Sequence record: DRR378314_1440 | Direction: 5' to 3' (one strand) | DNA length: 35,840 bases | Shown here: piece after piece, positions 1 to 35,840 of the stretch | Position numbering within the stretch: the stretch's first letter is position 1 | How the letters are laid out: every line of letters starts with the position of its first letter | The notes under the pieces: model-generated | What the model saw: only the letters and a program-made list of their open reading frames with translations | What the model was told of the DNA's origin: nothing | Databases searched by the model: none | Made by a program: the position numbers and the translations under genes

Positions 1-1506
1 GCCGTCGATGCTGTCATTGCCGGCGCCACCATAAACCACGTCACGCAGATCGCTGGCGCTGTTTCCGCCGTTGATGGTATCATTGCCGTCACCGCCGCTG
101 ATCGTATCGGCACCATCTCCGGCGCTGATATGATTGTCGGCCGCATTGCCGGTGATGGTGTCATTGCCACTGCCCGCGATCAGGTTCTCGACCACGGTGC
201 CGCGGGCGATCCCCACATTGCCGATCAGGCCGGCCACATCAGAGAAGCTCTCGTCGTTGAGGTCGATCCGGTCGGCGGTGGTGTTGTTGCTGAGGTCAAG
301 CGTGTCGGTGCCGCTCACATCATAGATTGTGAACGACATGCTGTTGGCGGGGTCGCGATCCGGAGAGCTGCGCCCCTCGAGGACCCCGAAGATATCATAA
401 AGATAGCTGTCGGTGAGCGTGGTATTGGCGCCCCAGGTGGTGTCACCCGCCGTTTCACTGCTTTCACCCGCGGCCCCATAGAGGTTCTGGATCGCCACGA
501 TGTCAGCCATCTGGGTGGTGACCACATAGCCAAAGGAGGCGGCGGTCGTGCTGTTATCCTCCTGATCGAAGTAGGACATGATCGACAGCTGCCAGCTGTC
601 ATTGCTGAAGGTTTCATGGGTGCCATAAACAGCGTTGCCGTTGTAGGCGCCCTGATGGCCGAGCCCCAGCGCGTGACCAAGCTCATGCACATAAGTCTGG
701 AACGAGTAACTGTTGATATCCGTGCCGTTGGTGCTCAGCCAGTTGGTGGACACATTCACCTCGGAGGAGATGATGGTGCCGCCGGCGAGGGCGGAGGTGG
801 CATAGGCACCACTGTCATTGTCATCAAAGGTGATATCGGAAAAGGACGATGCGGTTTCCACAAAATCCAGGTTGGCCACCCGTTCCCAGGCTTCAAAGGC
901 CCAGCGGGCCAGTTGTTGTCCGGCGGCGGTCAGCCCGGTGATATTGACCGAGATCTGGTTGTCTGCGGAGGTGTCAAAACTGCGCCCGGAGCGCCCTCCA
1001 ACCTCTTCCCAGTAGCCATCGGTCAGGAACGCGGCCATCTCGTCCAAGGTGGCGGGCTCCGGCGGCTGGGTCTCTGCCACGCTCAGGGTATAGGTGCCGG
1101 TATTGGTGTCATAGGCGTCTGCTGCAACGTAATAGGTGCCGCTGGTGGTGGCCGTGTAGATCAGAAGGGATTCAAGGCTCCCCCCGGCGTCGTCATTGGA
1201 GGTGATCTGGGTGCCGCTGCTGCTATAGAGCCGCAGGAGAGGATCTGACAGCGTGCCATTGCCACTGGGGGCGCCGGTGAGATCGATCTGGTAGGTCTCT
1301 CCGGCGGTCAGGGTGATGGCCACCCAATCCTCATCACTGCTGTTGCCGATACTGCCATTGAAAGTGTCGCCCACCGACATGGAATAGGCCGTGGCGGTGG
1401 AGGCGCTGGCATCAAACCCTTCGGTAATCGCGGCGAACTCGCCAGCGCCGTCTTCGCCGTGGCGCAGGGGATCAAATGTCTGGGTGGCATTACACAGGAA
1501 ACACAT
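1..1506 (-). CDS. Serralysin-like M10B zinc metalloprotease with N-terminal PPC-like domain and RTX repeats; 3' end runs off the window (502 codons visible)
   Basis: Not in the ORF track. Manual minus-strand translation from ATG at 1506: MCFLCNATQTFDPLRH..., a PPC-like segment (GDTFNGSIGNSSDEDWVAITLTAGETYQIDL...SGTYYVAADAY), the zinc motif HELGHALGLGH (655-687), the Met-turn SIMSY, and RTX-type GGAGNDSIDG at the window edge, which is in the same frame. Confidence 0.93.
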   Translation of the reverse strand, partial: MCFLCNATQTFDPLRHGEDGAGEFAAITEGFDASASTATAYSMSVGDTFNGSIGNSSDEDWVAITLTAGETYQIDLTGAPSGNGTLSDPLLRLYSSSGTQITSNDDAGGSLESLLIYTATTSGTYYVAADAYDTNTGTYTLSVAETQPPEPATLDEMAAFLTDGYWEEVGGRSGRSFDTSADNQISVNITGLTAAGQQLARWAFEAWERVANLDFVETASSFSDITFDDNDSGAYATSALAGGTIISSEVNVSTNWLSTNGTDINSYSFQTYVHELGHALGLGHQGAYNGNAVYGTHETFSNDSWQLSIMSYFDQEDNSTTAASFGYVVTTQMADIVAIQNLYGAAGESSETAGDTTWGANTTLTDSYLYDIFGVLEGRSSPDRDPANSMSFTIYDVSGTDTLDLSNNTTADRIDLNDESFSDVAGLIGNVGIARGTVVENLIAGSGNDTITGNAADNHISAGDGADTISGGDGNDTINGGNSASDLRDVVYGGAGNDSIDG

Positions 1507-1582
1507 ATCAAAACTCTTGGGTTGGAAACCGTGAAGGTCAGGAAACTGAAGAATGGCGAGCTGTCAATAGAAACCGCACGTC

Positions 1583-2065
1583 TTACGGCGTGCGTGCCCA
1601 GGTTGCGATTAGCTCCGGAGTGGCCTGGATCAGCCCCCGGGCAAAACCGGAATACATGCTGGCGGAGAGGGTCGCATCGACCACGTCCAGCGCCACCTCT
1701 GGCCCTTGCCGGGGCGGGGCACTGTCGGATTGCCATTCCAGATGACCACGCAATTGGTCAGCGCTGACGCCGGTCAACACCAGGCGGATGCTCCCGCTGC
1801 CTGCGGTCTGGGCGCTGGCCGGGATCTGGCTGGGCTGGATGCGGGGGGCAGCACCGCCCAGGGCGTCCTGAAGTGCGGTGGTCAGCGCGGTGCAGAGCGC
1901 TTTCGGGTCAGGCGCTCCTGCGGGGCATTGCAGCAGCAGGGCCGCCCGGTTTTCCGGCTCAGCCCCCATGGCGCGCGCCTGTTGCAAGCTGCCGGTCCAG
2001 GCCGCAAGCCCGCCGCACAGCATGATCACCCCCGGCAGCAGGCCGGTTCCGAGACGTCCATACAT
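1583..2065 (-). CDS. Hypothetical exported protein (~160 aa) upstream of, and co-oriented with, the protease
   Basis: Part of ORF 1583..2158. ATG at 2065 is preceded by GGTGGA. Hydrophobic N-terminus ends in ...QQARA (possible signal peptide), followed by a Cys pair CPAGAPDPKALC. Confidence 0.6.
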   Translation of the reverse strand: MYGRLGTGLLPGVIMLCGGLAAWTGSLQQARAMGAEPENRAALLLQCPAGAPDPKALCTALTTALQDALGGAAPRIQPSQIPASAQTAGSGSIRLVLTGVSADQLRGHLEWQSDSAPPRQGPEVALDVVDATLSASMYSGFARGLIQATPELIATWARTP

Positions 2066-2481
2066 ATTGTCCACCCATCTGTCTGATCCACGCGCATGTC
2101 TGTTCGAGCTGCCGCCGATCCTCTGGTCTCGCCCACCGGCCGCCATGGTAGCCCTCAATGAGGTGTTTTAGTAGCAATCACCCCGGTTGTCTAAAATCGC
2201 AGACAATAAATAGCCCGACGGCGATTTTCAGCCCGGTTCTCGCATGCCGGAGAAGATCCACACGGGGTGCCGGGACAGGCTCTCGGGGTGTTCCAGCCCC
2301 TGCGGTGAGGGTTTTATATTGTTTCACCTCCGCACGTGTTGGGCGATATTTCCCCGCATTGGTTCCCAGATGAGGAAAATGCTATATATCTGCCCCCCTG
2401 CGGCCACATTTGCGCCCCGCTCCCTGCCGGGCTGCAGACGGACAGTCCCTCCCGTGGACTTGAACGGTGGGAGTGGGCCTC

Positions 2482-4710
2482 ATGGCGAGCCTCAATGGAA
2501 CAGACTGGGACTGGATCGACATCACTGCCCTGCCCGGCAGCGCGCCGGTGGTGGAGCTGGCGATCTTTGCCGCCCCCTCTGGCGGCACCACGCTGGTGGC
2601 GGCCTCGGCGGCAGGCGGCGGGCTGGTCTCCTTCGACCTGTTGGGCCAGGGCAGCGCCAGCTTTGCCAGCTATTGCGCCTATGCCCCCTCGCAGAGCGGC
2701 ATGTCCGGCATGGATCTGCATCAAGTGAACCTGGGCGGCAGCACCAGCGTGATGCCGCTGGGTCCCGCCACCGGCGGTGGTCATGGCTATCTGATGCAGG
2801 CGAGGGGCGGGCTGGCCGGGGGGCAGAGCCTTGATCCCGATGGCGCGCTGACCGGCGCATCGGTGGGCCGGATCACCGCCAGCCTGACGGTACAGGAGAG
2901 CGATGGCGTGCAGCTGATCACCGCCGGCACCGGCGGTCTGAGCAGTTGGCAGATAGAGACCGACACCCTGACGCAGCAGGACCAGGTGACCCTGCCCGCC
3001 GCCGCCGATCAGGTCAGCGCGCTGGCCCTTGCGCATGGGGATATCGTGCTTTCGGCCCAGGCCGACAATGACAGCCTGCAAAGCTACCATTTGCAGGCGG
3101 ATGGCAGCCTTGTTCTTCGCGACAGCTACGGCGCCGCCGACGGTATCGGCATCGATGCGCCCACCGCGCTGGTCACCGCCAGCCAGGGGGCCGACAGCTA
3201 CGCCATTCTCGCCGCCGCCGGCAGCGACAGCCTGAGCGTGGTGCGGGTGGGGCGCGACGGCAGCCTGACCCCGGTGGATCATATTCTCGACAGCGCCAGC
3301 AGCCATTTTCAGAATGTCGGCGAGGTCGTGGTGACCCAGAGCGGCGACTGGACGCTGGTGGTGGCGGCCGGCAGCGATGGCGGCTGCTCGGTCTTTGCGC
3401 TGCTGCCCGGCGGGCTGCTGTCACCTTTGGCGCATCTGCCCTGGAGCCAGGACGACAGCCTGACGATCCGCCCGGTCTCCGGTCTTGCGGTGCAGGTCTT
3501 GGACAATGGCCTGCATGTCTACGCCAGCCCCGAAGGCGGCCAGGGCCTGTATCATCTGACGCTGGATCTCTCCGGCCTCGGCGTGGTGCGCAGCGCCAGC
3601 GCCGCCGGGGCCACCCTCAGCGGCAGCGCCCGCGACGATGTGCTGACCGCCGGCAACAGCGACCAGCTTCTGGTGGGCGGCGCCGGCGCGGATACCTTTG
3701 TCTTTGCCGCCGCTGTGGCTGATGACAGCGGTGCTCTTGGCGCGGTGCAGGATTTCACCCCCGGCGCGGACCGGCTGGATCTGTCGGGCCTGCCACTGCT
3801 GCGGTCCGGTGACCAGCTGACGCTGGTGCAAAGCGGCAGTGACGTGGTGTTGCACTACGAAGACTACAGCCTGACCCTGCGCGGCGTGCGGCTGCAGGAT
3901 CTCGATCTGGAGCGCGATCTGATGCTGGAGCTGCAGCGCGGCGCAGTCAACAACACACCGGACCCCGGAGACACCACGCTCTACGGCACCGCAGGGGATG
4001 ATGTCCTGGAAGACGACGACGACGATGGAATGCTCCTTGGCGACGACGGCAATGACCGGCTGCTCGGCCAGGGCGGGCACGACCGATTGGAGGGCGGCCG
4101 TGGTGCTGACACCCTCAATGGGGGCGATGGCGATGACACCATTCTCGGGGGCGATGATGCGCTGGACCTGCGCGACCTGATCTACGCCGGCGCCGGAAAC
4201 GATGTCGTCGACGGCGGCCATGGCAACGATCTGATCTACGGCCAGGCGGGCGATGACACCCTCGACGGCGGCTGGGGCGCCGACGAGGTGATCGGCCAGG
4301 GCGGGGACGATGTGCTGAATGGGGGCGTTTATTCGGACCTGGTCTACGGCGGCACCGGGCGGGATTTTGTCAACGGCGGCTTTGGTCATGATCGCATCAA
4401 TGGCGGCGCCGGAGCGGATCTGTTCTACCACCTCGGGATTGCCGACCATGGCTCTGACTGGATCCAGGACTACAGCGCGACCGAGGGAGATGTCTTGTTG
4501 TTCGGACAGAGCAATGCCCGACCGGAGCAGTTCCAGATCAACTATGCCCATACGGCGGATGCAGCGGGCGAACGCTCCGGTGCCGATGATGTTGCCGAGG
4601 CTTTTGTGATTTACCGACCCACCGGCCAGATCATCTGGGCGCTGGTCGATGGCTCCGGTCAGGACGAGATCACTCTACGCCTCGCTGGTATCGACTATGA
4701 CTTGCTCTGA
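2482..4710 (+). CDS. RTX/hemolysin-type calcium-binding protein with N-terminal beta-propeller-like region (type I secretion substrate)
   Basis: ATG at 2482 after GGGAG. Repeated propeller-blade-like segments (DSLQSYHLQADGSL, DSLSVVRVGRDGSL). Many GGxGxDxL nonapeptides between ~3980 and 4420. No Sec signal peptide seen. Confidence 0.88.
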   Translation: MASLNGTDWDWIDITALPGSAPVVELAIFAAPSGGTTLVAASAAGGGLVSFDLLGQGSASFASYCAYAPSQSGMSGMDLHQVNLGGSTSVMPLGPATGGGHGYLMQARGGLAGGQSLDPDGALTGASVGRITASLTVQESDGVQLITAGTGGLSSWQIETDTLTQQDQVTLPAAADQVSALALAHGDIVLSAQADNDSLQSYHLQADGSLVLRDSYGAADGIGIDAPTALVTASQGADSYAILAAAGSDSLSVVRVGRDGSLTPVDHILDSASSHFQNVGEVVVTQSGDWTLVVAAGSDGGCSVFALLPGGLLSPLAHLPWSQDDSLTIRPVSGLAVQVLDNGLHVYASPEGGQGLYHLTLDLSGLGVVRSASAAGATLSGSARDDVLTAGNSDQLLVGGAGADTFVFAAAVADDSGALGAVQDFTPGADRLDLSGLPLLRSGDQLTLVQSGSDVVLHYEDYSLTLRGVRLQDLDLERDLMLELQRGAVNNTPDPGDTTLYGTAGDDVLEDDDDDGMLLGDDGNDRLLGQGGHDRLEGGRGADTLNGGDGDDTILGGDDALDLRDLIYAGAGNDVVDGGHGNDLIYGQAGDDTLDGGWGADEVIGQGGDDVLNGGVYSDLVYGGTGRDFVNGGFGHDRINGGAGADLFYHLGIADHGSDWIQDYSATEGDVLLFGQSNARPEQFQINYAHTADAAGERSGADDVAEAFVIYRPTGQIIWALVDGSGQDEITLRLAGIDYDLL

Positions 4711-5774
4711 GCCACCGGCCGGCTTTCCGGGTCAGCAGCGGGGGATGCGCCTGCGACGGCTGCCAGCGGCAAGTCCAGCTTTCGGTGAAGGTCACGGATC
4801 AGCGCCGGGCTGTCGCTCATCAGAAGATGCGCGCTGTCCACGAAGGCTGCTTCGCGGAAATCTTCCCGTTTGAACAGGAACCCCTCTGGCGTCGGGTTCT
4901 CCAGACTGTCTCGATAGCGGGCCAGCATCTCCTGTTCCAGCTGATGCAGAACAAGGGGCGCACAGGGGCGACATCGACGCAGATAAGGGGTCAGCACGCG
5001 TTCCAGCGTGACGATTTCCTCTTCCAGACCAAATGCCCGCTGCCACAAGCGCTGGCGCACGCTGGCATCGCCCCAGTCAGCGCCGAAGGTGAGCCGGTTC
5101 AGCTGCCGCAGGATTTCCGCATCCACCGGCTCCATGCTGTGGTTTTGGCCGTCATCCTCTCGCGGTGACACCGTCACATCCCCCAGGACCGCGCGGCAGA
5201 AATGGGTGACAATGTCGCCCGTTTCCATGATCGCATTGTCAAAGGAAAACAGGCGGATGGACGCCATACCAAAACCCGCGACCCAGCGGTCCAGAACCTG
5301 CGCATAGTTGAGGTAGACACTGGCCCGGGGGGCCGCGGTTTGCAGATTTGCATAGACCGGATAGCTGCAACTGGCCCCGTGTTTCACCAATTCCTGCCAA
5401 ACCGAGGGCAGCAGCCGGTCCCAGCGGCGCGCATAATAGACCACCTCGACAGCAGCGCCGGGCAGCTGGGCCGCCAGATGCGCAACCTGCTCCGCCGACA
5501 GGTGCGAAAAATCCTCCGACGACAGCACCACGCTATGTCCTGCGGGCAGATCCCCGATCCACTCCAGCAGCGGCGCTGGCAGCGGCGCCCCGAATTGGGT
5601 CACAGCAGGCAATCCATGATGACCGGCGGCCCGCGGCATGCGATCATGCCGCCCCAGAGTGGGATAGGCCATGCCCTGGGTCATCAGCTCATCCTGAGCG
5701 GCAAAAAGCGTCTCCTGCAGGCTGCTGGTGCCCGTTTTAGGGGGGCCGATGTGAAGAATGATGCGGCGGCTCAT
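4695..5774 (-). CDS. Sulfotransferase-fold (P-loop) protein, putative polysaccharide sulfotransferase
   Basis: N-terminal ILHIGPPKTGTSSLQ (5'-PAPS-binding loop type), VVLSSEDF, and VVYYARRWDRLLPSVWQE (3'-PB-like). Confidence 0.75.
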   Translation of the reverse strand: MSRRIILHIGPPKTGTSSLQETLFAAQDELMTQGMAYPTLGRHDRMPRAAGHHGLPAVTQFGAPLPAPLLEWIGDLPAGHSVVLSSEDFSHLSAEQVAHLAAQLPGAAVEVVYYARRWDRLLPSVWQELVKHGASCSYPVYANLQTAAPRASVYLNYAQVLDRWVAGFGMASIRLFSFDNAIMETGDIVTHFCRAVLGDVTVSPREDDGQNHSMEPVDAEILRQLNRLTFGADWGDASVRQRLWQRAFGLEEEIVTLERVLTPYLRRCRPCAPLVLHQLEQEMLARYRDSLENPTPEGFLFKREDFREAAFVDSAHLLMSDSPALIRDLHRKLDLPLAAVAGASPAADPESRPVAQSKS

Positions 5775-5968
5775 GGCAAATGTCCTGCGCGAAAAAGACA
5801 AAATGAAATGGGCGCGACCCGTGTCACGCCATGCATTGTGATCATAGACTGCCCGAATACACCACCACCCTCCTTAAAATGGAAGAGACGCGGCCACAAC
5901 ATTTGACCATTTGTCCGTCTGCCTGCTACCTGCTCTGCAGATAGTACGACCGCAACAGGCTTCTGCAC

Positions 5969-8188
5969 TTGTCCCGATTCAGATCTCTCTATCGCCTCCT
6001 GATGCTGCATCCCCAGAGGTTGCTCTATCTGTGGCTCATCCGGCGTAGCGGTCTGTTTGATCGGCAATTCTACCTGTCATCCAACCCGCAAATTCACTGG
6101 CTTTTCCGTCGTTTTCCCGAACGGCACTATATCCTGATGGGCGAGGATGCAGGCCTCTATCCCAATCCGGATTTCTCCCCCTTTGCCTATCTGCGACACA
6201 ATCACGACGTGGCAGGCAATGGCCAGAAGCCCTTTGAACACTTCCTGCGCTCCGGACGACACGAGCATCGCCTGACGCGGGATATATCGGATCATGTGGC
6301 CGACGGTCGCTCTGCCGTCACACCGCTGCGCGGGCCCGGCCTCAACCGTCACCCGCAAGCGGTGGTGATCCATATCTATTACCCCGACCTCTGGGAGGAG
6401 TTCCGTGATCGGCTACGCCGTGATCGCTTTGCCTTCGATCTCTATATCACCGTAACCGAGCAGGGCCCCGACACCGACGATATTCGCGCCCGCATCGCAA
6501 CCGACTGGCCTGAGGCGCGGGTGCTGATTCTGCCCAACCGGGGCCGTGACATCTACCCGTTTTTGCATCTGCTCAACGCCGGCTGGCTCGATCACTACAA
6601 GGCAGTCTGCAAGCTGCACACCAAGAAATCCCCGCACCGCCAGGACGGAGACGCCTGGCGCACACATCTGACCGAGGGCATCCTGCCCGAGGGCGAGACG
6701 GCAGAGTTGCTGCAGCGCTTCCTCGCTGAAGAAGATTGCGGCCTCTGGGTCGCTGACGGGCAACATTACAACGGCAGTAAATGGTGGGGCAGCAACCTGG
6801 AACGCTGCCAGCGCCTGTTGGCAAAAATCGAACTGCAGGCACAGGCCGATCAGCTCGATTTCCCCGCCGGGTCGATCTACTGGGTGAAACCGCCCCTCCT
6901 GGACATGCTGCGCGGCCTGGCGCTTGGGTTTGACGATTTTGATGTGGAGCAAGGGCAAACCGACGGCACCCTGGCACATGCACTGGAGCGCGCCCTTGGT
7001 CTGATCTGCGCGGCCGGAGGCCTGACAATCCGCCAGACCTCCGAACTGCGCAGCCCGCACCCCGTGCCCTCTCCCCCTGCGCCGCGCTATGTGTCCGCCT
7101 TCTACCTGCCGCAGTTCCACCCGGTGGCGGAAAACGACGACTGGTGGGGCAAGGGGTTCACCGAATGGACCGCCACCAGCCGTGCCCAGCCACAGTTCAA
7201 TTACCACGCCCAGCCTGCCCTGCCCGCGGATCTCGGCTTTTACGATCTGCGCCTGACGCAAGTGATGGGCGAACAAGCGGCGCTGGCGCGTAATGCCGGG
7301 ATCGATGCCTTCTGCGTCTATCACTACTGGTTCGACGGCACCCGGCTGCTGGAACAGCCGATCGACCGGCTTCTCGGGCGGGTGGATGTGGATTTCCCCT
7401 TTTACCTCTGCTGGGCCAACGAGAGCTGGCGACGCAACTGGGACGGGCTGTCCGGCGAAGTGTTGATGGACCAGAGCTATGCCCCCGGCTTTGCCAGCCA
7501 GCTGGCGCGCAGTCTGATCCCCTATTTCAACGACACCCGCTATCAGCGCCCCGACGGCACCCGGCCGCGTTTTGTGATCTACCGCCCCGAGGATATGCCC
7601 GACCCGGCAGCTGCCGTGGCCGAGATGCGCGCGCTCTGGCGCGACGCAGGCATCGGCGAAGTGGAGCTGGGTGCGGTGCTGTTCCATCTTGGCGGCGAAG
7701 GGCCCGTGGCCGAAGACCTTTTTGATTTCTGGATCGAGATGCCCCCCCACGGGATGGTCACCCAGGATGACGACTATCTCTACGGCGGCGCCCTCGGCAA
7801 TCAGATGCCGATGAGCGTTCCGGCGCAGTTCGGCGGTGTGATCTACGATTATGACCGGGTGCGCAGCCGCAGCCTCGATCCCGCCTATGTCGACAGCCTG
7901 CCGCACAACACCATCGCCGGTGCCATGCCCAGCTGGGATAACACGGCCCGGCGCGGCAGTGCGGCGCATCTGGCCTGGGGCGCCAATCCGCTGCGTTTTG
8001 AACGCTGGCTGCGGGAGCTGCGTGCCCACCGCCTGCCACAGGCCTATCGCGGTGAAATCATGCTCAACGCCTGGAATGAATGGGCCGAGAAAGCGGTTCT
8101 GGAGCCTTCTGCACACTACGGGCACGGCTATCTGAACGCCCTGCGCCGGGCGCTCGGGCGAGACGACAACCGGGATCGCTCCCGGTGA
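5969..8188 (+). CDS. Multidomain glycan protein: N-terminal FDxxxY repeat module + rhamnan synthesis F (RgpF)-like domain + WbsX/GH99-like domain
   Basis: RgpF-type motifs HIYYPDLW, PNRGRDIYPF, KLHTKKS, FPAGSIYW, HALER. WbsX-type motifs AFYLPQFHPVAENDDWWGKGFTEW, LGFYDLR, FCVYHYWF, CWANESW, WDNTARR, NAWNEWAE. TTG start is uncertain. Confidence 0.85.
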   Translation: MSRFRSLYRLLMLHPQRLLYLWLIRRSGLFDRQFYLSSNPQIHWLFRRFPERHYILMGEDAGLYPNPDFSPFAYLRHNHDVAGNGQKPFEHFLRSGRHEHRLTRDISDHVADGRSAVTPLRGPGLNRHPQAVVIHIYYPDLWEEFRDRLRRDRFAFDLYITVTEQGPDTDDIRARIATDWPEARVLILPNRGRDIYPFLHLLNAGWLDHYKAVCKLHTKKSPHRQDGDAWRTHLTEGILPEGETAELLQRFLAEEDCGLWVADGQHYNGSKWWGSNLERCQRLLAKIELQAQADQLDFPAGSIYWVKPPLLDMLRGLALGFDDFDVEQGQTDGTLAHALERALGLICAAGGLTIRQTSELRSPHPVPSPPAPRYVSAFYLPQFHPVAENDDWWGKGFTEWTATSRAQPQFNYHAQPALPADLGFYDLRLTQVMGEQAALARNAGIDAFCVYHYWFDGTRLLEQPIDRLLGRVDVDFPFYLCWANESWRRNWDGLSGEVLMDQSYAPGFASQLARSLIPYFNDTRYQRPDGTRPRFVIYRPEDMPDPAAAVAEMRALWRDAGIGEVELGAVLFHLGGEGPVAEDLFDFWIEMPPHGMVTQDDDYLYGGALGNQMPMSVPAQFGGVIYDYDRVRSRSLDPAYVDSLPHNTIAGAMPSWDNTARRGSAAHLAWGANPLRFERWLRELRAHRLPQAYRGEIMLNAWNEWAEKAVLEPSAHYGHGYLNALRRALGRDDNRDRSR

Positions 8189-9129
8189 CAGACACATCCC
8201 GTATCACGGTGCTGCTGGCGCTTTATGATGGCTGCGCTCATTTGGAAGCGCAGATGCAGAGCTATCTTGATCAGACCCGCGTACCGACCCGGGTGCTGGC
8301 CTCAGACGATCATCCCGGAGATGGCACCGCCGAACATTTCCTGGCTTTCACCAAAACCGAAGCGGCCGCCGCCATCGGTGACTGGGAGCTGATCCCCGGC
8401 CCCGGACGTGGTCCCACCGCCAATTTCCTGCATCTGCTGCGCAGTGTGGATGCCGAAGGCACGGATTTCGTGGCCCTGTCGGACCAGGATGATATCTGGC
8501 TGCCCGACAAACTGGACAGCGCGGTAACCCGGATCGCGTCGCATGGGGAGCGACCGGTGCTGTTGGGCACACGCAGCTGGGAATGGCATCCCTCCAGAGA
8601 CCTCCGGAAGCTGTCGCGCCAGGTGCCAGAGCCTTGGGATTTTTCCCATGCGCTGGTGCAGAATTATGCCGGCGGCAACACCATGGTGATGAACCGTGCC
8701 GCCCTGAAACTGGTCCAGACGGCCCTCGCCCTCGGCGGCCCCTGCCCGGCCGTTCACGACTGGTGGCTTTATCAGCTGATTTCCGGCGCAGGCGGCATCG
8801 TGATCTTGGACCCGACACCGAGGCTGCTCTACCGCCAGCATCCGGGCAATCAGATCGGGGCCAATTCGAGCATTCCGTCAAAGGCCCTGCGGTTCTGGAT
8901 GATGCTGTATGGGACCTATCGGTTCTGGATGTCCCAGAACCTGGCCACGCTGATCGTTCAGCAAGATCTTCTGACCAGTGAATCCCGTGCCCTGTTGCAT
9001 CGCCTCGCACAGGACCGCAACGGCTCCCTCATCACCCGTCTGCGGCTGCTGGCGCAGACCCCATTGCATCGCAAGGGCTGGCCCAACCAGCTGACGCTCT
9101 GGATTGCTGCAGTTCTGCAGAGGATGTGA
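8185..9129 (+). CDS. Glycosyltransferase family 2 (rhamnosyltransferase-like)
   Basis: GTG start overlapping the upstream TGA (GTGA). Motifs ITVLLALYDG, SDQDDIWLPDKL, GNTMVMNR, HDWW, LYRQH. Confidence 0.88.
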   Translation: MTDTSRITVLLALYDGCAHLEAQMQSYLDQTRVPTRVLASDDHPGDGTAEHFLAFTKTEAAAAIGDWELIPGPGRGPTANFLHLLRSVDAEGTDFVALSDQDDIWLPDKLDSAVTRIASHGERPVLLGTRSWEWHPSRDLRKLSRQVPEPWDFSHALVQNYAGGNTMVMNRAALKLVQTALALGGPCPAVHDWWLYQLISGAGGIVILDPTPRLLYRQHPGNQIGANSSIPSKALRFWMMLYGTYRFWMSQNLATLIVQQDLLTSESRALLHRLAQDRNGSLITRLRLLAQTPLHRKGWPNQLTLWIAAVLQRM

Positions 9130-9133
9130 TCCC

Positions 9134-9748
9134 TCACCGTCCCCGGCGGAACAGGTTTCCAATGGTCTGGAACACCAGATCGAAATCGTGGCACATGCTC
9201 TGATGGCGCTGGTAGATCAGGTCCAGTCGCGCCTTGGCCGGCACGCAAATGCGGGAGTAGACGGCATTGGTTTCCTCTGCTGTGGCACAGCGCTCCAGCA
9301 GCATCGCCTCATGTTTGTGATAGGTGATCGACGCCAGGCCGGTAACCCCGGGGCGTGATTTCAGCACGTCTGCATAAATCTCCGGATGGGCTTCCACATA
9401 TTGCCTGAGCGGCGGACGCGGGCCGACAAAGGACAGATCTCCGCGCAGAATATTCCACAGCTGCGGGAATTCATCCAATCGCTTTGAGCGCAGCCAGGCG
9501 CCGGTTCGAGTGACCCGCGCCGCCTTGTCACCGCCGGACACGCCACTGTCTTCGTCCACCACAGTCATGGTGCGGAGCTTCCACAGCATAAACGGTTGCC
9601 CGACTCCATTCATCCGCTCTGCCACGTAAAAGACCGGGCGGCCTTCTTTAACCAGAAGCCAGATCAGAAGGACCAGCAGAACAGGACCGAGGATCACGAT
9701 CAGCAGGGTCACGAAAAAGAGGTCAAAGAGGCGTTTATCCCACGTCAT
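9134..9748 (-). CDS. Monotopic phosphoglycosyl transferase (PglC/bacterial sugar transferase family), undecaprenyl-P priming enzyme
   Basis: KRLFD + one hydrophobic segment, KLRTM, RLDEFPQLWNILRGDLSFVGPRP, RPGVTGLA. Confidence 0.92.
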   Translation of the reverse strand: MTWDKRLFDLFFVTLLIVILGPVLLVLLIWLLVKEGRPVFYVAERMNGVGQPFMLWKLRTMTVVDEDSGVSGGDKAARVTRTGAWLRSKRLDEFPQLWNILRGDLSFVGPRPPLRQYVEAHPEIYADVLKSRPGVTGLASITYHKHEAMLLERCATAEETNAVYSRICVPAKARLDLIYQRHQSMCHDFDLVFQTIGNLFRRGR

Positions 9749-10629
9749 TGGGCGGAGCTGTCCTTCATATGTGGCTCTAAAAGGGCCATTTCAGCAATCA
9801 TGCCCGCCGGATCAGCGGCGGACAAGGTCATCTGTGGCGCCAGAAACGCGCGGAGGCGGGCAACGTCAAGCGCGACCTCTGGAATCGCTGTTTGCGGAGC
9901 AGGACAGCCGACATAGTCCCGACCGGCGGCGTCGAGCAGAGCCCCCATCTGGATCGACCCGGGCTGGGCGATGTTCAGCAGCTCAGGCCGCTCCGGCGCA
10001 GCCAGAACCGCCGCGATGACATCTGCCAGCGTCAGCACGCCGATATAGCTGCGCCGGGGCGTAGATCCGTTGGCAAACTGATCGAGGCTAAACCCCGGAC
10101 GCCAGCCGCCCAGAATGGCGTCAAAGCCTGCGATATTGCCGATCCGGAGACAGGTCACCGCCACCCCCATATCGCGCCCGAGCGCAAGGGCAGCGCGTTC
10201 CATATCCGCCTTTGCCTGGCCGTAGGGGGACATTGGCGCCGGTGTCACATTCTCATCCAGGGGGCCGGGCTGGCTGCCATAAACCGCCGCAGAGGAGGCC
10301 AGGACCACCCGCGCTCTGGTGGCGGCGGCCGCCAGCACACAGGCCTCGGCAAGTTTCAGGTGATCGCGCAGGTTGACGCCGGGCGCCGGCAGCGGCCCGG
10401 CAAGGCACAGGACCTGCCCTGCGTCGCCCACAATCCGCTGCAGCACCGTCGGCTCTGACAGCGGGTCAAAGACATGCCATCCTGCTCCGGCCTGAGGTCG
10501 GCGCGTTTGCCACAGGGCCGCCTCTGCGCCCCAATGATGCCGCAGCGCGCGCCCGATACGCCCACTGGCACCAAGAACAAGCGGAGGAGGTGTGCATCTC
10601 TGCATCATATTGACGTCCGCGTTAGCCAC
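9745..10629 (-). CDS. NAD-dependent epimerase/dehydratase (extended SDR)
   Basis: LVLGASGRIG (GxxGxxG), SSAAVYG, YGQAK (YxxxK), LRIGN. Start may be 10629 (GTG) or ~10605-10608. ATGA overlap with the downstream PGT. Confidence 0.85.
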   Translation of the reverse strand: MANADVNMMQRCTPPPLVLGASGRIGRALRHHWGAEAALWQTRRPQAGAGWHVFDPLSEPTVLQRIVGDAGQVLCLAGPLPAPGVNLRDHLKLAEACVLAAAATRARVVLASSAAVYGSQPGPLDENVTPAPMSPYGQAKADMERAALALGRDMGVAVTCLRIGNIAGFDAILGGWRPGFSLDQFANGSTPRRSYIGVLTLADVIAAVLAAPERPELLNIAQPGSIQMGALLDAAGRDYVGCPAPQTAIPEVALDVARLRAFLAPQMTLSAADPAGMIAEMALLEPHMKDSSAQ

Positions 10630-11953
10630 GCAACGCCAACTTCAGCTTCCGAATTGGCGCGGTCACCCGCCAGGATGTACTGCTCAGAACATCAGAGACA
10701 CGACCTTCAGCGTCCTGCTTTTCTTTGCGGATTTTTTCCACTTCTATGCGCGCTGTTTCCAGCGTCCGCGTCAGAAGTGCGGTTTCCTCAAATCGTGTTG
10801 TTCTTTCCACCTCAAGCTGGCTGGTCGCCATTTCGCTTTCAGCGCGCAGTCGGGTGACATCAGCCTCTCGCTGCGCCCCAACACGTTCAGCCTCTCGCAG
10901 GGCGTCTCTCAGGGCTTCCCGCTCTGCGCGGGCGCCATCAAGCTCTGACTGCAGCGTCTGACATTGAGATTTATAATCTTCAGCTTGCTCTTTCAAAGAC
11001 CGGCATTCTGCCTGCAAACTGCCTATCTCAGCCTCACGATCGTCTGTCTCACAAGACAGGCTTTGTAGTTCAGAGAACTGCTGCGTTCTCTCATCGTAAG
11101 CCTGCCGCAACTGCTCAAGCTCTTCCTGAGCCGAACGTGTTGTCATTTGCGCAGCATCGAAGGCTGTTGTGAGCTTGGTCAACTTGTTCTGCAGAGCTGT
11201 TTGTCCGGCAACGGCGCCAATACCCTGCCCCAAACGATTCAGGAGATGCGTGCGTTTTTCAAAACCTTCCGCATTGCTGGAAACATCCACCAACTCCCGC
11301 AGCTCTGGCGGCCAGCTGCCGCTCTTTGTGACAGCAACCAAACCATCACCAAGAGAGACCTCCAGCAGGTCGTTCCGGTCCGCGATGTTCTTAAGCTGAT
11401 CCGTCCAAAGACGTTTTCCCGCCGCGTCCTGTGACCCGTGCATCAAGAGGACGCCGTGATCCGTCAGGCACTCAAGCCAACGGGCGCAATCTGGCGTATC
11501 CTCATTCCCCAAGTTCAGCAGGTCGATGTAAACCAGATCCGCCCGGCGCGTCGCAATCTGGGCAAACGCCTCCCCTGCATCACCACAGACGTGAAACCGC
11601 ACCATATCATCATACAGCATCATCGCATGATCTTTCAGTCGCGCGGGAGGCTGAACCCGGGGGCGGTCCTGATCCGGTTGACGCCACATGCCAAACGCAT
11701 GGCACGTCGAGGAGATGTTGAGCTTGTCCAGAGCTTGACTGATCGCGAATGTCGCCACTCCGTCGTGGTCCCCACAGATCGCAACCTGCTGCGGGCGGAG
11801 CGCGCTCACCATCCAGAACAGAAAGGGGGTATGCATGATCGCAGGTACATTTGCGACAAAGCGTGGCTTCCAGCACAACGCATTCAGCGCGTCAGATGTC
11901 AGAACCTTTTCCTGTTGGAAATGCATCGGCTGTGGTTGGTCAGTGTCCATCAT
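10622..11953 (-). CDS. Degenerate class I methyltransferase-like domain + long coiled coil + SxSWRxTxP tail (WbdD/WsaE-like architecture)
   Basis: HTPFLFWMVSALRP...DGVATFAISQA resembles the Methyltransf_24-type N-terminus. About 170 aa are E/Q/R/A-rich heptad sequence. C-terminus is VLSSTSWRVTAPIRKL. Confidence 0.65.
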   Translation of the reverse strand: MMDTDQPQPMHFQQEKVLTSDALNALCWKPRFVANVPAIMHTPFLFWMVSALRPQQVAICGDHDGVATFAISQALDKLNISSTCHAFGMWRQPDQDRPRVQPPARLKDHAMMLYDDMVRFHVCGDAGEAFAQIATRRADLVYIDLLNLGNEDTPDCARWLECLTDHGVLLMHGSQDAAGKRLWTDQLKNIADRNDLLEVSLGDGLVAVTKSGSWPPELRELVDVSSNAEGFEKRTHLLNRLGQGIGAVAGQTALQNKLTKLTTAFDAAQMTTRSAQEELEQLRQAYDERTQQFSELQSLSCETDDREAEIGSLQAECRSLKEQAEDYKSQCQTLQSELDGARAEREALRDALREAERVGAQREADVTRLRAESEMATSQLEVERTTRFEETALLTRTLETARIEVEKIRKEKQDAEGRVSDVLSSTSWRVTAPIRKLKLALRG

Positions 11954-12485
11954 GAGTGTCCCCAAGAGTCATTCTTTTATCATTCTAAAATTATCAACGG
12001 TTACAGATTTTCCGTCTGCACCCGGGTTCAAGAGGCGTCCAGGCAGGCTTGGGTTTTGCAATCTCGCAAGCCCGCGACACATGTAATGCTTGATCGGTTC
12101 ACAGCTCACAGTCATTACAGTCGTGTACATTTCACGATGGAAACGCGCAGCGAACCAGCCGCCAGCTCCTCGTCTCCACACGACATCGTCTTGAACTTCA
12201 CCGGCGACCATTACGCCCATCGTATCAGCGGCCCCACCTTGTCCCCCCGCGTGAGACACACCCAGCATGTCCAAACTCAGATCGTTGGTCAGCCTTGTGC
12301 CAACTCTCCCTGAAACTGGCAAGGATGGATTGCGAGCGCGCAACCGGCTCTGACACTCAGCCCGCAGCGAACGATCAAACGCTGAAACCAAGTCTGGTCA
12401 GCACCGCTGGCGCCAGTGTATCAAATTGACATTTACGGCTGCGCTGTGAAATAACGCAGCAAACATCTGGCCATGGGGCAAATTT

Positions 12486-13775
12486 ATGAGTTTCTCTCTT
12501 ACAATCAAAGACATACGGGTTGCGGTTATTGGCCTGGGCTACGTTGGTCTTCCTCTGGCTGTCGAACTGGGTCGAAAATACCCGACGGTTGGCTTCGACG
12601 TTAAAGAGAACCGCATCGCGGAGTTGCGCAGCGGTCAGGACACAACCGGGGAAGTTGACGCTGAAACGCTGATGGCCCCATCTCAGCTGAGCTTTTCCAG
12701 CGATCTGGACGATATCAAGACCTGCAACGTCTTCATCATCGCCGTGCCCACCCCGATCGATGCATCCCGGCGTCCGAACCTCGCGCCCCTGATTTCGGCC
12801 TCCCGCACGGTCGGCGCCGCCATCAGCAAGGGCGACGTGGTCATCTATGAATCGACGGTATACCCCGGTGCCACCGAGGAAGACTGCCTGCCCGTGGTGG
12901 AAGACGTCTCCGGCCTGACATTCAATACGGATTTCTTCGCAGGCTACAGCCCGGAGCGGATCAACCCGGGCGACAAGGAACGCCCGCTCACCAAGATTAT
13001 GAAAGTCACCTCGGGCTCGACCCCGGACGTCGCGGATTTCGTCGATGCCTTTTATGCCAGCATCATCGAGGCCGGCACGTTCAAGGCCGCTTCCATTCGC
13101 GTCGCGGAAGCCGCAAAAGTCATCGAGAACACCCAGCGCGATGTGAACATTGCCCTGGTCAATGAATTGTCCATCGTTTTCTCTCATCTGGGCATCGACA
13201 CAAACGATGTCATTGATGCGGCGGCCACCAAATGGAACTTCATCCGCCTGCGCCCCGGCCTGGTGGGGGGGCATTGCATCGGCGTGGACCCGTATTACCT
13301 GGTGCACAAGGCAACCTCTGCCGGGCACATCCCGGACATCATCCGCACCGCCCGCGAGATCAACGACGGCATGGCGCGAAATGCGGTCACCCGCCTGGTC
13401 AAGTCGATGATCACAAATGACCTGAAGGTCAAAGGCGCAAAAGTCCTGGTGGCAGGCTTCACTTTCAAGGAAAACTGCCCGGACACCCGAAACACCAAAG
13501 TGATCGACCTGGTCGAGCACCTCAAGAGCTACGGTATGGTCCCGACGATCATCGACACTTGGGCGGACCCCAATGAAGTCGCGGAAGAATACGGCCTGGA
13601 AATCGGCACCGAACTCCCGACAGACGGGCAGTTCGATGCGGTTGTGCTGACCGTGTCCCACGAAGACATCATTGCCGATGGCCCCGCCCCTCTGAAACGC
13701 CTCGTCGGCCCGCAGGGTGTTTTCTTCGACATGAAAGCCGCATTTGCCGCAGAGGACAGCGACCTGAGGCTCTAG
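12486..13775 (+). CDS. tviB: UDP-N-acetylhexosamine 6-dehydrogenase (TviB/WbpO-like nucleotide-sugar dehydrogenase)
   Basis: VIGLGYVGLPLA, IAVPTP, YESTVYPGATEE, GYSPERINPGD, AEAAKVIENTQRDVNIAL, PGLVGGHCIGVDPYYL, FKENCPDTRN. Confidence 0.93.
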   Translation: MSFSLTIKDIRVAVIGLGYVGLPLAVELGRKYPTVGFDVKENRIAELRSGQDTTGEVDAETLMAPSQLSFSSDLDDIKTCNVFIIAVPTPIDASRRPNLAPLISASRTVGAAISKGDVVIYESTVYPGATEEDCLPVVEDVSGLTFNTDFFAGYSPERINPGDKERPLTKIMKVTSGSTPDVADFVDAFYASIIEAGTFKAASIRVAEAAKVIENTQRDVNIALVNELSIVFSHLGIDTNDVIDAAATKWNFIRLRPGLVGGHCIGVDPYYLVHKATSAGHIPDIIRTAREINDGMARNAVTRLVKSMITNDLKVKGAKVLVAGFTFKENCPDTRNTKVIDLVEHLKSYGMVPTIIDTWADPNEVAEEYGLEIGTELPTDGQFDAVVLTVSHEDIIADGPAPLKRLVGPQGVFFDMKAAFAAEDSDLRL

Positions 13776-13778
13776 ACC

Positions 13779-15161
13779 ATGCAGCCGATTTCAGACGAGG
13801 ATCTGGCAATCGTTCAACGCTCTGGACTGTTTGATCCAGACTGGTATCGCGTGACATATCCGGACGTTGCCGCCTCAGGCCTGACCTCGGAGCATCACTA
13901 TCTGCGCTATGGTTTCAGGCTCGGACGCAATCCGGGCCCGACCTTCTCAAGCCGCTATTATCGACATGCCTTTGCATCGATCATAAAGGATCAGGAGCCC
14001 ATCAGCGCCCTGGCGCGTCGGCAGCAGCAAGCGGGCAGCGTCCCGCTGCCGGACAAGGGGCGCGTGCTCCTTGCAGCCCATCAGAGTTTTCTGAGCGGCG
14101 AGCATGATCTGGCACTGAACCTGGCAGGCCGGCATCTTGAGGCGGAACACAGGCATACGCTGCATATACTGCAGGCAAACGCAGCCACGCTCTCCGCAAA
14201 CCGAACAGGCTGGGCAGATGCCGTCAGCAGCTATCTTCGGCATTTTGGAATGGATCCCATTTCCGCGCCCGACAACGCTCTCAGTCTCTTTGAGGCTCTG
14301 GAGCCCGTCTCGACACCAGACCCGGTGCATGATGGCCCCCGCATCTCCGTAATCATGCCGGTCAGGAATGCCGCCCTGAGCCTCGAAAAGGCGGTACGCT
14401 CCATTCTGGCCCAAAGCTGGCAGAACCTCGAACTGATCGCTGTGGATGACAACAGCGAAGACGACAGCTGGCGCATTCTGCAGGCGCTCACCGAGGAGGA
14501 TCCCCGGCTGAAGCTGCATCACCTTCCAGTCAATGCCGGCCCTTATGTTGCGCGCAATATCGCGCTCGGCGTCGTGACCGGGGACTGGATCACCTGTCAC
14601 GATGCGGATGATTGGGCCCATCCCCAGCGGCTGGCGAAACATATGGCAGCCGTACAGGCCGAGCACACATCGCCCTGCGTCAGCCTGACCTATATGGCCC
14701 GCATGCGCTTGAACGGGTTTTTCGACACGATTGTGAACGCCAACCCCTTCTCTCCGGATGGGGTCACCCGGCTGTCCTCTGTCTCGGCGTTGTATCGCGC
14801 GGATTTCCTGAAGGAGAAATTGGGATACTGGGACACGGTCCGGGTGGGAGCCGACAGTGAAATGATCGCCCGCGCCGAGCATGTGAGTGGATCAGAAGCG
14901 CTGACGTTCCCCCAGATCGGTATGCTCTGCCTCTCGACAGAGCAGGGGCTGACGCGCCATCCCGTGTTGGGGGTCCGTCCCAAAGGGCATCTCTCCGAGA
15001 TACGCGCCGCCTACAAGGATTGCTGGTCAGCGGCACATTCACGCCGCACACCGGAGCAGCTTTACCTGCCTTTCCCGCAGCACACCCGGCGGTATCAGGG
15101 CGATTTTGGCTTCGAAATCCCGTATGAGATTGTCGTGAAGGCCCATCAGGCTCACGTCTGA
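13779..15161 (+). CDS. Glycosyltransferase family 2 with N-terminal FDxxWY module
   Basis: SGLFDPDWYRVTYPDV...HYLRYG at the N-terminus. GT2 motifs ISVIMPVRNA, VDDNSED, NAGPYVARN, CHDADDWAHPQRL, GADSE. Confidence 0.88.
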   Translation: MQPISDEDLAIVQRSGLFDPDWYRVTYPDVAASGLTSEHHYLRYGFRLGRNPGPTFSSRYYRHAFASIIKDQEPISALARRQQQAGSVPLPDKGRVLLAAHQSFLSGEHDLALNLAGRHLEAEHRHTLHILQANAATLSANRTGWADAVSSYLRHFGMDPISAPDNALSLFEALEPVSTPDPVHDGPRISVIMPVRNAALSLEKAVRSILAQSWQNLELIAVDDNSEDDSWRILQALTEEDPRLKLHHLPVNAGPYVARNIALGVVTGDWITCHDADDWAHPQRLAKHMAAVQAEHTSPCVSLTYMARMRLNGFFDTIVNANPFSPDGVTRLSSVSALYRADFLKEKLGYWDTVRVGADSEMIARAEHVSGSEALTFPQIGMLCLSTEQGLTRHPVLGVRPKGHLSEIRAAYKDCWSAAHSRRTPEQLYLPFPQHTRRYQGDFGFEIPYEIVVKAHQAHV

Positions 15162-15163
15162 GC

Positions 15164-15180
15164 CCCAAGGCGTCCTTGGG
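15164..15180. terminator. Short hairpin between convergent GT genes
   Basis: CCCAAGG-cgt-CCTTGGG (7-bp stem) just after the 15161 stop. No U-tract. Confidence 0.3.
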
Positions 15181-15214
15181 CCCTCACGGAGCCGCCGCAC
15201 GCGCAAGCGCAGCC

Positions 15215-16366
15215 TTATTTGTCCACGTCATGATGCGCATCATGCAAAATTTCATATTGCATGATGTTCCTCATCGCCACCGCCGCGTTGCTGCCCGCGC
15301 TGAGCTGCTGCAGAAGATCGTCTTTCAGCTCGCGCAGTTCTTGCCGTAGCCGATCCATATCCCGCCGATTGAAATCGGCCAGAAAATACTCCAGCGCTGC
15401 GCCCCATCCTCGCTCAAGCAGCATCATGGCATACAGGCTTGCCTGTGTTCCCATAAACGCATCCAGTTCAGCAGAGATCGCCTCTGCTGGTTCGGCTGCT
15501 GCAAGCACCTCAGCTGCGCGCCGAAAGTAATAGGGGGCCGCCTGCGGCTGAAGCCTCTGCAAATGCCAGTTCATATTCGACAACAGCCAGTTGACTGCCT
15601 GCCGATGAAACGAGACGGCCATATCGGGTTGCAGATATCCCAAGATGGTCTCGAAATGATCGAGAAACGCGATCAGCTCGATCCCGGTGCTTGCCATTGT
15701 CTGACCCGGACGGTTGGTCCGATGATAACACAGTGTCGCATCAAAGAACGTGATCTGCCGGGTCTTGAGGCACACCTGCCAGTGGAACGGGTTGTCTTCA
15801 AAAAAGAAATCCCCCTCCGGAAAGCGCAGCCCGTTGGCGTTCAGAAACGCCCGCCGGTAGAATTTGCGCCAGGGCACGGCAATGAATGCCAAGGCCTGCA
15901 GTTGCAGTGCCTCCCCCTGCGCCTGCCCGGTGATATGGCACCAGCGCCCCTCATCCGCCGGCGCCTTGAAAACGGCGTTTGCCTCGTCGAACTCTTGATA
16001 GTTGGCAATGAGGATATCGCAGTCCCCGCGTTCGAATGCAGCCCGGGCCGCATTGAAGCCATCAACATCCAGCCAGTCATCGCCATCCACAAAAAACACA
16101 CCGTCACGCGCAGCCATATCCAGTCCGATATTGCCGGCGATCCCCACGCCTCCCATGGTGTTCTGCCCCAGAAAGACCGGGCGTTTCTCGACCCCCTGCG
16201 GCGCATCCGCCAGACAGGCTTTGACAACAGCTGGCGTGTCATCGCTGGAGCCATCGTCGACAACGATGATTTCATCCCCAGGGCGCGCCACCTCCAGCAC
16301 GCTGCGCAAACAGCGGTCGATATATGTCTCGATATTATAAGAGGTTACGATAAATGAGATTTTCAT
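15215..16366 (-). CDS. Glycosyltransferase family 2
   Basis: ISFIVTSYN, VVDDGSSD, FVDGDDWL, PWRKFYRR, FFEDNPF. Confidence 0.9.
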   Translation of the reverse strand: MKISFIVTSYNIETYIDRCLRSVLEVARPGDEIIVVDDGSSDDTPAVVKACLADAPQGVEKRPVFLGQNTMGGVGIAGNIGLDMAARDGVFFVDGDDWLDVDGFNAARAAFERGDCDILIANYQEFDEANAVFKAPADEGRWCHITGQAQGEALQLQALAFIAVPWRKFYRRAFLNANGLRFPEGDFFFEDNPFHWQVCLKTRQITFFDATLCYHRTNRPGQTMASTGIELIAFLDHFETILGYLQPDMAVSFHRQAVNWLLSNMNWHLQRLQPQAAPYYFRRAAEVLAAAEPAEAISAELDAFMGTQASLYAMMLLERGWGAALEYFLADFNRRDMDRLRQELRELKDDLLQQLSAGSNAAVAMRNIMQYEILHDAHHDVDK

Positions 16367-17337
16367 GCCTCACCCTCTTCAAGAAAATCGAGCAAAGCCG
16401 TACTCAGATGCGGATCATTCAATGCCAGCCGCTTGAACACACCAGGCGACAGCCGATCAAGCACAAAGGCCCTGCGCAGGATATGGAACTCCTGCAGACG
16501 CTCCTGCGTCAGGTTGTTTGGAATCCAGCGCATCAGCTTGTTCACAAAACGCCAATACGACAATTGCATCCTGATCGTGATTTCAGCGCCTTCGATCCGC
16601 TTTGACACATTGTCCAACGCCTCGAACACACGCAGGCGCTCTGCCCCTTTGCGATTGGTGATCCGATTGCCATGATCCGCCACAAAATGGGTAATCCCGG
16701 TGTGATGCGAATACAGGACCCGTCGCGCCAGCAGAAAGCTCACCCAATGCAATTCAATGTCATTATGAACCGGGATTTCCGTGCACAGGATCTCATGCTC
16801 TTTCAGGAAACCGGTGCGATACAGCTTGTTCCAAGGGTAGGCACTGACGGCGGCCATCTCGCATTTCTGGTGTTCGCTCATGACTTGGGGGACATCCAGG
16901 CGTGGCAGCTGGTCCCAGCTGCGTTCGTCCACCGGCAGCCCCGACTTGCGTCCCAGATGCAGCTCACGGCTGTCCAGGTGGCGGAACATCGCAAAGTCAA
17001 AAGGCTCCGGCGTCGCCACAAAAGCCTCCAGAACAGCCCCATACTCCGAGGTCGGAAGATCATCTGAATCCAGAAAAATAACATAGGGCTGCGTGACCGC
17101 ATTCAGGCCAGTATTGCGTGCCGCCCCCCCCCCCCGGTTCTCCGCATGCCGCAGGATCTGCAGGCTCTGCCCTGCGGCTTCGGATCGGGCCCGACGCAGC
17201 TGTGTCTCCAGCGGCGTCTGCGAGCAGTCATCGACGACAATCACCTCTGACACCACGGCCACATCCGCAAGCGTCTCGAGCACGGCCTGCACACCCTCGG
17301 CATCATTCCAGGCAGGGATAACAACAGATACGGTCAT
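16363..17337 (-). CDS. Glycosyltransferase family 2 containing an in-frame poly-G tract
   Basis: VSVVIPAWN, VVDDCS, NRGGGAARNTG, FLDSDD, PWNKLYR. ATGA overlaps with both neighbours. Confidence 0.9.
   Translation of the reverse strand: MTVSVVIPAWNDAEGVQAVLETLADVAVVSEVIVVDDCSQTPLETQLRRARSEAAGQSLQILRHAENRGGGAARNTGLNAVTQPYVIFLDSDDLPTSEYGAVLEAFVATPEPFDFAMFRHLDSRELHLGRKSGLPVDERSWDQLPRLDVPQVMSEHQKCEMAAVSAYPWNKLYRTGFLKEHEILCTEIPVHNDIELHWVSFLLARRVLYSHHTGITHFVADHGNRITNRKGAERLRVFEALDNVSKRIEGAEITIRMQLSYWRFVNKLMRWIPNNLTQERLQEFHILRRAFVLDRLSPGVFKRLALNDPHLSTALLDFLEEGEA
17124..17135 (-). repeat. G12 homopolymer (C12 on + strand) inside GT2 coding sequence
   Basis: + strand reads ccg-cccccccccccc-ggttc. The coding strand reads CGG GGG GGG GGG GCG. 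Confidence 0.95.
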
Positions 17338-17933
17338 GCTACGAAGAACCGCACTTGGGTTAAGCTCAGGTCGATGTCCTGAGACGGGAAGAAGACAATC
17401 AAGTCACGCCATTCTGCTGTCAGGTGGATGCCTTCTGACTGATCCAGCAGACAGAAATCCGCATGATGCCCCGGCGCGGTGGTGCTGATCAGATGCTTGT
17501 CGAAGAAGAAATCCCGGAACTTTCCATGCTGCCCGCTTCGCAGACACACCCGGGAAACGGCCGCAGATTGATGCGACTGCGACTTGATCATCACCCCAAC
17601 CAGACTCGCATCTTTCAGATCCAGCGCCCCCAGCACAAAATGCAGCGCCGTCCAACGGTTCTCCGAATGTGCCGTCGCGCGTAGGCGCAGCACATCGCCC
17701 ACGGGGCTGAGCACCGTAGTTTCCCGTGGGTTTAAAGGGTCCTGATCCATGCGTATGCCCGGCGACAGATCCACCCCAACAGGTACGGGCTCCGTGATCG
17801 AAAGCGCGCGCAATGCATCAATTCGCTTATTCACATCCCCCTGCCCGGCCACCAGGGATCTGACCATCGGCACCCGGTCAAGGGTTGGCCCCAGAATGCG
17901 CTTTGCAGCCTGTTTGGCGCGAGAGGTCACCAT
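17334..17933 (-). CDS. Hypothetical protein (~199 aa), predicted beta-rich
   Basis: ATG at 17933 preceded by GGAAGGA. Translationally coupled (ATGA) to the downstream GT2. Alternating hydrophobic strand-like segments. Confidence 0.7.
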   Translation of the reverse strand: MVTSRAKQAAKRILGPTLDRVPMVRSLVAGQGDVNKRIDALRALSITEPVPVGVDLSPGIRMDQDPLNPRETTVLSPVGDVLRLRATAHSENRWTALHFVLGALDLKDASLVGVMIKSQSHQSAAVSRVCLRSGQHGKFRDFFFDKHLISTTAPGHHADFCLLDQSEGIHLTAEWRDLIVFFPSQDIDLSLTQVRFFVA

Positions 17934-18030
17934 TTTGAAATCCTTCCACACAGATCGGCAAGGCCTCTGCGCCCCGCCAGCCGGCGCTCTATTAGACAGA
18001 AATGGCGTGTGCCACCAATCGCGATCACCC

Positions 18031-19218
<1,188 letters not shown>

Positions 19219-19343
19219 TCAAAATCACGCGCACCCTAAAGGGCGCCTCCGCCAGCGGCAAGCAGGCCCTGTCGCACTATCGGCTTTTTCCTCCCTGCCC
19301 CATTGGATATACGCGTATCCAGCAACCAGTCAGTCGGCCGCGC

Positions 19344-20399
19344 ATGAAAATTATCCTCTCTATCGGTCACCCAACGCCGGGCACCCTTCACCTTCGGCAG
19401 AGATTGGCCGGGGCCTGGTCGCAGCTCGCGGCGCAGCACGTCTTGCTCCCCGCATTGTCTCCCGCCAGCCAGGCCTGGACGCTGGCGCAGGCTATAACTG
19501 CCGAGAACGAGACTGGACGCCCCGCCCCTGCAGATCTGACGCAGGAACACGCGTTGCTCGGATCGAATCACAATATCACCCAGGGCAGCTTGAAAGCGCA
19601 GATGCAGCATGTGGCCCCAGCCACCGTGCTCCTGTTCCCTGCCAGCTCCGACAGTTCTGAAGATGCAACCAATGCAGCCAGAACCGCATTGGCGAAGCTC
19701 CTGCACAAAGCCGAAGTCCACCTCTATTGCGCGCTGCCGCGCCCGGACCTGCATCTCGAACGCCTGCTCACCCGGAGCATTTCTGACGGCGCGCCGCTTG
19801 GGGCATTGGCTGCTGAAACAGAGGCGCTTCTTGACAGTCCACATGTGGATTACCGCCAGCTTTTGGCGCCCTGGTTGGCGCTGTTTCCCAAGGCCCCGCT
19901 TCATCTCCATGCGGCTCAGGACCCCGACGCCGAGATCGCGCGCTATTGCGAGATCGCAGGCCTTCCTGCCCTGCCCGACCTGTCAATCGCCCCGCAGCAG
20001 CCCCGCCCTCTTCCCCGGGCTCTGCTGGACCCGATGCGACTCGCCAATGCGCTGGCCCCCGGTGATTTTGACTTTCACGCCGAACTGCAGAGCCGCCTGG
20101 GCCAATGCACTCTGCCGCAAGACGCCGACGTCGAACTGTTCGGCGCGGAAATCCGCCAGCGCCTTCATGACAGTTTTGCTCCCGTCGCCGAAGCGCTCGC
20201 ACAGCACACCGGCGGCGGTGCCGCATTCGAAGACCTGGATGCCATTCTGCGCCCTCGCCCGATCCCGCTTGATCAGCTGCACCCCGGCTTTCTGCGCGCG
20301 CTGCCGGGGTTTCCAACCACATTGTTCCGCCCACGCCTGCGCGCCCTGCGCCAGCAGCTGAAGAAAAAACGCTCTGACAAGTCCGCAGCAGCGTGCTAG
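19344..20399 (+). CDS. Degenerate sulfotransferase-fold protein, paralog of the downstream gene
   Basis: MKIILSIGHPTPGT aligns with MKVILYIGHHKVGS of 20443..21567. Shared blocks YCALxRPD, DVE(L/V)FGA, F(E/D)DLDxILxPR. Confidence 0.7.
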   Translation: MKIILSIGHPTPGTLHLRQRLAGAWSQLAAQHVLLPALSPASQAWTLAQAITAENETGRPAPADLTQEHALLGSNHNITQGSLKAQMQHVAPATVLLFPASSDSSEDATNAARTALAKLLHKAEVHLYCALPRPDLHLERLLTRSISDGAPLGALAAETEALLDSPHVDYRQLLAPWLALFPKAPLHLHAAQDPDAEIARYCEIAGLPALPDLSIAPQQPRPLPRALLDPMRLANALAPGDFDFHAELQSRLGQCTLPQDADVELFGAEIRQRLHDSFAPVAEALAQHTGGGAAFEDLDAILRPRPIPLDQLHPGFLRALPGFPTTLFRPRLRALRQQLKKKRSDKSAAAC

Positions 20400-20442
20400 A
20401 TCCAGCCGTCACAGCCCAGCACAACACGCGGCCAGAACCTTA

Positions 20443-21567
20443 ATGAAAGTTATTCTTTACATCGGCCACCACAAGGTTGGCTCCACCGCCCTGCAGGCGT
20501 TTCTGGCCCGGAACTGGGCCGCCCTGGCGCGATCCGGCATCCTGTATCCCAGTGTCGACGGGCGCGGCTATGCTCAGAACCTGAGCCAACTTCTGAACAA
20601 GACCCAGCCAAAGCACCTGCCGCCCCATCTGCGCGAACCGCATAACGCGCTGGCCTACCAGATGATCGCCGACGTCAGTCGCCGCCCGATTCCAGATCAA
20701 TTCGGCCAGCTGCCGGGCACCGCCGCCATGCTAGATATGATCCGTCAGCAAACCGACGCGCTGGAACCGCATACGGTGATCCTCTGCGCCGAAGCCTTTG
20801 CCAATTTCGGCGAAGTCGGGCCGGATTTGATCACCCGCCTGTGCGCCGCGTTTCCGGCGGCGGAGTTCACCGTGTATTGCGCCCTGCGCCGCCCGGACGA
20901 ATACCTCGCCTCCTGGCACGGGCAGCGGTTGAAGGTCGGAGAACCCGCAGCCCCCCTGCGCAGCTCCGGGCTGAAGCATTACCTCAAGACCATACACTTC
21001 AACTACCGCACCGTCGTCAGCGCCTGGGTGGAGCGGGTGCCCGCGGCTCGGCTCATCCTACGCAACTATGCCGATATTCTGGCCACTGGCGGCTCGGTGG
21101 AGGATTTTTCCGAACACTGCGCCCTGTCCCTGCCGGACGACATCAAGCCGCAGGGGCGTGCCAACCCCAGCCTGCCGTTGGCGGCCTTTGCCGTGATGGA
21201 GCGCGCCAACAAGGCGCTTGCCCCGCAACCCCGGCATAATCTGTCGATGTTCCTGCAGCGGCAAGCTGGTGCTCTCTGCCCGGTGGCGAACCGTGATGTG
21301 GAAGTCTTTGGCGCCCCCCAGCGTGAGCAGATGCTGGCCGCCTTTCGCCCGCATGAAGCCTATCTGGCAGAGCTCATCGGCCAGCCCCGCTTTTTCGATG
21401 ATCTCGACAGCATCCTCATTCCGCGGACAGTGCCGGATCAGGACGCCGCACGGCAATTGCTGGACGTGATCGACCCTGAGACCATTCCCCACCCCATCCC
21501 GCGCGACTTCATCCGCTCTCTCAAGAGCAGTTTTGTCCCCCAACGTCAGGCGCAGCACCTTTCATGA
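20443..21567 (+). CDS. Sulfotransferase-fold protein, putative polysaccharide sulfotransferase
   Basis: ILYIGHHKVGSTALQ, VILCAEAF, YCALRRPDEYLASW, NPSL. Confidence 0.75.
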   Translation: MKVILYIGHHKVGSTALQAFLARNWAALARSGILYPSVDGRGYAQNLSQLLNKTQPKHLPPHLREPHNALAYQMIADVSRRPIPDQFGQLPGTAAMLDMIRQQTDALEPHTVILCAEAFANFGEVGPDLITRLCAAFPAAEFTVYCALRRPDEYLASWHGQRLKVGEPAAPLRSSGLKHYLKTIHFNYRTVVSAWVERVPAARLILRNYADILATGGSVEDFSEHCALSLPDDIKPQGRANPSLPLAAFAVMERANKALAPQPRHNLSMFLQRQAGALCPVANRDVEVFGAPQREQMLAAFRPHEAYLAELIGQPRFFDDLDSILIPRTVPDQDAARQLLDVIDPETIPHPIPRDFIRSLKSSFVPQRQAQHLS

Positions 21568-23384
21568 TCACTCTCCAGAACATCATCGCGCCAGAAATCG
21601 GCATCTGTACAGAAAACAGGCTCTATTACAGAGAAACTGGGGCTGTCGGACTGGATTTGGAGCAGGGGATTTACCGTGTTCCGCCCGGCTGCCGGATCGG
21701 GTTCGACACCTATTTCAACCTCTTCAATCTCGACAGCTGGATGGCCCACTGCAGCCTCTGCGGCCTGTTGCTGGAAATCAACGGCAGCGGCGAAGCCGAG
21801 GTCCGTGTCCACCAGGATCTTCCGGGGCGCTCCGGCGAGGTCATCTGGTCGCAAGTGGTCCGGCTCACAGCGGACGCTCCTCTGGTGCTGGATCTGGAGG
21901 ATCTGCTGCTCGAACCACATGGGGTGCTGTCGTTCAGTGTCACCGCCCTGTCGGAACCGGTCACACTCAGCCACGCCCGCTTTGCAACCGCCCACCTCCC
22001 CGACGTACGCCGCGAGACGCTGCCCGAGCTGGCGATTTCGATCACCACCTTCCAGCGCGAAACCGAGGTGGAGCGCACCGTGACCCGGCTCTGCGCCTTC
22101 CTGAAAACATTTGCCTATGGCGATCACATTCGCCTGCAGGTGGTCGACAACGGCCAAAGCGCCGCCCTGCCTGCCACGGACGGGCTGCATGTCTACCCCA
22201 ACCACAACTACGGGGGCGCCGGCGGTTTTGCCCGCGGCCTGCTCGAAGCCGAGGCTGCCGGGGTCAGCCATTGCCTCTTCATGGATGACGATGCCTCGTT
22301 TCATATGGAAAACATCGCCCGCGCCTACATGTTTCTGCTTCTTGCCCGCGATCCGCGCACCGCATTGGCCGGAGCGATGATCAATACCACCCATAAATGG
22401 GCGATCTGGGAAAGCGGGGCCTGGTTCAACGGCGCCTGCCGGCCGCTGTTCAATGGCGTTAACCTGCGCAACCGCGCCCGGATGATGAAGATGCAGCATG
22501 CCCAGACCGGCCCGCAGCCCGACACGCTCTATGGTGGCTGGTGGTTCTTTGCCTTCCCGGTTGCGGGGCTGCGCCACCACCCCTTTCCCTTCTTCGTGCG
22601 CGGCGATGATATCAGTTTTTCGCTGGCCAATGATTTTGCCATCCGCACCCTGAACGGGGTGGTCTCCTTTCAGGATGATTTCACCGAGAAGGAAAGCGCC
22701 CAGACGCTTTACCTCGATCTGCGCAACCATCTGATCCATCACCTGGTCTTCGACAGCCTCGCCCGCAGCCCGCTGGGCACGGCACGGGTGGCGATCCGTT
22801 TCATCCTGCGCTCGCTGCTGCGATTGCATTATTCCAGCGCCCAAGCTCAGCTATTGGCCTGGCGGGACGTGATGGAGGGACCAGAGTTCTTCGATACCAA
22901 TATCGACATGAGCGCCCGGCGCAGCCGCATCCGTGACATGGCCGGGGACGAAGCCTGGCAGCCGGTGGCCGACCTGCCGCACGCCACCCCGCGCAAACGG
23001 ATTTTCACCCGCGTGTCGCGCAAGCTGCGCACCGGCCTCGGCCTCCTGACCCTGAACGGTCACCTGATCCCCTTCTGGTCCCGTATGGGCAGTCGCATCC
23101 AGCAGGACATCAGCCAGCGAGGGCTGGTCTATCACGCGCTTGGAGCCGCAGAGATCACCTTCGCCAACACCAACCGCGACAAGGCCTATACCCTGCGCCA
23201 TTCCAAGCGACGGTTCTTTTGCATCGCTTGGGAAATGACACGCCTCACGGTCCGGTTCATGCGGGAATTCGATCAGCAAAAATCAACCTGGCGTCAGGGT
23301 TATACCACCATGACCACGGCGCAGTACTGGCAGGAAAAACTCGCTCCGATGGCGGGCCAAACAGGCTCTGAGCAGGAGAAATAG
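21564..23384 (+). CDS. GT2 glycosyltransferase, galactofuranosyltransferase (GlfT2)-like
   Basis: AISITTFQR, VVDNG, NYGGAGGFARG, FMDDDA, YGGWWFFAF, FFVRGDDISF. glf lies nearby. Confidence 0.82.
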   Translation: MITLQNIIAPEIGICTENRLYYRETGAVGLDLEQGIYRVPPGCRIGFDTYFNLFNLDSWMAHCSLCGLLLEINGSGEAEVRVHQDLPGRSGEVIWSQVVRLTADAPLVLDLEDLLLEPHGVLSFSVTALSEPVTLSHARFATAHLPDVRRETLPELAISITTFQRETEVERTVTRLCAFLKTFAYGDHIRLQVVDNGQSAALPATDGLHVYPNHNYGGAGGFARGLLEAEAAGVSHCLFMDDDASFHMENIARAYMFLLLARDPRTALAGAMINTTHKWAIWESGAWFNGACRPLFNGVNLRNRARMMKMQHAQTGPQPDTLYGGWWFFAFPVAGLRHHPFPFFVRGDDISFSLANDFAIRTLNGVVSFQDDFTEKESAQTLYLDLRNHLIHHLVFDSLARSPLGTARVAIRFILRSLLRLHYSSAQAQLLAWRDVMEGPEFFDTNIDMSARRSRIRDMAGDEAWQPVADLPHATPRKRIFTRVSRKLRTGLGLLTLNGHLIPFWSRMGSRIQQDISQRGLVYHALGAAEITFANTNRDKAYTLRHSKRRFFCIAWEMTRLTVRFMREFDQQKSTWRQGYTTMTTAQYWQEKLAPMAGQTGSEQEK

Positions 23385-23394
23385 GGCAGATCCG

Positions 23395-24048
23395 TCAGCG
23401 CAACGCGGATTCATGTACGGCGATGGCCTCTTCGAGGTCTTCGTAGTATTCCGCTTTGCCACCTTCCAGCACCACACCGGCATTGCAGAACTTGCGCACC
23501 TCGCCCATGGAGTGGTTGACCAGAATGGCGGAAGAGCTGCGCATCCGCTCGGCGAACACCGCCTGGCTCTTGCGTTTGAAGGACTGATCCCCCACTGCGG
23601 TGACCTCGTCCACCAGATAGGTATCGAATTTGATCCCCATCGAGGCCCCGAACGTCAGACGCGACCGCATGCCACTGGAATAGGTCCGCATCGGCATGTG
23701 ATAGGATCGGCCCAGCTCGGCGAACTCGCCCACGAAATGCACCAACTCATCGGTATCAACCCCGTAGATACGGGCAACGAAACAGACATTTTCCGCGCCC
23801 GTCAGATCCCCGTGAAACGAAGCCGCAAGCCCGACCGGCCAGGAAATCGTGCCATCGCTCAGCACCCGGCCATTATCGGCCGGCAGGGTTCCTGCGATGA
23901 TCTCCAGCAAGGTGGACTTGCCCGCCCCGTTGCGTCCCAGCAGCGCCAGAGACTTGCCCGTGGGCAGGGTCAGTGACAGGTCGTCGATCACCACCTTGCG
24001 CTCCCCCTTGATCCAGAAGGTCTTGGTCAGGTTTTCCAGCCGGATCAT
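23395..24048 (-). CDS. kpsT: Capsular polysaccharide ABC exporter ATP-binding protein
   Basis: Walker A GRNGAGKST, signature YSSGMRSRL, Walker B YLVDE, VGDQSF. 217 aa with no C-terminal extension. Confidence 0.95.
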   Translation of the reverse strand: MIRLENLTKTFWIKGERKVVIDDLSLTLPTGKSLALLGRNGAGKSTLLEIIAGTLPADNGRVLSDGTISWPVGLAASFHGDLTGAENVCFVARIYGVDTDELVHFVGEFAELGRSYHMPMRTYSSGMRSRLTFGASMGIKFDTYLVDEVTAVGDQSFKRKSQAVFAERMRSSSAILVNHSMGEVRKFCNAGVVLEGGKAEYYEDLEEAIAVHESALR

Positions 24049-24058
24049 GCCTGTTGCC

Positions 24059-25474
24059 TTATCGCCGGTCGCGAACCGAGTAGTAAATCAGGACCATGAT
24101 GGCCCAGCCCATCAGCAGAAACAGCCCGCCCAGAGCAGGAATCAGGTAACGGCGCGGATATTCGGAATCTTCGGCTCGTGTCGGATTGATATAGGTTGCC
24201 AGGTAGCGGCTTTGCCGGGTGGCCTCGTCCCGCGCCAGCTCCATCGAGGTCAGCGCCACACGATAGGATTGCTCGGCAAATTCCCGATCCACGGTCAGCC
24301 GCTCGAACTCGGAAATCAGTGCGGGATATGTCTCACCCGCGCCGCCGCCCTCGATGCTTTCGGAGGAGGCAAAGCTGGTGCGCTCCTGGTCGATCCGTTC
24401 GCGGATCACGGTGATGCGACGCTCCGCCGTGGCCAGACGCGGGTCATCACCGCTGACGGTCCCGCGCAACAGGTCATATTGCACCAAAGCCTCGGCCAGC
24501 TGCTGCTGAAGGTTGTTCATCACCCCCATACGCCCCTGGATATCCGCTTCCGGATCGACGATCCGAGTGCGGGTGCGAAACTGCACCATCGCCTCGCGCG
24601 CAGCTTTCAAACGCTCCAACGCCTCGTTCAGATCGGCACGAGCGTAGCGCATGGCATCTTCGCGCGCCTGTTCATTCAGAATATTGATGCGCGCCTGCGA
24701 ATGCGCCACGATCGCTTGGGTGATTGCCTGCGCCATGTCACGGTCATAGGCCACCACCTGGATCTCGGTCAGGCCGGAGCCACTGTCATAAGACACGCTG
24801 ACAATGCGCTGCCAGAACCAGATCAGATCCTCCACCGTTGCATCCGGCCAGATCGAGAAGGCCCAGTCCTTCGGCCAATGGGCGGCATAGTGATCGACAA
24901 GACCCAGTTCGGCATTGATCTCCTGGGCAAGCTCCTGGCTCTGGATGAATTCATAGAGGATATCACTGTCCGCCCCGGTGCCGCCGCCAGCACCGGCGAA
25001 CTGCGCCAGCCCGCCCAGCAGATCGGTGGCCGAGGCGCCCTCCTGGCTGCGGACCGTAAAGCCCGCCCGCGACACATACTGATCTTCCGCCACCACAAAG
25101 AGATACATCGTGATCGCCACCAGTGGCACCAAAACGACGGCCACAAAGCTGCCCAGCACGCCCCAGTGCCGTTTTTTCATCCGCGCCGGCTGTGCCACCG
25201 CCGGCACCGCTGTTGCAGACAGTTTCTTGTTCAGCTCGTGGACCTTGTCCTCGGCCGTCTTGGCCCGGTGGCGCAGGGCAGAGAGCTCCTTCTCCGCACC
25301 ATCCGGAACTGCCGGATTTTTTTGCGGTGGCGTTTTGGCGGGCGGTGTTTTGGCCGCTTTTTCCGTCTCGGAGGGGGGGGCCGTCTTGGCCTCGGCAGGT
25401 GCATCCTGCTTGGCATCAGAGGCAGGTGCCGGTGCATCGCCCGCAGATTTGATGGGGGTTACATTATCGCTCAC
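24059..25474 (-). CDS. kpsE: Capsule export inner-membrane adaptor / polysaccharide co-polymerase (KpsE/RkpR family)
   Basis: Two TM segments (…SFVAVVLVPLVAITMYLF…DQYVS…F; YPRR…LIYYSVRDRR) flank a coiled-coil periplasmic region. Pro/Ala/Lys-rich N-terminal extension. GTG start at 25474 is tentative. Confidence 0.88.
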   Translation of the reverse strand: MSDNVTPIKSAGDAPAPASDAKQDAPAEAKTAPPSETEKAAKTPPAKTPPQKNPAVPDGAEKELSALRHRAKTAEDKVHELNKKLSATAVPAVAQPARMKKRHWGVLGSFVAVVLVPLVAITMYLFVVAEDQYVSRAGFTVRSQEGASATDLLGGLAQFAGAGGGTGADSDILYEFIQSQELAQEINAELGLVDHYAAHWPKDWAFSIWPDATVEDLIWFWQRIVSVSYDSGSGLTEIQVVAYDRDMAQAITQAIVAHSQARINILNEQAREDAMRYARADLNEALERLKAAREAMVQFRTRTRIVDPEADIQGRMGVMNNLQQQLAEALVQYDLLRGTVSGDDPRLATAERRITVIRERIDQERTSFASSESIEGGGAGETYPALISEFERLTVDREFAEQSYRVALTSMELARDEATRQSRYLATYINPTRAEDSEYPRRYLIPALGGLFLLMGWAIMVLIYYSVRDRR

Positions 25475-25643
25475 AACGGCATCGCTTTTTAAAAGGCATA
25501 TCGGGCGAGTTATCACGACAAATGCCTCCGAGATCAATGGGCGGCTGAGGCTCTTTACAGGAAAGAGCCGTTTGTCACCACCGCAGCCTTCCTTCATAGT
25601 GCGCCCTGAACCTGTATCACCCCGTTGATTTCCCGAGAGTCTG

Positions 25644-26468
25644 ATGGCCGATTCCCCGCAGCAGCCTGTTCTTCCTGCCCTCACCCCGGTGCGCGGCAGC
25701 CCCAGACGCTTTGCAACCGCCCGAACGATCATGGCTCTGATCCTGCGGGAGATGTCCACCCGCTACGGGCGCACCCCCGGTGGCTATCTCTGGACCGTGC
25801 TGGAACCGCTGGCAGCGATCCTCTTTCTCAGCCTCGGCTTTTCTTTGATGTTGCGCAGCCCGGCACTCGGCAACAGCTTCCTGCTGTTTTATGCCACCGG
25901 CTACATGCCGTTTGAAATCTATATGAGTCTGTCGCGGACCTGCCGCCACGCAATCGGATTTTCCAAACCCCTGCTGCGCTATCCCGCAGTCACATGGATC
26001 GATGCCATGTTGGCCCGCCTGCTGCTGAACGCTCTGACCGGGGTCTTCAATTCCTTCCTGCTTCTCGGCGGCATCCTCCTGTTCACCGATGCGCAGGCCA
26101 TGCTGGATCCGGAACCGATCCTGTCCGCCTTGCTGCTGGCAATCCTGCTGGGGCTGGGCATCGGCTCCATCAATGCAGTCCTGTCCGCCTTCTTCCCGAT
26201 CTGGGATATCATCTGGAGCGTTGTGAACAGGCCGCTGTTCATCGCCTCCGGGATCTTCTTCCTCTATGATGATATGCCGCGCTTTGCTCAGGACATCCTG
26301 TGGTACAACCCTCTCATTCATATCGTCGGCCTGATGCGAACAGGGTTTTACCCAAGCTACGCGGCCTCCTATGTCAGTGAGCTTTACGTAATGTTCCTGA
26401 GCCTCGGGTTGACGGCTTTTGGCTTCTTGCTGCTGGCCCGTTTCAATCGCGACATACTGAACCGCTGA
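25644..26468 (+). CDS. kpsM: Capsular polysaccharide ABC exporter permease
   Basis: ALILREMSTRYGRTPGGYLWTVLEP, about six hydrophobic segments, SGIFF, WYNPLIH. Confidence 0.93.
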   Translation: MADSPQQPVLPALTPVRGSPRRFATARTIMALILREMSTRYGRTPGGYLWTVLEPLAAILFLSLGFSLMLRSPALGNSFLLFYATGYMPFEIYMSLSRTCRHAIGFSKPLLRYPAVTWIDAMLARLLLNALTGVFNSFLLLGGILLFTDAQAMLDPEPILSALLLAILLGLGIGSINAVLSAFFPIWDIIWSVVNRPLFIASGIFFLYDDMPRFAQDILWYNPLIHIVGLMRTGFYPSYAASYVSELYVMFLSLGLTAFGFLLLARFNRDILNR

Positions 26469-26476
26469 GTGCGTGT

Positions 26477-27478
26477 TCAGTCCCGTGGTTTGGCCAGATC
26501 CAACACCTGGGCGTGAGACATCGACGTCCGGCCCAACACCCCATCGCGAATCGCCCGGCGCAGCAACCGCAGGAACACCGGGGTATCCGCACCGTAGTGG
26601 CGCGCTTTCATCACCCACTTGGGTAATATCACCAGCAGCGCGGGCCAAAACATCAGCCCTGCCGCCATCCGATACAGGAACAGCAGATTGCGGTGGTAGT
26701 AATAGATCTTCCACAAGGGAGCGAGCCGCCCCCGCTGCACCGCCACCTGCCCCTCTGACCCGGCAAAGCTGGTCAGATCATGCTCAAAACGAACCCCCGG
26801 CTCAAAACCGATTCGCCCCCCCTGCTTGCTCAGGCCCAGCGTGTAGATGCCGTCATCACCATAGATGAACAGATTTGGATCAGGATAGCCGATCCGCCGC
26901 ACCGCCTCTGCCGAGATGAAAAACCCCACAAAGGAGGTGACATCGATCCCCCTGCCTTCTCCTTCATAGGCAGCGGGCGGAATGTGAAATCCCGAACGCC
27001 CGCCCCCCAGCACCGTGCGCAGGAATTCGCGCTGGTGCCAGAACGGGTTGCGTGAAGGCCGGTTCATCTCGCAGATTTCTCCGGATGGGAAATAGACCGC
27101 GGCCGCCATCGCATCCCATTTGCCGTCCGGCACCGCGTGAAAAGCCGCCAGCCCTCCCGGTTCCGGGCGGCCATCATCATCCATCACCACCAGCCAATCG
27201 GGCGCGTGCTGCTCCATCGCGTGACGCATGCCCATGGCAAAGCCCCCCGCTCCCCCGGAGTTCACTTTGCTAGACAACACATCAAGGCGCGGATCGCTCA
27301 AGCCAGCCAGCCATGCGCCGGTTCCATCCGTAGAGGCATTGTCCGCCACCACCACCATAGCCAGCTCTTCGGCCGGGCTTTCCAGCAAGCGCGCAAGCGT
27401 AACCTTCAGCTTATCGAGCCGGTTGTAGGTTACCACCACGGCCACCAGCCGGCATTGCGTCCCATCGGGGAAGGACAT
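26477..27478 (-). CDS. Glycosyltransferase family 2 (GlfT1/rhamnosyltransferase-like)
   Basis: ATG at 27478 after AAGGAG. VAVVVTYNR, ADNASTDGT, NSGGAGGF, VMDDD, SFVGF, FIYGDD, YYYHRN. Confidence 0.9.
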   Translation of the reverse strand: MSFPDGTQCRLVAVVVTYNRLDKLKVTLARLLESPAEELAMVVVADNASTDGTGAWLAGLSDPRLDVLSSKVNSGGAGGFAMGMRHAMEQHAPDWLVVMDDDGRPEPGGLAAFHAVPDGKWDAMAAAVYFPSGEICEMNRPSRNPFWHQREFLRTVLGGGRSGFHIPPAAYEGEGRGIDVTSFVGFFISAEAVRRIGYPDPNLFIYGDDGIYTLGLSKQGGRIGFEPGVRFEHDLTSFAGSEGQVAVQRGRLAPLWKIYYYHRNLLFLYRMAAGLMFWPALLVILPKWVMKARHYGADTPVFLRLLRRAIRDGVLGRTSMSHAQVLDLAKPRD

Positions 27479-27760
27479 ATTCGGGCACGCTCCTTGATTT
27501 TGGCCGTCTCGCGTCTCCCATACAGGCACAACGCCCGACTGACAAACCACGTCTCAACACACAATGCCCACCCCGCAAAGAGCGTCGCCCGGAAACCACC
27601 CCGCCCGTCGCTCCCGACAGGGCAGCTCTGACCTGAATGTCACAGCAGCCGTAGCAGTGCCCCACAGACAGCTCCCATGTTGACGCTCCCCTCCGTGACA
27701 GTATTGTGCGGCATGAACTTCCACCGTCATTTCCTGACTGCCATCAGGATTAGGATCTCA

Positions 27761-28873
27761 ATGCTGAAACTTCCGCTCCTGGTCGCCGCACTTGGCATCG
27801 CCCTCCTGCCCGCAGCCTGCTCACGCCTGCCCGGAGGCGCCCCCGCCAGCGAAGAGATCCTGCGATCCGCCTCACAGGCAGATGCGAATTTTGCGCTCTA
27901 CACGGTGAACCGTGCCTTTCTGCCCACCGTGGCGCACTGGCCCCCGACCGGCAAGCAGGAGAGCCTCGGCTGGATCAGAGCCAGTCGGGGCCCCAAGACC
28001 CAGATCATCCAACCCGGCGACCAGCTGACGTTGCGCATCTGGGACAGCAATGAAAGTTCACTGCTGAGCTCCGTCGGTCAGAAAATGGTACAGCTGCAGG
28101 ACGTGCGGGTCTCCGCCAACGGCAATGTCTTTCTGCCCTATGTCGGCGAAAAGAACGTCAATGGCATGACCCCGGAACTGGCGCGCGAAGAACTGCAGGC
28201 TGCCCTGGAGGTGATCGTGCCCTCCGCCCAGCTGCAACTCGACATGAAAGAAGGCCGCAACAACTCGGTCGATCTGGTGTCCGGTGTGGCGCGTCCCGGC
28301 ACCTATCCGATGCCGGATCGTAATTATTCGGTGATGGGGCTGATTGCCGCGGGTGGTGGCATTTCCTCCAGTCTGAACAATCCACAGATTCGCTTGATGC
28401 GGGGCGGACGCCTGTTCGGCACTTCGGTGGACAGCCTGTTGAACCACCCTCAGAAGGATACGCTGCTACGCGGTGGTGACCGTGTCTTTGTCGAAGAAGA
28501 CGAACGCTATTTCCTGTCGTTTGGGGCCACTGGAACCGAGGATCTCCACACGTTCACCAAGGATGACGTCTCGGCGATGGATGCCCTGTCGATCTCAGGC
28601 GGGTTTCAGGACAGCAAGGCCGACCCCAAAGGTCTGTTGATTCTGCGAGAATACTCTGCCTCAGCGGTGGCACCGGGCGTGCGGGGACCACGGCAGCAGC
28701 GAGTGGTCTTCACCCTTGACCTGACCACGGCAGAAGGGCTGTTCTCAGCCCGCAATTTCCAGATCAATCCCGGCGATCTGGTCATGGCCACCGAAAGCCC
28801 GATCAATGATGCTCTGACGATCTCCAACCTGATCGGCAATATCTTCGGCGTCTTCAGCCGCGCGGGTCTCTAA
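27761..28873 (+). CDS. wza: Polysaccharide export outer-membrane lipoprotein (OPX, Wza/KpsD family)
   Basis: Lipobox-like LPAAC, PES motif IQPGDQL...GNVFLPYVG, SLBB-like GVARPGTY...AAGG, INPGDLV, amphipathic C-terminal helix. Confidence 0.9.
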   Translation: MLKLPLLVAALGIALLPAACSRLPGGAPASEEILRSASQADANFALYTVNRAFLPTVAHWPPTGKQESLGWIRASRGPKTQIIQPGDQLTLRIWDSNESSLLSSVGQKMVQLQDVRVSANGNVFLPYVGEKNVNGMTPELAREELQAALEVIVPSAQLQLDMKEGRNNSVDLVSGVARPGTYPMPDRNYSVMGLIAAGGGISSSLNNPQIRLMRGGRLFGTSVDSLLNHPQKDTLLRGGDRVFVEEDERYFLSFGATGTEDLHTFTKDDVSAMDALSISGGFQDSKADPKGLLILREYSASAVAPGVRGPRQQRVVFTLDLTTAEGLFSARNFQINPGDLVMATESPINDALTISNLIGNIFGVFSRAGL

Positions 28874-29910
28874 CCCCAGCGCCCCACCGCCAGACAGGCG
28901 AGACCATCGCCCGTCTGAGCGACACCGGCGCCATCATAGCTGAGCGGCGTGACGCTGCTGGCGCTGAGCGCGGTGGCGGCGACCATGCGCGGTGCGCTCT
29001 CGGTCGAGGTCAGGCTCACCACCGGCGGGGCATCAAAGGCCAGGGGAAAGCTCCAACTGCTGCCGCCCGTGCGCGCCGCCCAGCAGATCTGGGTGCCATC
29101 CGCCAGCCGCAGCCAGTCGCCATCCCCGGTGCTGCCCTGCTCCAGCACCGCGCCCGTGGGTACTCCACCGGACAGGGCCACCGCCCCCAAAAGATTGCCC
29201 GGCCCATAGCCCCAATCCGCCCGCATCAGCCGCCCGGTGGTGGTATCGGTGGCAGAGGTTTGCACCGCTGCACCACTCAGATGACCGCTGGCGGGGTCCG
29301 CGCGCAGGGCTTCGGTCCAGTTGCTACCGTCGGGGCTTACTTTCAGCGAAAAGGATGTATCGCCCGCAAGCCCCATCTCCGCATGGCCACTCCAGCCCGA
29401 CTGGAACAGCAGACTGGCGGTGTCGCTGGCACCGGACTTGTTGATCTTCAGCTGATGGCCCGCGCCGGCATGGGTCAACAGCGTAGCCGGGCCGGAAACC
29501 GCCAGCGGGTTCTGCGCATCCGGGCTGGTGGCAATGCCCAGCCGGTCGCGTACCTCTGCCTCTGCCGCCGTCCAGGCGCCACCCTGAAACACCAGCAACT
29601 GACCCGTGTCACGATGCCAGGCCCGCCAGCCCTCTCCGGCGTCAAGAAATCTCCAGGCGCCCTCACACCAGGCGGCCAGCCGACCGCCCTGCCCGGCCCA
29701 GACTCCGGTGGGCGTGCCTCCCAGCGCATGCAGCTCTCCTGCGCTGGGGTCTGCGGGCGGGGTCTCCTGGCCGATCCCCTCCAACACCAGCTGCACCAGA
29801 AGATCGAGCTGCAGCAGGGCCTCGTTATGGGTGACATGTTTCTGCGCCTGAGCCGGCATCAGATAGGGCAGATCCAAGCGGGTGGAACGGTCGGCGGGGA
29901 TGGGGGGCAT
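28870..29910 (-). CDS. DUF2793-domain protein with phage tail-fibre-like C-terminus
   Basis: LPYLMPAQAQKHVTHNEALLQLD...PPADP...W.GQ...W.F...GWRAW (DUF2793). GHQLKINK...SLLFQSGWSGHAEMGLAG. Tail-fibre-tip-like GAVLEQGSTGDGDWLRLADGTQICW...WSFPLAF...AVGRW. Confidence 0.85.
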   Translation of the reverse strand: MPPIPADRSTRLDLPYLMPAQAQKHVTHNEALLQLDLLVQLVLEGIGQETPPADPSAGELHALGGTPTGVWAGQGGRLAAWCEGAWRFLDAGEGWRAWHRDTGQLLVFQGGAWTAAEAEVRDRLGIATSPDAQNPLAVSGPATLLTHAGAGHQLKINKSGASDTASLLFQSGWSGHAEMGLAGDTSFSLKVSPDGSNWTEALRADPASGHLSGAAVQTSATDTTTGRLMRADWGYGPGNLLGAVALSGGVPTGAVLEQGSTGDGDWLRLADGTQICWAARTGGSSWSFPLAFDAPPVVSLTSTESAPRMVAATALSASSVTPLSYDGAGVAQTGDGLACLAVGRWG

Positions 29911-30029
29911 GGAATGATCCTTCGGTTGCAGCCAGCAGGCTCCGATCCTGCCTGTCCCACCTCAAGACACCACCAACAGCGCGCCCGCCCCGTTAACCAG
30001 ACCCGCTCTCGCCGAACCCTGCCGGATAC

Positions 30030-30059
30030 AAAACGGGCCCCTGCAAAGCAGGAGCCCGT
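30030..30059 (-). terminator. Rho-independent terminator downstream of the gfcA-like gene
   Basis: Minus strand ACGGGCTCCTGC-TTT-GCAGGGGCCCGT followed by TTT. GC-rich stem with a G-U pair. Confidence 0.75.
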
Positions 30060-30122
30060 CTGAAACTGTTCTTACACCGGGTGCAGCGGCGTCGTCACGT
30101 CGCCGAAAAGCCCGATATCGGA

Positions 30123-30371
30123 TTAGTTGGTGGTGGTGGTGGTGGTGGTGGTATCGTCGTCGTCGTTCACGACCACGCCAATCACAACCGCTGCGGCAAT
30201 AACGCTGGCTGCGATGCCTGCGGCACCCAGACCGCCAACACCCAGACCTGCGCCTGCGCCTGCGCCTGCACCGCCGCCTGCGGTTGCGCCAGCTTCACCA
30301 CCAGTGGTTTGGGCGAAGGCACCGGTTGCGGCCAGCATTGCGATCGCGGAAGCTGCGATAATATTTTTCAT
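30123..30371 (-). CDS. Small exported Gly/Ala-rich protein with poly-Thr tail, GfcA/YjbE-like
   Basis: SD GGAG, signal peptide MKNIIAASAIAMLAATGAFA, GA-rich linker, hydrophobic helix, tail DDDDTTTTTTTTN encoded by (ACC)8 at 30129-30152. Lies next to yjbF/yjbH homologs. Confidence 0.8.
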   Translation of the reverse strand: MKNIIAASAIAMLAATGAFAQTTGGEAGATAGGGAGAGAGAGLGVGGLGAAGIAASVIAAAVVIGVVVNDDDDTTTTTTTTN

Positions 30372-30524
30372 AACTTAAAACTCCTGTGGAGACTTGGGAT
30401 CCTGAAACGGACACTATGTGAGCGCCCCTGACATTTCAACGCCCCCAATATCACCAAGATCCTTACATTTCAGTTTTTATTTCGCCGTTGCCGAAAAAAC
30501 GCGCGCAACATGTGCGAATCCACC

Positions 30525-31220
30525 TCAATCCACCACCTGACGTGTGCGAATATAGCCAAGACTTGGTCCCGCCCATTGCCGGGACTGCCGCATCCGGCCT
30601 CCTCGCACGTCAATCCAGTAGTCATTGATCACCTTGCCCCCCGAATCATCGCTGCACCGTTCCTGCAGATATCGGGTCGGGTAGCTCCGCCCCACGATGT
30701 CCAGAGCAACGGTCCCCCGATCGTGCAAATCACAGGCCAGCCGAACCCGATAAGAGCCACTGTCGTCGCCGCGGAACTCATAAAGCCGCGCCCCGCCGGA
30801 GGCCGGTCCCATGGCCCCCTGCCCGTCCGCAGGCACCGCCGCGGACAGCATCCCGCCCCGCAACCCCCGGGTCGAGATCAACATGCCATCGCGGAACCCA
30901 AAGCTGATGTTGTCCACCGTGCGCCACAGCTCAATTCGGCCCGGCAGATCATCGCTGCGAGCCAGCTGCAGGGTCACGTAATCGCGCAGCTCTTCCGTCT
31001 CGATCACCACTTCGATATGCGGATCCTCGATGGTGTCCAGCAGCGCCCGCGTCAGGGTTGGCGGCTGTGGCTTGCTACCGCCCCCGAACCGCTGCTTGAT
31101 CTGATCGCGGATCACCTGCCCGACTTCGATCTCCAGCGATTGATCTTCGGGGCCCTGCGCGCAGGCCACCAGAAGGCTCAGCGCCGCAACGCCACCAAGA
31201 CTGCGAAACAGATGCCTCAT
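30525..31220 (-). CDS. yjbF: YjbF/GfcB family lipoprotein (group 4 capsule)
   Basis: Lipobox LVAC, W.T.D...RDGMLISTRGL, E.C...NDYWID...RQSRQW. ATGA overlap with the yjbH-like gene. Confidence 0.82.
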   Translation of the reverse strand: MRHLFRSLGGVAALSLLVACAQGPEDQSLEIEVGQVIRDQIKQRFGGGSKPQPPTLTRALLDTIEDPHIEVVIETEELRDYVTLQLARSDDLPGRIELWRTVDNISFGFRDGMLISTRGLRGGMLSAAVPADGQGAMGPASGGARLYEFRGDDSGSYRVRLACDLHDRGTVALDIVGRSYPTRYLQERCSDDSGGKVINDYWIDVRGGRMRQSRQWAGPSLGYIRTRQVVD

Positions 31221-33418
31221 TCCCAGAACCTCGCGCGCTGGTCTTCCAGGCTCTTGCGGTGGGTCACCCGCACCTGTTCGTAAAGCCGCCCCGGGACGCT
31301 CACACGTTGGCCACCGTCACGCTGCACCGGCCGGATCGTCAGCCCGTAGGCATTGCGCGACGGCTTGCCCAGCAACCAGTTCAGCGGAATGCTCAGCCGG
31401 ATGCCCTTGTCAAAGGAGCCCTCGCCAAAATCATCGGCCGAGACATCCGTTAGCGTGAAGAACCCGCCCAAACGCCAGCCGTTGTTGAAGGTCCGCGTCA
31501 AGGACACCGTCCCACCGACATCTCCGGCCAGGTAGCGGCCCGCATCCACCTGCAGCAGGTAGTTCTTCGGCAGTTCAAGATAGGCAGAGGCATGTCCGGT
31601 CAGCACGTCGTAATCGCGAAAGCCCAACCGCTGGTCAAAATCGCGCTGTCGCACGTAGTTCAACTCAGCGCCAAGCCCCAGACGGCTGTCCACCGGCTTC
31701 CACAACAGCTCGCCCGAGAGGCCGCCATACATGCTCTCGAGATAGCCCACCGTGGCGCGGGCATAGAGGTTGCGCCCCGGCCTCCAGCGCCGCTCCAGAT
31801 AGAGACGGTCCAGCGTGGTATCGGCCTGGGCATATTCCCGTACATTGGTCCGAACCTGCGGCAGACGCGATGTGCCGGGACGGCCATCGGCCACATTGCC
31901 CCAGATCCGTTGCCGTACCGCCCCTGCCAGCTTCCAGCCCGGAGCCGGACTGTAGCTTGCCGTCAGATCCACGCCGACATCCAGTCGGAAGGGGACCGAG
32001 GGGTCGAAATAGGATGGCGACGTATAGGGGCTGAACGCATAGGAAAAGGCCGGATAAAGCTCTTCGGATTGCAGCGCATCGGGCGCCGCCTGTCCGGCAT
32101 CCTGCACCGTGGCAACCGCCCAGATCGCATCGGGGGCCTCGGGCGAGAACTCCAGCGCTTCCAGATCGGAGCGGCGCAGCACCACCGCCGACAGCCCAAG
32201 CCCCCCTGCCGTTGGCACGATGCGGAAAGTCTCGACCGAGGGGGGCAGGCTGCGCGCCATCGCCCGTGCCGTGCGCCCCACCGCCAATGCGGCAGAGTGA
32301 TATCTGGTGTTGCGGATACGCACTTCGGCCTTGGTGCCCTCCAGGGTCACGCTCTCCAGGATGAGACCATCCTGCTTCAGAGATTCGGCCAGCAGGTCGC
32401 GGGTCTTCAGCTTGGCCGTGCGGCTGCCCGCCCAGCTCTGTGCCCACATCGCCTCATCCGGCGCCCAGCTGCTGCGGGGCGCAACCGGAGACGGCGCCGG
32501 CACCTGCATCTTGGTCGCGGGATGGCGCGGGTTCATCTGGATCTGTGCCGAAATGCCAAATTCGGACCCGTAGAGATAATAGGCCCCCAGACGCAGCTGG
32601 CGGCTGGCCTGATATTCGACCCCGAAGTTGAAATCCGACTTGCGTTCAAAAACCTGCGCGCTGCCGCTTTCCAGCGCATAGGCATCAGAGGAATATTCCG
32701 CCTTCACACCCCATTTGCCATGGCGCCACTCCACCCCGGCAAAGGGCGCGACATCACCGCGGAACCACTGGTCGGTTGACAGTTCGCCGCCCGTGTCACC
32801 AGCGGTGAAACTGCCGCGGTTCCCAAGGGTGGCGATCGCCCCGCTGGACCCGAACCGCCCCCAGCCGAGACCAGCGGACACCTTCAGCCGCCCTGGCAGC
32901 GCTTCGGGATCAAAGGTCTTTGTGGCGACGATGTATTCGCTGCCGAACAGGCCCGTACCGGCAAAATCCTGCAGTCCCACAGCCACGGCGGGACGATAAC
33001 GTCCCTCGTTCCAGAGCTGAAAGCGCACATCGAAGTTGCGGTCGTAGTAGGTGTCGAAGCCAAACAGCAGCTGGTTCGGGTTGCCGTTCTGGATGCCGGT
33101 GTAGCGGAAGGCCACCGTCATCCAGGGCAACGCCTGCACTTGCAGGTTGGTGCGGAACTGACCTGCAAACCAGCTGACCGACGTGGCAAACTGTGCATCC
33201 GGCAAGGCCTCCGCACTTGGCATGTCCACCAGCCCCGGCGCCCCATAGAAGTTGAGGCTCGGCGTCTCGGGCCAGGCAAATCCCTGCGGCGTGTTTTCCT
33301 CAGCCCGCAGAGCCTGCGGTAGCAGCGGCGCCGCCAGCAACCCGGCCAGGACAACGGAAGGCAGCCGCATCAAAAAACGCCCGGTCAGGCGTGGCAGGGG
33401 CAGGGTCGGGAAAGTCAC
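31217..33418 (-). CDS. yjbH: YjbH/GfcD family outer-membrane beta-barrel protein
   Basis: NFYGAPGLVDMPSA, YYDRNFD, AVGLQDFAGTGLFGSEYIVATK, GLGWGR, GYLESMYGG, GRYLAGDVG, FGEGSFDKG. Start uncertain (33442 ATG, 33418 GTG after AAGGA, or 33370 ATG). Confidence 0.9.
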   Translation of the reverse strand: MTFPTLPLPRLTGRFLMRLPSVVLAGLLAAPLLPQALRAEENTPQGFAWPETPSLNFYGAPGLVDMPSAEALPDAQFATSVSWFAGQFRTNLQVQALPWMTVAFRYTGIQNGNPNQLLFGFDTYYDRNFDVRFQLWNEGRYRPAVAVGLQDFAGTGLFGSEYIVATKTFDPEALPGRLKVSAGLGWGRFGSSGAIATLGNRGSFTAGDTGGELSTDQWFRGDVAPFAGVEWRHGKWGVKAEYSSDAYALESGSAQVFERKSDFNFGVEYQASRQLRLGAYYLYGSEFGISAQIQMNPRHPATKMQVPAPSPVAPRSSWAPDEAMWAQSWAGSRTAKLKTRDLLAESLKQDGLILESVTLEGTKAEVRIRNTRYHSAALAVGRTARAMARSLPPSVETFRIVPTAGGLGLSAVVLRRSDLEALEFSPEAPDAIWAVATVQDAGQAAPDALQSEELYPAFSYAFSPYTSPSYFDPSVPFRLDVGVDLTASYSPAPGWKLAGAVRQRIWGNVADGRPGTSRLPQVRTNVREYAQADTTLDRLYLERRWRPGRNLYARATVGYLESMYGGLSGELLWKPVDSRLGLGAELNYVRQRDFDQRLGFRDYDVLTGHASAYLELPKNYLLQVDAGRYLAGDVGGTVSLTRTFNNGWRLGGFFTLTDVSADDFGEGSFDKGIRLSIPLNWLLGKPSRNAYGLTIRPVQRDGGQRVSVPGRLYEQVRVTHRKSLEDQRARFWE

Positions 33419-33574
33419 GCGGGGCAATCCTTGCTCATTCATCTGTCTGGCATCTGTCTGGTCCCGCCGGCGTCTGCTGTCATCCGGGACGGGCACCTGT
33501 CTGTTGTCTCGCTTACTGCCCTACCGGTTCGCTCTGATCAACGGTCAAAGCCGGTTTGTTGTGGCCTGTGGCAC

Positions 33575-35467
33575 TCAGGACGTTTTCCGATGCAGGTCGG
33601 ATTGCACATAGCCTTCGACCCACCGCAGGATGACCTGACGTGCGCCCTCTTCATCCCCTCCGGCCACCGCCTGCCGCAGCGCGCGCAAGAAGGCCGCCAC
33701 CTCGATTTCCGACAGCGTCGCCTCGCGGGCACAGAAGATCTTGGGGTGAGCTGTGTGGATCAGTTCGGTGGACAGCGTCAGTTCCTCTTCCAGCTTCTCC
33801 CCCGGGCGCAGGCCGATAATGTCGATGGCAATATCGCCCTCCGGATGATCCGCATCACGCACGCTGTATCCCGCGCTCTCGATCACCTGCCGGGCCAGCT
33901 GCAGGATCGACACCGGCTCGCCCATGTCGAGGACAAAGACCTCGCCCCCGCCCGCCTCGGCTCCGGCCTGCAATACCAGTTGCACCGCTTCGCGGATGGT
34001 CATGAAATAGCGTTTGACCCGCGGATCGGTCACGGTGATCGGACCGCCACGGCTGATCTGTTCCTGAAACAGCGGAATGACCGAGCCCGAAGAGCCCAGG
34101 ACATTGCCAAACCGCACCATGGTGAACACCGTCTTTGCCCCCGGGCTGTGCGCAAGGGTGCGGGTGGCCATGTCCTGGATGATCAGCTCCGCCATGCGTT
34201 TGGAGGCCCCCATCACATTGGTCGGGCGCACCGCCTTGTCAGAGGAAATCAGGATAAAACGCTCCACCCCGAATTCCGCCGCCGCCCGTGCCAGCGTCTG
34301 GGTGCCAAAGACATTGTTGGCCAGCCCCGGCAACGGGTTTGCCTCCACCAGGGGGACATGTTTATAGGCCGCCGCATGCAGTACCACCTGCACCCCGTGA
34401 CGCTCCAGCACCCGGCGCACCTGACGAGGGTCGGTGACCGACCCCAGCACCGGCACCAGCTCGATATCGGTGCCGGTCACCCGCTGCGACAGTTCCTGAT
34501 GGATGGTGTAAAGCGCCAGTTCCGACAGCTCGTACAGCACCAGCTTGGTCGGATGGCAGGCCAGAATTTGCCGGCTGAGTTCAGAGCCGATCGAGCCACC
34601 GGCCCCAGAGACCAGCACCACCCGGCCCGCATAGGACTCCGCACAGCCCTGCAGCGACACATCGCAAGCATCGCGGCTGAGAAAGCTTTGCGGGGGCACC
34701 GGCGTCAGCTTGTCGACCAGCGCCTCTTCTCCGATGAGCTGAGCAAAGGAGGGCAGGGCCTGCACTTCCAACCCCAGCGCCTGCAACCGCTGAATGATCT
34801 GCGCCTGTTTCGGCTGACTGTGCGATGGCATCGCCAGCAGCACCCGTTTGACATTGCGGGCCTTCACCATCTCGGAAATGCGGGAGGGTGCATAAACTGG
34901 CAATCCCATCAGGGTCAGCCCCTGCAGGGATTTGTTGTCATCCACGAAGGCCACCGGATCGATTCCCTCATGAGAGCGCAGCGCCTGCGCCAGCTGGGTT
35001 CCGGTATTGCCCGCGCCATAGATCAGCACCCGTGCCCGGGGCCGTGCCCGGCGATAGAGGGCCAGGACCACCTGCAGCATCAGAGCGCGGGTGCCCACCA
35101 TCAGCAGCAGATAGATAAGGCCAAAGACCACATGCACGCCCGATGGGAGCTCTGGCCCAAAGACAGCGCAGAGCGCGGCCTCCGCCGAAGCCACCACGAT
35201 GGCAAGGACGGCCGTCTGGCTGACTGCGTGGCGTTCATAGGCAATCAGTTGAACTTTCGGCAGTCCCAGCCAATAGGACAGCCCCGCGGCCAACAGCAGG
35301 ATATAGGGCAAAACCGGCAGCATTTGCCCCAGCAGCGTTAGCGCAGAAATCGGCATGTCCTGCAGCAGAAAGGCAAACAGCAGTGCCAGCGGAAGCAACA
35401 GCAAATCCAGCGCCAGGAAAATCGTCGCCTTGCTCTGACGCGTCAGCCGCTCCAGAAATTTTAACAT
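33575..35467 (-). CDS. capD: Membrane-bound UDP-GlcNAc 4,6-dehydratase (CapD/WbpM/PglF family)
   Basis: ATG at 35467 after GAGGTGG. Four N-terminal TMs, LIYGAG, VSGAGGSIGSEL, HAAAYKHVP, SSDKAVRPTNVMGASKR, VRFGNVLGSSGSV, GLRPGEKL. Confidence 0.95.
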   Translation of the reverse strand: MLKFLERLTRQSKATIFLALDLLLLPLALLFAFLLQDMPISALTLLGQMLPVLPYILLLAAGLSYWLGLPKVQLIAYERHAVSQTAVLAIVVASAEAALCAVFGPELPSGVHVVFGLIYLLLMVGTRALMLQVVLALYRRARPRARVLIYGAGNTGTQLAQALRSHEGIDPVAFVDDNKSLQGLTLMGLPVYAPSRISEMVKARNVKRVLLAMPSHSQPKQAQIIQRLQALGLEVQALPSFAQLIGEEALVDKLTPVPPQSFLSRDACDVSLQGCAESYAGRVVLVSGAGGSIGSELSRQILACHPTKLVLYELSELALYTIHQELSQRVTGTDIELVPVLGSVTDPRQVRRVLERHGVQVVLHAAAYKHVPLVEANPLPGLANNVFGTQTLARAAAEFGVERFILISSDKAVRPTNVMGASKRMAELIIQDMATRTLAHSPGAKTVFTMVRFGNVLGSSGSVIPLFQEQISRGGPITVTDPRVKRYFMTIREAVQLVLQAGAEAGGGEVFVLDMGEPVSILQLARQVIESAGYSVRDADHPEGDIAIDIIGLRPGEKLEEELTLSTELIHTAHPKIFCAREATLSEIEVAAFLRALRQAVAGGDEEGARQVILRWVEGYVQSDLHRKTS

Positions 35468-35751
35468 GCTTTCCACCTCACCGTCGGAGTTTTCCTCCAG
35501 TGCCCCGTTTTTTTTGAAACCCGAATTGCTCAATAATTCTGAACAAAATCCCCACGTGCCCGACGCCAATCCTTAGCATCTGCAGTATTACACGCCATAG
35601 TTTTTCCGCGACTGAACATAAAACTACGATATTTCCCTGCCACCTGTCGTTAATCTGCACACGTATCGGCAGAGTCACGCCGCTGAAGCCCAAGCATGCA
35701 TCAAAAAAAACGCGGAGGCGTGGCTTCGCGCCATCGATGATCCACCGCGCG

Positions 35752-35840
35752 ATAGGTCAACCTTCCTGCCACATTGTTTCGCGCGCGAAACAATAGGTCA
35801 GCACTACTTACCCAATGTTTCGCGCGCGAAACAATAGGTC
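35752..35840. repeat. 41-bp-period direct repeats containing the palindrome TGTTTCGCGCGCGAAACA (candidate parS-like sites), truncated by the window end
   Basis: Identical 25-mer TGTTTCGCGCGCGAAACAATAGGTC at 35775-35799 and 35816-35840. Perfect 22-bp palindrome at 35773-35794. ATAGGTC recurs at 35752, 35793 and 35834. Confidence 0.85.

Follow-up and report, generated by a model that had tools for sequence, protein, structure and literature searches.

A twelve-guanine tract in a roseobacter glycosyltransferase gene is probably an incidental mutational hot spot

The window, a stretch of 35,840 nucleotides from sequence record DRR378314_1440, derives from a Tritonibacter scottomollicae-like marine roseobacter and carries a run of twelve guanines (G12) inside the reading frame of a GT2-family glycosyltransferase, which sits in a glf-containing, Kps-type (ABC-transporter) surface-polysaccharide locus. 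This run is probably an incidental, lineage-specific homopolymer that encodes a conserved glycine loop and forms a mutational hot spot in a gene that is normally ON. All reliable assemblies sampled have the gene in the ON state with an unchanged 12-nucleotide footprint, and there is no sign in the data of frequent switching or of a tract maintained for switching; an on/off switch at this site is possible.

On the + strand, the tract is a run of twelve cytosines at 17124-17135 (gccgCCCCCCCCCCCCggtt), which corresponds to G12 on the coding (minus) strand. The tract begins at base 203 of the gene, in codon 68, that is, 21% into the 324-aa frame and within its N-terminal fifth; codons 68-72 (CGG GGG GGG GGG GCG) specify R-G-G-G-A. 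No other homopolymer in the window reaches this length, the next longest being three of 8 nucleotides and four of 7. The tract represents a simple-sequence repeat inside a reading frame, as do the G10 runs found in relatives. The preliminary description had placed G12 on the coding strand within 17118..17141, about 70 codons into the gene in the GT2 loop N-x-G-x-x-x-A-R-N, and had called it the longest homopolymer of the window, in a gene currently in frame. All of these statements hold: the exact span is 17124..17135, and the ORF 16363..17337(-), whose 324-aa translation includes HAENRGGGAARNTGL, reads through without an internal stop. The features of the tract gene and its surroundings are collected in Table 1.

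Table 1. Positions of the tract, its gene, the predicted out-of-frame stops and the surrounding polysaccharide locus in the window.
Feature	Position	Strand	Remarks
Downstream GT2 glycosyltransferase, 383 aa	15215..16366	-	ATGA overlap with tract gene
GT2-family (GT-A type) glycosyltransferase (tract gene), 324 aa, ON	16363..17337	-	ATG overlaps stop of upstream ORF; stop overlaps start of downstream GT2
DSDD (residues 90-93), DXD-type motif	17059..17070	-	downstream of tract
TGA after one-base gain (G13; also pure-G G10)	17060..17062	-	product of about 92 aa
TGA after one-base loss (G11; also G8, G14)	17103..17105	-	product of about 77 aa
G12 homopolymer (C12 on +)	17124..17135	-	Arg68 CGG bases 2-3; Gly69-71 GGG GGG GGG; Ala72 GCG base 1
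Upstream ORF, at most 251 aa	17334..18089	-	no Pfam/NCBIfam match; stop overlaps tract-gene ATG
glf, UDP-galactopyranose mutase	18031..19203	-	PF03275, E 1.9e-78; first of four-gene minus-strand block
Export module of locus	23395..28873	mixed	five genes
ABC ATPase	23395-24048	-	export module
KpsE-like	24059-25759	-	export module
KpsM-like	25644-26468	+	export module
Further GT2	26477-27550	-	export module
Poly_export/Wza-like	27677-28873	+	export module

The protein encoded by the tract gene matches PF00535 (Glycos_transf_2) over residues 4-98 (E 1.4e-19; 71.1 bits, cut-off 23.3), and its best solved relatives are GT2 enzymes (6p61_A, E 2.2e-6; 5tze; 9jma; 2z87); its 16 matches in NCBIfam all lie far below the cut-offs, the best being MftF with 67 bits against 280, and thus place it in no named equivalog with a defined donor or acceptor. 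Both acidic motifs of GT2 enzymes are present, VVDD at residues 34-37 (the N-terminal DD following strand 2) and DSDD further along, and their residues D36, D37, D90, D92, and D93 are invariant in all 35 aligned homologs (alignment A1). In the same alignment, position 69 is Gly in 34 of the 35 sequences and position 71 in every one, as are R74 and N75; position 70 has Ala in 24 sequences and Gly in the other 11. The high G content of the tract is thus mostly explained by a conserved protein motif, and a G-rich choice of synonymous codons for its Gly-Gly-Gly loop (N-R-G-G-G-A-A-R-N) would yield G12. In the window, 23 ORFs use GGC 413, GGG 220, GGT 108, and GGA 85 times; as GGG accounts for 26.6% of the Gly codons, three in succession are not extreme (P about 0.018 given Gly3), and only one of the ten peptides of Gly3 or longer in the window is all-GGG. 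The earlier statement that Gly is mostly GGC was right as to the commonest codon and overstated as to its dominance. An ORF on the opposite strand (17093..17488, +) is rejected as a shadow, since both the Pfam match and the codon-position G+C favor the minus-strand gene; a G-quadruplex is rejected as well, twelve guanines alone being too few for four runs of three.

How exceptional the run appears depends on the scale considered. Against 100 dinucleotide-preserving shuffles, the one match observed compares with a mean of 0.04, and at least one match arose in 3 of the 100, so a single stretch of 36 kb would seldom contain such a run. With the composition of the window, a first-order Markov model predicts about 4 G/C runs of at least 12 per 4.5 Mb, and at the scale of a genome the run is therefore not unusual. 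Runs of at least 10 G/C are in fact ordinary in this group, with at least one in each of the 20 genomes from the related genus and in 4 of the 5 other relatives. Their location is less even: 19 of the 21 tracts at 20 loci in relatives fall outside long ORFs, and the two inside Pfam-supported genes (L022, L020) code for Gly3 or Pro3 in metabolic oxidoreductases. This rarity suggests that long G/C runs are normally purged from coding DNA.

A pure run of 10-12 guanines is an indel hot spot through slipped-strand mispairing, and a raised rate of slippage is accordingly to be expected here. A slip of one base in either direction brings translation to a stop at codon 78 or codon 92, before or within DSDD, the alternative frames past the tract meeting stops after 6-21 codons and containing no conserved sequence. 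As DSDD sits downstream of the tract, the out-of-frame products do not have the complete motif and would be expected to be null enzymes. The slip might also lower expression of the downstream GT2 gene, with which the tract gene shares a 4-nucleotide ATGA overlap (gaggcATGAaaatc); this overlap had been pointed out in the preliminary description and is present in the sequence. Silencing of the downstream gene need not follow, since it has its own SD-like GAGG at 16377..16374, 7 nucleotides before its ATG. A second ATGA overlap connects the tract gene to the upstream ORF; the TTG listed as the start of this ORF lies within glf, which leaves the real start in doubt. By this route, the tract would seed rare loss-of-function variants, and these could serve as a substrate for phage or other surface-directed selection.

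Length variation was sought among 23 runs compared as assembled contigs, a form of data that drops minority variants. Three independent runs, about 98% identical to the window, cross the tract, and in all three its only change is 17125 C>A, which converts G12 to G10-T-G and GGG to the synonymous GGT; the 12-nucleotide footprint is constant, with no change of length in any of the three (X3, 53 differences and no gaps in 2875 nucleotides; X5, 55 differences and no gaps; X17, no gaps in the piece 16806-17262). Two allele lineages that differ by about 1.9% thus both retain a run of at least 10 G. This comparison of close strains, which the preliminary description had proposed, speaks against switching, while constancy among assemblies is compatible with switching at 1e-3 to 1e-5 per division, because minority variants are lost from consensus contigs. 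The proteins give the same picture: the 90% cluster of the tract gene has 8 members, of which the 3 full-length ones (on 10 + 2 + 3 = 15 contigs) all read RGGGA, with neither Gly2 nor Gly4 among them, and a search for separate truncated clusters gave no match at E <= 1e-10 among 217 shorter candidate proteins.

Farther away, the codons of the loop diversify. The ortholog at 62% identity has AAA GGG GGA GGG GGC, the one at 60% AAA AGC GGA GGC GCC, and seven more distant loci have codons of the type GGC/GGT GCx GGC; in these sequences, the tract is not conserved as DNA outside the species-level lineage. Among species representatives, a 401-genome sample of the family gave 2 matches at E <= 1e-70 and the genus of G001 gave 3 in 20 genomes at E <= 1e-40, and a DNA search with 20 kb returned no locus above 91% identity. 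Searches for the exact flanks with a variable gap gave no match in either genome_contigs or metagenome_contigs, nor did the upstream flank with the start of the tract in metagenome_contigs; the gene is absent from these collections, which are thus silent on variation.

The sole out-of-frame allele is that of P0125, which ends in NRGGRHAILA and corresponds to G8. On the ENA contig of 1,716,269 nucleotides that carries it, three other frame-disrupting anomalies lie within a few kb of the tract gene (glf is 442 aa long rather than 390, the ABC ATPase 156 rather than 217, and genes of 394 and 374 aa are fused into one of 783 aa), for which reason the G8 allele is probably an error. Two short proteins, P0126 (70 aa, ending in NRGV) and P0128 (77 aa, diverging 9 nucleotides before the tract), are treated as probable contig-end effects and not as alleles; their records, of 5,093 and 5,020 nucleotides respectively, end at or near the tract. 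The same is seen in X1, the run sharing most words with the window (0.89), where a contig stops at 17126, inside the tract, and none covers 17125; the listed pieces of this run leave 16995-17125 uncovered, a gap that proves nothing about the tract. Either heterogeneity of tract length among the reads or poor read quality in poly-G would produce such breaks.

The break in X1 bears on whether the exact count of twelve is real; G12 is seen in the window assembly alone and in no independent one. We consider it quite improbable that G12 is an artefact of assembly or polishing and that the strain really has G10-T-G or another length. Apart from the interrupted contig of X1, this reading could draw on the partial-depth, one-base deletions that X1 contigs show at many short homopolymers, as is typical of error-prone reads, and on P0125, the sole protein sharing the N-terminal allele of the window, whose own assembly has a tract of another length. 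However, the frame of the window is intact with exactly 12 positions, the footprint is that of three other runs, and the artefact would require T to be miscalled as G in a tract whose length was nonetheless called correctly; even if this had happened, a real G10 run would stay in three independent assemblies, and the feature itself would be genuine.

A more substantial alternative, although still rather unlikely, is a true contingency locus, in which selection keeps G10-G12 and slipped-strand ON/OFF switching of the GT2 gene, perhaps along with the downstream GT2, produces variants of a galactofuranose-linked capsule or O-antigen-like glycan, as bet-hedging against phages, gene-transfer agents, or grazers. 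Much of the anatomy fits: the tract lies at a typical site, in the first fifth of a surface-glycan glycosyltransferase and in a four-gene block of lower G+C (0.57-0.59 against 0.61 for the window), as in the classical contingency-locus profile; it is kept at 10 or more in two allele lineages, even though intragenic tracts are rare in relatives (2 of 21), and contigs break at it in three assemblies (X1 and the records of P0126 and P0128). The preliminary description, which proposed such a switch, was right about the in-frame G12 in the GT2 loop, the surface-polysaccharide setting, and the ATGA overlap, but the consensus assemblies largely return the pattern that it took to speak against switching, invariant length and mixed Gly codons. 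Length polymorphism is absent from the three related runs crossing the tract and from the three full-length cluster variants (15 contigs), truncated clusters were not found, the only OFF allele comes from an indel-rich assembly, and the 60-62% orthologs are without the tract. Moreover, MutS is present in all 5 related genomes searched, which argues for a mismatch-repair-proficient background, in contrast to Campylobacter jejuni, which to our knowledge has no mismatch repair. The lgt genes of Neisseria, which are poly-G contingency glycosyltransferases, are comparable to the tract gene; nevertheless, the latter differs from the systems of both pathogens in that its relatives show neither length polymorphism nor a reliable OFF allele, in that the 60-62% orthologs are without the tract, and in that it belongs to a free-living or surface-associated marine bacterium rather than a host-adapted pathogen. 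The similarity to the C. jejuni LOS/CPS contingency genes, where a G run also lies in the 5' part of a surface-polysaccharide glycosyltransferase and shifts of one base lead to early stops, extends to length: phase-variable genes there have a modal poly-G/C length of nine (PMC3401435), and tracts of at least seven are counted at 29 loci (PMC4965091), so by these figures the 10-12 positions found here are at or above the C. jejuni range and long enough for switching. Roseobacters, too, offer a precedent. In R. denitrificans OCh114, frameshift loss of the NfrB-like glycosyltransferase RD1_1962 confers phage resistance, tandem repeats and homopolymers are where mutations concentrate, and the authors suggest reversible switching (PMC13392355); the earlier remark that nothing of this kind was described for roseobacters is dated by this work. 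RD1_1962 is a different glycosyltransferase, however, its mutants were selected in the laboratory, and the available portion of that report describes no standing long poly-G tract (PMC13392355).

The most far-reaching form of the proposal, in which a mismatch-repair-proficient, non-pathogenic roseobacter would have a genuine poly-G ON/OFF switch of this GT2 and its coupled GT2 acting on a galactofuranose-linked, Kps-type capsule, with a minority of cells always without the phage or GTA receptor epitope, and with G10-T-G as the low-rate and G12 as the high-rate setting, is unlikely. Least credible of all, and in our view highly improbable, is a programmed recoding site, at which transcriptional or ribosomal slippage would yield a short N-terminal product beside the full enzyme. 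A long homopolymer in a coding region invites the idea, but the early stops in both alternative frames, reached with no conserved sequence, and the loss of the tract in orthologs count against it, as does the predominance of A/T runs among known sites of transcriptional slippage.

For the incidental hot spot that we favor, the best model of how the tract would behave comes from the same order, Rhodobacterales: the C10 run in the coding region of R. capsulatus copA, experimentally shown to be an indel hot spot, which gives rise to suppressors of a ccoA deletion (PMC5829832). It differs in that copA encodes a copper exporter and not a surface-glycan enzyme, and in that indels are proven there, whereas none is shown here. 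On present evidence, an ordinary mutational weak point in an accessory glycosyltransferase is the better description of the site, which is useful as a predicted loss-of-function hot spot in phage-selection work and is also prone to contig breaks and mis-called lengths in assemblies of this species. Roseobacters are major colonizers of marine surfaces and phage hosts, and their capsule and EPS loci help to decide attachment and phage adsorption; if the tract does switch, the contingency-locus behavior classical for host-adapted pathogens would be extended to a marine lineage that is free-living, and receptor heterogeneity could be followed in natural populations with a simple marker.

The adjacent glf suggests a role of the tract gene in a glycan containing galactofuranose. 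A related arrangement exists in Phaeobacter pGal_F69, where glf, a hypothetical gene, and a GT2 gene lie beside an ABC ATPase, a capsule export protein, and an ABC permease; such glf-containing polysaccharide clusters lie on the 'biofilm plasmids' (PMC5030684) of Phaeobacter and relatives, which are about 65-70 kb long. The P. gallaeciensis homolog of the tract gene (P0043) is 40% identical, and Phaeobacter-type homologs differ in the loop, having R-G-A-G-H-A-R-N with mixed codons (CGC GGT GCC GGT in L005, from Phaeobacter sp.). In a DNA search of the plasmid collection, only glf was matched (79-83%), with no copy of the tract gene; to the glf on Phaeobacter plasmids of about 69 kb, its DNA identity is 81-83%. 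The locus itself is found in one record on a 1.7-Mb contig, and may thus be chromosomal or reside on a large replicon.

The preliminary description of twelve consecutive in-frame G in a family 2 glycosyltransferase (GT2) gene is borne out: the tract is C12 on the plus strand, which here reads gccgCCCCCCCCCCCCggtt, and it lies in an ORF of 324 codons without a stop. No other homopolymer in the 35,840 bases of the window (61.4% G+C) is as long; the next in length have 8 bases (three runs) and 7 (four runs). Runs like it occur with a mean of 0.04 in 100 dinucleotide-preserving shuffles (at least one run in 3 of the 100), and a first-order Markov estimate based on the window composition predicts, for runs of at least 12 per 4.5 Mb, about 0.5 of G and 3.6 of C; it is thus unusual for one window, not for a genome. 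GGG makes up 26.6% of the Gly codons in 23 window ORFs, the probability of three GGG is about 0.018, and one of the window's ten peptides of three or more Gly is coded by GGG throughout. The second-longest G/C run, G8 on the plus strand (C8 on the coding strand; 25373-25380), falls within the N-terminal portion of the KpsE-like gene (24059-25759, minus strand).

The first base of the tract is base 203 of the gene, and CGG GGG GGG GGG GCG codes for R68-G-G-G-A72. The product matches Pfam PF00535 (glycosyltransferase family 2; E 1.4e-19), and the solved structures closest to it are those of GT2 enzymes (top 6p61_A, E 2.2e-6). Its closest named protein belongs to the same 90% cluster and carries the annotation glycosyltransferase, from Tritonibacter scottomollicae; no NCBIfam equivalog was reached (best 67 bits, cut-off 280). 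In an alignment of 35 homologs, Gly occupies G69 in 34 and G71 in all 35, and R74 and N75 are present in all 35; because of this near-invariance, the tract is seen to code for a conserved family loop, N-R-G-G-G-A-A-R-N. Position 70 is Gly in 11 homologs (the clade at >=52% identity and the protein P0006) and Ala in 24, and D90, D92 and D93 of the DSDD motif are invariant among the aligned homologs. By reading-frame translation, loss of one G (as also G8 or G14) leads to a TGA at 17105..17103 and a product of about 77 aa, and gain of one (as also pure G10) to a TGA at 17062..17060 and about 92 aa; since the complete DSDD and all that follows are lost, an out-of-frame product would be a null enzyme. 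The second GT2 gene, which had been described as coupled, starts in an ATGA overlap, yet a GAGG of its own stands 7 nt ahead of the ATG; a slip might thus cause polarity on it or loss of coupling, but need not.

The run is not conserved as DNA in orthologs, a comparison the preliminary description had suggested: at 60-62% identity the codons are mixed, AAA GGG GGA GGG GGC (two G5 runs) in the 62% ortholog and AAA AGC GGA GGC GCC in the 60% one, and seven more distant loci have GGC, GGT or GGG separated by GCx. Among 20 species representatives of a related genus, 3 match at E <= 1e-40, with only 2 close orthologs. To judge from these codons, the near clade codes the motif G-richly, the long perfect run being confined to the T. 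scottomollicae-like lineage.

Four of 23 sequencing runs, all stored as contigs, were compared. One contig crosses the region in X3 (35,976 nt; 53 differences, 0 gaps in 2,875 nt) and in X5 (35,995 nt; 55 differences, 0 gaps), and a 457-nt piece (16806-17262; 14 differences, 0 gaps) in X17. The sole tract change in these three is C>A at 17125, at full depth, which turns the third GGG into GGT; it is synonymous and yields G10-T-G with an unchanged 12-nt footprint. X1, which shares the most words (0.89), has one contig ending at 17126, inside the tract, its listed contigs give no cover over 16995-17125, and partial-depth one-base deletions occur at many short homopolymers; its reads seem to be error-prone, and it is uninformative on the tract. 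The 90% protein cluster has 8 members; the 3 that are full-length occur on 10, 2 and 3 contigs and share RGGGA, and Gly2 or Gly4, expected from in-frame changes of ±3, is found in none of these three.

Truncated proteins exist. The last residues of P0125 (76 aa), NRGGRHAILA, are those of the -1 frame behind eight G, and P0129 (218 aa) supplies the corresponding C-terminal part; both belong to a 1,716,269-nt contig. On an ENA contig of the same size (1,716,269 nt), glf measures 442 aa where 390 is normal, the ABC ATPase 156 where 217 is normal, and a single fused ORF of 783 aa stands in place of the 394- and 374-aa neighbours (anomalies are seen in P0125, P0129, P0138, P0142 and P0156 of the ENA record); in several NCBI and Logan records these proteins have normal lengths. 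Since a few kb contain four frame anomalies, this assembly is regarded as indel-rich and its G8 is left out of the count of natural OFF alleles; the anomalies in this near-identical strain point to uncorrected indel errors. In the ENA record the locus sits on a 1.7-Mb contig rather than a small plasmid. The record of P0126 (70 aa), 5,093 nt long, also contains glf and the two neighbouring genes and thus ends at the tract; P0128 (77 aa, 5,020-nt record) diverges 9 nt ahead of it. Both are taken as contig-end effects, for which poly-G read problems or real heterogeneity could be responsible. A search limited to shorter proteins (217 candidates) gave no shorter homolog at E <= 1e-10, no separate clusters of +1-frame truncations were found, and exact-flank scans of genome_contigs and metagenome_contigs did not find the tract gene.

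G/C runs of at least 10 are present in 4 of 5 genomes behind the first loci and in all 20 genomes of the related genus, some as obvious contig-end artefacts. At G409:C55, G415:C19 and G410:C12:566982-567129 (contigs of related genomes), many poly-G/poly-C runs lie within 100-200 nt, often near contig ends; sequencing artefacts probably account for such clusters in species-representative assemblies and push homopolymer counts up. Of 21 tracts surveyed (20 loci, six genomes), 19 lie outside long ORFs, so long runs are avoided in coding DNA and one kept in a gene is notable. The other two (L022 and L020), from one related, complete-looking genome, lie inside Pfam-supported genes; since they code for Gly3 and Pro3 in metabolic enzymes, long runs can arise without a link to surface variation. 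MutS is present in all 5 related genomes searched.

The slipped-strand ON/OFF switch first proposed is physically possible, in that a C10 run in copA of Rhodobacter capsulatus, of the same order, is reported as an indel hot spot (PMC5829832), by which precedent a G10-G12 run would be one too. A Roseobacter denitrificans study describes phage-resistant mutants, often with frameshifts in glycosyltransferase RD1_1962, and mutations clustered in tandem repeats and homopolymers, and suggests reversible switching (PMC13392355); in Campylobacter, tracts have a modal length of nine (PMC3401435), and those of at least seven are counted at 29 loci (PMC4965091). Our literature search found no paper joining phase variation, roseobacter and homopolymeric.

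What speaks against the switch is the in-frame footprint, fixed in every reliable assembly. Because of this footprint, the synonymous interruption in three assemblies and the lack of conservation of the run in orthologs, the tract is probably an incidental, lineage-specific homopolymer coding for the conserved Gly loop of a normally-ON gene: G-rich coding of the loop in this lineage would have produced the long run, and slips in it could seed rare null mutants. The same three observations, and the runs inside ordinary metabolic enzymes, argue against a true contingency locus, for which the retention of a long run in a gene speaks; we consider it rather unlikely. That the true sequence is G10-T-G, the form found in X3, X5 and X17, and the pure G12 a mis-call of it seems less probable again, and programmed recoding is scarcely to be expected.

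Features of the tract, its locus and the two intragenic runs in a related genome
Feature	Position	Strand	Remark
GT2 tract gene	16363..17337	-	
Homopolymer G12 (C12 on +)	17124..17135	-	sequence read
DSDD motif, residues 90-93	17070..17059	-	downstream of tract
glf, UDP-galactopyranose mutase	18031..19203	-	PF03275, E 1.9e-78
ORF without family	17334..18089	-	upstream of tract gene
Second GT2 gene	15215..16366	-	downstream of tract gene
UDP-glucose dehydrogenase-family gene			around block
Further GT2 and WbsX/RgpF transferases			around block
Bac_transf initiating transferase			around block
ABC ATPase			around block
KpsE-like and KpsM-like proteins			around block; both under curated cut-offs
Poly_export protein			around block
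YjbF, YjbH			around block
Polysacc_synt_2 protein			around block
L022 G10	1501-1510 (G412:C2)		ATG GGG GGG GGG ATC, Met-Gly-Gly-Gly-Ile; Fer4/DmmA-like/Fer2 oxidoreductase, GGGxGxxP-type motif
L020 C10	1501-1510 (G412:C1)		Pro-Pro-Pro, ~codons 4-7; DAO-family oxidoreductase

The tract gene is the third in a minus-strand block of four (glf, the ORF without family, the tract gene and the second GT2 gene), overlapping by ATGA with the genes on either side; the block has a G+C of 0.57-0.59 against 0.61 for the window. Together with the surrounding genes it makes up a surface-polysaccharide locus whose export module is of the ABC-transporter (Kps) type. Phaeobacter plasmids of about 69 kb carry glf DNA 81-83% identical to that of the window, in a similar annotated neighbourhood (glf, hypothetical, GT2, ABC/capsule-export). 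Two RTX/serralysin-type calcium-binding proteins (1-1506, minus strand; 2467-4710, plus strand), which flank the polysaccharide locus, both have Peptidase_M10_C and HemolysinCabind, the former also Peptidase_M10 and PPC; the homologous Phaeobacter plasmid cluster too has an adjoining 'calcium-binding protein'.

Between glf and the ABC ATPase (19215-23384, plus strand) lie three consecutive ORFs (394, 374 and 606 aa) with no Pfam family, the 606-aa one with a weak GlfT1-like stretch (E 4.4e-6, far under cut-off); all three are candidate enzymes of the Galf-linked glycan, either unrecognised transferases or polymer modifiers. Just upstream of the Polysacc_synt_2 gene (33575-35569, minus strand), the perfect 20-bp palindrome TTGTTTCGCGCGCGAAACAA is found in two copies 41 bp apart (35774-35793 and 35815-35834; one exact, one with 1 mismatch); the number expected from shuffles is 0, and the pair looks like a paired operator or other protein-binding site.

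Follow-up and report, generated by a model that had tools for sequence, protein, structure and literature searches.

A DUF2793-family tail-fibre gene, probably of a gene transfer agent, in a capsule export locus on a plasmid-like replicon of a Tritonibacter-like roseobacter

The stretch of DNA analysed here (35,840 nt from record DRR378314_1440, hereafter the window) carries a gene of the Rcc00171/DUF2793 tail-fibre family among genes for surface polysaccharide export (Table 1). The fibre gene converges with wza and the stop codons of the two overlap by 4 nt; the true start of wza is perhaps at 27761, and its alignment to plasmid wza genes starts at 27740. Upstream of the fibre gene, on the same strand, lie a yjbE-like ORF, then yjbF, yjbH and capD. 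The sequence-only reading had placed the gene between wza, with overlapping stops, and a gfcA-like gene, which is what we see, the gfcA-like (yjbE-like) assignment being one of position and composition only. The 82-aa product of that ORF has no match in Pfam or NCBIfam, and on the plasmids of Tritonibacter mobilis a hypothetical gene occupies its slot. These surroundings form a kps-type capsule export locus, dependent on an ABC transporter and accompanied by accessory genes of the yjbEFH/gfc kind, comprising kpsM, kpsT, kpsE, the OPX protein, yjbF and yjbH; no yjbG homolog was identified in it. Homologs of kpsT, kpsE and kpsM are found directly upstream of the Rhodobacter capsulatus fibre gene, and in another fibre locus (L048) a GT2 glycosyltransferase 54% identical to that of the window sits between kpsM and the fibre gene.

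Table 1. Features of the window around the fibre gene.
Feature	Position	Strand	Basis
kpsT	23395-24048	-	ABC_tran (Pfam)
kpsE, start uncertain	24059-25759	-	TIGR01010 BexC/CtrB/KpsE, E 7.6e-61
kpsM	25644-26468	+	ABC2_membrane (Pfam)
GT2 glycosyltransferase between kpsM and wza	26477..27550	-	PF00535
wza/kpsD-type outer-membrane polysaccharide export protein	27677..28873	+	Poly_export + SLBB
Tail-fibre gene, Rcc00171/DUF2793 family	28870..29910	-	ORF of 346 aa; PF10983; PHROGs tail fiber
C-terminal knob end and lectin-like foot	28873..29214	-	Residues 233-346; F2-pyocin, Foldseek, pLDDT
DUF2793 domain, putative baseplate-proximal part	29572..29829	-	Residues 28-113, Pfam
GAAGGA ribosome-binding site	29918..29923	-	Read from sequence
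GTTAAC, CtrA half-site-like element	29992..29997	-	87 nt upstream of ATG
Intrinsic terminator behind yjbE-like gene	30025..30061	-	Hairpin folding vs shuffles
yjbE/gfcA-like small secreted Gly/Ala-rich, poly-Thr protein	30123..30371	-	ORF of 82 aa; position and composition only
yjbF (GfcB-like lipoprotein)	30525..31220	-	PF11102, E 1.1e-18
yjbH	31217..33496	-	PF06082, E 5e-209
capD-type nucleoside-diphosphate sugar epimerase/dehydratase	33575..35569	-	PF02719, E 4.5e-114

A Pfam scan of the 34 ORFs of the window found no phage gene, and the window has neither a tRNA nor a convincing flanking repeat, in line with the earlier statement that other phage genes and att-like scars are absent. There were no tailocin sheath, tube or baseplate genes in the window, and an Rfam scan of positions 28500-30700 gave no match. 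The terminator that the sequence-only reading had drawn between the fibre gene and its upstream neighbour is a hairpin of 14 bp at 30031-30061 with UUUUGU behind it (-25.7 kcal/mol, z -5.5; none of 200 shuffles is as good) and marks off the yjb operon from the fibre gene; a generic consensus terminator scan did not list this hairpin, and a sigma-70-type promoter scan found nothing.

The GTTAAC element upstream of the fibre gene recurs at -89/-88 in T. mobilis. Among 80 fibre-gene upstream regions, 18 contain GTTAAC (shuffle mean 2.1, maximum 7), in 17 a site falls within -115 to -75 (shuffle mean 2.4, maximum 9), and 49 are without the motif. The upstream region in the window has the half-site only, the full TTAA-N7-TTAA box being absent, and no exact TTAAC occurs in the 200 nt upstream of the R. 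capsulatus ortholog; the rcc00171 promoter is described as containing CtrA half-sites (Sherlock & Fogg 2022). GTTAAC is a candidate promoter element common to fibre loci, and its presence suggests that the gene may belong to the late GTA regulon, with CtrA as the putative regulator.

The encoded protein has the DUF2793 N-terminus and the fibre-tip-like C-terminus that the sequence-only reading had assigned to it. Pfam places DUF2793 (PF10983) at residues 28-113 (E 8.3e-29, 99.8 bits, cut-off 27), and a baseplate chain of phage R4C (PDB 8gtc_S) matches residues 12-141 (E 4.3e-6). The strictest conserved motif block of this N-terminal attachment region, QAQKHVTHN, is invariant across 118 sequences. 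The PHROGs 'tail fiber' family phrog_2712 spans residues 117-345 (E 1e-21), and the F2-pyocin side fibre 25ve_A matches residues 233-345 by sequence (E 2.4e-6), the terminal ...GRW included; no NCBIfam model matches the fibre. An AlphaFold2 model of the monomer, in which the middle (residues about 140-175) is of low confidence, has a pLDDT of 80.5, with values above 94 in the foot (residues about 250-346). The comparison with pyocin and phage fibre tips that had been proposed earlier bore out the fibre fold: in Foldseek the foot resembles the R1/R2 pyocin fibres and gp53 of phage AP22 (6cl5_A, E 3.3e-6; 6cxb, TM-target 0.56; 4mtm, 0.52), and 6CXB and 4MTM are also the structures reported to have been fitted into the RcGTA fibre density (Bardy 2020). 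The predicted architecture is rod-knob-foot with a lectin-like C-terminal foot, as described for the RcGTA fibre in the same report.

Relatives of the two ends of the protein are found in different settings. The foot fold is common to the R-type and F-type pyocin fibres and AP22 gp53 (6CL5, 6CXB, 25VE, 4MTM), and the F2-pyocin fibre has sequence similarity to the window foot as well. Unlike the pyocins, the window gene has no tailocin cluster around it, and its N-terminus is DUF2793 and not a pyocin baseplate adaptor; a tailocin fibre was rejected, given the lack of tailocin genes in the window and a likeness confined to the foot fold. The phage DUF2793 fibres (RDJL Phi 1 gp85, RcRhea gp19, RcSimone-Hastad gp6 and vB_DshS-R4C chain 8gtc_S) are homologous over the N-terminal 200 residues at 28-42% identity, but their genes follow baseplate genes and their C-termini are unrelated and longer; in all three phages inspected the DUF2793 gene is directly behind a g15-like gene. 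Homologs are present in 272 phage records, the best being about 40% identical over residues 5-214. A branch with an SH-aLRT of 95 in a quick tree (84 rows, N-terminal region) separates all 80 cellular fibres, that of the window included, from three phage fibres and a copy located after g15 in a phage-like cluster; over the knob region this copy is only 18-33% identical.

The RcGTA fibre Rcc00171 shares with the window protein the DUF2793 N-terminus, the knob and the lectin-like foot, and its gene is likewise off-cluster beside kps-type export genes. That rcc00171 carries DUF2793 and is encoded outside the cluster, as the sequence-only reading stated, agrees with the account of Hynes 2016; its statement that RcGTA adsorption needs the recipient capsule is borne out by Hynes 2016 and Alim 2023, the capsule being the RcGTA receptor. 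Rcc00171 is given as 371 aa (Bardy 2020), which is also the length of its homolog in R. capsulatus SP108, encoded directly after kpsM-kpsE-kpsT. Identity between the SP108 and window fibres is 40/60/76/30% by region, with 60-76% in the knob and only 30% in the foot. The window fibre is shorter than Rcc00171 (346 aa); its gene is plasmid-type, converges with wza and neighbours yjbEFH, and does not directly follow kpsT. Identity with the GTA tailspike TspA was rejected, TspA being described as rcc02623, a different protein.

Separation from the GTA cluster is the rule in the genomes that we inspected: in five of five, g15 (GTA_TIM) and the (usually single) DUF2793 gene are on separate contigs. 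Phycobacter sedimenti has the same wza-convergent arrangement as the window, with its sole DUF2793 gene in a wza/yjb locus and a full RcGTA-type cluster that has no fibre gene after g15. Among 101 genomes of the family (no Tritonibacter among them; GTA scored by a g15 match), 79 carry both GTA and fibre, nine GTA only, four fibre only and nine neither (odds ratio 19.8, p 1.1e-5), so that four of the 13 genomes lacking a g15 match nonetheless carry a fibre homolog. Outside the plasmid records, 301 genomes of the family and 61 relatives of Phycobacter yielded nothing closer than 58% identity. A DUF2793 fibre has been reported in 225 of 293 GTA genomes, co-evolving with the GTA structural genes (Kogay 2024), and Ruegeria (now Tritonibacter) mobilis 45A6 is reported to release GTA-like particles (McDaniel 2012).

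Linkage of the fibre gene to glycan loci, for which the sequence-only reading had proposed a survey, recurs in other genomes. Polysaccharide genes lie within 10 kb in 61 of 80 homologous fibre loci, taken from different species, vs 3 of 40 controls, which were stretches of 20 kb drawn at random from 14 genomes (Fisher p 1.6e-13). Of the linked loci, 21 have kpsMTE/wza/yjbFH export genes and 40 have glycosyltransferase or nucleotide-sugar genes only; for export genes alone the difference from the controls has p 0.006. Nineteen of the 80 have no glycan gene within that distance, and none of the 80 cellular loci has g12-g15, tape-measure homologs or phage tail genes within 10 kb. C-terminal identity correlates with common flank proteins (Spearman 0.24; partial 0.236 given the N-terminus; permutation p 0.001) and N-terminal identity more weakly (0.10), both figures ignoring species phylogeny and the flanks including non-glycan genes. 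In the test of co-variation that the sequence-only reading had proposed, the tip tracks its flanks, with phylogeny uncontrolled, but not among the Tritonibacter plasmids, where glycan genes turn over and the tip is unchanged.

Off-cluster placement among polysaccharide genes has already been described for this family and is the usual one here: rcc00171 is reported directly downstream of three EPS/export genes, with homologs plasmid-borne in 7 of 21 genomes (Hynes 2016). The term 'orphan' in the sequence-only reading is right as to the absent phage neighbours, but it describes the normal state of this fibre gene, because the family is known off-cluster beside polysaccharide export genes (Hynes 2016; Alim 2023). 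In PLSDB, 146 plasmids have a fibre homolog, and 57 Phaeobacter plasmids of 65-70 kb share one fibre at 90-100% identity. The latter, which we take to be the 'biofilm' plasmids, resemble the window in being extrachromosomal and in combining polysaccharide genes with a DUF2793 fibre (NC_018288.1 of P. inhibens DSM 17395). They carry rhamnose/GDP-fucose and RTX-type genes; on the P. inhibens P92 plasmid, the one inspected, the fibre has GDP-fucose genes on one side and, on the other, RTX-type genes followed by the rhamnose operon. Unlike the window, they have a replicon of rep_cluster_735 vs 1016 and a fibre of 418 aa whose C-terminus is unrelated (11-20% identity).

Polysaccharide plasmids of Tritonibacter match the window, and those of T. 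mobilis have the fibre in the same slot; the replicon is plasmid-like, apparently a polysaccharide plasmid or chromid of RepA/ParAB type from a Tritonibacter-like roseobacter. The fibre gene is under purifying selection, as judged from dN/dS of 0.15-0.16 vs T. mobilis, and in this as in its GC3 (0.78) it is like the adjacent genes. The foot is 81-85% identical to that of T. mobilis, with dN/dS 0.11, and two T. mobilis plasmids that differ in gene content have fibres identical at 339 of 346 residues. A 17-kb block of the window (10585-27739, with a methyltransferase, ugd, glycosyltransferases, glf and kpsTEM) is absent from the slot in three Tritonibacter plasmids. The closest plasmid belongs to T. 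scottomollicae, with 93% identity on the yjb side; it keeps the locus, but 83- and 705-bp deletions have removed the start codon and the DUF2793 domain of the fibre gene, so that the fibre is dispensable there.

We consider it probable that the gene encodes the tail fibre, that is, the receptor-binding protein, of an RcGTA-type GTA of the host, encoded, as in R. capsulatus, away from the head-tail cluster; as such it is a GTA component of an ordinary kind that has been described before. The fibre would be incorporated into GTA particles in this host, and its ligand would be a surface polysaccharide. The gene would have a promoter of its own behind the yjbE terminator, with the GTTAAC element placing it under late GTA control; the protein would trimerise, its conserved DUF2793 part would dock on the baseplate 'megatron' (g15) at the domain that binds the fibre, and the lectin-like foot would bind the surface polysaccharide of recipient cells.

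Two readings would take the gene out of the particle. A degraded prophage relic, or a recent phage import without present function, might be proposed from the existence of the 272 phage records and from the phage-mediated transfer inferred for some homologs (Hynes 2016); it seems to us very improbable, and a prophage remnant was rejected, given the intact frame, purifying selection with dN/dS 0.15, GC3 matching the adjacent genes, the same slot filled in T. mobilis plasmids, the grouping with cellular fibres, and a window with no phage genes, tRNA or flanking repeats. A domesticated lectin or adhesin, no longer joining the particle and acting alone in capsule- or biofilm-related functions of the cell that bears the plasmid, is improbable to a lesser degree. 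Such a role would suit a gene that sits permanently inside polysaccharide or 'biofilm' plasmids and persists in four of the 13 genomes in which g15 has no match, and TspA (rcc02623), described as GTA-associated yet working detached from particles, provides a precedent from a different protein. A free lectin would, however, not need the invariant QAQKHVTHN block, the translation, read by eye, shows no obvious signal peptide at its N-terminus, and both the strong co-occurrence with g15 and the reported co-evolution with GTA structural genes (Kogay 2024) tie the fibre to the particle.

A third reading extends the GTA-fibre interpretation and does not exclude it: the fibre would have as its ligand the polysaccharide that the surrounding locus makes or exports, the pair would be held together by selection, particles would target cells with the same replicon in a kin- or greenbeard-like manner, and acquiring the replicon would reset both. 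We hold this as a tentative possibility, on the unlikely side. It accords with the excess of polysaccharide genes at fibre loci over controls, with the 146 plasmids in PLSDB and the single fibre kept by 57 Phaeobacter plasmids, with the closer tracking of flanks by the C-terminus than by the N-terminus, and with the reported binding of capsule by the R. capsulatus fibre (Alim 2023). The RcGTA head-spike genes ghsA/B (rcc01079/80) are likewise described as receptor-binding genes adjoining capsule genes (Hynes 2016; Alim 2023), although they belong to another protein family and it is their own neighbours, rcc01081-86, and not genes beside rcc00171, that are reported as the demonstrated receptor capsule genes. 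Against this reading, the flank correlation ignores phylogeny and counts non-glycan genes, the foot has stayed 81-85% identical under dN/dS 0.11 despite the 17-kb extra glycan block in the window, the fibres of differing T. mobilis plasmids are nearly identical, and T. scottomollicae retains the locus without a fibre. Moreover, purified Rcc00171 is reported not to have degraded capsule (Alim 2023), 19 of 80 loci are without a nearby glycan gene, and the linkage could stem from a single ancient insertion beside kps genes.

For the GTA-fibre interpretation itself, an off-cluster fibre beside export genes, sometimes on plasmids, was already known (Hynes 2016), as was capsule binding (Alim 2023). 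New here are an association with polysaccharide loci that is quantified across the order (lists of neighbourhoods may already stand in the supplements to Hynes 2016 and Kogay 2024), the candidate shared promoter element GTTAAC, the match to Tritonibacter plasmids with the fibre in the same slot, and the dN/dS of 0.15. For the Rhodobacterales at large, a rather doubtful prospect is that the GTA fibre gene, once moved off-cluster, has been selectively kept in surface-polysaccharide loci, often on plasmids or chromids, with adhesin and recognised glycan inherited as one unit that makes GTA exchange replicon-specific (greenbeard-like). GTAs are generally regarded as being of benefit to close kin alone, so that their delivery needs restricting; if the fibre and its glycan ligand are genetically linked, this restriction would gain a simple heritable basis. 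T. mobilis and Phaeobacter are tractable roseobacters with curable plasmids. If true, the adhesin-glycan unit would define who can receive DNA from whom, and groups of gene exchange could be redrawn whenever one plasmid is gained or lost.

The fibre gene encodes a 346-aa protein in which the sequence-only reading had recognised a DUF2793 N-terminus and a fibre-tip-like C-terminus, and both were recovered by database searches. Residues 28–113 match DUF2793 (PF10983, E 8.3e-29 in a Pfam search) and, among the nine PHROG families matching the protein, the 'tail fiber' family phrog_2712 spans residues 117–345 (E 1e-21). Two PDB relatives were found by sequence: 25ve_A, the side fibre of F2-pyocin, matches residues 233–345 through the terminal GRW (E 2.4e-6), and 8gtc_S, a chain from the baseplate of roseophage vB_DshS-R4C that is deposited under the name 'Ribonuclease III', matches residues 12–141 (E 4.3e-6). 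The AlphaFold2 model (118 homologs as input) had a mean pLDDT of 80.5, with values above 94 in the lectin-like C-terminal foot. The Foldseek comparison with fibre tips proposed earlier returned R1 and R2 pyocin fibres (6cl5_A, E 3.3e-6; 6cxb, TM-target 0.56), phage AP22 gp53 (4mtm, TM-target 0.52), the JBD30 baseplate and R4C as top matches; according to the accessible text of Bardy et al. (2020), 6CXB and 4MTM were fitted into the tail-fibre density of RcGTA, the gene transfer agent of Rhodobacter capsulatus.

The RcGTA tail-fibre gene rcc00171 carries DUF2793, in line with the sequence-only reading, and the accessible text of Hynes et al. (2016) describes it as co-regulated with RcGTA, essential for gene transfer and encoded directly downstream of three genes with a predicted role in EPS synthesis, with plasmid-borne homologs in 7 of 21 Rhodobacterales genomes. 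The RcGTA fibre binds the capsule, as shown in the available part of Alim et al. (2023). In R. capsulatus SP108, a fibre gene of the same type (371 aa, against 346 aa in the window) follows kpsM, kpsE and kpsT; next come a GT2 gene and rmlA and, at a greater distance, rmlB. Its identity to the window protein is 40% over residues 1–120, 60% over 121–232, 76% over 233–275 and 30% over 276–346, the corresponding values being 43, 33, 18 and 14% for a DUF2793 copy that follows g15, the baseplate 'megatron' gene, in a phage-like cluster of genome G005. The DUF2793 gene of phages RcRhea, RDJL Phi 1 and RcSimone-Hastad also lies directly after a g15-like gene. A quick IQ-TREE analysis (N-terminal ~210 columns, 84 rows, phage rows long-branched) separated all 80 cellular fibres, including that of the window, from the three phage fibres and the after-g15 copy by a branch with support 95; the window fibre grouped with that of Tritonibacter mobilis (SH-aLRT 100).

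The surroundings agree with the earlier description: the stop codons of wza and the fibre gene share 4 nt, a terminator hairpin lies upstream, and no other phage family, tRNA or convincing flanking repeat was found within the window. The fibre gene is preceded on its own strand by capD, yjbH, yjbF and an 82-aa ORF, for which a family search gave no match and whose slot holds a hypothetical gene in all three Tritonibacter plasmids discussed below. Left of wza are a GT2 gene, kpsM, kpsE (TIGR01010, E 7.6e-61) and kpsT, followed by ~20 kb with glycosyltransferases, glf, ugd and two RTX/serralysin-C-terminal proteins. Such RTX proteins recur beside fibre and glycan genes in Phaeobacter and T. mobilis plasmids, and a type I secretion system lies near those of the Phaeobacter plasmids. 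The G+C content of the fibre gene is the maximum of the window (0.688 versus 0.614), an excess that stems from codon position 2 and a Gly+Ala share of 28%; in GC3 (0.78) the gene resembles its neighbours.

Features of the fibre-gene region and of related loci (window coordinates unless a locus is named)
Feature	Position	Strand	Remarks
RTX/serralysin-C-terminal protein	1–1506	−	calcium-binding
RTX/serralysin-C-terminal protein	2467–4710	+	calcium-binding
17-kb block	10585–27739		between epimerase and wza; methyltransferase, ugd, three GT2 genes, glf, kpsT/E/M, GT2
Three ORFs in the block	19215–23384		no family match
wza	27677–28873	+	convergent with fibre gene
Fibre gene	28870–29910	−	346 aa
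Equivalent of T. scottomollicae remnant	28870–29944		L001 (T. scottomollicae plasmid, NZ_CP136705.1) 3518–3815
Deleted in T. scottomollicae	29056–29138		83 bp
Deleted in T. scottomollicae	29240–29944		705 bp
GTTAAC	29992–29997		87 nt before fibre ATG; at −89/−88 in T. mobilis
Hairpin	30025–30061		14 bp, then UUUUGU; after small ORF; −25.7 kcal/mol, z −5.5
82-aa ORF	30123–30371	−	signal-like N-terminus, Gly/Ala-rich repeat, poly-Thr (DDDD-T9) tail
RTX protein, Phaeobacter	L143 4964–8679
RTX protein, T. mobilis	L002 3866–6418
Second g15 cluster, G005:C31	L102 8147–17555

Location beside polysaccharide genes, for which a survey had been suggested, recurs in most of the loci screened. We screened the best 80 of 594 confirmed loci, one per species and up to 10 kb on each side, by tblastn with proteins taken from the window and the loci, covering export genes, glycosyltransferases, enzymes of nucleotide-sugar metabolism, phage g12–g15 and the tape measure; the 80 loci were chosen by similarity to the window fibre and are phylogenetically non-independent. 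Glycan genes were found in 61 of the 80 (export genes kpsMTE, wza or yjbF/H in 21, sugar or glycosyltransferase genes only in 40, none in 19) versus 3 of 40 control windows of 20 kb at fixed positions in 14 genomes (2, 1 and 37, respectively), with phage genes in neither set (Fisher p 1.6e-13 when any glycan gene is counted and 0.006 when only export genes are). Of the two export matches among the controls, one sits 37 kb from the fibre gene of its own genome. Pfam annotation bore out the glycan surroundings in four loci. Fibre homologs were also found on 146 PLSDB plasmids, 140 of them non-mobilizable, from Phaeobacter (58), Sulfitobacter (16), Leisingera (13), Cereibacter (13), Ruegeria (6) and others. 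Each of 57 Phaeobacter plasmids of 65–70 kb, including NC_018288.1 of DSM 17395, encodes one 418-aa fibre (90–100% identity); in P. inhibens P92 the fibre gene lies between RTX-type genes, with a rhamnose operon beyond, and GDP-fucose genes. The article texts accessible to us yielded no systematic survey of fibre neighbourhoods and, on this linkage, only the remarks of Hynes et al. (2016) on R. capsulatus and on plasmid location; kin restriction via polysaccharide receptors is discussed in the available part of Kogay et al. (2024).

In five genomes reached through these loci (Ruegeria lacuscaerulensis, R. capsulatus SP108, Phycobacter sedimenti, Thalassovita mangrovi and Puniceibacterium sediminis), PF10983 and the g15 domain PF13547 (GTA_TIM) each had one match, or two in the last, always on different contigs bar the second, phage-like pair of Puniceibacterium. 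The arrangement closest to the window is that of P. sedimenti, where the fibre gene converges on wza, followed by an epimerase, a sugar transferase, capD, yjbH and yjbF. Its RcGTA-type cluster is complete (terminase, protease, capsid, connectors, tube, g12, g13 and megatron), is flanked by housekeeping genes and has no fibre gene after g15. In the family, g15 was found in 88 of 101 genomes and a fibre homolog (E ≤ 1e-10) in 246 of 301. Among the 101 genomes both were present in 79 and absent from 9, with g15 alone in 9 and the fibre alone in 4 (odds ratio 19.8, p 1.1e-5). According to the accessible text of Kogay et al. (2024), 225 of 293 GTA genomes have the DUF2793 fibre, which co-evolves with GTA genes; in that of McDaniel et al. 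(2012), Ruegeria mobilis 45A6 is listed among the producers of GTA-like particles.

Many genomes carry a second g15 gene, as in G005:C31, G024:C2, G037:C20, G053:C36, G006:C1, G073:C203, G033:C19, G091:C1 and G045:C23. Its open frame is ~1324 aa long (1367 and 1348 in two), and ~1.5–2.5 kb away from the GTA_TIM match lies a DUF2793 ORF, mostly of 364 aa (range 364–438). Inspection of one case, G005, showed the fibre gene immediately after g12–g15. The arrangement resembles a prophage or second GTA-like element that is widespread and has kept the phage gene order. Short DUF2793 ORFs lie ~1.7–2 kb from the g15 GTA_TIM match in some genomes, at G018:C4, G027:C1, G028:C104, G017:C23, G016:C16 and G031:C1 (237–261 aa in five, 606 aa in G031). 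Fibre position, in the cluster or in glycan loci, therefore varies between lineages.

A GTTAAC element precedes the fibre gene in the window and in T. mobilis. In the 200 nt upstream of 80 fibre genes, TTAAC on either strand was present in 31 regions (mean 12.0, maximum 24 in 500 shuffles), GTTAAC in 18 (2.1, 7) and a site at −115 to −75 in 17 (2.4, 9). The full TTAA-N7-TTAA pattern of the CtrA box was found in three (0.07, 2), from Jannaschia, Yoonia and Maritimibacter genomes (L016, L063 and L077). The pentamer was present in 33 of 82 upstream regions versus 11 of 278 stretches 3–5 kb away, which are mostly coding and therefore a lenient control; the 200 nt upstream of the R. capsulatus fibre gene contain no exact TTAAC. 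According to the accessible text of Sherlock and Fogg (2022), putative CtrA half-sites occur in the rcc00171, head-spike and lysis promoters. These motif counts suggest that the fibre gene may be under CtrA control.

By megablast, the region matched 49 roseobacter plasmids, best T. scottomollicae plasmid unnamed2 (93% identity across the yjb–capD side), with two T. mobilis plasmids among the best matches (77–80%). All three are non-mobilizable RepA/ParAB replicons (rep_cluster_1016) that lack the 17-kb block between epimerase and wza and have their kps genes beyond repA. The T. mobilis plasmids (order wza, fibre, small ORF, yjbF, yjbH, capD, parB, parA, repA) carry in the fibre slot a 346-aa DUF2793 gene with 82% protein identity to the window fibre. 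Compared with T. mobilis, dN/dS of the fibre gene is 0.15–0.16 (0.24, 0.09 and 0.11 for residues 1–120, 121–275 and 276–346), versus 0.07–0.09 for wza, 0.16 for yjbF and 0.11–0.15 for yjbH. In T. scottomollicae, the closest relative of the locus, two deletions removed the start codon and the DUF2793 domain. The remnant appears in the annotation as a pair of tiny hypothetical genes; wza has stayed intact, as have the yjb genes.

It is plausible that receptor and adhesin are co-inherited, the fibre tip passing on together with the surrounding glycan locus, and across 75 fibres, uncorrected for species phylogeny, C-terminal identity indeed correlated with the share of flank proteins (Spearman 0.24; partial correlation 0.236 with N-terminal identity held constant, permutation p 0.001); the correlation was lower for N-terminal identity (0.10). 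In the 116 pairs whose N-termini were at least 60% identical, flank share was 0.28 for the 36 pairs with C-terminal identity of 50% or more and 0.018 for the 56 pairs with C-terminal identity below 30%. Clustering the C-termini at 40% identity gave 36 groups, of which the largest, with 30 members, unites the window with T. mobilis, Ruegeria and R. capsulatus. The proposed co-variation with glycan genes did not, however, extend to Tritonibacter: the window and T. mobilis differ by the 17-kb glycan block, yet their feet share 81–85% identity and evolve under purifying selection; the T. mobilis plasmids, unlike in content, encode two fibres that are identical at 339 of 346 residues; and T. scottomollicae kept the locus and lost the fibre. 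In R. capsulatus, moreover, the genes for the demonstrated receptor capsule sit elsewhere (Alim et al., 2023, in its accessible part). Co-inheritance is not supported at the strain level in the Tritonibacter comparison. A Phaeobacter-type homolog on Leisingera sp. S132 plasmid NZ_CP083559.1 (H106) carries, according to its annotation, a peptidase G2 autoproteolytic (intramolecular chaperone) domain, which indicates C-terminal module exchange within the fibre family.

The sequence-only observation is confirmed: within the known family of GTA tail fibres this gene is an ordinary member that looks functional, and its placement, quantified here, is typical for that family.
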